From an uncultured Actinomycetes bacterium (GTDB lineage Bacteria > Actinomycetota > UBA4738 > JACQTL01), in the NCBI GenBank assembly GCA_963772375.1, contig CAVYXG010000001.1:856086-920085 (forward strand): a stretch of DNA of 64,000 nucleotides, given 5' to 3'. Under the pieces are notes generated by a model. That model was given only the letters and a program-made list of their open reading frames with translations. It did not search any database and was not told the DNA's origin. Shown in pieces: positions 1-64,000 of this stretch. The position numbers were made by a program, and so were the translations under genes. Numbering within the stretch: position 1 is the first letter of the stretch; every line of letters starts with the position of its first letter.

Positions 1-367
1 GCCCGGGATGCGGCTGCTCGCCGGAGACGTTCGGAGATGGTGCCCCGCCCGGCGGTTCGGCGCCCGTCCGCATCGGCGGCGGCGCCGACGCCCCCCGGGA
101 CTGGATCCCTGGCTCATCCGTCATGCCGACCCGAACCCTCCGCTCGAGCGCGGTGCTCCCAACCGGCCAGCGTCGCCCGCACCGCACCCACGCGTCATCA
201 CCCATTCCGAACGATGCGCCATCTCGGCCGCCTTCGCACGGCGGGCGCTTCAGCCGCGGAACGGCGCGAACAGCGTCAGCTGGACCCCGTGCGGAGTCCG
301 AACCCGAAGTCCCGGACGGTGAGCGAGACGCGGAGCTCGGTGACCTCGTCGGGTGCGTCCATGGTCG

Positions 368-763
368 CTATCCGACCTCGGGGGCGTCGCCGTTCGCCGA
401 GGCGAGCGCCCGCTGCGCGACGGCGAAGGCCCGGTTGGCAGCCGGGATCCCGGCGTACACCGCCGTGTGGAGCAAGACCTCCCGGATCTCCTCGGCCGTG
501 ACGCCCCCCTCGAGTGCGGCGCGAACGTGCATGGCCAGCTCCTCCTCGTGTCCGAGGGCAGCGAGCAGCGCGATCGTGATGCACGATCGCGTCCGGCGGT
601 CCAGGCCCGGCCGCGACCACACCTCGCCCCACGCGAAGCGCGTGATGAGGTCCTGGAACGCCTCCGTGAACGGCGTGGCGGCCGACGAGGCCTGGTCGAC
701 GTGCTCGTTCCCGAGGACCTCCCGCCGCACGGCCATCCCGTCGTCGTAGATCGGATCGCTCAT
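368..763 (-). CDS. pcaC: 4-carboxymuconolactone decarboxylase
   Basis: 131-aa tail of the 407-aa ORF (MSDPIYDDG...ALEGGVTAEEIREVLLHTAVYAGIPAANRAF) has carboxymuconolactone decarboxylase signatures. ATG at 763 overlaps the pcaD stop (ATGA). The upstream part of the ORF is a GC artefact. Confidence 0.85.
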   Translation of the reverse strand: MSDPIYDDGMAVRREVLGNEHVDQASSAATPFTEAFQDLITRFAWGEVWSRPGLDRRTRSCITIALLAALGHEEELAMHVRAALEGGVTAEEIREVLLHTAVYAGIPAANRAFAVAQRALASANGDAPEVG

Positions 764-1548
764 GGTTCCTCCTCGGGGGTTAGGACCGACAGGTGGTCGA
801 GGATGGCGCGGGTCGCCTCGTCGGCGCGTTCGACGTTCAGCAGGTGCGATCCCGGGAGGACGACCACTCGCGAGCCGGCGATGCGGCCCGCGATCCGTTC
901 GGCATGCACCGGCGGGGTACCGGGGTCGTCGGCGCCGGCCACGAGCAGCGTGGGCGCGGCGATCGCACCGATCGACGACGTGAGGTCGGTGCGCTCGACC
1001 ACGCCGCAGCACGCCGCGTAGCCCTCCGGTGGGCTCACCAGCAACATGTCGCGGAACGAACCGACCACGTCGGGCCGTTCCTCGGCGAACCGCTCGGTGA
1101 ACCATCGCTTCACGGCCAGGTCCGCCACGGTGCCCATCCCCTCCGCCAGGACCATCGCCGCGCGTTCCGCGTACACCTCCGGCGAGTCGAACCGTGCCGA
1201 CGCCGAACACAGCACCAGCCGGTCGACGCGCTCGGGCGCGTTCGCCGCGACCCACATCGTGGTCAGGCCCCCGATCGACAGGCCGCACAGGCTGGCCCGT
1301 TCGATGCCGAGGCGGTCGAGCAGGCCCAGGAGGTCCCCGCCGAGGTCGGCGACGTCGTAGGGCCCCGGCGGAACCGGGGACGCGCCGTGCCCCCTCGTGT
1401 CGTATCTGATCACCCGGAACCGCTCCCGCAGCGCGGCCATCTGCGGGTCCCACATCGCCAGGGTGGTGCCGAGGGAGTTCGACAGCACGACCGGCGGGCC
1501 GTCGGGACGCCCCTCCTCGAGGTGGTGGACCTCGGCCGGGCCGCTCAC
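760..1548 (-). CDS. pcaD: 3-oxoadipate enol-lactonase (alpha/beta hydrolase)
   Basis: C-terminal 262 aa of the 599-aa ORF (VLSNSLGTTLAMWDP...GLSIGG...) match the alpha/beta-hydrolase enol-lactonase family. GTG start at 1548 overlaps the pcaB stop (GTGA). Confidence 0.8.
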   Translation of the reverse strand: MSGPAEVHHLEEGRPDGPPVVLSNSLGTTLAMWDPQMAALRERFRVIRYDTRGHGASPVPPGPYDVADLGGDLLGLLDRLGIERASLCGLSIGGLTTMWVAANAPERVDRLVLCSASARFDSPEVYAERAAMVLAEGMGTVADLAVKRWFTERFAEERPDVVGSFRDMLLVSPPEGYAACCGVVERTDLTSSIGAIAAPTLLVAGADDPGTPPVHAERIAGRIAGSRVVVLPGSHLLNVERADEATRAILDHLSVLTPEEEP

Positions 1549-2732
1549 GGTCGCGTCTCCCCGCGTCGTTCTTCGTGTGCGTCGAGGGCACGCTGGACGA
1601 GCGCCTCGCAGGCGGCCACCACCGTGGCCTCCGCGTCCCGGTCCGGCGGGTCGTCGCCCCGGAGGTTCGCGAGCATCCGGTTCGGGTCCACGATCAGCGC
1701 GCCCAGGCAGTCCGCAATCCACGAAGCCGCCGATCCCGTGGCGATCAGCAGCTCCCGCAGCGGCAGCCACTCGGCGTGCCACGCGCCGGCGGCGCGCTCC
1801 AGCTCGTGGACGCCGGCCGCGAGCAGCTCCGCCACGAGCCCGGGCGCGCGGCGGGCCGAGGCCAGCGCGGAGACCGCTGCGACCGGATTGGCCTTCCCGG
1901 AGATGGCCGACGACCCGCCCCGGCCCGGGACGCCCTCCCGGACCTCGCCCAGCTCCGTCTGCGCGAGCAGCACGACGTCGACCGCGGGCTTGGCGGCAGC
2001 GCCGGCGGCTTCCCCGAGCGCCCCGGCCAGCTCCGCGATCCGCGTCCGGTCCGTGTGCCACGGCAGCACCGGCACGGCCAGCCCCAGCCGTTCGGCCATC
2101 GCCGCCGCGATCGCCTCGCCGTCCGGCCACAGCGCCTCGAGCGTCCCGGTCGCGCCGCCCAGCTGCAGGGCAAGGCCGTCGCGCCGAACCCCGGCCAGCC
2201 GGGCCTCCGCCCGGTCGAGCGCCGTGCACCAGACGGCCGCCTTCAGCCCGAACGTGACCGGCGTCGCCCGCTGCAGCAGCGTCCGCCCGGGCATCAGGCT
2301 CCCCCGGTGCTCCGAGGCGAGACGGGCGGCCACGTCGGCCGCGGTGCTGAGGTCGCGGCCGATGACCTCGAGCGCCCGCCCCGCCGTGAGCATGGCCGCC
2401 GTGTCGATCACGTCCTGGCTGGTCGCCCCGCGATGCACGGCCTCGGCGGCCGAGTGGCCGAGCATCGCCCGCAGGGCGTCCAGCATCGGCACGACGGGGT
2501 TGCCCGTGTCCGCAGCCAGCGACCCCAGCCTGGACGGGTCGAACGACTCGGCCCGGCACGCCTCGGCGATCGCGCGGGCATCACCGTCGTCGACCCGGCC
2601 CGCGCCGGCCGACGCCAGCGCGAGCGCCGCCTCGAAGTCGAGCATGGACTGCAGGAACGCGCGGTCGCCAACGACGTCGCGGACGCCCCCCCGCGCCAGC
2701 ACGTCATCGAACAGCCCCGTCGGCACGACCAT
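1545..2732 (-). CDS. pcaB: 3-carboxy-cis,cis-muconate cycloisomerase (fumarate lyase family)
   Basis: MVVPTGLFDD...GATSQDVIDTA...SSAISGKANPV motifs typical of fumarase/aspartase-family PcaB. ATG at 2732. Confidence 0.85.
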   Translation of the reverse strand: MVVPTGLFDDVLARGGVRDVVGDRAFLQSMLDFEAALALASAGAGRVDDGDARAIAEACRAESFDPSRLGSLAADTGNPVVPMLDALRAMLGHSAAEAVHRGATSQDVIDTAAMLTAGRALEVIGRDLSTAADVAARLASEHRGSLMPGRTLLQRATPVTFGLKAAVWCTALDRAEARLAGVRRDGLALQLGGATGTLEALWPDGEAIAAAMAERLGLAVPVLPWHTDRTRIAELAGALGEAAGAAAKPAVDVVLLAQTELGEVREGVPGRGGSSAISGKANPVAAVSALASARRAPGLVAELLAAGVHELERAAGAWHAEWLPLRELLIATGSAASWIADCLGALIVDPNRMLANLRGDDPPDRDAEATVVAACEALVQRALDAHEERRGETRP

Positions 2733-2745
2733 CGGGTCGGGCGGC

Positions 2746-3270
2746 TCAGATGGAGAAGAAGACGGTCGCATCGTCCCCCTGCATTCGGATGTCGAATCGG
2801 TACCCGTCCGGCGTGGCCGGGGCCACCAGCGTCCGCCGGGCCGCCTCGTCCCCGATCGCCGCCAGCACTGGGTCGGCGGCGTTGACGGCCTCCTCGTCGC
2901 CGAAGTAGATCCGGGTGAACAGGTGGTTGAGCAGCCCCCGGGCGAACACGGCCACGTGGACATGCGGGGCACCCTGGACCGCGCCGGGCTTCACGGTGCG
3001 GAACCCGAATCGCCCTTCCGGGTCGGTCGAGGACCGCCCGAACCCTCGAAATCCCCCGCCGGCCGCCGTCGGGAACCGTCCGTCGGGACCCGGCTGCCAG
3101 ATCTCGACCACGCCGTCCGGGACGGGTTCGCCGGCCCCGTCCGTCATCGCCCCCCGGATCCACACGGCACCTTCCGTCCCCTCGGGGACGACGAACGGCC
3201 CGGCCTCCCACGACATGCCGATCGAGAAGAACGGCCCCACGGTCTGCGACGGCGTCCGCCCGGTGGTCAT
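2746..3270 (-). CDS. pcaG: protocatechuate 3,4-dioxygenase alpha subunit
   Basis: MTTGRTPSQTVGPFF...HVHVAVFARGLLNHLFTRIYF conserved PcaG signature. ATG at 3270 overlaps the pcaH stop. Confidence 0.85.
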   Translation of the reverse strand: MTTGRTPSQTVGPFFSIGMSWEAGPFVVPEGTEGAVWIRGAMTDGAGEPVPDGVVEIWQPGPDGRFPTAAGGGFRGFGRSSTDPEGRFGFRTVKPGAVQGAPHVHVAVFARGLLNHLFTRIYFGDEEAVNAADPVLAAIGDEAARRTLVAPATPDGYRFDIRMQGDDATVFFSI

Positions 3271-3965
3271 GCCCGCGGTTCCTCCATCGGTGTGGCCCTC
3301 GTGCCCCGCAGGACGATGTCCCACGCGAACGCCAGCGCCCATTCCGGGACGGTCGCGTCGAGGTCGAACCGCGACACCAGCCGGCGCCGGACCGCCTCGT
3401 CGGGGATGGAGTTGAAGATGGGGTCGTGGTCGAACAGCGGGTCGTCCGGGAAGTACATCTGGGTCACGAGCCGCTGGGAGAACGCCCGCCCGAACACCGA
3501 GAAGTGGATGTGCGCCGGCCGCCACGCATTGTGGTGGTTCTTCCAGGGATAGGCCCCCGGCTTGATCGTGACGAACCGGTACCCCCCGTCGGCGTCGGTG
3601 AGGCAGCGGCCGGCGCCGGTGAAGTTCGGGTCGAGGGGCGACGGGTGGCGGTCGCCGTCGTGCAGGTACCGGCCCCCGGCGTTGGCCTGCCACACCTCGA
3701 CCAGCGCGCCCGGCACCGGACGGCCGTCGCCGTCCAGCAGACGCCCGTGCACGACGATGCGCTGGCCCTGCGGCTCGCCGGCGTGCCCGGCCGTCAGGTC
3801 GTCGTCCCCGGCGCGGACCCGGTCGTCGCCGAACCTCGGCCCGGCGACGTCGTCCACGACGCCCGGGAGCGGGACCAGCGGCCGGGAGGGCGCCCGCAGG
3901 ATGGACGAGCGGTACGCCGGGAAGTCGTACGGCGGGTCAACCTGGTCGGGCCGTTCAGCTTCCAT
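3267..3965 (-). CDS. pcaH: protocatechuate 3,4-dioxygenase beta subunit
   Basis: 232-aa ORF with RIVVHGRLLDGDGRPVPGALVEVWQANAGGRY...HIHFSVFG intradiol dioxygenase motifs. Confidence 0.9.
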   Translation of the reverse strand: MEAERPDQVDPPYDFPAYRSSILRAPSRPLVPLPGVVDDVAGPRFGDDRVRAGDDDLTAGHAGEPQGQRIVVHGRLLDGDGRPVPGALVEVWQANAGGRYLHDGDRHPSPLDPNFTGAGRCLTDADGGYRFVTIKPGAYPWKNHHNAWRPAHIHFSVFGRAFSQRLVTQMYFPDDPLFDHDPIFNSIPDEAVRRRLVSRFDLDATVPEWALAFAWDIVLRGTRATPMEEPRA

Positions 3966-5091
3966 CGCGCCCTCGCTTCCCCACGTCGTCGTCCGGGGCG
4001 CCGGCGGCCGCGGACGCGTCCGGCCGGTCGGCGGCGACCGCCGCGCCGCGATCGGACGACGGCAGCGTACGTCCGTCGTCGGCGCCGACCCGCAGCCAGT
4101 ACCCCACCGGGAACAGCCGCAGCCGGCCTCCGATCAGCCCCCACAGCCCGCGTGGCGCCCAGATCGCCACCACGATGGCGACGAGCCCGACGATGATCAG
4201 GTACAGGGCGCCGTGCTCCGACAGGCTCTGCTGCAGTGCGAAGAACACGATGCTGCCCACGATGGGCCCCTCGATCGTGCCGATGCCCCCGATGATCGTC
4301 ACGAAGATCATGTTCGCCGACCACTGCACGGTGAACGCGGCCGGCGCCTGGACGTTCAGCGCGCTGATGATGACGATGGTCCCGGCCGCGCCGCACCCCG
4401 CGGCGGCGACCAGGAACACCAGGCGCCGGGCCCGCGCGACGCGGACGCCGAGGCTTCGCGCGCCGACCTCGTTGTCGCGGATCGCCGTGAGGACCAGGCC
4501 GAGCCGGCCCCGCAGCAGCAGGTAGATCGCCGCGAGCGCCACGACGGCCACCGCCAGCGACGCCCAGTACGTGATGGCGGTCCGGAGTGTGGGGTCCATG
4601 CCCTCGATGCCCGGCAGTGGCGCGCCGGTCCCGCCGCCGAGCGACTTGAACCGGCTGATGACCTGCAGGCAGACCTCGGCCACGACCCACGTGGCGATCG
4701 CGAAGTACCCGCCCCGCAGCCGGAGCAGCAGCAGCGCGATCGGGATCGCGATCACGGCGCAGCCCACCGTCGCGATCGGGATCGCGACGAACGGCTCCAC
4801 GCCGTGCTGCGCGAGGATCAGCACGAAGTACGCCCCCAGCCCGATGAACGCCTGCTGCCCGACCGAGACCATGCCGGCGTAGCCGGCCAGCAGGTTCCAC
4901 ATGCTCGACATCGTCAGCAGGACGAAGAAGTCGGTGAGCGTGTCGGTTGTCCCGGCGTACGCGAGGTACGGAAGGTAGGCGAGCACCGCAACGACCGCGA
5001 CCCCCAGGAGCAGCGTCCACCGCCGCGGGCGGCTCGACCGGGTCACCCGGATCGCTTCGTGCGTCGGGGGGCGTTCCAGTGTGGAGCTCAT
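3955..5091 (-). CDS. branched-chain-amino-acid-type ABC transporter permease (LivM-like)
   Basis: Hydrophobic 378-aa segment MSSTLERPP... with LivM-family topology. ATG at 5091 overlaps the upstream permease stop. Confidence 0.8.
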   Translation of the reverse strand: MSSTLERPPTHEAIRVTRSSRPRRWTLLLGVAVVAVLAYLPYLAYAGTTDTLTDFFVLLTMSSMWNLLAGYAGMVSVGQQAFIGLGAYFVLILAQHGVEPFVAIPIATVGCAVIAIPIALLLLRLRGGYFAIATWVVAEVCLQVISRFKSLGGGTGAPLPGIEGMDPTLRTAITYWASLAVAVVALAAIYLLLRGRLGLVLTAIRDNEVGARSLGVRVARARRLVFLVAAAGCGAAGTIVIISALNVQAPAAFTVQWSANMIFVTIIGGIGTIEGPIVGSIVFFALQQSLSEHGALYLIIVGLVAIVVAIWAPRGLWGLIGGRLRLFPVGYWLRVGADDGRTLPSSDRGAAVAADRPDASAAAGAPDDDVGKRGRDGS

Positions 5092-5954
5092 TCGATCCTC
5101 CGCCCGCCGGTGATCCCCTGCGGCCGAACAGCGAGCACCGCGAGGAACACCAGGTGCCCTGCGAGGATCCCGTACGCCGGGTTGATCTTGGCGCCGACGG
5201 CCTGCGCGACACCGAGCACGACGCCCCCCACCAGCGTCCCCCACAGCGAGCCCAGCCCCCCGATCACCACCGCCTCGAACGCGAACAGCAGCCGGCTGGT
5301 CCCGATGCTCGGGTTGAACGACGAGTACATGCCGAACGCGATCCCCGCCACCGCCACGGTGGCGAACGCGATGGCCGCCGCCACCCCGAACACGTGCCGG
5401 TAGTCCGCCCCCGACAGCTGGGCGGCCTCGCGGTCGTCGGCCACGGCCCGGATCAGACGCCCGGCCCGGGCGCGGGCCAGGAAGTACTGCAGCCCGAGCA
5501 GCACCACGACCGCCACCACGAACACGGTCACCGACAGCACGCCCACGGAGAGCTGCCCTACATGGATGGACCGCGAGGTGAACGACCCGAGGTTCAGCGA
5601 GTGGCTGTCCGCCGAGAACAGCTCGAGCAGCCCGTTCTCGATCACCACCGAGATGCCGAACGTCACCAGCAGCACGGTGAACGGCCCCCGGTCGAGGCTC
5701 CGCTGGATCAGCGTCCGCTGCCCGAAGTAGCCGAGCAGCGCGAACAGCGGGATGGCCACGAGGAACGAGAGCGGCGCGGCGATCCCGACCGACGGCAGCA
5801 TGACCACGGCGAGGTACGCCGCCACGACGGCGAGGTCGCCGTGCGCCAGGTTGATGACCCCCATGACGCCGAACAGCAGCGAGAGCCCGCACCCGAACAG
5901 CGCGTACAGGCCGCCGAGGAGGATGCCCTGGACGATCGCGTTCACCCAGCTCAC
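5088..5954 (-). CDS. ABC transporter permease (LivH-like)
   Basis: VSWVNAIVQGILLGGLYALFGCGLSLLFG... typical LivH N-terminus. GTG at 5954. Confidence 0.8.
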   Translation of the reverse strand: MSWVNAIVQGILLGGLYALFGCGLSLLFGVMGVINLAHGDLAVVAAYLAVVMLPSVGIAAPLSFLVAIPLFALLGYFGQRTLIQRSLDRGPFTVLLVTFGISVVIENGLLELFSADSHSLNLGSFTSRSIHVGQLSVGVLSVTVFVVAVVVLLGLQYFLARARAGRLIRAVADDREAAQLSGADYRHVFGVAAAIAFATVAVAGIAFGMYSSFNPSIGTSRLLFAFEAVVIGGLGSLWGTLVGGVVLGVAQAVGAKINPAYGILAGHLVFLAVLAVRPQGITGGRRIE

Positions 5955-6697
5955 GACCCGCCCCCTCCGGGGGTCGCCTCCGCCAGGCCGAAGTACGCGG
6001 CCTCGATCTGCGCCGGCGTGAACTCCGCAGGCCGTCCGACCAGCGTCGTCCGTCCCTCCAGCAGGCACTGGATGCGGGAGGCGACGGCGAGCGCCTGCGT
6101 CACGTCCTGTTCGACCACCAGGACCGTCATGCCTGCGGCGAGCAGCTCGGGGAGCACGCCGTAGATACGGCGGACGACCGCCGGCGAGAGACCGAGCGAC
6201 AGCTCGTCGAGGAGCAGGATGCGCGGGTTCGCCACGAGGGCCCGCGCGATGGCGACGGCCTGCTGCTCGCCCCCGGACAGCTGCCACGCCGCCTGGCGCC
6301 GGCGTTCGGCCATCCAGGGGAACAGCTCGAAGACGGCGTCGACGTCCCATGTCCCCGTCCGCGCGTGGTACGTGCCGACCAGGATGTTCTCCTCCAGGGT
6401 CATCGAGCCGAACAGCCGCCGCCCCTCGGGGACCAGGGCGATGCCGGCGGCGAGCCGTTCCTCCGGCCGCATCGCGGTGACGTCGGCGCCGTCCAGCAGG
6501 ACGGACCCGCCCACCGGCCGGTGGAGCCCGGCGATGGTGCGCAGCAGCGTCGACTTGCCGGCCCCATTGGCGCCGATGATCGCGGAGGCCTCGCCGGCCC
6601 GGACCTCCAGGCTCACGCCCTGCAACGCCGGCAGCTGGCCGTGGAGCACGGTCAGATCCCGGGCCTCCAGCACCGAGGTCCCGCCGGGCGGCATCAT
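5951..6697 (-). CDS. ABC transporter ATP-binding protein (LivF-like)
   Basis: Walker A GANGAGKST, signature LSGGEQQ, Walker B LLLDE. Start 6697 overlaps the LivG-like stop. Confidence 0.85.
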   Translation of the reverse strand: MMPPGGTSVLEARDLTVLHGQLPALQGVSLEVRAGEASAIIGANGAGKSTLLRTIAGLHRPVGGSVLLDGADVTAMRPEERLAAGIALVPEGRRLFGSMTLEENILVGTYHARTGTWDVDAVFELFPWMAERRRQAAWQLSGGEQQAVAIARALVANPRILLLDELSLGLSPAVVRRIYGVLPELLAAGMTVLVVEQDVTQALAVASRIQCLLEGRTTLVGRPAEFTPAQIEAAYFGLAEATPGGGGS

Positions 6698-7437
6698 GAC
6701 CCGCCCGCCGCGCCGGCCGGGGCGGTTCCCAGGAACACCTCGCGCACCGCGGGGCTGGCCAGGACCTCGTTCGGCTCGCCGTCGCCCACGATCCTCCCGC
6801 CCGCGAGGCAGATCAGGCGGAGCACGGTCCCCTGGAGCGCCCGGACCACGTGTTCGACCCACACGACCGCGATCCCGTCGGCGAGGGCCCCCCGAACGAT
6901 GTCCACCAGCTGCACCATCTCCGGGTCGGTGAGCCCGCCGGCGACCTCGTCCAGCAGCAGCAGCCGGGGGCCGGTGGCCAGGGCCCGGGCCAGCTCGAGC
7001 CGCTTGCGCTGCAGCAGGCCCAGCCTGCCGGCGGGCTCGTTGGCGAACGCGAGCAGCCCGGTCCGCTCGAGGAGCCCCGCGGCCGCCGCGTGGGCGGCGC
7101 CGCCCCGCCGGTCGCCCCCCTGCTGCGAGGCGACCAGCACGTTCTCGAAGACGGTCATGTCCTCGAACGGCCGCGGCACCTGGTACGTCCGCGCGATGCC
7201 GAGGCGGCACCGGACGGCGGGGTCGAGGTGGGTGGCGGGCGAGCCGTCGAACCGGACCTCACCGCCGTCAGGCCGGAGGTCGCCGGTGATCAGACCGAAC
7301 AGGGTCGTCTTCCCGGCCCCGTTCGGCCCGACGATCCCGACGGCGTCTCCTTGCGCGACATCGAACGTCAGGCCGTCCGCGACGACGACACTCCCGAACC
7401 GTTTGCGCAGCTGGTCGAGCTCGAGCAGCGCTGCCAC
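6694..7437 (-). CDS. ABC transporter ATP-binding protein (LivG-like)
   Basis: Walker A GPNGAGKTT, Walker B LLLLDEVAGGL, 247 aa. Confidence 0.85.
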   Translation of the reverse strand: MAALLELDQLRKRFGSVVVADGLTFDVAQGDAVGIVGPNGAGKTTLFGLITGDLRPDGGEVRFDGSPATHLDPAVRCRLGIARTYQVPRPFEDMTVFENVLVASQQGGDRRGGAAHAAAAGLLERTGLLAFANEPAGRLGLLQRKRLELARALATGPRLLLLDEVAGGLTDPEMVQLVDIVRGALADGIAVVWVEHVVRALQGTVLRLICLAGGRIVGDGEPNEVLASPAVREVFLGTAPAGAAGGS

Positions 7438-7443
7438 GAGCGC

Positions 7444-8778
7444 TCAGGCGTTGGTTGGCTGGAGCGTCCCGCCGAGCTGCACGCTGGGGTTCAGGCTGTT
7501 GTCCACGACCACCATCTCGAACGGGAACTGCTTCCCCTTCTGCCATTGGACACCAAGCGGCTGCATGATCGCCACTCCGGGCACGGGGCCCTTGGTGAAG
7601 TCGAGCGGGCCCGACATGCCCGAGTAGCTCATGTTCCGGAGCTGGGAGGCGACCGCGTCGTGGTCGTGAGGGTCGTCGACGGCGGTGAACGCCTGATGGG
7701 CCACCTCGAACAGCGAGTAGGTCGACCCGAGCGTCTGCAGCCACTGCTTGCCGCTCGAGGACTGGAAGGCGTCGGCGAGGTCCTTCGCGGACTCGCCGGT
7801 GAGCGAGGACTTGTAGGGCATGTACGGGCCCCACCACGAGTCGGTGGCGATGTTGTTCACCAGGTCGCCGAGCGCCTCGGTGTCCGCGGGGAACAGCAGC
7901 ACCTTGGCCACGGTCGCCAGCTTCGGCTTGTAGCCCTGCTGGGCGGCCTGCTTCCAGAACGTGTTGAAGTCGGGCGGGAGCGGCGCGTTGATGAAGATCT
8001 CGCAGTCCTTGGACTTGAACTGCGAGATCATCGAGCTGAAGTCGGTGGTCCCGTCCGGGTAGGGCCCGCCATCCACGAACGTGTAGCCGGCCTTGTCGAT
8101 GATGTCCGGCCAGGCGCCCCGGAACGCGTTGCCGTCGGCGTCGTTCGGGAACATCCCGCCGACCACCTTGTTGGTCGGGACCGCGTTCCACATCGGGACG
8201 AAGCACCCACCGAACTCCTCCACCCCGAAGAAGTACATCGTCGTGTACTTGAACGGCTTGGGCTTCTTGGGGTCCGCCTGCCGGGTGAAGTACCACGCCT
8301 CCCACGGCACGACGGTCGAGACACAGGGGGTGGCGTTCGACTCGCAGATCTCCGCGACCGGGTTGGTGGTCTCCGGCGTGGACGTCGTGACGATCATGTC
8401 GGCGTGGTTCTGGAGCACGAGCTCGCGGGCCACCTCGGAGGCGCGGTTGGGGTCGGACTGGCTGTCCTTCACGACGATGTTGACCTTGAAGGTCTTTCCC
8501 CCGACCTTGAACCCCTTCGAATACTGGGAGGTCTGGCGGACCCGGTTCACGACGAACTGGTCGCCGGAGGCGAACCCGGCGAGCGCGCCCGTGAGGGGCG
8601 TGACCATGCCGATCGTGATCGTGCCGCTCGTCGAGGACCCCGAGCCCTTGATCTTCGAGCAGGCCGCGAGGACGCCGCCCGCGGAGAGGCCCAGCGCACC
8701 GATGCCGGCTCCCTTCAGGAACGATCGACGGCTGATCAGCTCGTCGAACAGCGACCCGGACCGTTCGTGCTCGCCCAT
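7444..8778 (-). CDS. LivK-type periplasmic substrate-binding lipoprotein (probable aromatic-acid binder)
   Basis: TAT motif SRRSFLKGAG followed by a lipobox (LAAC). 444-aa type-I periplasmic binding fold. Confidence 0.85.
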   Translation of the reverse strand: MGEHERSGSLFDELISRRSFLKGAGIGALGLSAGGVLAACSKIKGSGSSTSGTITIGMVTPLTGALAGFASGDQFVVNRVRQTSQYSKGFKVGGKTFKVNIVVKDSQSDPNRASEVARELVLQNHADMIVTTSTPETTNPVAEICESNATPCVSTVVPWEAWYFTRQADPKKPKPFKYTTMYFFGVEEFGGCFVPMWNAVPTNKVVGGMFPNDADGNAFRGAWPDIIDKAGYTFVDGGPYPDGTTDFSSMISQFKSKDCEIFINAPLPPDFNTFWKQAAQQGYKPKLATVAKVLLFPADTEALGDLVNNIATDSWWGPYMPYKSSLTGESAKDLADAFQSSSGKQWLQTLGSTYSLFEVAHQAFTAVDDPHDHDAVASQLRNMSYSGMSGPLDFTKGPVPGVAIMQPLGVQWQKGKQFPFEMVVVDNSLNPSVQLGGTLQPTNA

Positions 8779-8895
8779 CCCGACCCCCTTGGCCCACGAC
8801 TCGGTGTGTGCGCAGAGCGCACACAGTTCGCATCGCGCAAACTGTATGAAGGCCAGAAGTGGCTTGTCAAACCGGGCAGCGGGCTGGGCGGCCGG

Positions 8896-9738
8896 TCAGG
8901 CCGGCGTGGCGCGCGCCGCGACGGGCTGCGGGGTCGTCGACTGCCGGAGCCCCAGCGCGCGGAGGTCGGCCTCGATCTCGGCGACGGCCGCGCGGAGGTT
9001 CGGGAGGATCCGGCCGATCATGTCGTCGACCGTGACACGGCTGGCGTAGGCGGAGATGTTCGCCCCCGCGATGGCCGTCCCCCCCGCGTCGCGGATCGGC
9101 ACGGCGATCGATCGGAGCCCGTCCTCGAGCTCCTGGTCCGCGAGGGCGAACCCCTGGTCGCGGACCTCGGCGAGGATCTCGCGGAACCTGGCCTTGTTGA
9201 CCACCGTGCGGCTCGTCAGCCGGTCGAACCGGAGGCTCGCGAGGCGGCGGTTCAGCTCGTCCGGCGGGAGGTTCGCCAGCAGCACGCGCCCCTTCGAGCT
9301 CGCGTGGACCGGGAACCGGGTCCCGACCGGGACCGCGACCACCAGGATGCCGGGACCTCGGACCCGCATGATGTCGACCACGTGGTCGCCGTCGAGCACC
9401 GCGATCGAGGACGACTCGCGGACTGTCTCGACGAGCGTCTCGAGGTGGGGCTGCGCGATCTCGGGGAGGGTCATGCTCGACAGGTACGCGTAGCCCAGCT
9501 CCAGCACCCGCGGTCGGAGCGAGAACTCGCGGCCGTTCGAGGCGACATAGCCGAGGTCGACGAGGGTGAGCAGGAACCGCCGCGCCGCCGCACGCGTGAT
9601 GCCGGCCTCTCGGGCCACCTCGGTCAGGGTGAGGCGGGGGCGTTCGGCGCTGAACGCCCGCATCACGGCCAGGCCGCGGTCGAGCGACTGGACGAAGACG
9701 CTCCGCTTCGCGGGGGGGCGGCTCAGCTCGTCGGCCAT
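8896..9738 (-). CDS. IclR-family transcriptional regulator (PcaR/PcaU-like)
   Basis: HTH LTEVAREAGITRAAARRFLLTLVDLGYV plus an IclR effector domain. ATG at 9738. Divergent from the ALDH/pobA operon. Confidence 0.8.
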   Translation of the reverse strand: MADELSRPPAKRSVFVQSLDRGLAVMRAFSAERPRLTLTEVAREAGITRAAARRFLLTLVDLGYVASNGREFSLRPRVLELGYAYLSSMTLPEIAQPHLETLVETVRESSSIAVLDGDHVVDIMRVRGPGILVVAVPVGTRFPVHASSKGRVLLANLPPDELNRRLASLRFDRLTSRTVVNKARFREILAEVRDQGFALADQELEDGLRSIAVPIRDAGGTAIAGANISAYASRVTVDDMIGRILPNLRAAVAEIEADLRALGLRQSTTPQPVAARATPA

Positions 9739-9904
9739 GAGTCCTCGCAGGCTACGCACGGCCGCTCGCGACGGTCGACGGCTTGACAGGCGAGGCCGGT
9801 GGTGGGCACAGTCCGTTCGTTCACCGCACGATGTTCTCATGGCGCACCGCACGGTGACGAGGGGGAACTGCGCAGGCCGCCCCGGCGATGGAGGGAGCGT
9901 GACG
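9739..9904. promoter_or_regulatory. divergent intergenic control region between the IclR regulator and the ALDH-pobA operon
   Basis: 166-bp gap between divergent starts. A GGAGGGAG RBS lies before the 9905 ATG. IclR operators typically lie in such gaps. Confidence 0.4.
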
Positions 9905-11365
9905 ATGGCACTGCTCGACGAGGCCACGTGGTCCGGACGACTGTTCTCCGACGGATGGGTCCCCGGCAGCCAGGGCGACATCGCCGTCGTCGAGCCGGCG
10001 ACCGGCGAGGAGCTGGGGCGCGTCGGCCGCGCCGGCGCGGCCGACGTGGCCAGGGCCGCGTCGCGCGCCGCCGAGGCCCAGCGGGCCTGGGCGGCGGCCA
10101 TGTACCAGGACCGCGCGGCGGTGCTCCGCCGCGCGGGCGACCTGTTCACGGCGAACGCCGGGGACATCCAGGACTGGATCGTGCGGGAGACCGGCGCGAT
10201 CCCGCCGAAGGCGGAGCTCGAGACGTGGTTCGCCTCGAGCACGTGCTACGAGGCGGCCGGACTGGTCTCCCTCCCGTACGGCGAGCTGCTCCGGACCCGC
10301 GACCCCGTGCTCTCGATGTCGAGGCGAATGCCCGTGGGGGTCGTGGGAGTCATCTCGCCGTTCAACTTCCCGCTCATCCTGTCGATCCGCGCGGTGGCGC
10401 CGGCGCTCGCCCTGGGCAACGCCGTCGTCCTCAAGCCCGACCCCCGGACGGCTGTGAGCGGCGGCGTCGTCCTGGCCCGGATCTTCGAGGAGGCGGGGCT
10501 GCCCGAGGGTCTGCTGTCGGTCCTCCCCGGGGGCGCCGAGACCGGGGAGGCCGTGGTCATCCACCCGGCGGTGAACATGATCTCGTTCACCGGATCCACG
10601 CGCGCCGGACGGGCCGTGGCCGCGCTCGGCGGCCAGCACCTCAAGCGCGTCCACCTCGAGCTCGGCGGCAACTCGGCCCTCGTCGTGCTCGACGACGTGG
10701 ACGTGCAGAAGGCGGTGTCGGTGGGGGCGTTCGGGTCGTTCATGCACCAGGGGCAGATCTGCATGACGACCGGACGGCACCTCGTCCAGCAGGGCATCGC
10801 CGAGGAGTACACGTCCACCCTGGCCGCCCACGCGGACGGGACGCCGGTGGGGAACCCGGCGAAGGAGCAGGTCGCGCTGGGCCCGATCATCGACGAACGG
10901 CAGCGCGACCGGGTGCACGGCATCGTGACGAAGTCCGTGGACGCGGGGGCCCGGCTGGCCGCCGGGGGGACGTACGAGGGGCTGTTCTACCGGCCGACCG
11001 TGCTGGCCGACGTGCCGACGGACTCGCCGGCGTTCCAGGAGGAGATCTTCGGCCCGGTCGCGCCGGTCGTGACGTTCGACTCGATCGACGACGCCGTGAA
11101 GCTCGCCACGGAGACCGACTACGGGCTCTCGCTCGGCATCCTGACCAACGACGTCATGCGGGGACTGGAGATCGCGGACCGCATCCCGAGCGGCGTCGTC
11201 CACATCAACGACCAGACGGTGGGCGACGAGGTGGTGAACCCGTTCGGGGGGGTCCGGTCGTCCGGCCCGGGGGCCCGCCTCGGGGGCCCCCAGGCCAACA
11301 TCGACGCGTTCACGCAGGTGCAGTGGGTGACCATGCGGGGGGATCTGCCCGACTACCCGTTCTGA
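9905..11365 (+). CDS. NAD(P)-dependent aromatic aldehyde dehydrogenase
   Basis: ALDH superfamily motifs FTGSTRAGRAV, ELGGNSA, catalytic Cys in HQGQICMTTGR. A good RBS precedes the start. Confidence 0.85.
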   Translation: MALLDEATWSGRLFSDGWVPGSQGDIAVVEPATGEELGRVGRAGAADVARAASRAAEAQRAWAAAMYQDRAAVLRRAGDLFTANAGDIQDWIVRETGAIPPKAELETWFASSTCYEAAGLVSLPYGELLRTRDPVLSMSRRMPVGVVGVISPFNFPLILSIRAVAPALALGNAVVLKPDPRTAVSGGVVLARIFEEAGLPEGLLSVLPGGAETGEAVVIHPAVNMISFTGSTRAGRAVAALGGQHLKRVHLELGGNSALVVLDDVDVQKAVSVGAFGSFMHQGQICMTTGRHLVQQGIAEEYTSTLAAHADGTPVGNPAKEQVALGPIIDERQRDRVHGIVTKSVDAGARLAAGGTYEGLFYRPTVLADVPTDSPAFQEEIFGPVAPVVTFDSIDDAVKLATETDYGLSLGILTNDVMRGLEIADRIPSGVVHINDQTVGDEVVNPFGGVRSSGPGARLGGPQANIDAFTQVQWVTMRGDLPDYPF

Positions 11366-11380
11366 GCCGGCCCGGTCCGG

Positions 11381-12556
11381 ATGCGCACACAGGTCGGGAT
11401 CGTCGGCGCCGGCCCCGCCGGGCTGGTGTTGTCCCACCTGCTCGCGGCCGGCGGCGTCGAGTCGATCGTGGTCGAGGCGCGCAGCCGGGACCATGTCGAG
11501 CAGCGCATCCGGGCCGGCGTGCTGGAACAGGGCACCGTGGAGCTGCTGCGGGAGCACGGGCTGGCCGGGCGGCTGGACCGCGAGGCCATCGTCGACCAGG
11601 GCATCGGGCTCCGGTTCGACGGGCGGCACCACCGCGTCCCGCTGACGGACCTCACCGGCAGGAGCATCTTCATCTACGGCCAGCAGGAGCTGGTGAAGGA
11701 CCTCATCGCGGCCAGGCTCGACGCCGGCGGAGAGACCCGGTTCGAGGTGGAGGACGTACGGCTCGAGGAGATCGACTCGGATGCGCCGGCCATCCGGTTC
11801 GCCGAGGGCGGGAACGAGGACCGGATCGACTGTGACTGGATCGCCGGGTGCGACGGGTTCCACGGCGTGAGCCGCTCCGCGATCCCCGCCGGCCTGCGGA
11901 CCGAGTACGACCACGTGTTCCCGTTCGCGTGGCTGGGCATCCTCGCCGCCGCCCCGCCGTCCAGCCGGGAGGTCACGTACGCGCGCCACGACCGGGGGTT
12001 CGCCCTGCAGAGCTTCCGGTCGCCGGAGATCAGCCGGCTGTACCTGCAGGTCGACCCCGACGAGGACCTCGGGGCGTGGCCGGACGAACGGATCTGGGAC
12101 GAGCTCCGGATCCGGCTCGCGACCGACGACGGCTGGGAGCTCGCCGAGGGGCCGGTCCTGGAGCGGGGCGTCTCGGCGATGCGGAGCTTCGTCGCGGAGC
12201 CGATGCGGCACGGCCGGCTGTTCCTGGCGGGCGACGCGGCCCATATCGTCCCGGCGACCGGAGCCAAGGGGCTGAACCTCGCCGTCGCGGACGTCCGGGT
12301 CCTGGCCCGGGGGCTGACGGACTGGTACGCGTCGGGGTCGACGGAGGTGCTCGACGACTACACCCGGCGGTGCCTGCGGCGGGTGTGGCGCGCGGAGGAG
12401 TTCTCCGCGTGGCTTTCGGGAATGCTCCATCGCATGCCGGGCGAGACGGCGTTCGAGCGGCGGCTCCAGCGGTCACGGTTGGAATGGGTGACGGGCATGG
12501 AGTCGGCCGCGCGCGCGTTCGCCGAGAACTACGTGGGGCTCCCGTTCGACTGGTGA
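11381..12556 (+). CDS. pobA: 4-hydroxybenzoate 3-monooxygenase
   Basis: MRTQVGIVGAGPAGL...DCDWIAGCDGFHGVSR...FLAGDAAHIVPATGAKGLNLA matches PobA along its whole length. Confidence 0.9.
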   Translation: MRTQVGIVGAGPAGLVLSHLLAAGGVESIVVEARSRDHVEQRIRAGVLEQGTVELLREHGLAGRLDREAIVDQGIGLRFDGRHHRVPLTDLTGRSIFIYGQQELVKDLIAARLDAGGETRFEVEDVRLEEIDSDAPAIRFAEGGNEDRIDCDWIAGCDGFHGVSRSAIPAGLRTEYDHVFPFAWLGILAAAPPSSREVTYARHDRGFALQSFRSPEISRLYLQVDPDEDLGAWPDERIWDELRIRLATDDGWELAEGPVLERGVSAMRSFVAEPMRHGRLFLAGDAAHIVPATGAKGLNLAVADVRVLARGLTDWYASGSTEVLDDYTRRCLRRVWRAEEFSAWLSGMLHRMPGETAFERRLQRSRLEWVTGMESAARAFAENYVGLPFDW

Positions 12557-12572
12557 GGGAGGCGATGCAGAC

Positions 12573-13670
12573 ATGACCATCGACTACCGGGCCGAGGTGG
12601 TCGGAAGCCTGCTCCGGCCCGACGAGCTCAAGGACGCGTGGGGACGACTCGAGCACGGCGAGATCGGGGCCGGCGAGCTGTCCGAGGTCCAGGACCGGTG
12701 CGCCCTGCAGGCGATCGCCGTCCAGCAGGAGGCCGGACTCGACGTGCTCACCGACGGCGAGGTCAGGCGGCGGTTCTGGTTCGATCCGCTCACCGCGACG
12801 CTCGGCTACGACGACCACGAGTCGGCGCCGGTGCCGTTCACCTCGGGCGGCAAGCGCCCCGACGAGCCCCCGCCGCGGCTGCCGGTCGTCACCGAACGCC
12901 TCCGGATCGTGGAGAACCTCCCGCTCCGGGAGTTCGAGTTCGTGCACGCCAACAGCGTGATGCCGACCAAGACGACGATCGCCGGCATGACGTACGCGAG
13001 CGTGCTGTGGGTGCCGGGCCTGTCGGACAACGGCGCGTATGCGGACCGCGACGAGTACATGGCCGACGTGACCCGGCTGATGCGCGAGGTCCTCTCCTCG
13101 GTGATCGACGCGGGGACGAACTACGTCCAGCTCGACTCGCCCCGGTACACGCACATGGTGAGCCCGGAGGGGCGCGCGAACCTCGCGAAGGTCGGCCTCG
13201 ACGTGGCGACGTGGCTGGCCGAGATGATCGGCCACGACAACGAGCTCATCGACGCGTTCCCCGACGTGACGTTCGCCGTGCACCTGTGCCGGGGCAACCA
13301 CCGGAGCATGTGGTCGGTCGAGGGCGGCTACGACGACATCGCCGAGCGGCTGTTCGGCGGGCTCCACGTCCGGCGGATCCTCGCGGAGTACGACTCGCCG
13401 CGGGCCGGGGACTTCGCGCCGCTGCGGTTCGTCCCCGAGGACACGGTGGTGGTGCTGGGCCTGGTGACCACCAAGGAACCGGAGCTCGAGCGCGCCGACG
13501 ACCTCAAGCGCCGGATCGAGGAGGCGTCGCGGTTCGTCCCGCTGGAGCGCCTCGCCCTCAGCCCCCAGTGCGGGTTCGCCTCGACCATGCCGGGCAACCT
13601 CGTGACGTTCGACGACCAGCGGCGGAAGCTCGAGCTGGTGGCGTCGGTGGCCCGCGACGTGTGGGGCTGA
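12573..13670 (+). CDS. MetE C-terminal-domain-like Zn-dependent methyltransferase (COG0620 family, standalone)
   Basis: 365 aa carrying the MetE-type Zn ligand motifs HLCRGNH and SPQCGF. Confidence 0.75.
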   Translation: MTIDYRAEVVGSLLRPDELKDAWGRLEHGEIGAGELSEVQDRCALQAIAVQQEAGLDVLTDGEVRRRFWFDPLTATLGYDDHESAPVPFTSGGKRPDEPPPRLPVVTERLRIVENLPLREFEFVHANSVMPTKTTIAGMTYASVLWVPGLSDNGAYADRDEYMADVTRLMREVLSSVIDAGTNYVQLDSPRYTHMVSPEGRANLAKVGLDVATWLAEMIGHDNELIDAFPDVTFAVHLCRGNHRSMWSVEGGYDDIAERLFGGLHVRRILAEYDSPRAGDFAPLRFVPEDTVVVLGLVTTKEPELERADDLKRRIEEASRFVPLERLALSPQCGFASTMPGNLVTFDDQRRKLELVASVARDVWG

Positions 13671-13677
13671 TCCCGGG

Positions 13678-14019
13678 CTACTCCCCCAGGTGCTCGGCCG
13701 CGACGCGCTTCGGGACCACCATCCGCCACGCGTCGATCACGAGCTCGCGCAGCTCGTCGAGATCGATCGCGGCGAGCCGGCCGACCACCCAGTGGTAGCG
13801 GAGGTCGGCTGACCCCGGCATCTGGAACTTGTCGGGCTCGGAGGCCACGAGCGCCTCGCGTTCGTCCTTGGGGAACGCGAACCCCATCAGCGTCTCGTCC
13901 CGGGAGAACGCGATGTACACGTACTGGCCGACCTTGAACTTCACGCGGTCCGCGATGAGCGCCTCGTACGACCGCGGCAGGTCGGCCGCGATCCTGCGAA
14001 CGTCGTCGATCGTGGACAT
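13678..14019 (-). CDS. hypothetical protein (YjbR/MmcQ-like?)
   Basis: 113-aa ORF from ATG 14019. The upstream 134-aa extension looks spurious. Confidence 0.45.
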   Translation of the reverse strand: MSTIDDVRRIAADLPRSYEALIADRVKFKVGQYVYIAFSRDETLMGFAFPKDEREALVASEPDKFQMPGSADLRYHWVVGRLAAIDLDELRELVIDAWRMVVPKRVAAEHLGE

Positions 14020-14075
14020 GCTCGTTCGACGATAGGACCCGGGGGTGACACGCGGGCCGGTACGCTCCGGGCGCC

Positions 14076-14732
14076 ATGACACGGATCATCGACCTCACCC
14101 ATCCCATCGGGCACGGCACGATCACCTATCCGGGCCTGCCGGCGCCCGAGCTCTCCGACCACCTCAGCCGGGAGGACTCCCGGGAGCGGTACGCGCCGGG
14201 GACGGAGTTCCACATCGGACGGATCACGATGGTGGGGAACACCGGCACGTACCTGGATACGCCGTTCCACCGGTACCCCGACGCGACCGACCTGGCGACC
14301 ACCCCCCTCGAGCGCATGGTCGAGCTCGACGGCCTGGTGGTCGAGGGGACCGGCCGGCCGAGCGTCGGCGTCGACCTCCTCGAGGGCCGGACGGTCGCCC
14401 GGCGCGCCGTGTTGCTGCGCACCGGCTGGTCGAGGAACTGGGGCACCGAGGCCTACCTGTCGGGCCACCCGTTCCTCACGGCGGAGGGCGCCGCGTGGCT
14501 GGTCGGTCACGGCGCGGCGCTGGTGGGCATCGACTCGCTGAACATCGACTCGACCGAGACCGGCGAGCGCCCCGCCCACAGCGCCCTGCTGGCGGCCGGC
14601 ATCCCGGTCGTCGAGCATCTGTGCCGCCTGGACGAACTCCCCGCGGAGGGGTTCCGGTTCAGCGCGGCACCAGCGCCGGTCGCGGGCCTCGGCACGTTCC
14701 CGGTGCGGGCCTACGCCGTGGTCGACGACTGA
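14076..14732 (+). CDS. cyclase-family protein (kynurenine formamidase-like metal hydrolase)
   Basis: 218 aa with cyclase-family motifs HIGHGTITYPG and GTYLDTPFH. Confidence 0.8.
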   Translation: MTRIIDLTHPIGHGTITYPGLPAPELSDHLSREDSRERYAPGTEFHIGRITMVGNTGTYLDTPFHRYPDATDLATTPLERMVELDGLVVEGTGRPSVGVDLLEGRTVARRAVLLRTGWSRNWGTEAYLSGHPFLTAEGAAWLVGHGAALVGIDSLNIDSTETGERPAHSALLAAGIPVVEHLCRLDELPAEGFRFSAAPAPVAGLGTFPVRAYAVVDD

Positions 14733-14780
14733 TCCCCCGCGTCCCCGTTCAGCTTCGGACCTGGATGTCCCAATGGAGCG

Positions 14781-15194
14781 TCATCCGTCTCGGCGCGGCA
14801 ACCCCCAGAGCATGTCGTACAGGATGTGCGGACGGCCAGCATGGTCGAACCCCCCGAAGGTGACCGTCGGGGTGTCCGGATTCGAGGGGTCCACCAGGAA
14901 GGTTCGCTCGTCGATCGGCAGGGCTTCGGTCTGGGAGCGCCGTTCGTCGAGCAGCAGCCCGCCGTCCATGGCCGTGACCTCGATTCGTCGGTCGGGCCAC
15001 GCGTAGACACCGGCGAAGCGGGTCCGCGATGTGACCGGATCGCCGCTCGTCGCGTCCGCCACACCGTACGCCGCGGTCGTGACCGTCCCGTTGCGCACGA
15101 CCCCGATCGCCGCCCCCGGGACCGGGAGGCTCGAGGCGTGACGATGCAGCAGGGCGGTCAGGTCCCACTCATCCACCGCCCGACTCCCGGTTCG
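14781..15194 (-). pseudogene. remnant of a beta-lactamase-related serine hydrolase
   Basis: LTALLHRHASSLPVPGAAIGVVRNGTVTTAAYGVAD resembles a serine-hydrolase N-terminus, but the SxxK motif is absent and only about 136 aa remain. Confidence 0.3.
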
Positions 15195-15502
15195 AGCCCG
15201 CTCACCGTCTCCGTGCGACTCCTCCCTCTGCCATGCAGGCCTCCTCGAGAATCGATCCGGGGATGCCAGGATCTGGGGCGGGAGGGTATTTCGCCGGTCT
15301 GCGGAATCGCAAGACCAGACCCGCTCGGAACTGGCGTGGACGCATCGGACGAGGACGACGTGCGCTTGCTCCTCGAACCGGCCGAGGTTCGGGCCCGCCA
15401 CGTCCGCATCACGGAGCGGGCCCGCCCGCTTCGTTGACCGAAGCGGCGTGTCGGGGTGCGTCCTCCGCCCCGTAAGCTCGGGGGACCGGACCGAGGAGCC
15501 AG

Positions 15503-16084
15503 ATGGACGCCGACCACCCACCGTTCCGGCTCGAGACCGACCGGCTGCTGCTGCGGCCGTTCGCCCCGAGCGACCACGACGCGATGCTCGCGATCTACTC
15601 CCGCGACGAGGTCGTGCGGTATCTGTACGAGGGCCCGCACGACGAGGACGAGGTCCGCGATCGTCTCGCGGTGAAGGTCGCCCAGCGCGAGATCGAGGGC
15701 CCCGGCGACATCCTTCGCCTCGCCGTCCTGTTGAAGGCGAACGCCCGCGTGATCGGCGACGTGATGCTGCACTGGATGCCGGACGAACACCGTCAGGCCG
15801 AGATCGGGTTCGTGCTCCACCCCGACCATCAGGGGAAGGGCTACACGACCGAGGCGGCCCGGGTCCTCCTGCGGGTGGCGTTCGAGGTGCTCGGGCTGCA
15901 CCGCGTGTTCGGCCGGACGGAGGCGCGGAACGAGGCGTCGGCCCGCGTCATGGAGAAGCTCGGCATGCGCCGGGAGGCGAGCTTCGTCGAGAACGAGTTC
16001 GTCAAGGACGAATGGCAAAGCGAGATCGTGTTCGCGATCCTCGACCGCGAGTGGAAGGCCCTGCCGGCCAAGCGCCGTCGCTGA
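15503..16084 (+). CDS. GNAT-family N-acetyltransferase (RimJ/RimL-like)
   Basis: 193 aa with acetyl-CoA-binding motif HPDHQGKGYTTEAARVLL. Confidence 0.8.
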   Translation: MDADHPPFRLETDRLLLRPFAPSDHDAMLAIYSRDEVVRYLYEGPHDEDEVRDRLAVKVAQREIEGPGDILRLAVLLKANARVIGDVMLHWMPDEHRQAEIGFVLHPDHQGKGYTTEAARVLLRVAFEVLGLHRVFGRTEARNEASARVMEKLGMRREASFVENEFVKDEWQSEIVFAILDREWKALPAKRRR

Positions 16085-16132
16085 CGCATCGCGGGACCGG
16101 GCCCGCGGCGCCGGCACTACGCTGGAGCCGCG

Positions 16133-16567
16133 ATGGAGGGCAACGGCCACGCCAGGAATGTGTCCAGGATCGGCGCCATGCTCCGCATGCGATGCCCCAG
16201 ATGCCTGCGGGGCAAGCTGTTCCGGGGGCTGCTCGACATGTGGGAACGCTGCCCCCAGTGCGGGTTCGTGTTCGAACGCGAGGAGGGCTACTTCACCGGC
16301 GCGATGTACGCGAGCACGATCATCACGCTGCCACTGGTGTTCGCCATCTTCGGCATCGGGTGGCTGCTGAGCTCGAAGACCCTGCTGGCCGCCGAGGTCC
16401 TCCTCCTCGTGACGGCCGTGGTGACCCTCCCGCTGATCCCGCTGGTGTTCCGGTACTCCCGGACCCTGTGGCTGTACTTCGACTGGCGGTTCGGCCCCGA
16501 CCGCGAGACCGAGGGCCGGACCGGGACCCGGGAGATCGGCCCCGGGGACCGGACCGGCGACCGCTGA
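16133..16567 (+). CDS. DUF983-type zinc-ribbon membrane protein
   Basis: CPRC...CPQCG zinc ribbon followed by two TM helices. The start may be the internal Met at about 16178. Confidence 0.6.
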   Translation: MEGNGHARNVSRIGAMLRMRCPRCLRGKLFRGLLDMWERCPQCGFVFEREEGYFTGAMYASTIITLPLVFAIFGIGWLLSSKTLLAAEVLLLVTAVVTLPLIPLVFRYSRTLWLYFDWRFGPDRETEGRTGTREIGPGDRTGDR

Positions 16568-16656
16568 GCGAATCCGCGGCCTGCCGTCACGCCCGGGTCC
16601 GCACAACGGAACGGGCCGGGATCACGTCGCCCGGCCCGTTCCGCGGCTGCCGTGGG

Positions 16657-16830
16657 TCAGTGGAAGATGCTCACGCCCCCGGGGCCGATGAGCAGGCCGA
16701 TGACGATCAGGACGATGCCCGCCATCACCCCGCCGCGGATGAGCGCGACGATCCCCGCGATCACCAGGACGACCGCGATGATCCACAGGAGCGTGGCCAC
16801 CCCTCCATTCAGCGCCAGCATTCCCAGCAT
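16657..16830 (-). CDS. small hydrophobic membrane protein
   Basis: 57-aa MLGMLALNGGVATLLWIIAVVLVIAGIVALIRGGVMAGIVLIVIGLL... with two predicted TM helices. The longer ORF prefix is low complexity. Confidence 0.35.
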   Translation of the reverse strand: MLGMLALNGGVATLLWIIAVVLVIAGIVALIRGGVMAGIVLIVIGLLIGPGGVSIFH

Positions 16831-17032
16831 GCGATCCGAACCTCCTTCGCGGGCATCCGGTCGATTGCGTCTCAACCCTTCGGGTGTTCCCCCTCGACGC
16901 ATCGGACAAACGGCGGCGCCCGGCCCCCTCGACCGCCGTTTCGTCCGGCCGGGGTTCGGGTACAAACAACGCCTGAACATCGCGGATGCGGGGCCGCGAG
17001 CCGATCCGAGCCAGAGGGAATAGGGTCCGTTC

Positions 17033-17443
17033 ATGGCCACGATGGAAGCGGTCGCCCCGGTCGTCCGGTCGTTCCGGGCCCACCCGTCCTCGCTGTACCA
17101 GGTTCGTCAGTTCATCCGTCAGCAGGCGGAGGCGTCGCGGCTGCCGGGCGAGGTGACCGACGACCTCCTGCTGGCCGTCTCAGAGGCGTGTGTCAACGCG
17201 GTCCTGCACTCGTCCAGCCGGACGGTCAAGGTGGCCTGGCGACACTCGAACGGGTGCGCGGAGGTCGTCGTCCACGACGAGGGCGTGTTCCAGCGGCGGC
17301 TCCCGATCCCGGAGATCGACGGCCCGAGCGGGCGCGGGATCCTGCTGATGATGGCCGTGATGGACGAGGTCACGATCCACGAGGGCACCCCGCGCTCGCC
17401 CGGCACGCAGGTCCGCCTCCGCCGCTGCCACCCCACGGACTGA
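17033..17443 (+). CDS. GHKL-type ATP-binding protein (RsbW-like anti-sigma factor / Ser kinase)
   Basis: 136-aa HATPase_c fold (LAVSEACVNAVLHS...GRGILLMMAVMDEV). Confidence 0.7.
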   Translation: MATMEAVAPVVRSFRAHPSSLYQVRQFIRQQAEASRLPGEVTDDLLLAVSEACVNAVLHSSSRTVKVAWRHSNGCAEVVVHDEGVFQRRLPIPEIDGPSGRGILLMMAVMDEVTIHEGTPRSPGTQVRLRRCHPTD

Positions 17444-17471
17444 CGCGGGCGGTCCCAACCCGATCGAACAT

Positions 17472-18488
17472 ATGTTCTATCATGCCCGCATGCCGCTCGA
17501 GCGCGAGCCCCTGTTCGAGATCGCCCGCCGGACGTTCGACACGCCGGAGTTTCGGGGCATCGAGTTCATCGAGACCGAGGCGAAGTCGGTCATCAACCGC
17601 GTCCCGGGCAACTTCCTGCCGTTCGATTGGACGATCAACCCGTATCGAGGATGCAGTCATGCATGCTCCTACTGCTTCGCCCGGCCGACGCACACGTACA
17701 TGGACATGAACGCGGGGCGGGACTTCGAGACCAAGATCGTCGTGAAGGTCAACGCGCCCCAGGTGCTCCGGCGGCAGCTCGGCGGGCGGTCGTGGAAGGG
17801 CGAGCACATCGCCATGGGGACGGGGACCGACCCGTACCAGCGTGCGGAGGGGCGGTACCGGCTGATGCGGGGCATCATCCGCGCGCTGATCGACTACCGG
17901 AACCCGTTCTCCATCCTCACCAAGGGAACGCTGATCCTGCGCGACCTCGACCTGCTGGTGGAGGCGGCGAAGGTGGCGGACGTGGCGACGGCGTTCTCCG
18001 TCGGAACGGTGGACGAGGAGGTGTGGCGGACCACCGAGCCCGGCACGCCGCACCCCCGCCGGCGGCTCGAGGCCGTGGCAGCGCTGAACGACGCCGGCAT
18101 CCCGTGCGGCATCCTCATGGCGCCGGTGCTGCCGGGCATCAGCGACCGGCCCGACCAGCTCCGGGCGGTGGTCGAGGGGGCCATCGACGCCGGCGCGACC
18201 CACGTCTCCCCCATCCTGCTCCACCTCCGGGCGGGCGTGCGGGAGGAGTTCCTGCCGTGGCTCTCGGAGCATCACCCCGACCTGGTCGCCCGTTACGAGC
18301 GGGCGTACGCGAAGGCCTACGGGCCGGCGGCGGATCGCCGGGCGCTCGGGGCGCGCGTGGGGCGGATGATCGACGAGGCGGGCGGGCTCCGGCCGCGGGC
18401 GGGCGCGCCGCCCTCGAGGTTCCGCCGGGGCGAGGGCCGCCCGGGGCAGGTGCAGGCGCCCGCCGCGGAGCAGCTCCGGCTGCTCTGA
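17472..18488 (+). CDS. radical SAM protein, spore-photoproduct-lyase-like (COG1533)
   Basis: CSHACSYC radical-SAM cluster motif. 338 aa. Confidence 0.85.
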   Translation: MFYHARMPLEREPLFEIARRTFDTPEFRGIEFIETEAKSVINRVPGNFLPFDWTINPYRGCSHACSYCFARPTHTYMDMNAGRDFETKIVVKVNAPQVLRRQLGGRSWKGEHIAMGTGTDPYQRAEGRYRLMRGIIRALIDYRNPFSILTKGTLILRDLDLLVEAAKVADVATAFSVGTVDEEVWRTTEPGTPHPRRRLEAVAALNDAGIPCGILMAPVLPGISDRPDQLRAVVEGAIDAGATHVSPILLHLRAGVREEFLPWLSEHHPDLVARYERAYAKAYGPAADRRALGARVGRMIDEAGGLRPRAGAPPSRFRRGEGRPGQVQAPAAEQLRLL

Positions 18489-18542
18489 GTCACCGCGCGC
18501 CCGGGTCCGACCCACCCGCGTTGCTAGACTGGCGGCCCTACG

Positions 18543-18618
18543 GTGGCCGTAGCTCAATCGGTCAGAGCGCCTGGTTGTGGTCCAGGAGGTTGGGGGTTCA
18601 AGTCCCCTCGGTCACCCT
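18543..18618 (+). tRNA. tRNA-His (GTG)
   Basis: Cloverleaf with encoded G-1 and C73. Anticodon loop TTGTGGT. T-arm GGGGGTTCAAGTCCCCT. Confidence 0.8.
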
Positions 18619-18662
18619 CAAACGAACGGCTCCCCCGGAGCGGCGGTCTGTATCATCCGTCC

Positions 18663-18736
18663 GGGCCTCTAGCTCAACCTGGCAGAGCAACGGACTCTTA
18701 ATCCGCAGGTTCAGGGTTCGAATCCCTGGGGGCCCA
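18663..18736 (+). tRNA. tRNA-Lys (CTT)
   Basis: Acceptor GGGCCTC/GGGGCCC. Anticodon loop CTCTTAA. T-loop TTCGAAT. Confidence 0.8.
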
Positions 18737-18751
18737 CTGAGAATGCGCATG

Positions 18752-18960
18752 TCAGAGGGTACGAATCGCCGCCCGGTCGCCGCCGGTCGCGTCGTGGTCG
18801 CGCATTGGTCGCACATTGGTCGCGCCGTGTACCGCCTCGAGCCGCTCCCCCAGGCCGTCAAGGTCGCCGTCGAGTAGGTGCCCGTAGACGGATAGTGTGA
18901 ACCCCGCGCTCGCGTGTCCGAGGACCGTCTGCATGGCCTTCGGTGACGCCCCCGCGTGAA
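18752..18960 (-). pseudogene. tyrosine recombinase (phage integrase) C-terminal remnant
   Basis: MIHAGASPKAMQTVLGHASAGFTLSVYGHLL is the HxxR...LGH...Y catalytic tail of an integrase. The upstream part is low complexity. Sits directly 3' of tRNA-Lys. Confidence 0.55.
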
Positions 18961-19707
18961 TCATCGCGGCCGCCGCGGAGTGCGCAGGACCACGTCCCCA
19001 ACGCCGCCGCCGTTCCCAACGCCGCCGCCACCGCCGCCGCCCAAACCGTTGGTGGGACTGTTCCCCAACCCCGCGTATCGGGGCCGCCACGGGTTGGCGT
19101 TTTGGGTGGAGCGGCTGAATCCCTGACACCCGGGTATGCCATGTTCACGAGTTCCGGGCCGGTGGGGTGGGCAAGGCCACCCCCGCGTTCAAATCCGATT
19201 GCACGAATTGGGACCGGCCGCTGTTCTTCTTCTACCTGGCGATTGACAATCGGAGTCCCCGCCCGTGACCGTTCGCGTTGACGGACCTGTTCGTGGTGGA
19301 TCGGGAGGGTCGATCCCACCAATCGGTGGAGGTAACCACAACGGCCAACGAGCCGGAGAATTTCCTACCGACCGCCACGAACGTTGCCCCGCATTCGTTC
19401 CTTGCGGGGTGGGTGGCGGTGGACGCCGCCGACCCGTTCACCCCGGCCCGGTTCCAACTCGCGTTCGGGGACACGGTTTGGACGGTCCGGTTTGTGGGTG
19501 AGGAAACGGTGCTGGTGCCTGGGGGATGATCCCCGGGCGGGCGACGCCCGATGGGATCACCGGATCCGCGGCGCGTGGTCGTCCGGCGCCGGTTCGGCGT
19601 GCGCCCAGTGGCCGAGGTCGCATCCCTCACTGGGGACCCAGTCGACCCGGGAGCGCGCACCCTCCGTCGCCGCGATCCTCAAGACCAAGCGTCCCGACCG
19701 CCGGGCT

Positions 19708-20320
19708 TCACTTGATGACACGGAAGGTGAGATGCGTGACCCCGGCGCCCTCGATCACCCTCGTGCTCTCCAGGTCAATCGGCCCGGTCCCTAGGTGGTC
19801 GAACAATGAGACGCCGTCCCCGAGCAGGACGTGTACCAGGTCTACGTGTATCTCGTCGAGCAGCCCACCCTTGATGGACTGCTGCACGATGCCCGCGGCA
19901 CCCACGCCGACGTCCTTGTCGCCCGCGACCGCCTTCGCTTGCTCAAGGGCGCTTCCGAGTCCGTCCGTGACGAACGTGAACGGCGATCCTTCGTAGACCC
20001 AGTCTTGTGGAACCGAGCTGGTAACAACAAAGACCGGTACGTCCAAGGGGTGTTTGCCACCCCACCCATTGGTGAGGTCGAATGTCCTTCGACCAAACAC
20101 CAACGCCCCTGTCGTTCGGCGCGTCTCGGCAAGGTACTCGGCGGTCTGCGCCGAGACCATGAAGACCATGTCGGTTCCAGGCGTTCGGTATTCGGTGTCG
20201 CCAGCGGAGTACCACGCCAAAAGTCTCTCGCCGCCGACACCCATGGGTGCTTCAGGGCCGTCGTTCGGCCCAGCGATGAATCCGTCGAGCGAGACTGCGA
20301 GGCCCGTGCGAACCTTCCCC
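19708..20320 (-). CDS. dihydrofolate reductase-family protein (RibD C-terminal domain)
   Basis: MGKVRTGLAVSLDGFIAGPNDG...VFVVTSS RibD_C fold. Locally lower GC than the flanks. Confidence 0.75.
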
Positions 20321-20492
20321 ATGCTTGCTTTCATGATCTGCCCCAGCGTTGCGGCCTGCAACTCGAGCGTCCGTGGCCTCGATCATGGCGTTGTCGGCGT
20401 GAGGCTCCCGGGCCTCGGCCACGAGTGCCGCGCCGTCCCCGGCAGAGCTTCGCCAGCTCGCGGGCCGACCGCAGGAGCACCGTGAGTTCGTC

Positions 20493-21722
20493 GTGACGGG
20501 GCTCGGGGGGAGTGTGGCACTCCGACGACCCGGGGCCGCGGGTCGGGCGCGGGGTCGAGTGTCGCCCCCGCGCTCTACGCCGGGGGCGGCCCAGCGGTTC
20601 GAGTTCTTCAACCGGGAGTTCGCCGATCCGGCGTTCGCCGAGCTGATCCCCGTGCAACGGCCCCAGGAGGCGCTGACCGCGCACGCGCTGGACGCGATGG
20701 TCCGGGCGGTGAACGGCGTGCCGGACGGGCCGTTCGCGGGCGGCCCCGTGGAGCTGGTGGTGACCACCGGAGACTCGGTGGACAACGCGCAGTGGAACGA
20801 GCTCCAGGCGATCCTCGACCTGTTCGACGGGGGGGTCGTCCGGCTGGACTCGGGGGCTCCCGGTTACGAGGGCGTGCAGGCCGCGTCGTGGCCCGACGAC
20901 ATCTTCTGGCGGCCGGACGGTGGCGCGGACCTGTTCCACTCCGGGTTGGGGTTCCCCGACCACCGGGGGCTGCTCGCCGCGGCCCTGGCGGCGTTCCGGT
21001 CGGGCGGGCTCGACGTGCCGTGGCTGACCTGCAACGGGAACCACGAGGCGCTCGTCCAGGGGCTCGGCACGATCACGCCGGAGATCGCCGACGCGCTGAT
21101 CGGCGGGACGAAGCCGACCCGGCTGCGGGACGACGTGTCGCGGGACGAGGCGCTCGAGCTGTTCACCTCGGCCGTCCACGTGTTCATGTCGGGGGCGCCG
21201 GTCCCCGTGAGCGCCGACCCCGGCCGCCGCGCGCTCACCCGGCGGTCGTTCGTGGAGGCGCACTTCCGGGACGGCGGGCGCCCACGCGGACACGGGTTCA
21301 CCGACATCAACCGCGTGCGGGGGACTGCCCACTACGTGCACGACGTCGGAGCGGTTCGGTTCGTCGTGCTGGACACGGCGTGCCCCCAGGGCGGGTCGGA
21401 CGGCGCGGTGGACGAGGACCAGGCGGCGTGGCTCGCCGAGGTGCTCGCGGAGGTCCATTCGTCGTATCGGGGCGTCGACGGGTCGGATGTCCGAACGCCG
21501 AACGAGAACCTGCTGCTCGACCACGACGGGATCGTCGCCGAGACGGGGGTGCGCGCCGTGGAGGGGTGGTCGGGGCAGCTGCTGGCCGGGCTGCACCGGG
21601 AGCTCGCCGCCAACGTGCCGTTCGCCGGGCCGGAATCGCCGCTGGCGGGCTCGTCCGCCGATCGCAACGTGGTGCTCCGGATGCGGGCGCCGTTCCCGCT
21701 GCGCCGCGCACGCGGCCGCTAG
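20493..21722 (+). CDS. metallophosphoesterase (TIGR03767-like), probably N-terminally truncated
   Basis: VVTTGDSVDNAQWNE, LTCNGNHE, VLDTACPQGG phosphoesterase motifs. The first possible start is the GTG at 20493. The N-terminal/TAT region expected for this family is not present. Confidence 0.65.
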   Translation: MTGLGGSVALRRPGAAGRARGRVSPPRSTPGAAQRFEFFNREFADPAFAELIPVQRPQEALTAHALDAMVRAVNGVPDGPFAGGPVELVVTTGDSVDNAQWNELQAILDLFDGGVVRLDSGAPGYEGVQAASWPDDIFWRPDGGADLFHSGLGFPDHRGLLAAALAAFRSGGLDVPWLTCNGNHEALVQGLGTITPEIADALIGGTKPTRLRDDVSRDEALELFTSAVHVFMSGAPVPVSADPGRRALTRRSFVEAHFRDGGRPRGHGFTDINRVRGTAHYVHDVGAVRFVVLDTACPQGGSDGAVDEDQAAWLAEVLAEVHSSYRGVDGSDVRTPNENLLLDHDGIVAETGVRAVEGWSGQLLAGLHRELAANVPFAGPESPLAGSSADRNVVLRMRAPFPLRRARGR

Positions 21723-21830
21723 CTCGAAGGGTTTCCCGGGCCGGGTGTCGATCCGGCCGGTGGGCGTTCGTGTAGAGGGTGGAAGGTCTCGCGGGAGGCG
21801 TTCGGTCACCCGACACAAGGAGGAGGTCTC

Positions 21831-22445
21831 ATGGGCAGGATCACCACGTTCACCAACGTCACGCTGGACGGCGTCATGCAGGCGCCCGCCCGTCCCGACG
21901 AGGACACCCGCGGTGGGTTCGCCGATGGCGGCTGGGCGGTGCGCTACGGGGACGAAGTCATGGCAGCGTTCGCCGCGGAGGGGACGGCCCGCGAGGGCGC
22001 GATGCTGTTCGGCCGGCGCACATACGAGGACTTCCTCGCCGTGTGGCCGAACCGGCCGCAGCCGAACCCGTTCACCGACGTGCTCAACCGATCACAGAAA
22101 TACGTGGCGTCGAGGACGCTCTCCGAACCGCTGGCCTGGGAGCACTCGACCCTCCTGCGGGGGGACGCGGGCGACGCCGTCTCGGAGCTGAAGGCAGCTT
22201 CGGACCGGGACATGATGGTGCTCGGGAGCGGCGACCTGATCGGGACGCTGATGCGCCGGGCTCTGATCGACGAGTACATCCTGCTGATCCATCCCCTGGT
22301 GCTGGGGACGGGCCGGCGGCTGTTCGGCGACGGCGGGCCGTCCGCCGGGCTCGAGCTGGTGGATTCCAGGATCACGACGACGGGCGTGATCATCGCCACC
22401 TATCGTCCGGAGAACAGTTCCTCGGACGCGTCGAGGAGGAGTTGA
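21831..22445 (+). CDS. dihydrofolate reductase-family protein (RibD C-terminal domain)
   Basis: MGRITTFTNVTLDGVMQAP...MMVLGSGDLIGTL. AGGAGG RBS. Confidence 0.8.
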   Translation: MGRITTFTNVTLDGVMQAPARPDEDTRGGFADGGWAVRYGDEVMAAFAAEGTAREGAMLFGRRTYEDFLAVWPNRPQPNPFTDVLNRSQKYVASRTLSEPLAWEHSTLLRGDAGDAVSELKAASDRDMMVLGSGDLIGTLMRRALIDEYILLIHPLVLGTGRRLFGDGGPSAGLELVDSRITTTGVIIATYRPENSSSDASRRS

Positions 22446-22447
22446 CG

Positions 22448-22795
22448 ATGAAGCGCTACCTGCTGAGCATCTACCAGCCCGACGGGCCGCCGCCGCCTGA
22501 CCTCGACCTGGGGAAGGTCATGGCCGACGTGAACGCCCTGGTCGAGGAGACGAAGTCCACCGGGGCGTGGGTGTTCAACGGCGGGCTCCACACGCCGGAC
22601 TCCGCGACCGTGCTCCGCCAGTCGGGTGGCGACGTGCTCGTCGTCGACGGGCCCTATCTGGAGGGCAAGGAACACGTGGGCGGGCTGATCGTGCTCGATG
22701 GGGCGGACCTCGACGCCGCGCTCGGGTGGGGGCGGCGGTTCGCGCGGGCGATCGGGCTGCCCATCGAGGTGCGGCCGTTCCAGGAGGAGGGCTGA
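22448..22795 (+). CDS. YciI-like (DGPF-domain) protein
   Basis: 115-aa [15 protein letters not shown]...[13 protein letters not shown], a typical YCII-related domain upstream of an ECF sigma gene. Confidence 0.7.
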
Positions 22796-24027
22796 CGGAG
22801 ACCGAGAGCGCCGTCATCGCCCGGGACATCGACGCCGTGTTCCGTGCCGAACACGGCCGGGCGCTGGCGGTGCTGGTCCGGGTCTTCGGCGACATCGACG
22901 TCGCCGAGGAATCGCTCCAGGACGCGTTCACCGTTGCGGTGGAACGGTGGCCGGCCGAAGGCCTGCCGTCCAGCCCCACCGGGTGGATCATCACCACCGC
23001 CCGCCGGCGGGCGATCGACCGGCTCCGCCGGGAGGCGTCCCGGGACGACCGCCACGCCCAGGCCGCGCTCCTGCACGAACGCGGCGAGCCGCCCGAGGAG
23101 GGCGCCGTGCACGACGACCGCCTGCGATTGATCTTCACGTGCTGCCACCCCGCGCTCGCCACGCCGGCCCAGGTGGCGCTGACGCTCCGGCTGCTGGGCG
23201 GGCTGACCACCGCCGAGATCGCCAAGGCGTTCCTCGTGCCGGAACCGACGATGGCGCAGCGCCTCGTCCGGGCCAAGGCGAAGATCCGCGACGCCGGGAT
23301 CCCGTACCGGGTCCCGTTCGAATCGGACCTGCCCGACCGGCTGCGCTCGGTCCTGGCGGTCGTGTACCTGATCTTCAACGAGGGGTACGCGGCGGCCTCG
23401 GGCGACCGGCTGGTGCGGGAGGAGCTCTGCGCGGAGGCCATCCGGCTGGGGCGGCTGCTGGCGGAGCACATGCCGGACGAACCGGAGGTGTGGGGACTGC
23501 TCGCCCTGATGCTGTTCTCCGAGGCGAGGCGTGCGGCGCGCGTCGGACCCGACGGCGAGCTCGTGCTGCTCGCAGACCAGGACCGAACGAAGTGGGACCC
23601 CGTGCTGATCGATGAGGCCCGCGGCATCGTCCGGGCGTGCCTGCGCCGCAACCGGCCGGGTCCGTACCAGGTGCAGGCGGCGATCAACGCGGTTCACCAC
23701 GACGCATCCGACCCGGCCGCCACGGACTGGCGCCAGATCGTGCACCTGTACGACCAGCTGGTCGTGCTCGATCCCAGCCCCGTGGTGGCGCTGAACCGCG
23801 CGGTCGCTGTCGCGGAGGTCGACGGGCCGGAGCGGGCGCTGGCGCTCGCGGACGACCTCGACCTCGACTCCTACTACCTGTTCCACGCCATCCGGGCCGA
23901 CCTCTTGCGCCGTCTCGACCGAGACGCGGAGGCCGCATCCGAATACGAGGCGGCGATCGCGCTCGCAGACGGCTCGGTCGAACGGGAGTTCCTCCGGGGT
24001 CGCCTCGAATCGCTGTCCAGTAGGTGA
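22792..24027 (+). CDS. ECF sigma factor with C-terminal TPR-like extension (COG4941 type)
   Basis: Sigma-70 region 2 ([22 protein letters not shown]) and region 4 ([21 protein letters not shown]) plus a roughly 250-aa C-terminal domain. The start is uncertain: no in-frame ATG, and CTG 22792 or GTG 22837 are possible. Confidence 0.75.
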
Positions 24028-24042
24028 GGTGCGGCCGGGAGC

Positions 24043-25980
24043 TCAGGTCGACGCGGCGCGCAGCCGCCTGCGGGCTCGAAGGACCTCCGCCACCGACCAC
24101 GCCTGGAACGGACAGCCGGTCGCCGCGTGGGGCGGGTCGCCGTCGCCGGTCTCCGATACCGAGCCCAGCCCCCAGTCGCGGAGATGGACCTCGAGGCCGT
24201 CGAGCACGCCCTCCACCGGGAGGCCCGCGCTGATCGCCGCATCGACGTACGGTCCGATCAGCCAGGGCCAGACGGTTCCCTGGTGGTAGGCGCCGTCGCG
24301 TTCGAAGGGCGGGCCCCGGTGGATCCCCCGGTAGCCCGCCTCGCCCGGCGCGAGCGACCGGACCCCGACGGAGGTCAGCAGGCGGGACGCCACGGTCCGA
24401 ACGACCTCGGCGCCGTCCGGGAGGGGCGCGTTGGGCAGCGAGACGGCCAGGAGCTGGTTCGCTCGGCAGGCCGGGTCGTCGCCGTTCGGGCCGTCGACGA
24501 CGTCGTACAGCGTGCCGTCGCCGCGGACGAACCGCGACCGGAACGACGCTCGGGCCGTCGCCTCCAGCGCGCGGACGTCGTCGGCGCCGGCGGCGCCCGT
24601 CCGTTCGCGAACGGTCGCGATGGTCGCGAGCGCGTCGATCCACAGCGCGTTGACCTCGACGGGCTTGCCCTCGCGCGGCGTGACCGGGCGGCCGTCGACC
24701 CGGGCGTCCATCCAGGTGAGCGCGATGCCGTCGGCGCCCTGGGTGATGAGCCCGTCGCGGTCGACCCGGATGCCGTACCGGGTGCCGTCGCGGTGCCACC
24801 GCACGATCTCGCCGAACGCGGCGTCGAGCTCCCTGGCGAGGTCGTGGTCGCCGGTTCGTTCGACGTGGCGCCCCACCGCGTGGACGAACCACAGGGTGCC
24901 GTCCACCGTGTTGAACTCGGTACCGCCCGCGTCGGCGGTGTTCGCCAGCATGCCCTGCGAGAGCGTCGCCGCCGCGGCCCGGAGCAGCGCGCGTCCCTCG
25001 TCGTGGCGACCGGTCTCGAGGAACAGCCCCTCGTACGAGGTCATCGTGTCGCGCGACCAGTCGCCGAACCACGGGTAGCCGGCGACCACCGTGAGGCCGA
25101 CGACGAACTGGTCGGCCGCCATCGCGAGCAGCCGGTCGGTGTCGTCGACGGTTGCGGCGCGGTCGGCGGTCAGTCGGGCGCGCCCCCGGGCTCGAGCGAC
25201 CACCGTCGTCGCTGGGTCAGGCGTCGCTCCGTCGGACAGGTCGTCGCCGGCCCACGCCTGAACCCCCATCGTCTCCCCGGCGCCGAGCTCCGCGACGAAC
25301 CGCCCCGAGAAGAACAGGTCCTCGCGGTCGTTCAGCCCGCGGGCGGCCTCCTCCCGGTAGCTCACGCCGTGGTACCAGGAGGGCCCGGTCGGGTCGAACC
25401 CCGGCCCGCGCACGCGGTATCGACCCTCGAACACGAACCCGTCCGCCAGCGTCTCCAGACCCGGGTCCCAATTCCCGAACCGCTCGCCGTGGGCGTCGCG
25501 CCACGTGGAAAGGGCCTCGAGCTCCAGGCGAACTCGATCGCCGGCGCGGACCACCCGGTGCACCACGCCGACCGCCGAACGGCCGTGCGCCATCGCGACC
25601 TCGCGTTCGATCACGACGTCGCCCACCTGCCATCGCCACACCGGAACGCCGTCGACGACCGCGAACGACTCCAGGAGCTGGTAGCCCTGCGGCTGCACGG
25701 TCGTGCCGGCCCACTCGTGCACGCCGAGCCGGATGCGCGCGCCGCCGATCACGAGCACGGGGTCGAGCGAGGCCAGGCCCATCTGGCGGCCCCGGGGCGG
25801 GTCGGTCGCGACGACCAGGAGCCCGTGGTACCGGCGGGTCCGCAATCCGGCGACGGTTCCCATGGCGTACCCGCCGAGCCCGTCGGCGACGAGCCATTCC
25901 CGCGTGGACGACTCGGCGAGGTCGCCGCAGACCTGGCGCCCGAACCGGATCTCGGTCACGTGCGCATCCTGTACCTGCAC
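24043..25980 (-). CDS. glycogen-debranching-enzyme-family amylo-alpha-1,6-glucosidase (GDE_N + GDE_C)
   Basis: FGRQVCGDLAESSTREWLVADGLGGYAMGTVAGLRTRRYHGLL is a GDE N-domain signature. The 747-aa ORF reads through the tRNA-Leu complement upstream, so the start is set at GTG 25980 (or 25959). Confidence 0.75.
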   Translation of the reverse strand: MQVQDAHVTEIRFGRQVCGDLAESSTREWLVADGLGGYAMGTVAGLRTRRYHGLLVVATDPPRGRQMGLASLDPVLVIGGARIRLGVHEWAGTTVQPQGYQLLESFAVVDGVPVWRWQVGDVVIEREVAMAHGRSAVGVVHRVVRAGDRVRLELEALSTWRDAHGERFGNWDPGLETLADGFVFEGRYRVRGPGFDPTGPSWYHGVSYREEAARGLNDREDLFFSGRFVAELGAGETMGVQAWAGDDLSDGATPDPATTVVARARGRARLTADRAATVDDTDRLLAMAADQFVVGLTVVAGYPWFGDWSRDTMTSYEGLFLETGRHDEGRALLRAAAATLSQGMLANTADAGGTEFNTVDGTLWFVHAVGRHVERTGDHDLARELDAAFGEIVRWHRDGTRYGIRVDRDGLITQGADGIALTWMDARVDGRPVTPREGKPVEVNALWIDALATIATVRERTGAAGADDVRALEATARASFRSRFVRGDGTLYDVVDGPNGDDPACRANQLLAVSLPNAPLPDGAEVVRTVASRLLTSVGVRSLAPGEAGYRGIHRGPPFERDGAYHQGTVWPWLIGPYVDAAISAGLPVEGVLDGLEVHLRDWGLGSVSETGDGDPPHAATGCPFQAWSVAEVLRARRRLRAAST

Positions 25981-26030
25981 GTCGGAGAAGGTCCACAGGC
26001 CGTCGGGGCCGGTCACTACACTCGCCGGGA

Positions 26031-26113
26031 GCGAGAGTGGCGAAACGGCAGACGCGCCGGACTTAGGATCCGGTGCCCGAAAGGGCGTGGGGGTTCGACT
26101 CCCCCCTCTCGCA
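26031..26113 (+). tRNA. tRNA-Leu (TAG), intact; attachment site for downstream islands
   Basis: Acceptor GCGAGAG/CTCTCGC. Anticodon loop CTTAGGA. Long variable arm TGCCCGAAAGGGCGT. T-arm GGGGGTTCGACTCCCCC. Confidence 0.85.
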
Positions 26114-26633
26114 CCCCCTCTGACCTGCGGATCTTTGGTCAGAAGGACCACGAACGGGATCCGCCGCCAACCGAGGAATGGCCTTCTTGCCCACGCTTGC
26201 TCACGATCGCTCGGTTCGCATAAGAATGATCGAGGCGCGGGCAGGGCCCAGGGCACGTCCAACTTCCGAGAGTCGGTCAAGGTCAAAGCCCCTCAAAGCG
26301 CAAGGCGAGGAAGCCCTCTGACGACTTCTTCCGTGGCGGCCTCGGGGCGCGGTCGTCGGCCGCCGGTCTACGGGGCGCAGGCACTGAGCAACGGACCTCG
26401 CGCTGGCAGCCTCATGTAGTTGCCTCCATCTACAGCCGGCGGCACGTTCCATCCGGCGCGGACCCTGAGCTCGGGTTCCGCGTGGCCCGACGGATGACCT
26501 CCCGGACCAGGTCTTCACTGATGCTCGGCCAGTAGCACTCGACCAAGAAGGTCGCCGTGGTTCCTCCCATCGATCCGGGGGCCGTCGGAGAGGCTCTCGA
26601 ACTCAGCCAAGAGCCCTCCATGGAGTCTTCCCG

Positions 26634-27602
26634 CTAGCTCGGTCGCGGCCCCCAGTCCGGAGAGCTGTCGAAGATTGCCGAGTGGGTCACGTTGCGGAGC
26701 CCGGAGCCGTCCAAGTTCATGACCCAGATATCCGGATTCGATGGCTGCCCATCCACGCCGAGGTTATGAGAGACCGTGATCATCGTCCCGTCAGGGGAGA
26801 AGGAATAGGACCCCCACTGGTGGAAGCCGTTGAAGGTGTGGGTGATCCGGTGCAGGCCGCTCCCGTTCGGGTGGACCAGATACAGATTGTCCGTGCGGTC
26901 CTGCCCATCGTAGGACTCGAGCAGGATCCACCGCCCGTTCGGCGACCAGTCGGGGCCGTCACCCGCGTGCAGTCTCCAGGGGCTGACCCGCCGCACGTGC
27001 GTTCCGTTCAGGCGGATGGTGAAGACGGCATGCTGGCCGGATTTGCCGTTCCCTTGGAACACCAGGCGGGTTCCGCCAGGGGACCACTGGGCGAACTGAC
27101 CCTCATACTTGGTCGGTGTGACCTGGCGGACATGAGTGCCGTCCGCCTGCATCACGAACACCGCCACCAGGCCGATCGAATCGTCGTATCGAGTGAATGC
27201 GATCCGCTTCCCGTTCGGCGACCAGGCGGGATAGACATCGTCAACGCTCGGGTCCTTGCTGATCTGGGTGAGGTGCGTTCCGTCGGGCCTCACCTTGAAG
27301 ATTCTGGTGGGTTTGCAGGAACACACGGCGGCCTGCCGATAGAAGGCGATCCACCTGCCGTCCGGGGACCAGTCTGGCTCTGTGTCGAGGAAGACCTTCC
27401 CCCGGTGCGTGATCTGCCTCACACCGATGCCGTTGGGCCTGATGGTGAAGATTGCCCCCAGGGTGTGGTCGTCGTTGAAGTACCGCCGGAACGTGATGCG
27501 GCCGTTCTTCCCAGGCGCGGTCGCGCCGGCGGAGGGGGAGCTCGACAGCATTGTCACCAACGCCGCTGTGACTGCCGCCACGAAGACGATGAAGCGTTTC
27601 AT
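26634..27602 (-). CDS. secreted TolB-like beta-propeller protein (PD40/WD40-like repeats)
   Basis: Signal peptide MKRFIVFVAAVTAALVTML followed by repeated DWSPDGRWIAF / AWSPNGKRIAF / QWSPGGTRLVF / DWSPNGRWILL blades. Confidence 0.8.
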   Translation of the reverse strand: MKRFIVFVAAVTAALVTMLSSSPSAGATAPGKNGRITFRRYFNDDHTLGAIFTIRPNGIGVRQITHRGKVFLDTEPDWSPDGRWIAFYRQAAVCSCKPTRIFKVRPDGTHLTQISKDPSVDDVYPAWSPNGKRIAFTRYDDSIGLVAVFVMQADGTHVRQVTPTKYEGQFAQWSPGGTRLVFQGNGKSGQHAVFTIRLNGTHVRRVSPWRLHAGDGPDWSPNGRWILLESYDGQDRTDNLYLVHPNGSGLHRITHTFNGFHQWGSYSFSPDGTMITVSHNLGVDGQPSNPDIWVMNLDGSGLRNVTHSAIFDSSPDWGPRPS

Positions 27603-27677
27603 GCTCAGGTTCCCCTTTCGATAGGGCGGAACGGGGGGAATGCAGCCCCGACGGGGCCGTCGGAGTGCTGTCGCAGA

Positions 27678-28136
27678 TCAGTCGATGTGCATCGTCCCGT
27701 CGTAGACGTCGACGATCAGCGGCAAGGTGGAATCCGGGGTGCCCGCCAGGGTTCCGCTGCCGTGGAGCTTCGCGAAGGCCCCAGTCCCGTCAGTGACGTT
27801 CCAGGTTCCGATGGTCGAGCCGTCCTCGAAGTTCAGCGTCACCCGCAGCAGCACCTCGAACGTGTCGCCCGGGCTCCCCGCACAGGCGAACAGCTTCCCG
27901 ATGAGGATCTGGGCGTGGCCACCCCCGCCCCCGACGAGTCCGCTGTTGAAGGCGTTGGTGACGACTCCAGATGGGCAGACTGGCCCGGTGGCGGTGAACG
28001 GGTCCGGCGGTTGGGCCGTGGTCTGGACGACGATGTGCACGGCTTGCGATGTCGAGGCCCCCGCCGGGATCGCCAGCGTCCCCGCGCCCGCCACCAACAT
28101 GGCGGTGAGGCTCAGAACGATCAGTGGTCGCTTCAT
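27678..28136 (-). CDS. secreted hypothetical protein
   Basis: 152 aa from ATG 28136. Signal peptide MKRPLIVLSLTAMLVAGAGTLAIPAGAS. Confidence 0.55.
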   Translation of the reverse strand: MKRPLIVLSLTAMLVAGAGTLAIPAGASTSQAVHIVVQTTAQPPDPFTATGPVCPSGVVTNAFNSGLVGGGGGHAQILIGKLFACAGSPGDTFEVLLRVTLNFEDGSTIGTWNVTDGTGAFAKLHGSGTLAGTPDSTLPLIVDVYDGTMHID

Positions 28137-28306
28137 ATGGATCTCCCTTCCGAGTTCGTCTCCGGACTCAACAGGCGACGTTCGCGCACTGCGCCGGGCC
28201 AGCGAGATGAACATCGCAGTCACGCGATCGAGCCCCAACGACTGAACTTCTCCTCATGGATGTCCTCCTCGCAACCTCTCGTTCCGAGTCGGTTGGTGAC
28301 GTCTCG

Positions 28307-28918
28307 TCAAGTGACACCCTCCTCTACGCTGGAAGCCGCCTCGGCCAGAGCAGCGGGAGGCCCCGATATCCCGGTGAGGAGCTCGAATGCCGCATCAACC
28401 TCGGATGGAGCGTTGTTTGGGATCGCGGGCATGAAGGCCCGATCGCCGATCTCCCACGAGATGATCTCGGCGCCCTGTTCGTAGCCGCGAAGCGCCCACG
28501 GCTCCTCCCGGCTGTTCCAGGCATCGAGGCCTCGGAGCCGAAGGAAGCGCGACTTCAACTCGGCCGGAACGTTCGCATCGAGCCAGATGTGGCCCATCTC
28601 GTGGAGCAGGGTCCCTCGGCTCAACTCGTCGACATGCGTCGTGCACATGTCGACCGTGCCGTCCGCCGCGTAGCCGGTCGTGCCGCCGCACTCAGATAGA
28701 TCCTCGTGGAACCGCACCTCCACGTCGGGCGGGTCAAGCCTTGCGACCTCGAACCGACCGATCGCCCACCGAACGAGTCGGAGCTGATCGGGCCGGCCAC
28801 CCACGACCACGACCCGTGGATTCCGCCACGAGATGTGGGTCCCGACCTCCGAGCCCCCTCCCACGGTGAAGACTGCGAGCACCGCGATCAGAGCCCGGAA
28901 CGGCTTGCCGTTGCCCAT
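28307..28918 (-). CDS. secreted putative HExxH zinc metalloprotease
   Basis: 203 aa from ATG 28918. N-terminal hydrophobic signal. LLHEMGHIWLDANVP motif. Confidence 0.55.
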   Translation of the reverse strand: MGNGKPFRALIAVLAVFTVGGGSEVGTHISWRNPRVVVVGGRPDQLRLVRWAIGRFEVARLDPPDVEVRFHEDLSECGGTTGYAADGTVDMCTTHVDELSRGTLLHEMGHIWLDANVPAELKSRFLRLRGLDAWNSREEPWALRGYEQGAEIISWEIGDRAFMPAIPNNAPSEVDAAFELLTGISGPPAALAEAASSVEEGVT

Positions 28919-29090
28919 GGGCCGAGGCTCGCGGCCGGGCCTGGAGGTCCAGGTGGAAATCGCTGGAAGAACGCGTGAGGTCTTGGGCTTCACGCGTTCT
29001 TCAAGGACCGAGGTTCAGGGTTCCGGCATGAACCGGCGATCGTTGGGAGCCAGCCTTCCCACCCGGGAACGGGCGGCGTACCGTGCGACC
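28919..29090. promoter_or_regulatory. divergent intergenic region between the secreted-protease gene and the giant SARP-kinase-STAND gene
   Basis: 172-bp gap between divergently transcribed starts. Confidence 0.35.
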
Positions 29091-32000
29091 ATGCGCTTCC
29101 TGGTCCTCGGGCCCCTCGAGGTCACGAACGCCGTCGGGCCGATCCCGCTCGGCGGTCCCAAGCAGCGCCTCGTCCTCGCGAATCTCGCCGTGCGAGCGAA
29201 CGCGGTCGTCTTGGCAGAGACCCTGATCGATCAACTCTGGGGGGACGAACCCCCCGACTCGGCAAAGAACACCCTCCAGACGTACATCTCGCACCTGCGC
29301 AAGGCCCTCGGCCCCGATCGGATCGAGGGGCGTTCTTCCGGGTACGTGCTCCACCTCGACCCTCACGAGCTCGACGCCACGCGGTTCGAGCAGCTTCTCG
29401 GGGAGGCCCGGGCCGCTGACGGACAGCCCGATCGCGTCGGCGGGATTCTGCGAGAGGCACTCGCGATGTGGCGAGGATCGGCGTTCGCCGACCTCGCCGT
29501 CGAGGGATCCCTGGCCGGCGAGATCGCCCGGCTCGAGGAGCTCCGCCTCGGGGCGATCGAAGACCGGATCGCCGCGGATCTTGCATCGGGCCGCCATACC
29601 GGCTTGATCGGCGAGCTCGAGGGCCTCACGCGAGAGCATCCGCTGCGCGAACGCCTCTGGGCCCACCTGATGGTGGCGCTCTACCGGTCCGGCCGGCAGG
29701 CGGACGCCCTCGCGGCGTTCCGGCGGGCCCGCAAGCTCCTCGCGGAGGAGCTCGGCGTCGACCCGTCGCCCGAGCTCCAACGCCTGCAGGATCGAATCCT
29801 CAAGCAGGATCCCGATCTGGAGGTCACGGGGGAGCCCCTCCGCGGCTACCGGCTGCTCGACAAGATCGGGGAGGGCGCGTTCGGACTCGTCTACCGGGCG
29901 GTGCAACCGCAGGTCGGCCGCGAGGTCGCGATCAAGTCGATCCACCCCGAGCTCGCCAACCAACCCGACTTTGTCCGCCGCTTCGAGCACGAGGCGCAGG
30001 TCGTGGCACGCCTGGAGCATCCGCACGTCGTGCCGCTGTACGACTACTGGCGCGACCCCGACGGGGCGTACCTCGTCATGCGGTTGCTGCGCGGCGGGAG
30101 CCTCGAGGATCTGCTCGAACAGGGACCACTGGACTCCACTCGCGCCGCTACCTTCCTGGACCAGGTCGCCGGCGCGCTCGCCGCCGCACACCGCCAGGGC
30201 GTCGTGCACCGGGACGTCAAGCCGGGCAACGTGCTGCTCGACGAGGAAGGCAACGCCTACCTCACGGACTTCGGCGTCGCCCTCGATGCGGGCGCGCCCG
30301 AGCAGACCGCGGGGCTCATGGTGCGCGGCACGCCTGCCTACCTCTCCCCCGAGCAGATCCGCCTCGAGCCCGCGACGGGCCAATCCGACATCTACGCGCT
30401 CGGCGTGGTGCTGTACGAGATGCTCACCGCCGAGCATCCGTTCCCCGAGTCCTCTCTCCGGGTGCTGCTCGACCGGCACATGCACGAACCGCTCCCCTCG
30501 GCTCGAAGGGTTCGACCCGAGATTCCGCCTGCGGTCGACTTGGTGATCGCCCGGGCGACCGCGAAGGACGCGGGAGGACGATTCGCCGACCCGCTCGAGT
30601 TCGCGGCCGCGTTCCGCGGGGCGATCCAGGGGACGGGCGCCCGCCTCGCCGCGACCGAAGAGCTCCGCAACCCCTACAAGGGGCTCCGCGCGTTCCTCGA
30701 GGCCGACGCGGGCGACTTCTTCGGCCGCGATGTCGTGACGAGGCGGCTGGTCGAACGTATGGCTGAGCCGGGTGCCAGTGCGAGGTTCCTGTGCATCGTG
30801 GGGCCCTCGGGCTCAGGCAAGTCCTCGGTGGTGAAAGCCGGCTTGGTCCCGGCCCTGCGCCGCGGCGTGATCGCCGGATCAGAGCTCTGGTACATCGTCG
30901 AGATGATGCCGGGCCCGCATCCGCTGCGTGAGCTCGACACCGCGCTGCTGTCGGTGGCGACCTCGCCGCAGCCCACGCTGGTGGAGGAGCTCGAGCGCGA
31001 CGACCTCGGACTGCTTCGGGCCGTGGACCGGGTCCTCCCCGACCCCTCGGCCGAGCTCGTGATCGTGGTGGATCAGCTCGAGGAGGTGTTCACGCTCGTC
31101 GACGACCAGGTCGAGCGGGCACGGTTCCTCGAGGCGATCGTCGCCGCGGCGACGCACCGAATGAGTCGGGTACGCATCGTGTCGACGCTCCGCGCAGACT
31201 TCTTCGATCAGCCCTTGTCGGTGCGCGGCTTCGGCGACCTGCTCGCCGCCCGGACCGAGGCGATCACGCCGATGTCACCCGAGGAACTGGAGCGCGCGAT
31301 CTCCGGTCCAGCCGAGTGCGTCGGGCTCGGTATCGAGCCCGGCCTGGTCGCGGCGATGGTCGCCGACGTCGTCGATCGTCCGGGCGCCTTGCCCTTGTTG
31401 CAATATGCGCTCACCGAGCTCGTCGAGCGGGACGAGGTCTCCTCGCTCTCCCTCGAGAGCTACCGGTCGATCGGCGGAGTCTCGGGCGCCCTCGCCCGGC
31501 GCGCCGAACGGCTCTACGGGGCGATGGACGAGCCCGGACGAGACGCGTGCCGCCAGCTGTTCCTGCGTCTCGTTACGCTCGGCGAGGGCACCGAGGACAC
31601 TCGCCGCCGCGTCCGTCGATCCGAGATCCCGGCCATGGACGGAGCGACGGACGGGGTGATCGAATCCTTCGGCCGCCACCGCCTGCTGTCCTTCGATCGC
31701 GACGCGCTGTCGCGAGAGCCAACCGTCGAGATCGCCCACGAGGCACTGCTTCGCCAATGGCCCCGTCTCGAGGACTGGTTGGGGGAGGACGCGGAAGCAC
31801 GGGCGCTCCGGGGCCACCTGATCGACGCGGCACGCCAGTGGGATGCGGGCGGCCGCGACGACTCAGAGCTCTATCGGGGCGCCAGGCTCGCGGGGGCGCT
31901 GGACTTCTCCTCCCGGGACGGCCGGCACTTGAACGAGCTCGAGCGGAGCTTTGTCGCGCTCAGTCGGGAGGCGAGCGAACGGGAGACGAGGCGGATCCGT

Positions 32001-34367
32001 AGGACGAACCGGCGTCTGCGCGGCCTGCTCGGTGCGGTCGCACTCTTTCTGGTGGTCGCGTTGATCGCCGCCGGCATCGCGCTCGTGCAGGGAGGCCATG
32101 CGCGGCGCTCGGCGACGGTCGCGCTTTCCCAGAGCCTCGGGGCCCAGGCGATCGCCGAGACACAGCTCGACACCGCACTGCTGCTCGCCGAGGAGGGCGT
32201 GAACCTGGACGACTCCCTACGAACGGAGAGCGACCTACTGGCTGTGCTGCTCCACAGCCCCTCAGCGATCCACGTCCTACATGTCGGCGGGATCGGCGCC
32301 CCTCCGGAGGACATCGTCGTGAGCCCCGACGGCGGGACGCTCGCCGTGCTGACCCGGGATCGCACCCTGCGGTTCTACGACACTTCGACGCTCCAGCCGA
32401 TTGGCAAGCCGGTGCACGACGTGCCCGCGTACAACTCCCGCAGGCCGGCGTTCACCCCCGACAGTTCCGGGCTCTGGGTCCTCCGCGGACCCGGGATCCA
32501 GATGATCAACGTTCGGACCGGCCGGGTCGAGAGCACGATCAGGCTCCACCAGGATGTGGAGAACGTCTACTCGCCCGTTCTTCTCTCTCGGGACGGCCGG
32601 GTCGTGTACCTCCAACTCGAGGGATGGGAGAGCGTCGCAGCGTGGAACACCTCGACGGGACGCCGCCTGGCCGAGGTCAACGTCCCCGGGCTGTCGCTCG
32701 GGATGCTCGCCCTCGCCCAGGAAGCGGGAGAGGTCGTGGCGCTCACGACCCAGGGCGGAGGGCGAATCCAGGTCCGGGACGGCAGGACGCTGGCCCTGGA
32801 GCGGTCGTTTCCCGTGCAGCTTCCTGCGGCGGACCAGTACCAGCTCGCCGTTTCACCGGACGGGCGCACGGCCGCTTGCACCCTGTTCCACCCCGGCGCC
32901 GACCAATCGATCCGATTCGTCGACCTTCGGACCGGCCAGGTCAGGAAGGGCGCCGGCGACCAGGCGGGCGAAGGCCAGGTCGCGTTCTCCCACGATGGCA
33001 GGACAGCCGTCAGCGTGACCGACGACGGCTTCAATATCTCTGTCTGGGATGTCCCTTCGGCCACGCAGGTTCGAACGCTGAGCGGCCACGCCGGAGAGAT
33101 CCTGCAGGCCGCCTTCGATCCCTCGGGGCGAACCCTTTACTCTGCAGCGGATGACGGGAACGTGTTCGCGTGGGATCTCTCGGGACATCGGAGCTTCGGT
33201 CGCTCGTTCACTGCCAGCCAAGGGTCATTCGGTGGGCCCAACGTCGGTCACCATTTCCCATACTTCTCCGCGTCCCCGGATGGGAAGAGCATCGCAGTCG
33301 CCCACGCGACGCAGTTCGATCCCGATGGGGGGGTCAGCACGGGCGGCGAGGTCAATATCGTCGACCTCGCTACCGGGCGGGTCACGACCCGGGTAAGGGT
33401 CGCGGGTCGAGTGCCCGGCATCGACTCGGTCATCTACGCGGAGTTCTCCCCGGACGGCACCGAACTCCTCGTCACCCCCGGCCCCTCGAGCAACGGAGAC
33501 ATCACCCTGTGGCGGTTGGATGGTCACACGGCCAGCCTCGTCCGCACGTTCACCGGACTCAGCGCGACCCCGGTTCGTGACGATAACGGGTTTTGGAACG
33601 CCCCCTGGGCGACGTTCAGCCCTAACGGCAAGTGGATCGCCGGGGTGGACCGACGCGAGAACGGCACCAGCCGAATGATGGAATGGGATGCCGCCACGGG
33701 ATCCGAGCGCGTGGCGCCCCTGGATCTCCATTGGACATCCACCGACGGCCTGCATTTCGATGGCCTCAACCAGAACGTGGTGTATAGCCCCGACGGGTCG
33801 TTGATTGCAACGTCCGTCTTGGGTGACCGTACTGTGATCGTGGACGCAAGGACGCTGAAGCCGGTCCGTACGCTGCCTGATCCAGAAGGGGTCGCGTTCG
33901 TCGCGTTCTCACCGACTAACGACAGGCTGCTCGCGGAGGGGTCGTCGAATGTGGGAATCGTTCGCCTGATTGACGTGACGACAGGCAAACAGGCGGCCGA
34001 AGTAACGGCCTCCAACCCGGGACTGTGGAGCGTCCAGTTCGACCACACCGGGAGCATGCTGCTGACAGATGCGCCGGATGGTGTGGCGCGGTTGTGGTCC
34101 GTCCCCGACCTCCAGCAGATCGGATCCGACCTTCCAGGCCTCTCTAGCGTGGTGGGGGCGGCCACTTTCGCGGGCCGGGGAAGGTCCACGATGGCCGTGC
34201 TCCTTTACGCGACCGGCACGGCGTTCGCATACACGGCGTCGCCCTCCGCGTGGGAGCGCCAGGCGTGCCTCGTGGCCGGTCGAAACTTCACGAAGGCGGA
34301 GTGGGCCCGATACGTCGGCGACCGTACGTACGAGGATGTCTGCCCTGAGTATCCGCCCGGATCCTGA
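29091..34367 (+). CDS. multidomain signal-transduction protein: SARP (OmpR-wHTH+BTAD) - Ser/Thr protein kinase - NB-ARC/STAND P-loop NTPase - TM helix - WD40 beta-propeller
   Basis: Starts MRFLVLGPLEV (SARP). Kinase motifs GEGAFGLVY, VAIK, HRDVKPGNVLL, DFG, APE. P-loop GPSGSGKSS. Single TM LLGAVALFLVVALIAAGIALV. Then many WD repeats (LSGHAGEILQAAFDPSGRTLYSAADDGNVFAWDL). 1758 aa. Confidence 0.85.
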   Translation: MRFLVLGPLEVTNAVGPIPLGGPKQRLVLANLAVRANAVVLAETLIDQLWGDEPPDSAKNTLQTYISHLRKALGPDRIEGRSSGYVLHLDPHELDATRFEQLLGEARAADGQPDRVGGILREALAMWRGSAFADLAVEGSLAGEIARLEELRLGAIEDRIAADLASGRHTGLIGELEGLTREHPLRERLWAHLMVALYRSGRQADALAAFRRARKLLAEELGVDPSPELQRLQDRILKQDPDLEVTGEPLRGYRLLDKIGEGAFGLVYRAVQPQVGREVAIKSIHPELANQPDFVRRFEHEAQVVARLEHPHVVPLYDYWRDPDGAYLVMRLLRGGSLEDLLEQGPLDSTRAATFLDQVAGALAAAHRQGVVHRDVKPGNVLLDEEGNAYLTDFGVALDAGAPEQTAGLMVRGTPAYLSPEQIRLEPATGQSDIYALGVVLYEMLTAEHPFPESSLRVLLDRHMHEPLPSARRVRPEIPPAVDLVIARATAKDAGGRFADPLEFAAAFRGAIQGTGARLAATEELRNPYKGLRAFLEADAGDFFGRDVVTRRLVERMAEPGASARFLCIVGPSGSGKSSVVKAGLVPALRRGVIAGSELWYIVEMMPGPHPLRELDTALLSVATSPQPTLVEELERDDLGLLRAVDRVLPDPSAELVIVVDQLEEVFTLVDDQVERARFLEAIVAAATHRMSRVRIVSTLRADFFDQPLSVRGFGDLLAARTEAITPMSPEELERAISGPAECVGLGIEPGLVAAMVADVVDRPGALPLLQYALTELVERDEVSSLSLESYRSIGGVSGALARRAERLYGAMDEPGRDACRQLFLRLVTLGEGTEDTRRRVRRSEIPAMDGATDGVIESFGRHRLLSFDRDALSREPTVEIAHEALLRQWPRLEDWLGEDAEARALRGHLIDAARQWDAGGRDDSELYRGARLAGALDFSSRDGRHLNELERSFVALSREASERETRRIRRTNRRLRGLLGAVALFLVVALIAAGIALVQGGHARRSATVALSQSLGAQAIAETQLDTALLLAEEGVNLDDSLRTESDLLAVLLHSPSAIHVLHVGGIGAPPEDIVVSPDGGTLAVLTRDRTLRFYDTSTLQPIGKPVHDVPAYNSRRPAFTPDSSGLWVLRGPGIQMINVRTGRVESTIRLHQDVENVYSPVLLSRDGRVVYLQLEGWESVAAWNTSTGRRLAEVNVPGLSLGMLALAQEAGEVVALTTQGGGRIQVRDGRTLALERSFPVQLPAADQYQLAVSPDGRTAACTLFHPGADQSIRFVDLRTGQVRKGAGDQAGEGQVAFSHDGRTAVSVTDDGFNISVWDVPSATQVRTLSGHAGEILQAAFDPSGRTLYSAADDGNVFAWDLSGHRSFGRSFTASQGSFGGPNVGHHFPYFSASPDGKSIAVAHATQFDPDGGVSTGGEVNIVDLATGRVTTRVRVAGRVPGIDSVIYAEFSPDGTELLVTPGPSSNGDITLWRLDGHTASLVRTFTGLSATPVRDDNGFWNAPWATFSPNGKWIAGVDRRENGTSRMMEWDAATGSERVAPLDLHWTSTDGLHFDGLNQNVVYSPDGSLIATSVLGDRTVIVDARTLKPVRTLPDPEGVAFVAFSPTNDRLLAEGSSNVGIVRLIDVTTGKQAAEVTASNPGLWSVQFDHTGSMLLTDAPDGVARLWSVPDLQQIGSDLPGLSSVVGAATFAGRGRSTMAVLLYATGTAFAYTASPSAWERQACLVAGRNFTKAEWARYVGDRTYEDVCPEYPPGS

Positions 34368-34372
34368 CTTAG

Positions 34373-34447
34373 CTTAGGATCCGGTGCCCGAAAGGGCGTG
34401 GGGGTTCGACTCCCCCCTCTCGCACCACGTCTGGCCTGCGGATCTTT
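34373..34447 (+). repeat. direct repeat of the tRNA-Leu(TAG) 3' half (att-like junction copy 2)
   Basis: 53 nt identical to tRNA positions 33-76 (TTAGGATCCGGTGCCCGAAAGGGCGTGGGGGTTCGACTCCCCCCTCTCGCACC) plus a conserved CTGnCCTGCGGAT flank. Starts 6 bp after the stop of the giant gene. Confidence 0.85.
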
Positions 34448-34722
34448 GCACAGACCGACCCGCCCTCGGCTCGACCGAGAAGGCCCGAATGGCCTTCTTG
34501 CTCACGCTTGCTCACAGAACTCCAATCGACGTTGGACCTGGGCGGTGGCTTCCGTGTCAGGGCCACCATCCCCACTGGACCCATGACTGAACCGCCCCGT
34601 GCTTGCCTGAGGCTAGACCCGCGAGATGCCATGCTGACCCGATCGTCCCACCCCGATGCTGGAGCCGGTTCAGAGGGGTGTGGGCTACTGGTGTCCGAAG
34701 CGCGCGTTAGGCAGCCACTACC

Positions 34723-35940
34723 ATGCGGGTCGTGGGCGGACTCACGCGCGATGCATTGGCCGAGCGAGCGGGGGTCCCAACGGGCTACGTTAGCCGCCTG
34801 GTCGACCTCGACATCCTCAGCCCGAGCGACTCGGGCCAGCCCTTCTCCTCCAGTGACGTACGGAGAGTCCGCCTGGTGCACGGCCTCGAGGAAGGCGGGC
34901 TGCCGCTTGATGGAATCAGCAGTGCCGTCCGAAACGGAGATCTCTCATTCGAGTTCCTCGACCTCCCCAGCTGGGACTGGTACGGCGGGTTCGGGGGGAA
35001 GACCTACCGAGAGCTCAGCGCAGAGGCTGGTCTGAGCCTGGATCTGATGAAAGTCATTCGAGAGTCGATGGGATTTGCCCGTCCAGAGCCGCAGGATCCC
35101 GTCCACGAGGAAGACCTCGATCTGATCCCAATGGTGAAGATTGCCCTCGACGCCGGGGCGGACCCAGGGGCGATCCAGCGTCTGGTTCGAGTGTGGGGCG
35201 AGAGCATGCGCCGCATTGCCGAAGCAGCGGCGACCTTCTACCACGCCCAGATCGAGGTCCCGCTCCTTCGGTCGGGAATGAGCGAGGCCCAGGTGCTACA
35301 GGTTGCGAACGAAGCCGTCGCCGCGGGGATCCCCTACGTCGACCGTGCGCTCGCCTCCATGTACCACGGCCACTCGGAGCACACCTGGATGGCAGACGTG
35401 GTCGAGGCAGTGGAGGCCACCCTGGAGAAAGCGGGCCTTCATCACGCGGTGGTTGAACCACCGGCCATCTGCTTCCTCGATCTCTCCGGCTACACGCGGC
35501 TGACCGACGAGAAGGGGGACGAGGCCGCCGCCGAGATCGCGGCGACCCTCGGCGGATTGGTCCAGCGGAGCGCGAACGAGCATGGAGGCCGCCCGGTCAA
35601 GTGGTTGGGCGACGGCGTGATGGTCTACTTCACCGACTCCGACGGAGCCGTGATCTCCGCGCTGGAACTGGCCGATCTCGTGCCGAAGGCTGGCCTTCCG
35701 CCTGCCCACACGGGCATCGATACCGGCCCGGTGATCTTCCAAGACGGGGACTATTTCGGCCGGACCGTCAACACGGCCGCGAGAATCGCCTCTCACGCTG
35801 GATCTGGGGAGGTCTTGGTCAGTGACGACGTCGCGCACTCCGCGCAGAACCCCACCATAAGGTTCGTTGACGTCGGACTCGTCGAGTTGAAGGGCCTGCC
35901 GCGACCCATCCCACTGCACAGGGCCAGCCGCGTTTCGTAG
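34723..35940 (+). CDS. HTH-domain-containing class III adenylate/guanylate cyclase
   Basis: N-terminal HTH (LTRDALAERAGVPTGYVSRLVDL). C-terminal CHD (FLDLSGYTRLT...KWLGDGVMVYF...GRTVNTAARI). Confidence 0.8.
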   Translation: MRVVGGLTRDALAERAGVPTGYVSRLVDLDILSPSDSGQPFSSSDVRRVRLVHGLEEGGLPLDGISSAVRNGDLSFEFLDLPSWDWYGGFGGKTYRELSAEAGLSLDLMKVIRESMGFARPEPQDPVHEEDLDLIPMVKIALDAGADPGAIQRLVRVWGESMRRIAEAAATFYHAQIEVPLLRSGMSEAQVLQVANEAVAAGIPYVDRALASMYHGHSEHTWMADVVEAVEATLEKAGLHHAVVEPPAICFLDLSGYTRLTDEKGDEAAAEIAATLGGLVQRSANEHGGRPVKWLGDGVMVYFTDSDGAVISALELADLVPKAGLPPAHTGIDTGPVIFQDGDYFGRTVNTAARIASHAGSGEVLVSDDVAHSAQNPTIRFVDVGLVELKGLPRPIPLHRASRVS

Positions 35941-36306
35941 CCGGAGTTGGCATCGACGTGTTCGTGGTTGACGCTGTCGCGGCTGTCGACCCAGGTCCGC
36001 AGGATCTCGTACGTGGCTCCTGCTCCCGTCGGGGCGCCGTTCGCGATGTCGATGATCGGCGCGGGGGACATCCATTCCTCCGAGCGCGACCCGTTGAGCC
36101 GCATGTCCCTGAAGCTCCGAGATCGCGTGCGAGTAGGTGTCGAGTGTGATCGTCACCGACAAGTGCCCGAACCGTTCGGACACCACCTTGACGTGCACGC
36201 CGGCCTGCAGCGACAGCGTCGCGTGGCACAGCGCAGTTCATCGGTCAGCGTCTGTTCGCGGCGATATGGAGCCGCATGCCCCATGTGAGCATGTCAGGCT
36301 CGGGAC

Positions 36307-37842
36307 GTGAACGTGTTGCTGTGGCACGGCTGGGTCCTCGAGGGGGCCGGGTCGAACGTCTACACGGCCCGCATCGCGGAGGTGTACCGCCGGATGGGCC
36401 ACGACGTGACGCTCGTCTGCCAGGAGCCGCATCCGGAGCGATTTCCATGGATCGACGCATGGGGCCACGTCGCCCGTGAGGAGGTGAGGCTCGAGGGACG
36501 ACGTCCGAGCACGGGTTCTGCCGGACGATGCACGGCGCTGGCACCGCGGATCGGTTCACTGCTGCCGGTGTTCGTGATCGACGATTACGAGGGCTTCCCC
36601 CACGTGAAGCGCTTCGTCGACTGCACGGACGACGAACTGGACGCGTACCTCCGCGCGAACGTCGACGCCCTGCGCGCGGTGGCAGCGGGGTGCCGTCCGG
36701 ACGTCGTCATCGCCGGGCACGCGCTGCCAGGCCCGGTCGTGACTCGGCGTGCGTTGGGGGATGGGTTCGTGGCCAGGATCCACGGCAGCGACCTGGAGTA
36801 CGCGGTACGCGAACAGCCTCGGTGCCGCGACCTGGCCGCCGAGGGGCTCGGCGGCGCGTGCGCCGTGATCGGCGCCAGCAAGGACGTGCTGCGGCGGTGC
36901 GAGGAACTCGTGCCGGAGTCGGCCGGCCGAACGCTGGTCGTCCCGCCGGGTGTCGACGTGTCGAGGTTCCGGCCGCGCCAACGGAACGAAGCGCTCAAGG
37001 AGACGACCGCGGTACTGGAAAGTGACCTCGCACGCCGGGCCGGCCGTCCCGCCACTGTGGACGAGGCGACCCGCGAGGCGCTCGCGGCACGTGATGCCCC
37101 CATGCTGGACCACCTTGCCAGGACCTACGATCAGACCGTTCCCGACCCCGACGCTCCCGTCCGCCTTCGCGAGCTCGCCGCGTTCGATGGCCCGGTGGTC
37201 GGGTATCTGGGGAAGTTCATCCTTCAGAAGGGCCTGCACCATCTCCTGGCGGCGCTGGCCCTCCTGGGCGAGCGCGCACCTCGAGCGCTGCTGATCGGAT
37301 TCGGTCTCGGGCGGGAATGGCTCGTCGCCCTGACCGGCGCGCTCGATCGTGGCGACGTCGGTGCGGTGCGATGGTGGGAGGGAACGACCGGCGAGCGCCT
37401 CGGCCTCGATGACGCGGCCATCGACGGCGCGAGAGGGCTGGCGAACCGCGTGACGTTCACCGGGCTGCTCGACCATCGCTTCGCCCCCGCCGCGGTGGCC
37501 TCGCTCGACGTGCTGGTGGTGCCGTCGATCCTGGCGGAGGCGTTCGGGATGGTGACGGTGGAGGGCGCTGCCGCGGGGGCACTGCCACTGGTGGCCCGAC
37601 ACTCGGGCCTGGCCGAGATCGCCTCCGCCCTGGAGGCAGAGGTCGGACGCCCGGGGATGTTCTCGTACGAGCCGGGCGCCGGCGGGCCCGGCCGGATCGC
37701 CGATGGCATGGACCGGCTGATCGCCCAGCCATTCGAGGAACAGAGTTACTTGCGCGAGACCGTCGTCGCGTTCTGCCGCCGGGAATGGACCTGGGACCGT
37801 ACCGCCGAGCGTCTGCTCGAGGCAGCACGCGCGGCCGGATGA
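36307..37842 (+). CDS. GT4-family glycosyltransferase
   Basis: 511 aa. GT-B fold with the C-terminal E-x7-E region (VVPSILAEAFGMVTVEGAAAGALPLVARHSGLAEI). Confidence 0.8.
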   Translation: MNVLLWHGWVLEGAGSNVYTARIAEVYRRMGHDVTLVCQEPHPERFPWIDAWGHVAREEVRLEGRRPSTGSAGRCTALAPRIGSLLPVFVIDDYEGFPHVKRFVDCTDDELDAYLRANVDALRAVAAGCRPDVVIAGHALPGPVVTRRALGDGFVARIHGSDLEYAVREQPRCRDLAAEGLGGACAVIGASKDVLRRCEELVPESAGRTLVVPPGVDVSRFRPRQRNEALKETTAVLESDLARRAGRPATVDEATREALAARDAPMLDHLARTYDQTVPDPDAPVRLRELAAFDGPVVGYLGKFILQKGLHHLLAALALLGERAPRALLIGFGLGREWLVALTGALDRGDVGAVRWWEGTTGERLGLDDAAIDGARGLANRVTFTGLLDHRFAPAAVASLDVLVVPSILAEAFGMVTVEGAAAGALPLVARHSGLAEIASALEAEVGRPGMFSYEPGAGGPGRIADGMDRLIAQPFEEQSYLRETVVAFCRREWTWDRTAERLLEAARAAG

Positions 37843-37957
37843 CCGGTCCACTTGCTCACACCCTGCTCACGACAGATCGGGACCGGGTGCCATGGAACGA
37901 CACCAGACGACACGAATCGACGCGTCCACGCCCGGTTCGTGCGTGGCCGTACCCGCT

Positions 37958-38027
37958 TTAGGATCCGGTGCCCGAAAGGGCGTGGGGGTTCGACTCCCCC
38001 CTCTCGCACCACCTCTGACCTGCGAAT
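37958..38027 (+). repeat. direct repeat of the tRNA-Leu(TAG) 3' half (copy 3)
   Basis: Same perfect 53-nt core plus CTCTGACCTGCGAAT flank. The CTTGCTCAC-like motif lies about 90 nt upstream (37845-37870). Confidence 0.85.
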
Positions 38028-38280
38028 TGTCGGTCCGAGAGCGCGACCGGGACCCGGCACCCCTCGACCCGAGCCTTCCTGAGCACCTTCCTCACAGGGC
38101 AGCCTCCGATAGGGGCTGGCGGGATGGGAGCAAGAACCCGTCAGCAACCCCAATGCTCATCAGGTCCTAGAAGGCCTTCCAGCTGATGGAAAGCGTGCGA
38201 CCTCCGCGCCGTCAGGGCATCATACGGTCTGTGGGCATTGCAATCGATGACGCGAGCGGCACAATCTTGCGCGCTCGCCG

Positions 38281-39621
38281 ATGGCCGGCCAGATGAGCGA
38301 CGCCCCGGAGACCCACTATGTCGCTGTGGGCGACGCCGACGTGGCGTATCAGACGGTCGGCGAGGGACCGGTTGACCTGTTGTTCTGCTATGGACTGGGC
38401 AGCCACGTTGACTTCATGTGGCAGATTCCTAGCGTCGCCGCGTTTCTGAACCGCTTAGCGTCAGGTTTCAGGCTCATCGTGTTCGACCGCCGAGGTACCG
38501 GTGCGTCTGATGGTGTTCCCCGTAACGCGGTTCCCACGTTGGAGGATTGGACCGAGGACATCGCGGCGGTGCTTGACGCAACGGGCTCCCGTCGGGCCGC
38601 CATCTTCGCCACTCTCGACACGGGTCCGATTGCGCTCCTGTACTCGGCGATGCATCCCGAGCGGGTGACTGGACTCGCGTTATTGAACACGAGCGCTCGG
38701 TTCATCGAGGCGGAGGACTACCCGATCGGCTTCACGCAAGAAGCCGCGGACGAGTTGGTGCAGAGCTTTGCGGCGGTGTGGGGAACACCCGAACTCATCG
38801 CGCTTGCTAATCCGAGCGCGGATCCGGAGTTCGTACAGTTCACTGCGCCGGTAATGCGCGCTTCGGCCACGCCTCGCAGCGCAGCCGCCCAATACCGCAA
38901 CGTCCTTGGAAACGATGTCCGTCAAGCGCTGCCGCTCATTCGGGTGCCCACGCTGGTTCTCAACGTCAAGGACCAACCGCTCGTCTCGATCGCCCAGGGT
39001 CGTTACCTTGCCGACCACATCGACGGAGCAACCTTCGTTGAACTGCCGGGTAGCGACCTTTCCTTTACTCCTGCCAATCTTGTGATCGCTGATGAGATTG
39101 CCGAGTTCCTGACCGGCGAACGGCCCGTGGTCGAGGTCGAGCGCATCCTCACCACCGTCCTGTTCACCGACATTGTCGGCTCGACAGAACGTGCAGGGTC
39201 TCTGGGAGATCAACGATGGCGCACCCTCCTCGATGCGCACGACAGGGCGGTGCGGGAACAGCTTCGTCGCTTCCGCGGTCGCGAGATCAACACCACCGGA
39301 GACGGATTTGTCGCTTCGTTCGACGGTCCAGCTCGGGCCATCCAGAGCGCTAAAGCGATCATCGAAGCCACGGGACGACTTGGAATCGAACTCCGAGCCG
39401 GACTGCACACCGGTGAATGCGAAGTCCGCGGCGACGACCTTGCCGGACTCGCGGTCCACATCGCCGCGCGGGTCGGCGCACTTGCGACATCCGGGGAAGT
39501 CCTCGTCTCTGTGACGGTCAAGGATCTGGTCGTTGGCTCCGGGATCGACTTCATTGATCGTGGGGAACACCACCTCAAAGGCGTCCCCGGCACCGTGAGA
39601 CTTTTCGCGGTCGACGGCTGA
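38281..39621 (+). CDS. alpha/beta-hydrolase-fold plus class III nucleotide cyclase fusion (LipJ-like architecture)
   Basis: N-terminal alpha/beta hydrolase fold with a non-canonical elbow (ATLDTGP). C-terminal CHD (VLFTDIVGST...TTGDGFVASF...GLHTGE). Confidence 0.8.
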   Translation: MAGQMSDAPETHYVAVGDADVAYQTVGEGPVDLLFCYGLGSHVDFMWQIPSVAAFLNRLASGFRLIVFDRRGTGASDGVPRNAVPTLEDWTEDIAAVLDATGSRRAAIFATLDTGPIALLYSAMHPERVTGLALLNTSARFIEAEDYPIGFTQEAADELVQSFAAVWGTPELIALANPSADPEFVQFTAPVMRASATPRSAAAQYRNVLGNDVRQALPLIRVPTLVLNVKDQPLVSIAQGRYLADHIDGATFVELPGSDLSFTPANLVIADEIAEFLTGERPVVEVERILTTVLFTDIVGSTERAGSLGDQRWRTLLDAHDRAVREQLRRFRGREINTTGDGFVASFDGPARAIQSAKAIIEATGRLGIELRAGLHTGECEVRGDDLAGLAVHIAARVGALATSGEVLVSVTVKDLVVGSGIDFIDRGEHHLKGVPGTVRLFAVDG

Positions 39622-39738
39622 AGGCGGGTTCGGCTCAGGACCCTTGAACACCCCGTTCGGACCGGTGTTGATGTAGGAGTCGACGAGGCGCTCCAGCTGG
39701 TCTCACCTGTTCCAGAAATCAGCGTGGCCGATGTACCC

Positions 39739-39781
39739 GGTGGGGGATCCCCCCTCTCGCACCCTCTTGAGCTGCGGATCT
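39739..39781 (+). repeat. degenerate tRNA-Leu 3'-end copy (T-loop deleted)
   Basis: GTGGGGGATCCCCCCTCTCGCACCCTCTTGAGCTGCGGATC matches the T-stem/acceptor/flank of the repeat family with an internal deletion. Confidence 0.5.
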
Positions 39782-40358
39782 CGCCCTGACGATCCTCGAC
39801 AAGGCCCGTCGACGACGAGCCACTCGGGGCGACAGACCCACACCTCGGTGAGCTTCCCATCGTGGACATACGAGACGACCGCCACGTTCGATTCGAGGGT
39901 CCGCCCCCCCGCGGGTTCGCTTCTGAGGCCGCAGCCACCCACCGCACATGCACCTGGGCCATGACCTCCCGGCCGCCGGGACAGGCCGGGCCAGGCTTGC
40001 CCTTGCCTCGGCCCGTGGTGCCGGCATTGGAGAACCGCTCCGTCCACACGCAGCAGGTCCACCACTTCGGGTGGGCATTGTGCATGAGGTCGAGGCACAT
40101 CCAGGCCACCACCTCGCGGGCCTCCGGCACCGGCTCGCCCTGACACCGGAAGTGGAGGGGCCGGGACCGCACGGAGTCCGGCGAAGGCGAGCCAGGTCAG
40201 CACGGCTGGCGGATGGCACCGATGCGCTGGTCAGAGCACGAATCGGAGTCTGGCGCCTTGAGGTATCGTACTTGTCCTTCACAGGGGGGCGGGGGTCTGT
40301 CCCCTTGGCACGTTCGGGAGGAGGTCGCCCATGGCGCCCTTCAGGAGGGAGGTCGCTC

Positions 40359-43106
40359 ATGGCACGTCGTATCGGATCCAGAGCCGGCGCACGGCTCCGG
40401 CGGGTCATGTGGCTGACCGCAGCACTGTCGCTCACGGTTCCGGCCGCTTTGCTAATCGGCCCGTCGAGCGCGATCGCGGAGGACTGCTCCTCGGGCGCGC
40501 ACTCGCTCTCGCCGCCCGGATCGCGGGTGTACCCCGAGATGGGCAACGGCGGCTACACGAGCGTCCACAGCGACGTCTACATCAACTACGACGCGATCGC
40601 GAACCTGTTCCTGCCCGGCACCCATGCCGACCTGGGGGTCACGTCGACCCAGTGCCTGACGGACCTCAGCTTCGACTTCGAGCGGACGAACGGCTCCACG
40701 GGCGGCACCGGGCCGAACTTCACCGTCAACTCCGTCGAGGTCAACGGTCAGCCGGCGACGTTCGCGTTCGTCCAGCCGACGTACCCGGGTGACCCGAACG
40801 GCGACAACGACCCGGACCCGGCCGCCCACGCGGTGTCGAACGTCAACCCGGTCAGCGCGACCAACCCCAACCCGCCCGCCTGCTCGCCCCAGACGAGCGG
40901 GAACACGCAGAACGGGACGCAATGCCCGGCGAACAAGCTCGTCGTGACGCCGGCCGCCCCGATCCCGAACGGCGCGTCCTTCGTGGTGACGGTCGACTAC
41001 ACGGGCCGGCCCGGGGTCCACGTGGACGGTGACGGCTCGACGGAGGGATGGTTCCGAATCTCTACCGCGGGCCAGGAGGGCTCGTTCGTCACGACCGAGC
41101 CCGTCGGCACCGACTCGTGGATGCCGCTGAACAACTTCCCGACGGCCAAGCCGACGTACGACTTCTACGACACGACCAACATCGGCAAGACGGCCATCGG
41201 CCCCGGCGAGCTCGTCGGCTACACGGCGCCGGTCGGAACCACGTACCAGGCCGTCCCGGCGCCGGCGAGCAACCCGCCGGACGCGAACTTCCCGGCCGGG
41301 TCGGTGACGTGGCACTGGCACTCCCCCGAGGGGATCGCCAACTACCTCGTCGAGAACTCGATCGGCCAGTACGACCTCTCTGCCCGCACAAGCCCGACGA
41401 GCGGCATCCAGTACTGGGAGGCCCAGGCGAACTCCATCACCGCGGCGCGCAAAGCGGTCAACAAGACCGCGATGGACAACCAAGAGGACATCACGACCTT
41501 CCAGAGCATGTTCAACGGGCCGTTCCCGCTCACGACCGATGGGGTCGTCGTGGGCACCCCGTCCGCCAGCTTCGAGGAGGAGATGCAGGGCAAGATCACC
41601 TTCGCCGGCGGACAGATCGGCGGCTCGACGGGAACCTCGCTCGGCACGTTTAACCACGAGAACATGCACCAGTGGTTCGGTGACAACGTCGCCGAGGACC
41701 AGTTCCGCGACACCTTCTGGAAAGAGGGCTGGGCCACCGTCGGTGAGTACCTGACGACGGCTCGGTCGGCCGCGACCACCGCCGGCGGGCTCAACACTCT
41801 GGCCGGCCAAGTCGCGTTCGACAACAGCCTGATCAACCGGTTCAACACGAACTACGGCTCGGGGAGCGGCTCCGCGTGGACGGGCGCGCCCTCGAACCCC
41901 TCCGTGACGAACCTGTTCAGCACGCAGAACACCTACACGCGGCCTGGAACCGCGTACCTGGCGCTTCGGCAGATCCTCGACGCGTCGATGACGCGGCCGG
42001 CGAGCGACCGCTGGATCGCGACGATGCAGAACATCCAGTCGACCTACGGCGGCGGCAACATCACCGAGCCGCAGCTCGAGGCCGCGTTCTTCCACTTCCT
42101 GCCGAACCAGAGCGCGGGGTGCAGCACCAAGCTCGACCAGTTCTTCACGCAGTGGTTCGACACGGCGTTCCCGGCGCCGAACAACTCGACGAACAAGCCC
42201 CAGATCACCGGGCCCGGCATCAACGCGGCCAACGGGGACCACTTCTACGACGACGCGAGCGCCTGTACGCGGGCCACCCAGACGATCACGTTCGGGTCGA
42301 TCGCCGACCGTACCTACGGCGACCCGGACTTCACCGTGAGCGCGTCCTCGGACTCGGGACTGCCCGTATCGTTCTCCGCGGCGGGGAACTGCACGATGGC
42401 CGACGCGACCACCGTCCACATCACGGGCGCCGGCTCGTGCACGGTGACGGCGTCCCAGGCGGGCGACGGCGTGTTCAAGCCGGCCTCGGTCGACCGGTCG
42501 TTCTCGATAGCCAAGGCCCCGACGACCACGTCCGTCGTCTCGTCGGTCAACCCCGCCAACAAGGGCCAGTCGGTGACCTACACGGCCACGGTCGAGGCGA
42601 CGCCGCCCTCTCTGGTCCCGCCGGGCACCGTGACGTTCAACGACAACGGCTCGGCCATCGGGTCGTGCACCGGCGTCGCGCTGAGCGCGGGCCAGGCCGT
42701 GTGCACGGTGAGCTACGCGAACACCGGCAACCACGCGATCACGGTCACGTACGGGACCACGACCGACTTCCTCGGCTCCACCTCCCCGGTGCTCGGGGAG
42801 ACGGTGGCCAAGTGCGGGTCGTCGCTGGCGGCCTGCAACCTGAACGGCGCCGACCTCCGGAACGCCGACCTGCACGGCGCCAACCTCCACGACGCGAACA
42901 TGAACAACGCGAACCTGTCCGGTGCCGATCTCGCGGGAGCGAACCTGCACAACGCGAACCTGAAGGGGGCCGACCTGTCGGGTGCGGACCTGACCGGTGC
43001 GAATCTCTCGGGGGCCAACCTCAACAAGGTCACGTGGTCCGACACCACCTGTCCAGACGGCACGAACAGCGACGCGGATGGGGGGACCTGCGTCCACAAC
43101 CTGTGA
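40359..43106 (+). CDS. secreted M1-like (gluzincin) zinc metallopeptidase with Ig-like domains and C-terminal pentapeptide repeats
   Basis: Signal peptide [45 protein letters not shown]-x18-E motif. Ig-like repeats ([20 protein letters not shown]... / [16 protein letters not shown]...). Pentapeptide run [70 protein letters not shown]. Confidence 0.8.
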
Positions 43107-43265
43107 GGAGGGCGCAAGGGGTCCTGTCGTGTGCGGGGGCTCGCGTGCACTCGACCGTGGTAACCGCGCTAGGCTGGGGCGCCTCTCTAGTGTCCTGAGT
43201 CAGAAGTTCACAGGATGTTCACGAGGATGTCCCCAGGCATGGCTCGCGTCGTGCCAGGATGCGGT

Positions 43266-43772
43266 ATGGCCCGAGGACGACCGCTCCAGGAGCTCGCGGT
43301 GAGCGAGGAGGACCGGCAGGTGCTGGAGCGGTTCACCCGCCGGACCACCACGTCGCAGGCCCTTGCCCTGCGATCGAGGATCGTCCTGCGATCGGCCGAG
43401 GGCGCCACCAACCGGGAGGTGGCCCGGCAACTGGAGGTGACGCCCCAGACCGTCGGGAAGTGGCGGGCCCGCTACATCGAACGAGGCGTCGAGGGCCTCC
43501 TGGACGAGCCCCGGCCCGGGGCCCCCCGGAAGGTCACCGACGACAAGGTGGAGGAGGTCGTGGTCAAGACCCTCGAGTCCAAGCCGACCGACTCCACCCA
43601 CTGGTCCTCAAGGGACATGGCCAAGCGAGTGGGGCTGTCGCAGTCCACCGTGGCCCGGATCTGGCGGGCGTTCGGACTGCAGCCGTGGCGGAGCGAGTCC
43701 TGGAAGCTCTCCACCGACCCCCAGTTCGCTGCACCGATGGGCAACCGACGAGCCAACCCGTCGGTTCGATGA
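43266..43772 (+). mobile_element. IS630-family transposase N-terminal fragment (copy A)
   Basis: HTH/winged-helix region LQELAVSEEDRQVLERF...NREVARQLEVTPQTVGKWRARY...STVARIWRAFGL. No DDE domain follows. Confidence 0.6.
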
Positions 43773-43785
43773 CCTGTACAACCTC

Positions 43786-45220
43786 GTGTACGACCCGGCG
43801 TTCCTAGTGGTGGCATGGCGCCGGGTCCGTGGCAACAAGGGCGCCCGCACGGCCAGGGGTGGACGGGCAGACCGCCCGATCCATCGAGGCCGGACGGGGC
43901 GTGGAGGCGTTCTTGGACGATCTGCGGGCCGACGTCAAGGCCCGTACGTTCACCCCACTCCCCGTGCGGGAGCGGACCATCCCCAAGCCAGGAGGAACGA
44001 AGGTGAGAAGGCTGGGGATTCCCACGGTCCGCGACCGCGTCGTCCAGGCGGCCCTCAAGCTGGTGCTCGAGCCCATCTTCGAGGCGAGCTTTCAGCCGTG
44101 TTCGTACGGCTTCCGTCCGAAGCGCCGGGCCCAGGACGCCATCGCCGAGGTGCACTTCTTCGCCTCTCGTACCTACGAGTGGACGGTAGAAGGCGACATC
44201 GAGGCGTGCTTCGACCAGCTGTCGCACTCCGGCATCATGGACCGGCTGCGGCGGCAGATCGGAGACAAGCGGGTCCTGGTCCTGGTGAAGGCGTTCTTGA
44301 AGGCCGGCATCCTCAACGAGGGTGGGGCCGACGAGCACCCGATCACCGGCACGCCCCAAGGGGGCATCCTCTCACCGCTGCTCGCCAACATCGCCCTGTC
44401 CGTCCTCGACGATCACTTCGTCGAGGCGTGGGAGGAGGCGATGTCCACCGAGTACGCACGCCACAAGCGGCGCCGACAGGGACTGGCCAACTACCGCCTG
44501 GTCCGCTTCGCGGACGATTTCGTGGTGCTGGTGTCCGGGACCAGGGAGCACGCGGAGGCGTTGCGTGAGGAGGTGGCGACGGTGCTCGCGCCGATGGGAC
44601 TGCACCTGTCGGCGGAGAAGACGAGGATCAGCCACATCGACGAGGGGTTCGACTTCCTGGGCTTTCGCATCCGGCGGGAGCTCAAGAGGGGGACGGCGAA
44701 GCGCCACGTCTACACCTACCCTTCGAAGTCCGCGCTCGCGGCGGTCAAGGCGAAGGTGCGGGCGCTGACCCGACAGGCATGGAACCAACCGCTCAGCACC
44801 CTGATCCGCCGGTTGAACCCGGCGCTTCGGGGGTGGACCAACTACTTCCGGCACGGGGTGTCGAAGGCGACGTTCAGCTACCTCCGGTCCTTCGTCTGGT
44901 ACCGGGTGATCCGCTGGCTTCGCCGCAAGCACCCTCGGGCCTCATGGAAGGAACTGCGGCGGCGATACCTCGATCGGTGGTGGCCGCGGCACGGCGAGAA
45001 GGAGCTGTTCAACCCCGGCGCGGCGGTCGTCAGCAGATACCGCTACCGGGGGAACCGCATCCCCTCGCCGTGGTCGGAGCGGACCGGGCTGACGGCGGGG
45101 TAGTCACCGGCATGGATCGTGGAGAGCCGGATGCGTGGAGACGCGCACGTCCGGTTCGGAGGTGCGGGTCGGGGAAACGGGCTGATCGAAAGACGGCACC
45201 GCGCCCCGGCCCGACCCTAC
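43786..45220 (+). mobile_element. group II intron remnant: RT/maturase ORF (N-terminal frameshift) plus domains V-VI; 5' domains I-III missing
   Basis: RT motifs (RRLGIPTVRDRVVQ, FVRFADDFVV, maturase/X domain). Frame change near 43855 between the AWRRVRGNKGA and VDGQTA segments. Domain V GAGCCGGATGCGTGGAGACGCGCACGTCCGGTTC at 45123-45156. Intron ends ...CTAC at about 45220. Confidence 0.7.
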
Positions 45221-45802
45221 TCGTCGGCGGAGATCACGAACTCCCCAGCGTGCAGGCGCCTTCCCTTCCACCGCCGCTCGTACAGGTCGAGCGCCCGGGC
45301 GGCCTTGGGCTCGAAGTCGGGATCGCGGGGGAAGATCCAGCTCCTGAAGGTCCACGGCCGGATGGCGTCCTGCGACAGCCACCGCCAGATGGTCGAGTCC
45401 GACACGCTCGCCACGATCCCCCGGCGCAGGACCTCGGAGCGGATGTCGGGGACGTGCAGGCGGGAACGTGGGACGCCGAGCTCCGTCGGGAGCTGGCAGG
45501 CCAGTGCTTTGACCTCAACGACCACCAGAGGGGGAAAACGAGCTGGGTCTTCCCCGGCGGGGCCGTTCATCCAGTCCGGCAAGCCCCTCCTCGAGGAAGC
45601 GCTTGCGCCACTTCCACACGAGTTCGCGAGGAGTGTCGAGGCGGTGGGCGATCTCCTCGACTGGGACGTCATCGGCCGCCATGAGCACGATCTTCGCTCG
45701 GATCACATCTCGATACGGTAACGAGTACTTCCGGGCCCGTGCCTCCAGGACAGCCCGGTCCAGTGGGCCCAGACGCACGGTCAGTGGGCTCGTTCGCGAC
45801 AC
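45217..45802 (-). mobile_element. IS630-family transposase fragment (copy B), truncated at the group II intron junction
   Basis: N-terminal HTH (95-aa ORF) and, after a frameshift, the middle part ending ...GEFVISADE exactly where the intron 3' end abuts. Confidence 0.6.
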
Positions 45803-45879
45803 GGCATCCCCCTTCGTCGGAGGATACCGTACTTCAGAAGGGCGTCAGAATCACGTTAGTGTAATTCTGACGGCATGTA

Positions 45880-45952
45880 CTTAGGATCCGGTGCCCGAAA
45901 GGGCGTGGGGGTTCGACTCCCCCCTCTCGCACCCCTTCTGACCTGCGGATCT
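45880..45952 (+). repeat. direct repeat of the tRNA-Leu(TAG) 3' half (copy 4) with extended downstream homology to copy 1
   Basis: Perfect 53-nt core. A further roughly 90 bp downstream (45998-46087) is about 85% identical to 26181-26277, including ATGGGCTTCTTGCTCACGCCTGCTCAC. Confidence 0.85.
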
Positions 45953-46518
45953 TCGGTCAGAGCGGTCTCGGATGTGGCCCGGGAGAAGACGCGAGATGGG
46001 CTTCTTGCTCACGCCTGCTCACGATCGCTCGGTTCGAATGAGGATGATCGAGGCGTCGGCAGGGCCCCATGGCCACGTCCAACTCTGTCCTCGTTAGCGA
46101 AGAGCGCTTCGATACGGGCTCCCATGTCGGGGAGGCTGCCATGGCTGGCCTGGACACTCAGCTGAAGCCAGTCCGCTGAAGCCTGCCGCGGAGAAGGGCT
46201 CGTCGCCCCCGGGGACCTGGACTGCGATCAGCGTTGGGAGGCGACTCCCGCGGGGAGGTGCGGGGGCGGAGGGTCAGTCTTTGTCAGCTGCCCAGACGGG
46301 GTTCTGACTTGAGCGCCCATGACGCCCCCCTCTACACGTCTCGGGCTGTCTGGTTACGGCTCCTGCCGGATGATCCTGGCGAGCCGTTCCGCGTCGACGG
46401 GCCCCGCGAGCCAGGTCAAGGGCCACGGGGGACGCCCCATGGACGGCCACGAGATCTCCCCGCTGCTGGCCAGCGGTGGTCCCCATCCGCGGCCACGAGA
46501 AGTCCCCACTTGTCTTGC

Positions 46519-47296
46519 TCAGCCCAGGGGCACCACTCCCTTGCCTGACGTGGCCTCCGCGAAGCGGAAGCTCTTCTCGCCCTCGGTCACGACGACATGG
46601 GCATGGTGGAGCAGCCGGTCGACGGTCGCCGTGGCGAGCGTCTTCGGCATGAGCTCGTCGAAGCCCGCCGGGTGGAGGTTCGAGGACACGGCCACCGAGC
46701 GCCGCTCGTAGGCCGCGTCGATGAGCCGGTAGAACGCCTCCGCGGCCTCCGCCCCCACCGGGAGCATCCCGATGTCGTCGACCACGATGAGATCGGCCCG
46801 GCAGATCCGGGCGATGGCCCTCGCCACCGAGTCGTCGGCGCGGTGGCGTCGGATGATCGCTCCGAGCGTCTCGAGGGAGAACCAGCTCACCCGGAGCCCC
46901 CGCTCCACCGCGGCGCTGCCGAGCGCCTCGAGGAAGTGCGACTTCCCGGTTCCCGACGGACCGCACAGCGCCAGGTTCTCCCGGCGCTGCACCCACTCGA
47001 GCGTCCGCAGGGCGTGCTGGGTGGGACGGGGGATCGAGGAGGCCTGCTCGTCCCACGCCTCGAAGGTCTTGCCGGAGGGAAACCCGGCGCTCCGACGTCG
47101 GTTGGCCATCATGGCCCGATCCCGTCCCGCCACCTCCTCGGCCAGCAGGACCCGCAAGGCTTCGGCCGGGTCCCACCGCTGGGCCTTGGCCGTGGCGAGG
47201 ACGTCGCGGGCCGCCGAGCGCAGGTACGGCAGGCGCAGACGGCGGAGGTGGGCGTCGACCTCGTCGAGGGGAGAGGGATCGATGCTCGAACTCATC
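46519..47296 (-). CDS. istB: IS21-family transposition helper ATPase IstB
   Basis: MSSSIDPSPL... Walker A GPSGTGKSH, DDIG Walker B. 258 aa. Confidence 0.85.
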
Positions 47297-48776
47297 GTCC
47301 GAACCCCTCCCACGCGGTGGTCCCCCGTTGCAGGCTGTGGGCCTCCGTGGCCTGCGAAGTCGGTCCATCCGCCGATGTGTCGTGAGCGAGGATCGCTGCG
47401 AGGTCTCCGTCGGCGAACCGCCCGCACGTCGCGGCGGTCCCCAGGGCTCGGTCGAGCGCCTCCGGCCCGTACAGCTTCGAGAGCTCGAGGGCCTCGGCCA
47501 TCTTGGAGCGGATGCGCGCGGCGCCGACCGATGCCGCCTCGATGAGCCACTGCGTCGCGCCGTTCCCCAGGGCGAGGAACGCCTGCTCCTCGGGCGTGCG
47601 AGCTCGGGGGACCCTGGCCAGGGGCCCGGAGGGCCGCTGCGGGTAATGCGCGTCGTCGATCATGGGTCGGCCCGGCGTCGATCGGCGGTGGCGGGCCACC
47701 TCCCGTGCTCCGGCAGAGGGGTCGACCGAGACCACCACCACCTGGTCCCCCTCGGTGCGGACCCACACCCGGCGGCCGATGAGCGAGTACGGCACCGAGT
47801 ACAGGACGCTGTGGAACGACACCACGGAGTTCGACGCGACCGTGCGGGTCTGCCCGAACGCGGTGGTGTACGCCTCGCCGGGGACAGGATGCAGGCGCCG
47901 TCGCTCCTCGGCCAGCAGCTCCGCCGGCGGACGGCCCGTGGCCCGGTGGGGCCGGGCGTTGACCCGTTCGCAGAACGCCTCGCACGCTGCCCGGAGCTCT
48001 TCGAAGGAGCGGTACGCCGGCAGCAGGTTCGCCTCGGTGGGGACGAGGTCGGCCTTGGCGATGCGCACCGTTGCCTCCGAGCCGCCCTTGGACTCGGGGT
48101 CGGCGGGGACGCACGTCGCGATGGTCAGGCCGTAGTGCCGGGCCGCGGCCACGATCTCGGGATGGCGAACGGGGATGCGGGCGATGTGGGTGGTGGTCAC
48201 GGTCTTCTCGTTGTCGGTGAGGCCGTACGTCGGGACGCCCCCGAACGCCCGAAGGGTCCGGTCGATCCCCGCGACCACGGTGGGGAGCGTCTTGTCCAGG
48301 ATCGGGAACACGACGCGGTAGCGGCTCCACGCCAGCCAGGCGCAGAACAACTGCGTGGGGCCCTCGGGGACCTCCGGCCCGGTGCCGTAGTCCCACTGGA
48401 ACCACATCCCGGGCTCGGGGATCCACGGGCGGTACACCCGCAGCCGTCCCTCGCGGAAGCGCTGCCTGGCCCCGGCCACGGCCCGCCTGGTCGTCCGCTC
48501 CGAGCCCTCGTAGCCGAGCGCGATGAGCTTCTCGTGGCAGCGGTCGGCGCGGATCTTGCCGTGGGAGCGCTCCACCCACTCCTCGATCTTCGGCAGGAGT
48601 GGATCGATGAGCTTCGGACGGTCGATCCCCGAGGATGGCGACCGCCCCCCGTCCCGGAGCGCGACGTAGCGCTCGACGGTGTGATGGTCGACCCCCGCGA
48701 GCTCCGCCGCGGCGCGGTAGGAGCCAGTCAGGTCGAAGGCCTCCAGCATGTCCATGATCTCCTCGTCAGACTTCAT
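47292..48776 (-). CDS. istA: IS21-family transposase IstA
   Basis: 494 aa. HTH N-terminus. DDE region (WFQWDYG...TDNEKT). Confidence 0.85.
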   Translation of the reverse strand: MKSDEEIMDMLEAFDLTGSYRAAAELAGVDHHTVERYVALRDGGRSPSSGIDRPKLIDPLLPKIEEWVERSHGKIRADRCHEKLIALGYEGSERTTRRAVAGARQRFREGRLRVYRPWIPEPGMWFQWDYGTGPEVPEGPTQLFCAWLAWSRYRVVFPILDKTLPTVVAGIDRTLRAFGGVPTYGLTDNEKTVTTTHIARIPVRHPEIVAAARHYGLTIATCVPADPESKGGSEATVRIAKADLVPTEANLLPAYRSFEELRAACEAFCERVNARPHRATGRPPAELLAEERRRLHPVPGEAYTTAFGQTRTVASNSVVSFHSVLYSVPYSLIGRRVWVRTEGDQVVVVSVDPSAGAREVARHRRSTPGRPMIDDAHYPQRPSGPLARVPRARTPEEQAFLALGNGATQWLIEAASVGAARIRSKMAEALELSKLYGPEALDRALGTAATCGRFADGDLAAILAHDTSADGPTSQATEAHSLQRGTTAWEGFGR

Positions 48777-49792
48777 CTGCCTCCCTCTCCAGGGGCCGAC
48801 TGCGGACTTGGACGTGCGCAGTCAAACCCGGGGAGGGAGGTCCTCCTGGGAGCAGGAAACGGTCAGTTGACGTCAGGCCGGGGAGATGTCCCGGCCGCGG
48901 GTGGGGAATCCTGGTGGCCGCCAGTGGGGAGTTCCGTGGCCGCCGGTGGGGAGCTTTTCACGGCCGCCGACAACTCCCGCCGCCACCCGCCAGCAGGTGC
49001 TCGAAGGACACGTTCCCGTCCGGATGCCGGACGAGCCGGAACCAGGCGGGGATCTCCGTCTTCAACTCCTGACCCGCCATCAATGCGGGGCCGATCTCAT
49101 CGGAGTCCCGGGGCAGCGTCACGCCGTCGCCCCGCCACGGCGGCGGCTCAGAATCCATCTCCCCTCCTCCCACCGACGGGCATGGACGCGAACGTGACGC
49201 CGTTGCACGGTTCCGACGGCACGGCCGATGCGCCTCACGTCGCACTCCAGATGCTGAACCCGCCCTCGGCCGACCTCAGGTTGTTCGTGCCGACGACGGC
49301 CCGGATTCCGAGATAGCGAAGGGCCCGTCCGAAGACCGGCCCTTCATGTCAGGTCTCGTTGCCCTACGAACCTTGCGGCCCGCCGGTCACCGCGTCCCGA
49401 CAGGTGCGGACGATAGCGGGCCACCGCTTCCCCGGGCAAGCTCAGGACCTGTTCTTGTCCCTCTTTCTTCTCATCCCCGTACATGAGCCAGATTCAGGCA
49501 GTTCACGAATCGGAGGTCGGGAGGTGGACGCCAACATGTCCGACTACGATCCGCCGCTGTTCCTCATCGAGACACCAGTAGATGCCGGCGCACGTGGCGC
49601 CACAACCGCGAGACGTCGTTGGCCCGGCGCTAGCGGGTGAGGGAGCCTGAGCGATACGACGGCCGGGCCCGGACGCCGCCTTCTCTCCACGGCGTGAGAC
49701 ACCCGGGAGGCCCTGGGATGAGGAGTCGACTGGCCCTGAACCGCCCCGCCCGTCGGCGCTCACGCTGATCCAACGGCCGCAGGAGAACGCCC

Positions 49793-50245
49793 GTGATCGC
49801 GATCGAGGAATGCATCGTCATCGATCTCCCCCGTCGGCGGGTCTTTCCGGTCGCGGCCAGACCCGAGAACATGCCGCTGTGGAACTCAGCGGTCCTCGAG
49901 AGCGAGCTCGACGGCGCACTCATGGAGGGCACACGGGTCGTTCAGCGCATCCATCTCTTGGGCCGCCGGTTCCAGACCGCCTTTCGGGTGACCTGCTACG
50001 AACCCCCGCGCCAGATCACGTACACGAGCACCGCGGGGCCGATGGACATCCGAGGAACCATGGAATTCGTCCCCCTGCAAGGCCGAACGCTCGTTCGGTG
50101 GACCGTGGCCGGTAGTGGTCGAGACTTCTTCCGGGTCGGGGAGGGCGTCCTCGTCAGGGCCGGCCGGCACGAGATGCGCTCCTGCCTGGAGAACCTGAAA
50201 CGCTTCGTGGAGCAGACTGCGTCGATCCCAGCCGGGAGTCGATGA
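49793..50245 (+). CDS. SRPBCC-superfamily protein (polyketide cyclase/dehydrase-like)
   Basis: 150 aa with a START/Bet v1-like pattern (IEECIVIDLPRRRVFPVAARPENMPLWN...). Confidence 0.65.
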   Translation: MIAIEECIVIDLPRRRVFPVAARPENMPLWNSAVLESELDGALMEGTRVVQRIHLLGRRFQTAFRVTCYEPPRQITYTSTAGPMDIRGTMEFVPLQGRTLVRWTVAGSGRDFFRVGEGVLVRAGRHEMRSCLENLKRFVEQTASIPAGSR

Positions 50246-50520
50246 CGTAGTCGGCCACCTCGATCACGCCTCACTCCAAGGCCTTGACACGGAGGTCTCG
50301 AGATCAAGGGTTCTGCTCCCCGTTCTGCCGCCCCGTCTCGCGCTCGCGGCGATCCCGGGTGACCGTCGTATGGGAGTTGCAGAAGGCGTCGTAGGGGGCG
50401 GCACGGTCACCCAGCCCGGATGACGCAAGGGGCCTCTTCAGATGGGTCCCGTCACCACGGCGTCACCACGTAGGAGCACCGGCGAGCCCGCCGAGGACCT
50501 ACGGCAGCACAGCCTCCCAG

Positions 50521-50585
50521 GTCAGAAGGGGTGGGCGAGGGGGGAGTTGAACCCCCACCCGGTTGCCCGGACAGGATCCTGAATC
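50521..50585 (-). repeat. inverted 3'-half fragment of a tRNA-Leu(CAG)-like gene
   Basis: Reverse complement reads anticodon stem-loop CAGGA-TTCAGGA-TCCTG, variable arm TCCGGGCAACCGGGT, T-arm GGGGGTTCAACTCCCCC, acceptor CTCGCCCA. No matching 5' half. Followed by a CTGCTCACGCCTTGCTCAC arm-like motif. Confidence 0.6.
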
Positions 50586-50724
50586 CTGTCCCTGAACCGC
50601 TCGACCAATGCGAGATCCTGCTCACGCCTTGCTCACGACGGCTCGATTCTGACCGGCATTGGACAACACATAACGGCACTGGCCGAGGCGGACGTCGTGG
50701 GTCTCGTGCCTGCCGGCACTCGCT

Positions 50725-50795
50725 TTAGGATCCGGTGCCCGAAAGGGCGTGGGGGTTCGACTCCCCCCTCTCGCACCCCCTCTGACCTGCGAATC
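50725..50795 (+). repeat. direct repeat of the tRNA-Leu(TAG) 3' half (copy 5)
   Basis: Perfect 53-nt core plus CCTCTGACCTGCGAAT flank. ATGGCCTTCTTGCTCACGCTTGCTCAC follows about 70 nt downstream. Confidence 0.85.
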
Positions 50796-50933
50796 TTCGT
50801 TTCCTGCCGGCCCTCCGACCCTTCGCGACCAGGTCGGAAATGGCCTTCTTGCTCACGCTTGCTCACAGGGACGGCACCCAGACACTTCGTGCGATGCTTG
50901 AACCAGGGGGGTGAGATCTGGATCAGCCTGCCG

Positions 50934-53267
50934 TCAGCGGATTCGGCCGGCCTCGGTGACGGCGTCGCTCCCGTCGCCCGCCCGGGACGGCACCAGGCTG
51001 AACGCGCCCTCCTCCTCCTGCGCGTTGTGCAGACGGAGGACGGCGTAGAGCCCGTACAGCAGGCGCCGAAGCTCGACCACGTCCTCGGGCTGGACGTGGT
51101 CGTCGTCGAGTTCGGTGAGCAACCGCCGCAGCCGGCTCGCCTGGTGCTCGATCTCCGCGTGGGTCCGGCTCATCGCCGCGGTTGCGTCGGATCCGCCCAG
51201 TGCCCTGGCGACCAGCGGCACGAGCAACTCCTCCTCGGCACGCTCGTGCGGGAGCAGTTCGCCATCGAGTCGTTCGAGCAGCGTTCGCGCCGGTCCGAGG
51301 TGACAGTCCTCCGTCGAAAGTGCGTCGGCCACGGAACGGAACTGCTCGACCACCGGCATGACCGCGTCGTGCTCGGCCCGGAGCCGGTGCGCGATGGCGA
51401 CGTCGGCCGGCGCCATGGTGATGGTGTGGACGCTCCCCGGGAGCACCGCTCGAAGCGCGATCCCGATCGCCAGCACGTCGATGACCTCCTGAACGATCGC
51501 GCCGGCCGCGGGCGGGAGCAGTCCGCTGGCGGCCGCGACCATCGCGACGAGTGAGAGCCCCATGCCGACGACCACCGCCTGCAGGGCGATGCGCCTGGCC
51601 CGGCGCGCGATGAGGATCGCGTCGGCTAGCGCGTCGATCCGGTCGACCGTGAGCACGATGTCGGCCGCCTCGGACGAGGCCGTCGCTCCGCGTGCGGCCA
51701 GGGCGACGCCGACCCCGGCAGCGGCCAGGGCGGGGGCGTCGTTCACGCCGTCGCCGATCATGATTGTTGCGGCGTGTGCGGCCTCGGCTCGGATCGCGGC
51801 GAGCTTCTCGGCCGGCTCGCAATCGGCGAGCACCGTGTCGACCCCGACGATCCGCCCGATCGTTTCGGCGGTGTCGGCCCGGTCGCCGGTCGCCAGGACC
51901 ACCCGGCTGATACCGGCCTCGCGCAGGGCGCGAACCATCCGCGGCGCGTCGGGCCGGATCGGGTCCTCCAGCAGGAGCGCGCCGGCGGGCTCGCCGTCCA
52001 CGGCAACGAACACGGTGAGCGATCCGTCGAGGTCCGCTCGGCGGCGCACCTGTCGCACCCAGACGGGTGGGGCGTCACCGACCACCCAGGCGGCCTTGCC
52101 CAGTTTCACGTCGTGTCCGTCGACCCGCCCCCGAAGCCCGGAGCCGTGCTCTTCGTTGACGTCCTGGGGCATCGTGAGCGCGAGACCACGGCGGGTGCCT
52201 GCAGTGACGATCGCTCCGGCCAGGACGTGCGCGGACACCTGGTCGAGCGACGCGGCCAGTCGGAGCAGCTCATGGGCATCGACGCCGCTCGCAACGACCA
52301 CGTCGGCCAGCGTGGGACGACCCTGGGTCAGCGTGCCCGTCTTGTCGAATACCATGACGTGCCCCGCGGCCAGGCGTTCCAGCGCACTGCCGCCCTTGAC
52401 CACGACGCCGATGTGCGCCGCGCGGGACAGACCGGACATGATCGCGATGGGGGCGGCCAGCAGCAGCGGGCAGGGCGTCGCGACGACGAGGACGGCCACG
52501 GCTCGGACCGGGTCCCCGCTCACCGCCCATGCCGCGCCGGCGATCACCACGGTGAAGGGGACGAACAGGATGGCGAACCGGTCGGCGACGCGCACGAACG
52601 GCGCCGACGACGCCTGCGCCTGTTCCACGAGGCGAACGAGGCCCGCATAGGTGGACTCCTCGGCCGGCGAGGTGGCGACGAAGTCGATCGGCGGTCCTGC
52701 ATTCACCACACCGCTGCGAACTCCGTCGCCCGCTGGGCGCTCGACCGGGAGGGACTCGCCGGTCAACGCGGACTCGTCCAGCACCGCGGTGGACAGCAGC
52801 CGCCCGTCCACCGGCACGATCTCACCCGTGGCCACCAGCAGGCGATCACCCCTGATGACGTCGTTCGCCGGGATCTCGACCACGGCGCCCCGATCCAGTC
52901 GCCGGGCCGTCCGGGGGGCTCGCTCCACCAGCAGGCTCAGCTCGCGTCGCGCCCTCGTCGCCGCCCTGGCCTCGAGCAACTGACCGCTCGCGAGCATGAC
53001 CGTGATCATGGCTCCGGCGAACAGCTCGTCCACAGCAAGAGCACCCACCAGAGCGAGCACAGCGATGATGTCGACGCTCGGCTGACGGCGCCGGAGCGAG
53101 GCGACCGTCGAGACGACCGAGAAGGCGAGGCCGAGCACAGTCCCGGCGATCCAGAACACGTCGGCTGGCGTTTCGGCATCGGCGAACCACGCCACGCCGC
53201 CCGCCACGAGCAGCACCGTCGAAGCGACGAAGAGCAGCAGCTCCCTGCGATCGCGCAACCAGTCCAC
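50934..53267 (-). CDS. P1B-5-type heavy-metal P-type ATPase with C-terminal hemerythrin domain
   Basis: DKTGTLT, GDGVNDAPAL and a TM4 TPCP motif. The C-terminal roughly 140 aa have a hemerythrin/HHE pattern. The start is uncertain (GTG 53267 chosen). Confidence 0.8.
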   Translation of the reverse strand: MDWLRDRRELLLFVASTVLLVAGGVAWFADAETPADVFWIAGTVLGLAFSVVSTVASLRRRQPSVDIIAVLALVGALAVDELFAGAMITVMLASGQLLEARAATRARRELSLLVERAPRTARRLDRGAVVEIPANDVIRGDRLLVATGEIVPVDGRLLSTAVLDESALTGESLPVERPAGDGVRSGVVNAGPPIDFVATSPAEESTYAGLVRLVEQAQASSAPFVRVADRFAILFVPFTVVIAGAAWAVSGDPVRAVAVLVVATPCPLLLAAPIAIMSGLSRAAHIGVVVKGGSALERLAAGHVMVFDKTGTLTQGRPTLADVVVASGVDAHELLRLAASLDQVSAHVLAGAIVTAGTRRGLALTMPQDVNEEHGSGLRGRVDGHDVKLGKAAWVVGDAPPVWVRQVRRRADLDGSLTVFVAVDGEPAGALLLEDPIRPDAPRMVRALREAGISRVVLATGDRADTAETIGRIVGVDTVLADCEPAEKLAAIRAEAAHAATIMIGDGVNDAPALAAAGVGVALAARGATASSEAADIVLTVDRIDALADAILIARRARRIALQAVVVGMGLSLVAMVAAASGLLPPAAGAIVQEVIDVLAIGIALRAVLPGSVHTITMAPADVAIAHRLRAEHDAVMPVVEQFRSVADALSTEDCHLGPARTLLERLDGELLPHERAEEELLVPLVARALGGSDATAAMSRTHAEIEHQASRLRRLLTELDDDHVQPEDVVELRRLLYGLYAVLRLHNAQEEEGAFSLVPSRAGDGSDAVTEAGRIR

Positions 53268-53379
53268 CCATTCATTATTGGCCGACGTCGGGGGGTTGCA
53301 GCTCGTGCTTCGGATACCCGGTCCATCCTCGAGCGGCGGCGCGGCTCCGTCCCCCGCCCCCGACCCGGCGACTCGCCGA

Positions 53380-53700
53380 CCTGTGGCCCGATCGTGTTCG
53401 GGTTCTCGAAGCTCGACGTGATGTTCGGCAAACGGACGCCCGAGGCCGTCCGCATGCAGTACGAGCGCATCACCACCCGGAGCGTCCGGTTCCGGGGGGA
53501 GACGATCACCCGGATCGACCCGGCGCCGTCGCGTGGTCACCGACCTCGAGACCTACGAGGCCGACGTCATAGTGGTGGCCCTGGGGGCAGACCAGGACAT
53601 CGCCTCCCCGCGCCCGTTCGCGCCCCGCTTCGTCCCGGACCCATCCAGGCCGACATCCTTCACGTACCAGTGGGTCGAGCGGAACGGTTCCACGGCGCAG
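53380..53700 (+). pseudogene. fragments of an FAD/NAD(P)-dependent oxidoreductase
   Basis: FGFSKLDVMFGKRTPEAVRMQYERIT... and, in another frame, LETYEADVIVVALGADQD. Both are broken by frameshifts. Confidence 0.3.
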
Positions 53701-54128
53701 CACCCCATCTTCGTGCGGCTACAGTGGCGGAGTCCCAGCGGCAGCGTCGTGCACCTGCTGCGAGGCGACATGTCATTGCTTTACACGACGGAGACGTGTC
53801 GCGGAGCTTCGTAGTCGGTCAAGGCCGGGTCGAAGCGCGCACGGATGAGCGGTCTCCTTCAGCCCGCGGCGCAAACCGCCCCGGAACGTCGATGGCCTGC
53901 TGGAGGTTCGCGGGCCGTCCTTGCCCGGCGCGCAGGAGCCCCAAGAGCAGGATCGTCCTCCGTGGTCAGGCTGATGAGGGTCCTCCGTCGCCAGGGGGAG
54001 CACCATTCCCCGAGATTTCATCCTCCCCGACGAGCACGTTCCACCCTGATGCGGCCGCCCGGTGACCCGATGGAGCGGAAGAGCCGGCCCCCGGCATGAT
54101 GAGCCCGGGAGCCGGCACTCCGCTCTGC

Positions 54129-54362
54129 CTACGCGGTCGCCGCGCGACGCTCCGCCGCGAGCCGCTGAACAGCCTGCGCGTAGGTCGAGCCGCGCTCGAT
54201 GTCCAGGTAGTACTCGCACACGTCGCCCGGGATGATGTCCGAGCAGTGCCACAGCTGGCCGAACAGCCAGTCGATGGATCGAGGTTGACCGTCGTAGAAC
54301 GCCTCGCCCGGTACCTCGGTCCAGGTCATGCCCTGCTCGGCGTAGGACGATAAACGCATCGC
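54129..54362 (-). CDS. hypothetical small protein
   Basis: 77-aa MRLSSYAEQGMTWTEVPGEAFYDGQPRSIDWLFGQLWHCSDIIPGDVCEYYLDIERG... with natural amino-acid composition. Confidence 0.35.
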   Translation of the reverse strand, partial: AMRLSSYAEQGMTWTEVPGEAFYDGQPRSIDWLFGQLWHCSDIIPGDVCEYYLDIERGSTYAQAVQRLAAERRAATA

Positions 54363-55103
54363 GCAGATGACCTGCTGCGTGCATGCTTCTCGCCTCCTCC
54401 GTCTCGGCGCACGCACACCACCGCCAGGGTCGAGGTCCTCGGGCTGACCCGAGCCAGCAAGAGGGAGGGGGCGCTTCGAGTGGGGCCAGCGCCTCGTTCG
54501 AGCCCCGTCTACTCCAGGGTCGACACCTCGATCTACCGGGCGCAGCCGACCTTGAGAGTCTCCCTCATCGTGAGAGGCTCCCTCATTCCTTCGGTGCACA
54601 CGCGTCACCACTCATCCGGATGCCAGGGGCGACTGGGGGGGACGACCGGCTCGTCCTCGCGGGCCCTAGCCCGCTCCACCAGGCGGGCGGCGGCCTTCAT
54701 GCGCTCGGTCTCCGGCAGGGGCTGCGGCACCGGCTCCGGCAGCTCTGGGCCGAAGGGCAACGACTCGGCGTCGGTCAGCACATCGATCGACAGACCCCCG
54801 CACGGCCTCCAACCTCGCCTCCAGCTCGGGCCAGTATTTCTGGGGGATCACCCCGCGTACCTCCATCATGAGCCGAGGGCCGGACAGCACGGCCTCGGCC
54901 GGCGCTCGTCCCTGACCAGCACTTGAGGGAGACGGTCGCGAGCACCCCGATCGTCTTGTGGTGACGCCGAACACTGAAGTCCTCGCGACCTCGCCGTCCT
55001 CGCCGGCTCGCTCCCTCCAGCCTCTGAGTGGATGCGTGAGGCGTAGTCCACCAGCCATACCTTCTCCCCCAGCAGGCTCCCCCAGCAGGCCGTTCCTGGA
55101 TGC

Positions 55104-55361
55104 CTACGCGTACCTGCCGGCCGACCCGTGGACAGCTTCACCCCCGCGGAGGACCGCCTGGCGGGCCGCGTGGCACCGCTCGCACCGGACGAGACGGGCG
55201 GCCGGCTCGACAGGGATCTCCCGCATGATGGCGGCGGGCCTCGTCAGGTGGTGCTCAACGATGACGGCATGGTGCGAACAGACACCCGCGCCGCAGTCGA
55301 CGCAGACGCCGACGGCCGGAGTTGGCCGGCCTTCGCTCAGGATGCAATCAAGGCATTCCAT
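55104..55361 (-). CDS. DUF2180-type Cys-rich zinc-ribbon protein
   Basis: MECLDCILSEGRPTPAVGVCVDCGAGVCSHHAVIV... Confidence 0.5.
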   Translation of the reverse strand: MECLDCILSEGRPTPAVGVCVDCGAGVCSHHAVIVEHHLTRPAAIMREIPVEPAARLVRCERCHAARQAVLRGGEAVHGSAGRYA

Positions 55362-56565
55362 GTCCTGTCTCCTTCACCGCTGACGACGTCGCCGTTCGCG
55401 CGGGCATCCTGTCGACGGCCTCGCTGGGCCGCTTGCTGTCTCCATCGGGCTCCTCGCGACCTCGGAGACCCTCCGCGACCTGAGGCCATCGGAGCCGGTG
55501 ACGCAACCACAGCGCCACATATACGAGCCCGACGAGGACGGGCACCTCGATCAGCGGGCCGACGACGCCGGCGAGCGCCTGGCCGGATGCGGCGCCGAAC
55601 ACCCCAACGGCGACGGCGATGGCGAGCTCGAAGTCGTTGCTCGCGACGGTGAACGCCATGGCGGCCGTCTGGGGGTACGGGAACCGCAGCAGGCGACCGG
55701 CGCCGAACCCGGCGACCCACATGACCGCGAAGTACACGAGCAGCGGCAGCGCGATCCTGGCCACGTCGAGTGGGTTCGACGTGATCTCGTCGCCCTGGAT
55801 CGCGAACAGCAGCACGATGGTGAACAGCAGCCCGTACAGGGCGAGGGGGCTGATCTTCGGCACGAACCGCTCCTCGTACCACTCGCGGCCTCGGCGTCGA
55901 ACGAGGATCCGTCGGGTCAGGAACCCCGCTGTGAGTGGAATCCCCAGGAAGATCAGCACGGTGCGGGCGACCTCCCAGATCCCAACCTCGAACCCCTGGG
56001 TGTCCAGTCCCAGCCAGTTGGGGAGCAGCGTCAGGTACAAGTAGCCGAGGAGCGAGTAGGCCACGACCTGGAAGATCGCGTTGAACACCACCAGGATGGC
56101 TGCCCGTTCCCGGTCGCCGCACGCGATGTCGTTCCACACGAGGACCATCGCGATGCATCGCGCCAGTCCCACGATGATGACCCCGGTCCGGTAGGCGGGC
56201 TCGTGGGGGAGCAGCAGCCACGCCAAGGCGAACATGAGGAGCGGCCCGACCACCCACGACAGCACGAGCGAGGTGCCGAAGAATGCCCGGTTGCTCACCC
56301 CGTCGCGGCTCATGTGCCCGAGGTCCTCGTAGCGGACCTTCGCCAGCACCGGGTACATCATCAGCAACAGGCCGAGCGCGATCGGGAGCGAGACCGTGCC
56401 CACGCGCAGCCTGTCGAGGCCGTCGTTCAGGCTGGGGATAAACGTCCCCAGCAGGAGCCCGCCGGCCATGGCCAGCGCGATCCACAGAGGTAGGAACCGG
56501 TCGAGCCGCGACAGCCGAGCCACGACGCTCCCGTCATCACCCGGGGTGGGACCAGGAAGGTTCAT
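55348..56565 (-). CDS. arsenite efflux transporter, ACR3 family
   Basis: 405 aa from ATG 56565. Multi-TM ACR3 pattern (LPLWIALAMAGGLLLG...VGLARCIAMVLVWN...FTVASNDFELAIAVAV). 4-bp overlap with the arsR stop. Confidence 0.8.
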   Translation of the reverse strand: MNLPGPTPGDDGSVVARLSRLDRFLPLWIALAMAGGLLLGTFIPSLNDGLDRLRVGTVSLPIALGLLLMMYPVLAKVRYEDLGHMSRDGVSNRAFFGTSLVLSWVVGPLLMFALAWLLLPHEPAYRTGVIIVGLARCIAMVLVWNDIACGDRERAAILVVFNAIFQVVAYSLLGYLYLTLLPNWLGLDTQGFEVGIWEVARTVLIFLGIPLTAGFLTRRILVRRRGREWYEERFVPKISPLALYGLLFTIVLLFAIQGDEITSNPLDVARIALPLLVYFAVMWVAGFGAGRLLRFPYPQTAAMAFTVASNDFELAIAVAVGVFGAASGQALAGVVGPLIEVPVLVGLVYVALWLRHRLRWPQVAEGLRGREEPDGDSKRPSEAVDRMPARTATSSAVKETGHGMP

Positions 56566-56942
56566 CGAGACCTTTCCTCCCCTGGGATAAGCCATTCGAG
56601 GTCTCGCCTCAGGCGGTCGAGCCCCTCTGGCTCCAGCGCGTAGTGCACGCGGCGTCCCCGACGTGTCCTGCTGACAAGACCAGCTTCCCGCAGCAGGCGC
56701 ATGTGGTACGAGAGCAGGTTCGATGCGAGTCCCAGGTCGGTCTCGAGCTCGCACAGACAGCGAGTCCCCCGCCGGAGCTCGGCCAGGATCGCCTGGCGGG
56801 CGGGATCCCCGAGTGGGTTGAATCCCCGGGCACGTTCGGTGGTCGACCGATCAAGGATCGTTGAATGTTCCACTTTCCCCAGCTTCGCCGCACGACGGTG
56901 CGGAGACGGGGTCAGAAGTCCCGGGCCCGAGGTGCCGAACAT
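56562..56942 (-). CDS. ArsR/SmtB-family metalloregulator
   Basis: HTH ARQAILAELRRGTRCLCELETDLGLASNLLSYHMRLLREAGLV. The start may be internal. Confidence 0.7.
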   Translation of the reverse strand: MFGTSGPGLLTPSPHRRAAKLGKVEHSTILDRSTTERARGFNPLGDPARQAILAELRRGTRCLCELETDLGLASNLLSYHMRLLREAGLVSRTRRGRRVHYALEPEGLDRLRRDLEWLIPGEERSR

Positions 56943-56998
56943 CAGTCGGCCACCTCCGCCAACGAGGACGGAGGCCGGGGATCAACGCACCGGTTCGC

Positions 56999-57225
56999 TC
57001 AGGATCGGTCGGACCCGGCTCCTTGTGTCGCGAGCAGTTCGGTCATCAGCGCCTGGACCCGACGCTCGATCTCGTCCCGGATCGGCTGAACGTCGTCAAG
57101 TGACCTGCCCGCGGTGTCAGGAAGATCCCAGTCCAGATACCGCTTCCCCGGATACACGGGGCAAGCGTCGCCGCATCCCATCGTGATGACGACATCGGCG
57201 GCACGCACCAGCTCGTCCGTGAGGG
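56999..57225 (-). pseudogene. arsenate reductase (LMW-PTP-type ArsC) C-terminal fragment
   Basis: VITMGCGDACPVYPGKRYLDWDLPD is present, but the N-terminal CxxNxxRS P-loop is missing. Confidence 0.5.
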
Positions 57226-58263
57226 GCTTGGGAAACTACTTCGACATGTCGACGTCGAGTTCCTCGCGTGCACCTGCTGCACTCGATGGACGACACGTTC
57301 TCGCTGCGGGATCGCCTCGAGCGATCCCGTTCGGCGTGGGCGGCGGGTACATCGGGCTCGAGATGGCGGACGCGCTCATCCATCGCGGACTCGACGTGAC
57401 CTGCTGGAACAGGCTCCAGCAGTCATGACCACTGTCGACAACGAGCTGGGGGCGGTCGTCGGAGACGAGCTCCGGGCCAACGGCGTCGAGGCGAGGACCT
57501 CGGCCCTCGCTCGGCGAATCTCGCGGCAGGACGACCGGCTGATGGCCTCGGGCGAGGGGTTCGATGACGCCACCGGTGACGTGGTCCTCGTCGTTGTGAG
57601 CGTCCGACCCGATTCGGCGCTCGCCCTGGCCGCGCGAATCGAGCTCGGACTCCGCGACGCGATTCGCGTGGACTGGCGAATGCGCACGAACGTCCCGGAC
57701 GTGTTCGCCGCCGGCGACTGCGTGGAGACCTGGCACCGGCTGCTGCAGCGTCCCACCTACATGCCGCTCGGAACGGCGCGCACAATCAGGGCCGCATCGC
57801 CGGGGAGAACGCTGTGGGTGCCGACCGCGAGTTTCAAGGGAGCCTCGGCACACAGGTGGTCAAGGTCTTCGATCTGGCGATCGCGCGTACCGGGCTACAC
57901 GAGGCCGACGCCTCCCGTGAAGGGTATGACCGCTCACGACGCGATTGGAGACCTGGGACCACAAGTTCTACTACCCCGGGGGCGACGCGAATGACGATCC
58001 GAACGACCGGCGACCGTCGAGACGGTCAGTTTCTCGGGCGCAGAGCGTCGCGCAACCACCGGGGGCAGATCGCGAAAACGGATCGACGTGTTCGCCACGG
58101 TGTACGAGGGGATGCGTGTGGACGAGTTCTCGGACCTCGACCTCAGCCACACGCCGCCCTCAGCTCACCCTGGGACCCGGTGCAGATGGCAGGACAGAAC
58201 TGGATGACAACATGGGAAACGCAGCGCCGGGCCGGGGAGGTGCCCGCTTCCAGCACAAGATGA
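57114..58263 (+). pseudogene. pyridine-nucleotide-disulfide oxidoreductase (CoA-disulfide reductase/NADH oxidase family), multiply frameshifted
   Basis: VGGGYIGLEMA, AAGDCVETWHRLL and VVKVFDLAIARTGL motifs lie in three different frames. Confidence 0.45.
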
Positions 58264-58489
58264 GATCGCCGACTCGCCAGTGCCTAACCCTCTGATCATC
58301 GGCGTCGTGTGATCGGTCTGCAGAGGGCTCTTCTCCGTCCCGTCTCGCCAGGCCCTTGCCCGAGCATGGGCCCTCGGGTGTCAACGCCGGCCGAAAGCTG
58401 AACGGTTAGCGCCGGTCGAAACCCGTACACCTCAGGAACGCTCCGAGGTGGCCATCACCTCCTTGTCCCGACCCTTCAGCCGGTAGCTG

Positions 58490-59200
58490 TCACCCTTCAG
58501 CGCGATGACCTCGGCGTGGTGGATGAGGCGGTCGACCATGGCCGCGACGGCCACGGGGTCCCCGAAGATCTCCCCCCACGCGCTGAACGTCTTGTTGCGA
58601 GCTCACGATCAGCGAGGCCCGCTCGTAGCGGGAGGCGACCAGCTCGAAGAACAGGGCCGCGGCCTCGGGGTCGAACGGGATGTACCCCACCTCGTCCACG
58701 ATGACGCAGGGGAACCCTGCCGGAGCCGCTCGAGCTCGTCGTCGAGGCGCCCCGCCCGCCTGGCCGCCCCCAGCCTGCTCACCCACTGGTGGGCGGTGGC
58801 GAAGGCCACGCGGTGCCCGCGGCGGGCCGCCTGAACCGCGAGGGCGATCGACAGGTGGGTCTTGCCAGTGCCCGGCGGACCGAGGAACACGACGTTCGTC
58901 GCCTCGTGCCAGGAAGTCGAGCTGTGCCAGGTGGGCGATCTGGGTCCGCTTCACCGAACGGGCGAAGGAGAAGTCGAAGTCGTCGAGGGTCTTGACCTGG
59001 GGGAACCGGGCGGCCTTGATCCGGGCCGAGCCCCCGTGAGTTTCCCGGGAGGCGACCTCCTCGGAAAGGACCTGGGCCAGGTACTGCTCGTAGTCCCAGC
59101 CCTCGGACCGGGCCCGCTCGGCGAGCGAGGCCGCCAACGCCGCGATGCGGGGCGCCTTGAGAGCGCGGGAGAGGTACGCCAGCTCGGCTGCGGCGGCCAT
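58490..59200 (-). pseudogene. istB: IS21-family istB, disrupted by frameshifts
   Basis: The N-terminal IstB region is in one frame and Walker A (GPPGTGKTH) in another (58609-58890). The middle is low complexity. Confidence 0.55.
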
Positions 59201-60427
59201 CTACGCCACCCCCGCCGCGTCGTCGTAGCGGGTGAGGTCGACCTCGTCGAGTTCGACGTCGCCGCGTTCGAGCCGGGACGTGGCCTCCCGGGCCAACCGG
59301 AGCGCCCGGGCGTGGCGAGGGTCGAGCATCACGTCGGCCGGAGCGAAGCTCCGCACGTGCCGGGCGATCTCCTCCCCTTCGAGGTGCACGACCACCTCTC
59401 GCGGTGCCACCCGGACCTGGACACGGCGGCGCACGAGTCCCGGCGGCACGGAGTAGTCCACGTCCCGGACGCGGACGAAGCCGTCCTTCTGGACACGGAC
59501 CTCGAGGCGCTGGTCGACGTCGGGGAGGGGGTGCGGCAGCGCGTGCAGGTACCGCCGCTCGGCGTCGAGGGCCTCGCCGACCCTGCCCCCGACGCGGCGG
59601 TGGTGCCGGCGGTAGGCGACGTCGGTGGTCCAGGCGTCGCACTGGGCTTGCAGGTCGTCGAGGTCGGCGAACGAGCGAAGGGGCAGGAACGAGCCCTCCA
59701 GGTAGCCGTTGGTCCGCTCCACCTGGCCCTTCGACTCGGGCTTTCCCGGGTCGAGCACGATGAGGCGCATCCCGAGGTACCCGCACATGGCGGCGACCTC
59801 AGGGTGCAGGACCGCGGTGGGGCCGGCGCCGGAGGCGATGATCGAGGAGTCGTTGTCGACGACCATGGCGTCGGGGACCCCGCCGAGCCGCGTGAGGGAC
59901 GCCACCACGGCCTGCAGGAAGTCCGCCATCGTCTTGGACAGGCTGTACACCGCGGCGTGGGCGGCCGAGTGCGGGAGCGTGGTCACCCATCCGTACACCT
60001 TCCGGCTCGCGGAGGGGCTGACGGGGATCCTCGTGCCCTTCGGCTCCCACCAGTCGCCGTGGGCGATCTCGCCGGGGAGGTAGGTGGTGCGCTGGTAGCT
60101 CCGGGCGGCCAGGAACGTCGGGCGGACCGTGGCGATGTGGTCCTTGAGGATCGTGATGCCACCCGAGTACCCCTCTGCCCGCAGGTGCTCGAGGACGACG
60201 GTCGCCGGCGCCTCCGCATCGGAGTCGAGCATCGCGGCGACGGAGTCCTTGAACGGGTCGAGCTTCGACCCCTGTGCCTCCCGGACGTAGCGGGGCGGGT
60301 CGGGCAGCTCGAGGAGACGGATCACTGTCGTCCGGCTCATCTGCAGTCGTTTGGCGATCGTCGCCTTGGCCAGGTGCTCGCGGTGGTACAGCCGGTGAAC
60401 CTCGGCCCAGTCGTGCACGTCGTACAC
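59201..60427 (-). CDS. istA: IS21-family transposase IstA (second IS21 element)
   Basis: 408 aa. HTH, then a DDE core (WWEPKG...VVDNDSSI...). Terminal tandem repeats GAGGTGTTCAGT(T/G)TTC at 60480-60530. Confidence 0.8.
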   Translation of the reverse strand: MYDVHDWAEVHRLYHREHLAKATIAKRLQMSRTTVIRLLELPDPPRYVREAQGSKLDPFKDSVAAMLDSDAEAPATVVLEHLRAEGYSGGITILKDHIATVRPTFLAARSYQRTTYLPGEIAHGDWWEPKGTRIPVSPSASRKVYGWVTTLPHSAAHAAVYSLSKTMADFLQAVVASLTRLGGVPDAMVVDNDSSIIASGAGPTAVLHPEVAAMCGYLGMRLIVLDPGKPESKGQVERTNGYLEGSFLPLRSFADLDDLQAQCDAWTTDVAYRRHHRRVGGRVGEALDAERRYLHALPHPLPDVDQRLEVRVQKDGFVRVRDVDYSVPPGLVRRRVQVRVAPREVVVHLEGEEIARHVRSFAPADVMLDPRHARALRLAREATSRLERGDVELDEVDLTRYDDAAGVA

Positions 60428-60650
60428 CCCTTCCTCCTCCCGTCGACGGTGACGGAAGGGTCGGTCGAGAACTGCTCCACGTGTGGGAGGTGTTCAGTTT
60501 TCGACCGGCGCGAGGTGTTCAGTGTTCACCCGGCGTCGACACTCGGGCCCCGGGTCCTCCGGCATTGAGACCGGGCCCTGGTCGGAAGCAGAGTATCCGT
60601 AGCCGCCCAGCGTGGTGCCTGGTTGCGGGCGGAAGTCGAAGGAGGCCGAT

Positions 60651-61052
60651 ATGCGGCTCTCTTGGAGAGACGGGCTCGCCACTCTTTTCGTCGGAACGGG
60701 TGCGGTGTTGTACGCCCTGTGGTTGGCCGGCGTGGAGGTGGGAGGGGTCAGGGTCCTCACGGGGCTCGTCCTGGGACTGGGACTTGCGGCGTCCGTAACC
60801 GCCGTGGTGTACGGGGTTGGCGCGGGGCTCTTGCAGGCGTCGAAGGCGTACCTGGTGGTCGCGTCCGTCATCGGCTTTGCCGCTCTGGTGGCGGGCGTGA
60901 TCGCACTTGTCGGCGCCAACGAGACCATGCTCGCGATGCTCGTGGCCTCGACCGTCGCGCTGTGGGCAATGTCCACCGTGAGGCATGCAGTGTCGACACG
61001 GATAGTCAGGCACGAGCCCGCAACCGAAGTGCCCCTCGAGGAAGCGGCATAG
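60651..61052 (+). CDS. hypothetical membrane protein
   Basis: Four predicted TM helices. The start is set at MRLSWRD, but the ORF opens at 60612. Confidence 0.45.
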   Translation: MRLSWRDGLATLFVGTGAVLYALWLAGVEVGGVRVLTGLVLGLGLAASVTAVVYGVGAGLLQASKAYLVVASVIGFAALVAGVIALVGANETMLAMLVASTVALWAMSTVRHAVSTRIVRHEPATEVPLEEAA

Positions 61053-61419
61053 CAGAGAGCGGATCGCTGCGCCGCGTCGAGGTCCGGACGCCCGCCCAGC
61101 CATCGAGCCGCTGAGGAAGGAGGAGCCATGAAGAGCCGGATGCTAGTCGCCGGTGCTGCCGTGGTCGCGGTTGTGCTCGTTCGTCGCCTCGTCATCAGGT
61201 CGGGGGATGGGAGCGGATGCTCGAGCGGATGCCGGACACCGCCCCGCCGAAGTGGATGTTCCGCAACATCGGCGCCATCCGGGAGAACACCGATCGCATC
61301 CTCGAACTGCTCGAGGACAACAGGGTGCCCCTGCCGGCAGAGGAACCGGGAAGAGCCGCCTGAGGATCGACGATGTGGCGAGCAACTCGGTGTGGACCGA
61401 GATGGGAGGCGAGCGGACG

Positions 61420-62145
61420 ATGAGAGTGCTGGTCGTGTACGCGCACTACAATCCCGAGTCCTTCTGCCATGCGGTCCTGGAGCAAGTCACGAAGGGCCTC
61501 CGGGACGGTGGACATACGTACGAGGTCGTCGATCTCTACGCCATCGGCTTCGATCCGGTCTTCCGCATCGAGGACGGCCACCGGTTCCTGGATCGGTCCA
61601 CGCCCCGGGCGCTGTTGGACGAGGCCGATCTCAAGGCGCGCATCGTTGCATCTGCCGGTGGACCCATCCGTCGGCTTGTGGCGAAGCGATACGTGCGTGA
61701 CAAGGGCCTCGACGACATCGTCGACCTGATCAACTCGCGGCGGCCGAAGGACGTCGTGGAACAGCAGGCGAAGGTGGCCGCGTCCGAGGGACTCATCCTC
61801 ATTGCGCCCGTGTTCTGGATGGGCCTCCCGGCCATCATGAGCGGGTGGATCCACCGGGTGTTCAGCTACGGGTTCGTGTACTCGATGACGCCGGAGGGCT
61901 GGGGCGGGCATTTGAGCGGCCGCATCCCGCTCATGAAGCAGCGAAAGGCCCTCATCATCAACACCACCTTCTTCAGCGAAGACGACTACCGGGAGGGCGG
62001 CTGGCAGGCCGCTATGGGCAAGATCCTCGGGGAGTGGAGCCTGATGATGCCGGGGGTCAAGGATGTGGAGCATGTGTTCTTGTACTCGCCGCTCGCCGTG
62101 GACGACCGGTCCGGAGCGGGTACCTGGAGAGGGCTTACCGCCTAG
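61420..62145 (+). CDS. NAD(P)H:quinone oxidoreductase-like flavodoxin-fold protein
   Basis: MRVLVVYAHYNPESF...LIAPVFWMGLPAIMSGWIHRVF. GGGAGG RBS. Confidence 0.75.
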   Translation: MRVLVVYAHYNPESFCHAVLEQVTKGLRDGGHTYEVVDLYAIGFDPVFRIEDGHRFLDRSTPRALLDEADLKARIVASAGGPIRRLVAKRYVRDKGLDDIVDLINSRRPKDVVEQQAKVAASEGLILIAPVFWMGLPAIMSGWIHRVFSYGFVYSMTPEGWGGHLSGRIPLMKQRKALIINTTFFSEDDYREGGWQAAMGKILGEWSLMMPGVKDVEHVFLYSPLAVDDRSGAGTWRGLTA

Positions 62146-62205
62146 GGAAGGAGTTCGAGCCAGCGGGCGAAGTGCGTCACCCAGCCGCGTGAGGTTCAGC
62201 CGTCG

Positions 62206-62523
62206 CTACCCAGCGGAGACGGGCTCGGACGCGAAGATCGCCGCGACCCGTTCGAGATCGCCGTCCCTCAGCGAGTAGTACACCCAGCGACCGCGCCTCT
62301 GCCGCTCGAGGATGCCGGCCTCGTACAGGCGCTTGAGGTGGTGGCTGACGGTGGGCTGGGACAACCCGAACGGCTCGGTGAGATTGCAGACGCACGCCTC
62401 CGCCCTGTTTGCGCCCCGATCAGACTCACGAGGCGAAGGCGCGCGGGGTCGGCCAGGTCCTGTTTTGAGAAGCGGTGCCCCGCGGTTGTTGGTCACACGG
62501 CGACCCATCGCGAGGACGACCAC
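62206..62523 (-). CDS. ArsR/SmtB-family regulator (N-terminus atypical)
   Basis: ACVCNLTEPFGLSQPTVSHHLKRLYEAGILERQRRGRWVYY. The first roughly 45 aa are non-homologous. Confidence 0.5.
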   Translation of the reverse strand: MVVLAMGRRVTNNRGAPLLKTGPGRPRAPSPRESDRGANRAEACVCNLTEPFGLSQPTVSHHLKRLYEAGILERQRRGRWVYYSLRDGDLERVAAIFASEPVSAG

Positions 62524-62977
62524 ATCTCGCGGAGCTGGGCGACGAGACTTCCGGCCTGTTCGGCGCCAGGCTCATGCGCGCAATGTCGTCGTAGCCGCCG
62601 CGATCGACCCCGACGTTCGGACGACAAGTCCCAATGGCGAGGGTCCATGCGGCACCCCCTGGCGAAGGGGCATCGGCCTAGGTTGGTGGACGGCTGCCGA
62701 ACGCTGGGATACCGAGAAGGGTGCGTCTGACGGGGGTCACAGTCGATCGTCCCGCCCATTCGATCGACACGATGCAGGTACCGGAGGTGAGAGAACCGAG
62801 GTGGCAGCGCATACGAAGTTGTCGCGGGAGCCCTGCTCGCCATCACCGGCATCGGGATCGTCCTCGGCACAATCACGAACGAGGCGCTCTACCGTGAACC
62901 GAGGATGGGACGCTGCCGGGTCGCACCTGGTCGCGCCATCGCTAACACCGCTGGCACCGAGCACGACGTAGCCTTCC

Positions 62978-63898
62978 ATGGTCGACGATCTCTTGCTTCG
63001 CGCCGAGGGGCTCTCCCTCCGGTACCCGACCGGCACCCTCGCCATCGACGAGCTGACAGTCGAGGTCCCCCGCGGTTGCGTGGGGCTGGTCGGTGCCAAC
63101 GGCGCCGGGAAGACGACGCTGCTGCGCCTGGCGCTGGGCCAGTTGCGCCCCACCGCGGGCACGATCGAGGTCGTGGGGCGGGCCGTGGCCGACGATCCGA
63201 TCGGGGTACGGGCCCACATCGGCTTCATGCCCGAGCACGACTGCCTTCCCTCCGACCAGACGGCTGCCGACGTCGTCGCCACCCTCGGCGAACTGGCCGG
63301 TCTGCCGCCCCGCGCCGCGCGCCAACGCGCCTCGGAGGTGCTCGACATCGTCGGCTTGGACGAGGCGCGGTTCCGGCCGATCGGCGGCTTCTCGACGGGC
63401 ATGCGCCAGCGCACGAAGCTGGCCCAGGCGATCGTCGCCGACCCGGAGGTGGTACTGCTCGACGAGCCCACCGCCGGCCTCGACCCGATCGGTCGTGAGG
63501 AGATGCTCGCCCTCGTGGGCCGGCTCGCCGGCTTCGGTATCTCTGCGCTCGTGGCCACCCACCTGCTCGACGACGTGCAACACGTGTGCGATCAGGTGGT
63601 GATGATGGACGGCGGCAAGCTGCGCCATGCCGGCGCCATCCAGGCCCTCGTGCACCGCACCGGCGCCTTGCGAGTCGAGGTGACCGACGGCGCCGCACGC
63701 CTCGCCGACCTCCTGAGCCTCGCCGGCGTCGCGGTCGCCGTGGTCGACGACGCCACCCTGGATATGCGGGTCGACGGCGACGAGGGCCAGGTGCTCGACC
63801 TGGTGCGCGACGGCGCCGACGACCTCGGGCTCGGCCTCCACGCCATGACCACACGACGAACCTCCCTCGACGAGCTCTTCTTGGATGAGCCCCGGTGA
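62978..63898 (+). CDS. ABC transporter ATP-binding protein (ABC-2/DrrA-like)
   Basis: Walker A GANGAGKTT, signature STGMRQR, Walker B VLLDEPTAGLD. Confidence 0.85.
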   Translation: MVDDLLLRAEGLSLRYPTGTLAIDELTVEVPRGCVGLVGANGAGKTTLLRLALGQLRPTAGTIEVVGRAVADDPIGVRAHIGFMPEHDCLPSDQTAADVVATLGELAGLPPRAARQRASEVLDIVGLDEARFRPIGGFSTGMRQRTKLAQAIVADPEVVLLDEPTAGLDPIGREEMLALVGRLAGFGISALVATHLLDDVQHVCDQVVMMDGGKLRHAGAIQALVHRTGALRVEVTDGAARLADLLSLAGVAVAVVDDATLDMRVDGDEGQVLDLVRDGADDLGLGLHAMTTRRTSLDELFLDEPR

Positions 63899-64000
63899 CC
63901 ACACCGCTCGAGTCTCCCGCCGGCGCCGTCTACGACCGTGGCTACCGTCCCTACGAGGGCGAGCTCGGGGGCCGCGGCGCCGCCCGCGCTGCGCTCGTGC
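63895..64000 (+). CDS. ABC-2-type permease, 5' partial at window end
   Basis: GTG overlaps the ATPase stop. Only 35 codons are visible. Confidence 0.35.
   Translation, partial: MTTPLESPAGAVYDRGYRPYEGELGGRGAARAALV

Follow-up and report, generated by a model that had tools for sequence, protein, structure and literature searches.

The characterised enzyme closest to the peptidase described here is the M1 enzyme of Deinococcus radiodurans (M1dr; PDB 6A8Z, 6IFF, 6IFG and 6KOY-6KP1; Agrawal et al. 2019, 2020, as cited in bioRxiv 10.1101/2023.05.30.542994). It consists of an N-terminal beta domain and a thermolysin-like domain and has no C-terminal helical domain. The classical M1 enzymes (E. coli PepN and human APN, ERAP1, IRAP and LTA4H) share the catalytic fold and the zinc ligands, and additionally have the site enclosed by a lid, a C-terminal ARM-like domain; the classical aminopeptidases also carry a literal GxMEN motif, GAMEN.

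Pentapeptide-repeat proteins (PRPs) are recognised by at least 8 contiguous A(D/N)LxX pentapeptide repeats, and lumenal members have been described (PMC8145042). Caulobacter YjbI is a secreted PRP in which two Cys pairs flank the beta-helix; it is zinc-responsive and is removed by proteolysis under zinc stress, its charged C-terminal tail is needed for function, and outer-membrane insertion is described (PMC12864828). Proteins of this type, including Rfr32 (2G0Y/2F3L) and At2g44920 (3N90), are stand-alone chains, about 150-200 aa long, that carry a signal peptide of their own and an extracytoplasmic quadrilateral beta-helix of at least 5 coils, with a Cys pair at each end.

In a stretch of 64,000 nucleotides from an uncultured actinomycete (the window), one gene joins parts that resemble both systems. 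We consider it probable that its product is an exported modular M1-type zinc peptidase, likely an aminopeptidase, with an Ig-like spacer and an acquired cassette made of a Big_3_5 domain and a PRP helix.

Gene and domain architecture

The open reading frame (40359..43106, forward strand) encodes 915 aa and a stop codon, and the same ATG was chosen as the start when genes were called independently on a Logan contig. From Table 1, the protein has five parts: a signal peptide, an M1-fold core, an Ig-like beta-sandwich, a Big_3_5 Ig domain and pentapeptide repeats. It contains 14 Cys, 12 of which are invariant or at least 90% conserved in either the family alignment (64 homologs) or the cassette alignment (40 proteins). 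The HMM searches proposed in the preliminary description, which was made from the sequence alone, gave a mixed outcome in Pfam: Peptidase_M1 was marginal, Big_3_5 and Pentapeptide were clear, and the other Ig-like module (aa 637-722) had no match at E<=1. In NCBIfam, PRP and pepN models were the only ones matched, all below cut-off.

Table 1. Features of the gene and of the repeat that precedes it (positions in the window; residues of the 915-aa product).
Feature	Position	Strand	Residues	Basis or remark
Upstream copy of the SD-ATG repeat, GGAGGTCGCCCATGGC	40320..40335	+		GGAGG-N6-ATG
Downstream copy of the SD-ATG repeat, GGAGGTCGCTCATGGC	40348..40363	+		Functional Shine-Dalgarno GGAGG, 6-nt spacer, start codon ATG 40359
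Signal peptide	40359..40478	+	1-40	Hydropathy; analogous homolog N-termini
M1 N-terminal beta domain	40479..41393	+	~41-345	Profile alignment to 6a8z, fold match, invariant residues
Thermolysin-like catalytic domain	41394..42266	+	~346-636	AF2, Foldseek
FEEEM	41571..41585	+	405-409	Profile alignment to human APN, invariance
Zinc-binding/catalytic motif H433-E-N-M-H437-x18-E456	41655..41726	+	433-456	Sequence, Pfam, alignments
Y526 in TYTRPG	41934..41936	+	526	Probable transition-state Tyr
Ig-like beta-sandwich 1	42267..42524	+	637-722	Cys 678 and 694; AF2, homologs
Ig-like domain 2 (Big_3_5)	42525..42806	+	723-816	Cys 770 and 782; Pfam, AF2
N-cap Cys pair C819-x6-C826 and 13 pentapeptide repeats	42807..43028	+	Repeats 826-890	Pfam, AF2, cassette alignment
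C-cap and tail, then stop codon	43029..43106	+	891-915	Cys 898 and 911; cassette alignment

The M1 peptidase core

The zinc motif HENMH occupies aa 433-437 within the context HQWFGDNV...FWKEGWA, and E456 follows H437 by exactly 18 residues, so the exact gluzincin M1 spacing that had been pointed out is correct. The same HENMH-x18-E arrangement occurs in 151 of 157 related loci. The Pfam match to Peptidase_M1 (PF01433), at 28.0 bits, exceeds the cut-off of 27.7 by a margin of 0.3 bits and covers aa 432-474 only. When a profile of the family was compared with PDB sequences, M1dr was the best match (E 8e-13), and APN, IRAP and ERAP were found at 1e-5 to 1e-3. The AF2 model is confident over aa 60-720, with pLDDT mostly >90 in the catalytic domain. 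When it was searched with Foldseek, the best PDB matches were 6ifg/6a8z (E 6e-24, TMt 0.82), then ERAP1, IRAP, APN and LTA4H, and the best 50 PDB matches were M1 enzymes throughout. Alignment of the HExxH region to a non-peptidase fold had been named as a result that would refute the description; the sequence profile and the predicted fold agree on M1 enzymes, and the description of the core as M1-like holds.

M1dr and the query share HExxH-x18-E in the context HQWFGD...EG(F/W)A and a two-domain core without the M1 C-terminal helical domain; in the query the Ig domains come directly after the catalytic domain. Identity is only 17% to M1dr, although it is the best match in both sequence profile and fold, and 11-14% to the classical enzymes, from which the query also differs in having neither the lid nor a literal GxMEN. 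Relative to the 430-residue Deinococcus enzyme, the query adds a signal peptide, about 170 residues of conserved insertions (one of them, at aa ~140-190 of the N-terminal beta domain, is family-specific), the 14 Cys and the C-terminal Ig and PRP modules, and has FEEEMQ where GxMEN stands.

Among the 64 homologs, E247, E407, E408, H433, E434, H437 and Y526 are invariant, as is R528, and E456 is at least 90% conserved. The TYTRPG segment is collinear with SAYFRGA of 6a8z in an alignment stretch without significance on its own; Y526 is probably the transition-state-stabilising Tyr of M1 enzymes, judging from this position and its invariance.

Exopeptidase motif and specificity

The preliminary description had noted that GxMEN was not seen and had proposed an endopeptidase or a divergent aminopeptidase. 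It was found that GxMEN is indeed missing from the 915-aa protein, but the absence appears to be only literal. The corresponding position is filled in the family by an invariant S/A-F-E-E-E-M-Q, and when the profile is aligned with human APN, E408 falls on the Glu of GAMEN. F405, E407, E408, M409 and Q410 are invariant in the 64 sequences, FEEEMQ is present in 74 of 77 genomic loci, and FEEEM forms a beta strand in the AF2 model. E247 (codon at 41097-41099) lies in a stretch aligned to a conserved N-domain motif of M1dr and is likely the counterpart of the residue that binds the substrate N-terminus in M1 enzymes; the segment around it has AF2 pLDDT <50. Since E408 is aligned with the GAMEN glutamate, aminopeptidase activity is favoured over endopeptidase activity, and with E247 considered as well, the divergent aminopeptidase appears the likelier of the two proposals. 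This assignment of specificity is not firm, because the literal GxMEN is missing and the E247 segment is modelled at pLDDT <50.

The Ig-like domains and the pentapeptide-repeat helix

Both Ig-like modules that had been proposed are present. The first (aa 637-722) is a confident beta-sandwich in the AF2 model, is common to the query and its closest M1-like homologs, and recurs as a tandem-repeat unit in PASTA and RCC1 proteins. The second is identified by Pfam as Big_3_5 (PF16640; 45 to 48.8 bits vs cut-off 35.5, aa 728-816) and is likewise a confident beta-sandwich, with pLDDT about 96.

The repeat region scores 78.6 bits against a cut-off of 20.2 in PF00805. The number of canonical consecutive units is 13 (aa 826-890), or 14 when the closing VTWSD turn is counted, rather than about 15 as had been estimated; they make about 3.5 coils and exceed the 8 contiguous repeats by which PRPs are recognised. 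The cassette model has pLDDT 95.5 (95-98 in the repeat region), and it superposes on Np275, Rfr23 and At2g44920 with RMSD of 0.4, 0.5 and 0.7 A, respectively, over 72-74 columns. As modelled, the pentapeptide-repeat beta-helix is therefore genuine by comparison with solved PRPs, lumenal ones among them. Several His and Asp lie on the helix surface. The C819/C826 pair is invariant in the 40 cassette proteins, and together with C898/C911 the flanking pairs are all invariant or at least 90% conserved, as are W, C, P, D, G, T, N, S and the last C of the C-cap. The protein ends in ...GGTCVHNL, 4 residues beyond the last Cys. A disulfide is probable at each helix end.

It had also been stated that PRPs are usually cytoplasmic DNA mimics. 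This is too narrow: PRPs that are secreted or lumenal form an acknowledged class (PMC12864828, PMC8145042), and the same cassette lies at the end of many further proteins, among them several with a signal peptide or lipobox. The query resembles the YjbI-type proteins in its extracytoplasmic quadrilateral helix with a Cys pair at each end, and the secretion signal of that group appears to be present for the fusion protein as a whole. Nevertheless, the helix here has 3.5 coils, is the C-terminal module of an enzyme and has a distinct CPDG-type cap. The PRP module is analogous to YjbI and is not a member of the YjbI group, because the charged C-terminal tail is missing.

A recurrent cassette

The Big_3_5 domain and the helix belong together as a cassette (aa 723-915), consisting of Big_3_5, a C-x6-C segment (CxxLAGCNL), the repeats and a CPDG-type end. 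Dozens of other proteins, secreted or lipoprotein-like, carry it as well. They are a sample and no full census, since the homolog search with aa 639-915 was dominated by repeat words and did not list the query's own protein. A signal peptide or lipobox is present in about 15 of the 25 cassette proteins that start with Met, a CPDG-type motif ends 38 of 120 module matches, and the other domains are of extracellular type (HYR, X25, PKD, DUF11, SBBP). For example, P0156 (Acidimicrobiales), P0208 (Trebonia) and P0160 are 52-60% identical to the query over aa 723-915 and have the same four Cys and C-terminal end, but the N-terminal parts of proteins of this kind are non-catalytic (HYR, X25, PKD, DUF11, SBBP or extra Big_3_5), with no peptidase. 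A cassette-profile search of species representatives returned 219,260 matches at E<=1e-3; the best 150 are giant multi-Big_3_5 proteins that gave no information on fusion partners, and a regex scan of these 150 found no CPDG tail and no HExxH-x18-E. On the sequences compared, the cassette recurs at the C-terminus of extracytoplasmic proteins of Actinomycetota.

Relatives of the core and rarity of the fusion

The core belongs to a large, uncharacterised FEEEMQ-type family of soil Actinomycetota and Chloroflexota, with 313 matches among species-representative genomes and >418 in metagenomes. The relatives come from Thermoleophilia, Actinomycetes and Chloroflexia from soil, and they have signal peptides, HENMH-x18-E and FEEEMQ in place of GxMEN. 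Those compared in detail, such as an 'M1 family aminopeptidase' of Gaiellaceae and an 'Ig-like domain repeat protein' of Kouleothrix, match the query in their invariant residues and in having a signal peptide, with cores 55-77% identical to it. The nearest also share the first Ig-like domain, and divergence from the query begins within or after the second. About two thirds of the relatives stop after the catalytic domain, and the rest have varied Ig-type tails (He_PIG, Big_3_5, Big_13, CHB_HEX_C_1 or HYR). Pentapeptide repeats were found in none of the roughly 275 relatives examined.

Phylogenetic profiling of this domain combination had been proposed, and its result is divided: the core is common and the cassette recurrent, while their fusion is single among these relatives. 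Pentapeptide repeats on a secreted protease had been called unusual; this is right for the M1-type partner, of which there is no second case in the same set, and does not hold for the secretion of a PRP itself. The fusion is a rare domain shuffle of known parts and no new kind of system, since the cassette recurs in other secreted proteins and secreted Cys-flanked PRPs have already been described.

Export and the gene start

The N-terminus has an n-region with 5 Arg, an h-region of 19 residues (V16-G34, mean hydropathy about 1.9) and a c-region PSSAIA, with a putative cleavage site between AIA and ED. In about 50 homologs, analogous signal peptides precede a conserved CSSGAH(T/S)L; they are typically short with AxA-like ends, and a variable linker separates them from CSSGAH. 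The earlier statement that the protein is secreted is upheld at the level of very probable export from the cytoplasm, because the N-terminus is signal-peptide-like and conserved in kind across homologs, and the 14 Cys are mostly conserved. Two other readings were considered. The lipoprotein reading was rejected: the conserved Cys43 is preceded by A-E-D, which is no lipobox, and the homologs have no lipobox either. For Tat export, LRRVMWL is only weakly like a twin-arginine motif and most homologs have no RR, and Sec export is favoured for these reasons.

A 22-bp tandem duplication of the ribosome-binding site and ATG had been reported before the gene. The duplication is real and lineage-specific, but its extent and arrangement differ: two copies of 16 nt (about 24 nt when one indel is allowed), 15/16 identical over the 16 nt, start 28 nt apart with 12 nt between them, so that the direct repeat is not strictly tandem. 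The pattern has 3 matches in the window against 0.21 expected. The sequence of the repeat is identical in an independent assembly, and the repeat is missing from 80 related loci. The ATG of the upstream copy (40331) lies in another frame than the gene, and the Arg-rich ORF of 153 aa that begins there is probably not a gene. This ATG was rejected as the true start because of its frame and because the Arg-rich product would have no signal peptide.

A scan for promoters and terminators around the gene gave nothing beyond chance. In the 740-bp upstream intergenic region, neither Rfam nor Pfam (the latter run on small ORFs) gave a match.

Alternative explanations

The strongest competing view of the core, which we judge unlikely, is an endopeptidase or oligopeptidase: without the lid and with FEEEM for GxMEN, the open cleft would take internal bonds of larger substrates. 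The missing literal motif, the missing helical domain with Ig domains straight after the catalytic domain, the ~170 inserted residues and the poor modelling of the E247 region would all suit it. It is opposed by the invariance of E408 and its alignment with the GAMEN Glu, and by the invariant E247 inside the stretch aligned to the N-domain motif of M1dr. To our knowledge, all characterised M1 peptidases are exopeptidases, the lid-less Deinococcus enzyme included, which we also count against this view. Moreover, the PDB titles for the Deinococcus enzyme name crystal structures whose site is occupied by single amino acids and by a tripeptide. At the other end of the chain, the hydrophobic segment could be an uncleaved signal anchor, giving a membrane-tethered ectopeptidase that is not released and whose Ig-PRP arm faces away from the membrane. 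Its 19 residues at the hydropathy given above are enough to span a membrane, but a Pro and a small-x-small motif (AIA) follow them and the homologs have typical short signal peptides with AxA-like ends, and we give the anchor a rather small chance.

For the repeat module, a regulatory role by analogy with YjbI seems improbable to us. The module might be a metal-responsive or protease-labile cap, or an intramolecular partner controlling access to the active site; the zinc response and the two flanking Cys pairs of YjbI-type PRPs (PMC12864828), the surface His and Asp and the fact that the partner is a zinc enzyme speak for it. Against it, most proteins that carry the cassette have no catalytic domain, the peptidase does without a tail in two thirds of its family, and the tail that YjbI requires is missing. 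The view that the repeats are a cytoplasmic DNA mimic of the Qnr/MfpA type, and the N-terminus no signal peptide, is effectively refuted already: the NCBIfam matches to Qnr and MfpA models are weak and sub-threshold, at 17-27 bits where the cut-offs are 240-500; the coils number only about 3.5, compared with about 8-10 in Qnr-type dimers; the helix is capped by conserved Cys pairs; and signal peptides are conserved in the peptidase and cassette families alike. An assembly chimera, or a pseudogene in decay, is also very improbable. Such a view could point to the single occurrence of the fusion and to the mobile elements directly downstream (an IS630-like fragment, a group II intron and an IS21 element). 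However, nothing interrupts the ORF, GC3 is 0.91-0.99 in each domain, the catalytic and structural residues are all intact, the two parts meet at a natural domain boundary where the cassette also begins in other proteins, and an independent assembly reproduces the 5' part of the gene.

Proposed function and significance

In the reading that we prefer, a Sec-type signal peptide would export the protein from the cytoplasm, and the mature enzyme would be a two-domain M1 core with no C-terminal helical lid. Zinc would be held by H433, H437 and E456, water activated by E434 and the transition state stabilised by Y526. The free N-terminus of the substrate would probably be gripped by E408, the GAMEN-Glu position in FEEEMQ, together with E247, and an aminopeptidase role is proposed because of this grip; such an enzyme may trim extracellular peptides for nutrient scavenging in soil. 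Behind the core, a non-catalytic arm would begin with the Ig-like spacer, as in the nearest relatives, and continue with the cassette, presumably gained as one unit: Big_3_5 and the short PRP beta-helix with a probable disulfide closing each end. The cassette would most likely hold the enzyme on a polymer of the cell envelope or the environment, or may merely stabilise the exposed end.

A bolder version, which we offer as speculation and consider doubtful, is that Big_3_5, the disulfide-capped short PRP helix and the CPDGTNS tail form an unrecognised portable module of Actinomycetota for cell-surface retention or ligand binding, a monoderm counterpart of the envelope-embedded YjbI, of which this would be the first case tethering an enzyme. 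Separately, and equally doubtful, the FEEEMQ lid-less M1 family may have a specificity unseen in classical M1 enzymes, e.g. towards basic N-termini, as three Glu in a row stand at the S1 edge.

In other respects the gene shows the usual way in which secreted hydrolases exchange their C-terminal modules. It draws attention to a large soil-bacterial clade of exported lid-less M1-type peptidases with the FEEEMQ variant of the exopeptidase motif. It also provides a concrete, testable case for the role of secreted PRP helices outside the cell, a question recently opened by the work on YjbI (PMC12864828), as the PRP module is here placed on an enzyme, and the activity and location of that enzyme can be compared between forms that have the module and forms that lack it.

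Peptidase core

The presence of an M1-type zinc peptidase is borne out by the HENMH-x18-E motif, the family profile and the PDB fold matches, all of which are M1. In the HMM searches suggested by the preliminary description, Pfam gave a Peptidase_M1 match at aa 432-474 (28.0 bits, just over the cut-off of 27.7), a Big_3_5 match at aa 728-816 (45 bits) and a pentapeptide-repeat match at aa ~820-892 (78.6 bits); the NCBIfam matches were all below threshold. More than 1,600 database entries are related to the core, with 55-77% identity across the first 63-75% of the query. Species-representative genomes contain 313 core matches (Gaiellaceae, Solirubrobacterales, Jatrophihabitantaceae, Streptosporangiaceae, Nocardioides and Chloroflexia; mostly soil MAGs), and metagenomes add at least 418 more. 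HENMH-x18-E occurs in 151 of 157 related loci (77 genomic and 80 metagenomic), and FEEEMQ in 74 of the genomic ones. When 64 family members were aligned, E247, F405, E407, E408, M409 and Q410 were invariant in the N-domain and FEEEMQ region, as were H433, E434, H437, Q438, W439, G441, D442, Y526 and R528 around and after the zinc site, and E456 was conserved in at least 90%.

The family profile matches the two-domain M1 peptidase of Deinococcus radiodurans with an E-value of 8e-13, and APN, IRAP and ERAP with 1e-5 to 1e-3. The Deinococcus alignment spans the zinc site and the N-domain motif (TTEPvG..WMPLNnhP versus LSEPHGTRGFLPCNDHP). The AF2 model has pLDDT >90 over most of aa 60-720, and instead of a non-peptidase fold for the zinc-motif region it matches M1 peptidases, with 6ifg and 6a8z best (E 6e-24, TMt 0.82, 17% identity) and only M1 aminopeptidases among the remaining PDB matches. 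The M1 C-terminal helical lid is absent from the query, and Ig-like domains follow directly behind the catalytic domain.

The preliminary description reported that GxMEN is missing and left open an endopeptidase or a divergent aminopeptidase. The literal motif is indeed absent, but the conserved variant FEEEM (aa 405-409) appears to retain the key glutamate: asFEEEMq lies opposite aG-AMENw in the human APN profile alignment, with E408 at the GAMEN glutamate position. In M1 enzymes, the free amino group of the substrate is held by the GAMEN glutamate and an N-domain Glu or Gln. Since both positions appear to be filled in the query, by E408 and E247, we favour an aminopeptidase with a variant exopeptidase motif over an endopeptidase. 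The model is weak around E247 (pLDDT <50).

The M1 N-domain contains an insertion specific to the family (aa ~140-190, including PPACSPQ and GTQCPANK), which has low pLDDT (48-63) and no equivalent in the alignment with the Deinococcus enzyme. Pro, Gly or Asp is invariant at many positions of the insertion, which also contains H157 and the Cys pair 175/189. The invariant aa 223-232 nearby look like a candidate metal-binding loop.

Export and C-terminal arm

The N-terminus resembles a signal peptide, with 5 Arg among residues 1-15, then 19 hydrophobic residues and P-SSAIA|ED; no lipobox was found. Less probably, the hydrophobic stretch is an uncleaved signal anchor. In about 50 homologs, an equivalent signal peptide is followed by a variable linker and a conserved CSSGAH(T/S)L opening the mature domain. 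Twin arginines are unconserved among the homologs, which favours Sec over Tat export. Of the 14 Cys in the mature protein, 12 are invariant or conserved in >=90% of sequences (family alignment: C43, C99, C175, C189, C588, C636, C694; cassette alignment: C770, C782, C819, C826, C898, C911). The mature protein is low in Lys, Arg and Glu and high in Thr, Ser, Asn and Gly. N-terminus, homolog signal peptides, cysteines and composition all fit an extracytoplasmic protein.

Pfam and the structure models bear out two Ig-like modules and a real pentapeptide beta-helix. Ig1 (aa 637-722) is a confident beta-sandwich in the AF2 model, and no Pfam model matches it at E<=1. The nearest homologs P0002 and P0009 share it directly after the core (45-49% identity). 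Elsewhere the unit (consensus QTITFG...YGDPDF.VSA.ASSGL.VSF.A.G.C....TVH.TGAGSCT.TASQ.G...Y..A) forms abundant tandem arrays in metagenomic proteins with PASTA or RCC1 domains. The cassette of Big_3_5 domain, repeat helix and tail (aa 723-915), modelled with 39 cassette homologs, has a mean pLDDT of 95.5, and its repeat region superposes at 0.4-0.7 A on Np275, Rfr23 and the thylakoid-lumen protein At2g44920. The repeats are consecutive as described, but number 13-14 rather than 15, with 13 canonical pentapeptides at aa 826-890 (~3.5 coils). The helix is capped by C819-x6-C826 on the N-side and by VTWSDTTC898 ... C911 on the C-side, after which VHNL ends the protein.

Gene start and neighbourhood

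A longer in-frame alternative opens at 39948. ATG 40359 is the better start, because GGAGG with a 6-nt spacer precedes it, signal-peptide-like sequence begins there, and a gene prediction made independently on a Logan contig (run ERR11718635) uses the same position. GC3 is 0.91-0.99 per domain (0.73 in the short signal-peptide segment), from which the whole frame looks native and translated.

The reported 22-bp tandem RBS+ATG duplication exists as a direct repeat, not a strictly tandem one: copies GGAGGTCGCCCATGGC and GGAGGTCGCTCATGGC lie 28 nt apart with 15/16 identity, and similarity reaches ~24 nt if one indel is allowed. Across the window the pattern has 3 matches, where 0.21 would be expected by chance. 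An independent assembly also contains the two copies, and among 80 related loci no comparable repeat lies near the gene start. With its full SD+ATG, the upstream copy opens an out-of-frame 153-aa ORF that overlaps the true start, and could be a decoy start site lowering expression; it could also be a neutral slip duplication.

Features of the peptidase gene and its surroundings (window coordinates)
Feature	Coordinates	Strand	Remarks
Signalling protein	28833-34367	+	1,844 aa; Trans_reg_C, BTAD, Ser/Thr kinase, nSTAND1 NTPase (388 bits), WD40 beta-propellers
Adenylate/guanylate cyclase 1	34723-35940	+	upstream of peptidase gene
Adenylate/guanylate cyclase 2	38281-39621	+	upstream of peptidase gene; fused N-terminal alpha/beta-hydrolase domain
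Intergenic region	39622-40358		~740 bp; no Rfam match, promoter-like site or Pfam-matching ORF
Repeat, upstream copy	40320-40335
Repeat, second copy	40348-40363
Peptidase gene	40359-43106	+	915 aa
N-domain insertion	40776-40928
Ig1	42267-42524
IS630-like transposase fragment	43215-43772	+	N-terminal HTH_32, HTH_28, HTH_29 (both fragments)
Group II intron RT/maturase ORF	43829-45103		RVT_1 116 bits, GIIM 82 bits; intron span 43829-45220
Intron_gpII domain V/VI	45122-45220		Rfam, 48.9 bits
IS630-like transposase fragment	45217-45802	-
IS21-family element	46519-48776	-
IstB-like ATPase of IS21 element	within 46519-48576	-	152 bits
IstA-like transposase of IS21 element	47292-48773	-	rve, Mu-transpos_C_2
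P-type (E1-E2) ATPase	50934-53540	-	C-terminal hemerythrin HHE cation-binding domain

The gene is followed immediately by IS630-like, group II intron and IS21 sequences. The intron begins ~700 bp downstream and is bracketed by the two IS630-like fragments in opposite orientations; together they look like a nest of decayed mobile elements.

A common cassette in a rare fusion

Dozens of other proteins share, as a conserved unit with 44-60% identity, the arrangement of Big_3_5, (K/R)C..LAGCNL, repeats and a tail ending in (H/N)L. The tail motif is terminal in 38 of 120 module matches, and about 15 of 25 tail-bearing module proteins starting with Met have a signal peptide or lipobox. Their other domains (HYR, X25, PKD, DUF11 and SBBP) are non-catalytic and of extracellular type. 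As an extracellular cassette, the module is common among these bacteria. Its fusion to the peptidase is unique among the ~275 relatives examined in the survey of this domain combination: pentapeptide repeats are absent from the 119 best database relatives and from the ORFs at 77 genomic and 80 metagenomic loci, and no metagenomic match reaches past query residue 748. About two thirds of the family stop ~214 aa past FEEEM and are tail-less; tails of other members carry He_PIG, Big_3_5, Big_13, CHB_HEX_C_1 or HYR. In the simplest history, an Ig1-bearing peptidase would have gained the cassette through recombination at the Ig1/Ig2 boundary.

The argument that the fusion is anomalous since pentapeptide-repeat proteins are usually cytoplasmic DNA mimics does not hold. 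The Qnr and MfpA models score far under threshold against the query. Secreted pentapeptide-repeat proteins form an acknowledged class: the orthologs of YjbI carry a signal sequence together with two helix-flanking Cys pairs, and YjbI acts at the Caulobacter cell surface (PMC12864828); non-cytoplasmic examples also include Rfr32, At2g44920 and the SV2C luminal domain (PMC8145042). [quoted passage not shown]

The original observation is thus confirmed with small corrections, and its interpretation partly supported. The fusion offers a way to study experimentally what secreted pentapeptide-repeat modules do, and the query also draws attention to a clade of secreted M1 peptidases that lack the lid and are uncharacterised.

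Follow-up and report, generated by a model that had tools for sequence, protein, structure and literature searches.

A probable orphan attachment site derived from tRNA-Leu(CAG) in a tRNA-Leu(TAG)-anchored cassette array of an uncultured actinomycete

The tRNA-Leu(TAG) array and its cargo

The window, i.e. the whole stretch of 64,000 nucleotides analysed in this study, has a G+C content of ~70% and contains one complete tRNA-Leu(TAG) gene (26031-26115) together with four more exact copies of the 3' part of that gene, all on the plus strand, at 34383, 37967, 45890 and 50734. A 44-nt exact repeat of this TAG core occurs five times in the window. The five identical cores mark a tandem array (26031-50866) that is anchored at tRNA-Leu(TAG), with segments of 8.3, 3.6, 7.9 and 4.8 kb between them. 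Every TAG copy is followed by the flank CCCTCTGACCTG, which in copy 4 reads CCTTCTGACCTG. The last core, from the anticodon loop to the 3' end, occupies 50724-50792 (plus strand) including its flank and aligns with the other four in alignment A1.

Besides the cores, the array is marked by pairs of the heptamer TGCTCAC. The motif TGCTCAC-N3-5-TGCTCAC is found exactly five times, in each case on the plus strand: it follows cores 2, 4 and 5 and precedes cores 3 and 5; a pair with one mismatch follows core 1. The pair after core 5, TGCTCAC-GCT-TGCTCAC (50850-50866, plus strand), is a P' arm of the TAG family, and cores 1, 2 and 4 each have this motif 73 nt downstream. Its presence after core 5 suggests a fifth, open-ended unit of the array. 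The pair before core 5 is the direct repeat TGCTCAC-GCCT-TGCTCAC (50619-50636, plus strand), and the same motif is found at the same distance from core 3 (37853-37870). The core 3 region (37853-38027) and the core 5 region (50619-50794) are 78.6% identical, with homology from exactly the first TGCTCAC onward, which precedes the loop by 105 nt in either region. This identifies the pair at 50619-50636 as the P arm belonging to TAG core 5. Within the TAG array, a P arm is present at cores 3 and 5 only.

The cargo of the array looks conflict- or signalling-related, with an 1844-aa BTAD-kinase-nSTAND1-WD40 protein, a PD40 protein, two proteins with cyclase domains, a GT4 protein, a pentapeptide/M1 protein and an SRPBCC protein. 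Just 5' of TAG core 2, at 34350-34383, there is a near-palindrome, CCGGATCCTGACTTAGC|TTAGGATCCGG, with a duplicated CTTAG, which overlaps the stop codon of the 1844-aa STAND gene. An aberrant recombination event in the anticodon stem-loop may have left it as a footprint, or it may be due to chance, GGATCC being itself palindromic. ARAGORN calls a tRNA-Ala(CGC) on the minus strand at 42856-42928, inside the 1052-aa pentapeptide/M1 ORF; the call has no Rfam hit at the gathering threshold and is probably a false positive.

A group II intron (43829-45220), consisting of an RT/maturase ORF (RVT_1 + GIIM) followed by an Rfam Intron_gpII domain V (45122-45220), lies among IS630-like fragments (an HTH ORF at 43215-43772 and a minus-strand transposase fragment at 45217-45672) at the right end of segment 3. 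Two IS21-family elements with istA and istB are present, at 46450-48900 and 58490-60427, with no DNA similarity detected between them. The first of these interrupts cassette 4 (45.9-50.8 kb), in which the order is TAG P' arm, IS21 element, SRPBCC gene, a piece derived from tRNA-Leu(CAG), and TAG P arm. In this IS21 element istA is at 47292-48776, and IstB is readable in frame -2 of 46030-47300. The SRPBCC gene (49793-50245, plus strand; Polyketide_cyc2 in Pfam) is the cargo of cassette 4. The distance from the last cargo gene to the P arm is 11-18 nt in cassette 2 and in a cassette of a related metagenome locus (L014), and 374 nt in cassette 4, where the gap contains the CAG piece.

The tRNA-Leu(CAG)-derived piece in cassette 4

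The minus strand at 50588-50530 is a core derived from tRNA-Leu(CAG), in the orientation opposite to all five TAG copies. It begins with CAGGA (50588-50584), the 5' strand of the anticodon stem (tRNA positions 27-31), followed by the loop TTCAGGA (50583-50577) with the anticodon CAG at 50581-50579, the complementary TCCTG, the long variable arm TCCGGGCAACCGGG, the T arm GTGGGGGTTCAACTCCCCC (50558-50540), which is the only such T arm in the window, and the 3' acceptor strand CTCGCCCACC, which includes ACC and has its last base at 50530. The whole core thus reads CAGGA-TTCAGGA-TCCTG-TCCGGGCAACCGGG-TGGGGGTTCAACTCCCCC-CTCGCCCACC. It is of pure CAG type, as core 4 is of pure TAG type, and neither hybrid cores nor signs of an inversion were found. 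The earlier note had already placed the anticodon arm, variable arm, T arm and 3' acceptor of tRNA-Leu(CAG) on this strand, opposed to the TAG copies, and both sequence and coordinates hold.

When one genome per species was scanned, 44 nt of the piece had 11 exact matches, all in MAGs of uncultured Actinomycetota, and 10 of the 11 are complete tRNA-Leu(CAG) genes from 10 MAG species. By BLAST, complete tRNA-Leu(CAG) genes (loci L003-L006 and L010-L011) match the core at 100% identity over 58-62 nt, which is far beyond chance. These genes read GGGCGAGTGGCGGAAyTGGCAGACGCG-CAGGATTCAGGATCCTG..., and the identity of the window piece to them begins exactly at tRNA position 27 and extends from there to the 3' end only. 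Their 5' part GGGCGAGTGGCGGAATTGGCAGACGCG is replaced in the window by GGTCGAGCGGTTCAGGGA, so that the 26 nt 5' of position 27 are not tRNA sequence. The junction at 50589-50618 (minus strand) consists of a pseudo-acceptor GGTCGAG (50606-50600) and the filler CGGTTCAGGGA where a D arm would be expected; it has no homology to the 5' half of real tRNA genes, and no match was found for these 30 nt between the CAG core and the TAG P arm. The description of the piece as lacking a 5' half is therefore essentially right. The TAG copies and the CAG half-sites of two other loci (L007 and L014) start at the same tRNA region, and by its sequence 50588-50530 is a copy of the tRNA 3' part beginning at or near the anticodon loop, as would be expected of an att site.

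Downstream of the tRNA end, in a part that the earlier note had overlooked, the piece continues as the TAG copies do. The 3' flank CCTTCTGACCTG (50518-50529, minus strand) is of the element type and is common to the TAG copies and to attL sites of a CAG family found in other loci (alignments A2 and A4). It is followed, 61 nt past the tRNA end, by the direct repeat GTGGTGAC-GCC-GTGGTGAC (50451-50469, minus strand), the only such pair in the window, which recurs with the same repeat and spacing in eight metagenome loci. In alignment A2, this pair shares columns with the TGCTCAC-GCT-TGCTCAC pair that lies 73 nt after the TAG copies. Therefore, the CAG piece is a paralogue of the unit of TAG core, flank and arm pair, with a different arm sequence. 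The core and both of its GTGGTGAC arm repeats are perfect. Overall, the piece in the window consists of a CAG core and a P' arm, with neither the tRNA 5' part nor a P arm of its own; no tRNA-Leu(CAG) gene, second CAG core or CAG-type P arm is present in the window.

The extent of the piece can be bounded from the other side. Homologues of the SRPBCC gene (86% identical in amino acids, 88.8% in nucleotides) were found in five contexts (L025-L029) that are free of cores and arms, and the homology of these contexts with the window stops at 50332. Therefore, the CAG remnant is at most ~285 nt long. A transplanted CAG cassette made up of the SRPBCC gene and the CAG site was rejected on the same grounds, the gene being unlinked to CAG-type sites elsewhere. 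A match of 45301-45393 to one of these contexts (L025), considered as synteny or circular permutation, turned out to be the IS630-like transposase fragment. An exact-sequence look-up of the P-type ATPase retrieved no other assembly on record across the site. An independent short-read contig (L001; Logan, ERR11718635) is 100% identical to window 49329-50504; its end at 50504 falls between the CAG core and its arm pair. This end could reflect a branch of the assembly graph at sequence common with the real tRNA-Leu(CAG) site of the genome, or low coverage.

Sister cassettes at tRNA-Leu(CAG) genes

A metagenome scan with the CAG T arm, the acceptor and a loosely specified flank as query found at least 12 loci. 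Ten of the 12 listed are complete tRNA-Leu(CAG) genes followed by the flank (..TCTGACCTG.G), and seven of these ten (L015, L016, L018, L020, L021, L023 and L024) also carry, ~60 nt further on, the arm motif (C)GTGGTGACGC(C/A)G(T/G)GGTGACG, i.e. a GTGGTGAC-N3-GTGGTGAC pair as in the window. The eighth locus with the motif is L014, where one copy of the repeat is retained at the second core. The site most similar to the window piece (50588-50448) is that of L015, L018 and L020, at 84.5% over 142 nt. In alignment A4, CGTGGTGACG does not vary. The CAG piece thus has the flank and arm repeats that are common to bona fide attL sites of the same family. Scans of viral contigs gave no hits.

The tRNA-Leu(CAG) 3' part is repeated downstream in several of these loci: after 2.25 kb in L015, L018 and L020, after 1.6 kb in L002, and in L014, together with the flank, at 2.78 kb and again at ~9.3 kb. 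Such a repetition of the tRNA 3' part 1.6-2.8 kb downstream (L014, L015 and L002) is the signature of integrated cassettes. The CAG-family cassettes are 1.6-2.8 kb long and have no integrase, and the cargo of the CAG loci is ordinary (a methyltransferase, an RNase H-like protein, AsnC and a sigma factor). A direct GTGGTGAC pair, the only P arm of the CAG family that was observed, precedes the second core of L014 by 138 nt. The junction of this core, ...CGC|TTCAGG, shares CGC|TT with TAG cores 3 and 5 of the window.

Some further features of these loci were noted. In L013 (~4880-4910, minus strand) and at the end of L022, the usual flank of a CAG-family attL is followed, ~62 nt past the tRNA end, by a different direct repeat, AGGTACC-CCGCTGC-GGTACC, which may be a third arm type. 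At 9160-9230 of L014, a truncated core, consisting only of the T arm variant GGGGGTGCAACTCCCCC and the acceptor, lies just upstream of the third CAG core (9293-9364); truncated core remnants are therefore not confined to the array in the window. In two loci the tRNA-Leu(CAG) gene adjoins FHA-domain genes (FhaA_N + FHA in L014, FHA in L016).

Related genomes have empty sites for both isoacceptors. In one of them (L034), whose glycogen debranching enzyme is 87% identical to that of the window, the sequence after tRNA-Leu(TAG) is a native, unrelated flank without arms. The MAG tRNA-Leu(CAG) genes of L003-L006 and L008 likewise have diverse native flanks, and the element-type flank is absent from all of these sites. 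Therefore, the flank and the arms are element-borne. Since the same flank, spacing and repeat are found at tRNA-Leu(CAG) loci, a sister cassette family that targets tRNA-Leu(CAG) exists, and the suggestion of the earlier note that related elements target more than one tRNA-Leu gene is borne out by the seven complete genes with flank and arm pair. There are two sister cassette families, one for each tRNA-Leu isoacceptor.

Origin of the CAG piece and relation to known systems

It is likely that the CAG piece is an orphan, truncated att site (core and P' arm) of a cassette family that targets tRNA-Leu(CAG) and is the sister of the family in the TAG array. The observations behind this interpretation are sequence homologies, spacing, repeat structure, cassette arrays beside intact tRNA genes, and empty sites. 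The two families have a common site plan, with an upstream direct arm pair, a core from the anticodon loop to the 3' end, the flank TCTGACCTG and a second arm pair 60-73 nt downstream, and with arm repeats that differ between the families (TGCTCAC in the TAG family, GTGGTGAC in the CAG family). The layout is that of a lambda-type attP, in which a tyrosine integrase binds the core and the arm sites; integration duplicates the tRNA 3' part. A tyrosine recombinase supplied in trans may move the cassettes. No Phage_integrase or other recombinase domain was found by Pfam in any sizeable ORF of the window, nor in 20 ORFs of the related loci (L013-L016, L018, L019 and L021), and a six-frame translation of 46030-47300 gave IS21 IstB only; the only recombination-type enzymes present are the IS21 transposases and the group II intron RT. 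Beside the CAG- and TAG-family sites of the examined loci, likewise, no integrase or other recombinase was found, and the mechanism of recombination is therefore drawn from the anatomy of the sites only.

In canonical cassette junctions, CGC or AGC stands where the remnant has tRNA positions 27-31 (CAGGA). For the remnant, which keeps CAGGA, an attP is therefore less likely than a truncated attL, i.e. a tRNA::cassette junction. An illegitimate or IS-associated rearrangement, rather than a site-specific crossover, probably attached it to the TAG P arm of cassette 4, on the outer side of that arm. A partner site, whether an intact tRNA gene or a second direct core, is present for the CAG family in L014, L015 and L002 and absent for the window piece; lacking both a P arm of its own and such a partner, the remnant is probably recombinationally inert. 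Two observations speak against reading it as a relic: the core and arm repeats are perfect, which is unexpected in an old inert relic, and the remnant lies only 30 nt from the TAG P arm, which is perhaps more than coincidence. A model of integration at a secondary site was also considered and rejected, as the CAG-type P arm that it predicts further left is absent.

The CTGCTCAC-CTTGCTCAC motif was also considered as part of the CAG half-site or of a composite att site. The TGCTCAC-GCCT-TGCTCAC motif does lie beside the half-site on the plus strand, but the homology of the core 3 and core 5 regions led to its rejection as part of the CAG site, since it begins the P arm of TAG core 5. A functional composite, bidirectional att site, in which cassette 4 has an outward TAG core and an inverted CAG core sharing the TGCTCAC pair, so that the circle integrates at either tRNA-Leu gene, would agree with the intact CAG core, flank and P' arm pair at canonical spacing, with the position of the TGCTCAC pair between the two cores, and with the palindromic GGATCC in both cores. 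Yet the central arms belong to the TAG type, run opposite to the CAG core and stand 36 nt from its loop, unlike the direct GTGGTGAC pair at 138 nt in L014; the P arm of core 3 is the same but lacks a neighbouring CAG core, and no second example was found among 37 loci. Such a composite site is thus quite improbable. The earlier note had suggested inter-site recombination or an inversion; the piece would then be the scar of an integrase-mediated inversion or exchange between the tRNA-Leu(TAG) and tRNA-Leu(CAG) arrays. The inverted orientation of the CAG core, the 80-82% identity of the two cores over 63-69 nt and, again, the shared palindrome would suit it, but a crossover in the core would give hybrids, and core 4 and the CAG core are pure types; the breakpoint (50589-50618) is 5' of the anticodon stem; and the window has no CAG-type P arm, no second CAG core, and none of the FHA or fhaA-type genes that neighbour tRNA-Leu(CAG) in related loci. 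Since the break is outside the expected crossover region and neighbouring cores are not hybrid, a site-specific inversion or exchange is disfavoured, and quite doubtful, and an illegitimate or IS-associated join is favoured.

The piece might instead be a degenerate or mis-sequenced second tRNA-Leu(CAG) gene, a pseudogene, or a tRNA-like RNA without a D arm that is carried as cargo. Its score against the Rfam tRNA model (RF00005) is 26.8 bits (E = 0.002), and the Rfam alignment takes GGTCGAG as acceptor strand with 6 of 7 pairs; RNAfold predicts a three-way junction with z = -2.1. The score is, however, below the gathering threshold of 29, the alignment collapses the D-arm columns, the predicted fold has no D arm, ARAGORN makes no tRNA call, the cassette-type flank and arms lie downstream, and no promoter-like or terminator-like sites were found near the piece. 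A 6/7 acceptor pairing is estimated to occur by chance about 1 in 10 times, within ~15 offsets. A decayed full-length tRNA starting from GGTCGAG would need ~5 separate deletions in its 5' part next to a perfect 3' part of 59 nt and was rejected, the heptamer being read as a chance match on that account; 26 unrelated nt on the 5' side against 59 nt of 100% identity on the 3' side is not a pattern of decay. Nor was a foldable tRNA, which would have made the piece simply a second tRNA gene, obtained by correcting a sequencing error, for ~9 D-arm bases would have to be added, beyond any single-base correction. With no cloverleaf, finder call, score at the Rfam gathering threshold or full-length homology, the CAG piece is not a functional class II tRNA-Leu gene; a second tRNA gene is ruled out by ARAGORN, Rfam, folding and comparison with real genes, and the whole group of tRNA-like readings is most improbable.

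The orphan att site proposed here has precedents. Integration into tRNA genes leaves elements between a full and a partial tRNA, as in the tycheposon islands of Prochlorococcus, and repeated integration pushes older elements inward, so that extra partial tRNAs are scattered in the island (10.1101/2020.12.28.424599). CIMEs, described as decayed ICEs or IMEs, are without integration and transfer genes and keep attL and attR, and they undergo tandem accretion at att sites (PMC5704250; also Pavlovic et al. 2004, as cited there). Partial-tRNA remnants in tRNA-anchored islands are an outcome of repeated integration and decay (10.1101/2020.12.28.424599; PMC5704250). The CAG remnant fits a known kind, that of tRNA-island remnants and integrase-less, att-keeping elements. 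Like those of tycheposon islands, it is a partial tRNA within a tRNA-anchored island; unlike them, it comes from an isoacceptor other than that of the anchor and lies in inverted orientation, neither an intact nor a fragmented integrase was found here, and the host is a high-GC, actinomycete-like soil bacterium whose sites have conspicuous pairs of arm repeats. The likeness to CIMEs holds for the host cassette rather than for the CAG remnant: TAG cassettes 2 and 4 consist of P' arm, cargo and P arm with flanking cores and no integrase. However, the cassettes here are 1.6-8 kb long, no remnants of modules for conjugation or integration were seen in them, and cassettes of this small size are found again in many metagenomes; nor does the CIME description include orphan sites of a different specificity within a cassette.

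Lambda-type attP sites, with core and arm-type sites for the integrase, also occur in actinomycete integrative elements such as pSAM2. As in these, the part of the tRNA between the anticodon loop and the 3' end is covered by the core, and short direct repeats lie on both arms, tens to ~140 nt from the core; however, no integrase or excisionase gene is adjacent, and the TGCTCAC and GTGGTGAC repeats are only putative protein-binding sites. The arrays also resemble those of integrons in that small, mostly one- to three-gene cassettes without a recombinase, each with one site, are stacked at a fixed chromosomal site. In contrast to integrons, the sites are tRNA-derived cores with arm repeats and not attC hairpins, the anchor is a tRNA gene, and neither an IntI gene nor an attI/Pc platform was seen here. 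A literature search on this type of element in Actinobacteria returned nothing specific. An undescribed integron-like system in soil Actinomycetota, with integrase-less tRNA-Leu-core cassettes in at least two specificity families, a recombinase in trans, and the CAG site as a live docking site or a footprint of traffic, is an unlikely reading; if it were true, cassettes could switch their target isoacceptor.

What is less ordinary is that the isoacceptor of the remnant differs from that of the array anchor, and that it exposes cassette families which are small and widespread and have no recombinase. The CAG piece alone is a relic, yet it was the marker that led to the sister family at tRNA-Leu(CAG), which has the same site plan with other arm repeats, occurs widely in metagenomes from soil and sediment and consists in every case of short, integrase-less cassettes. 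In annotation, such fragments should be taken as att sites and not as tRNA pseudogenes. For those who seek the missing recombinase, the two families offer two natural specificity variants, in core and in arm. If the remnant were active, it would show target switching between tRNA isoacceptors.
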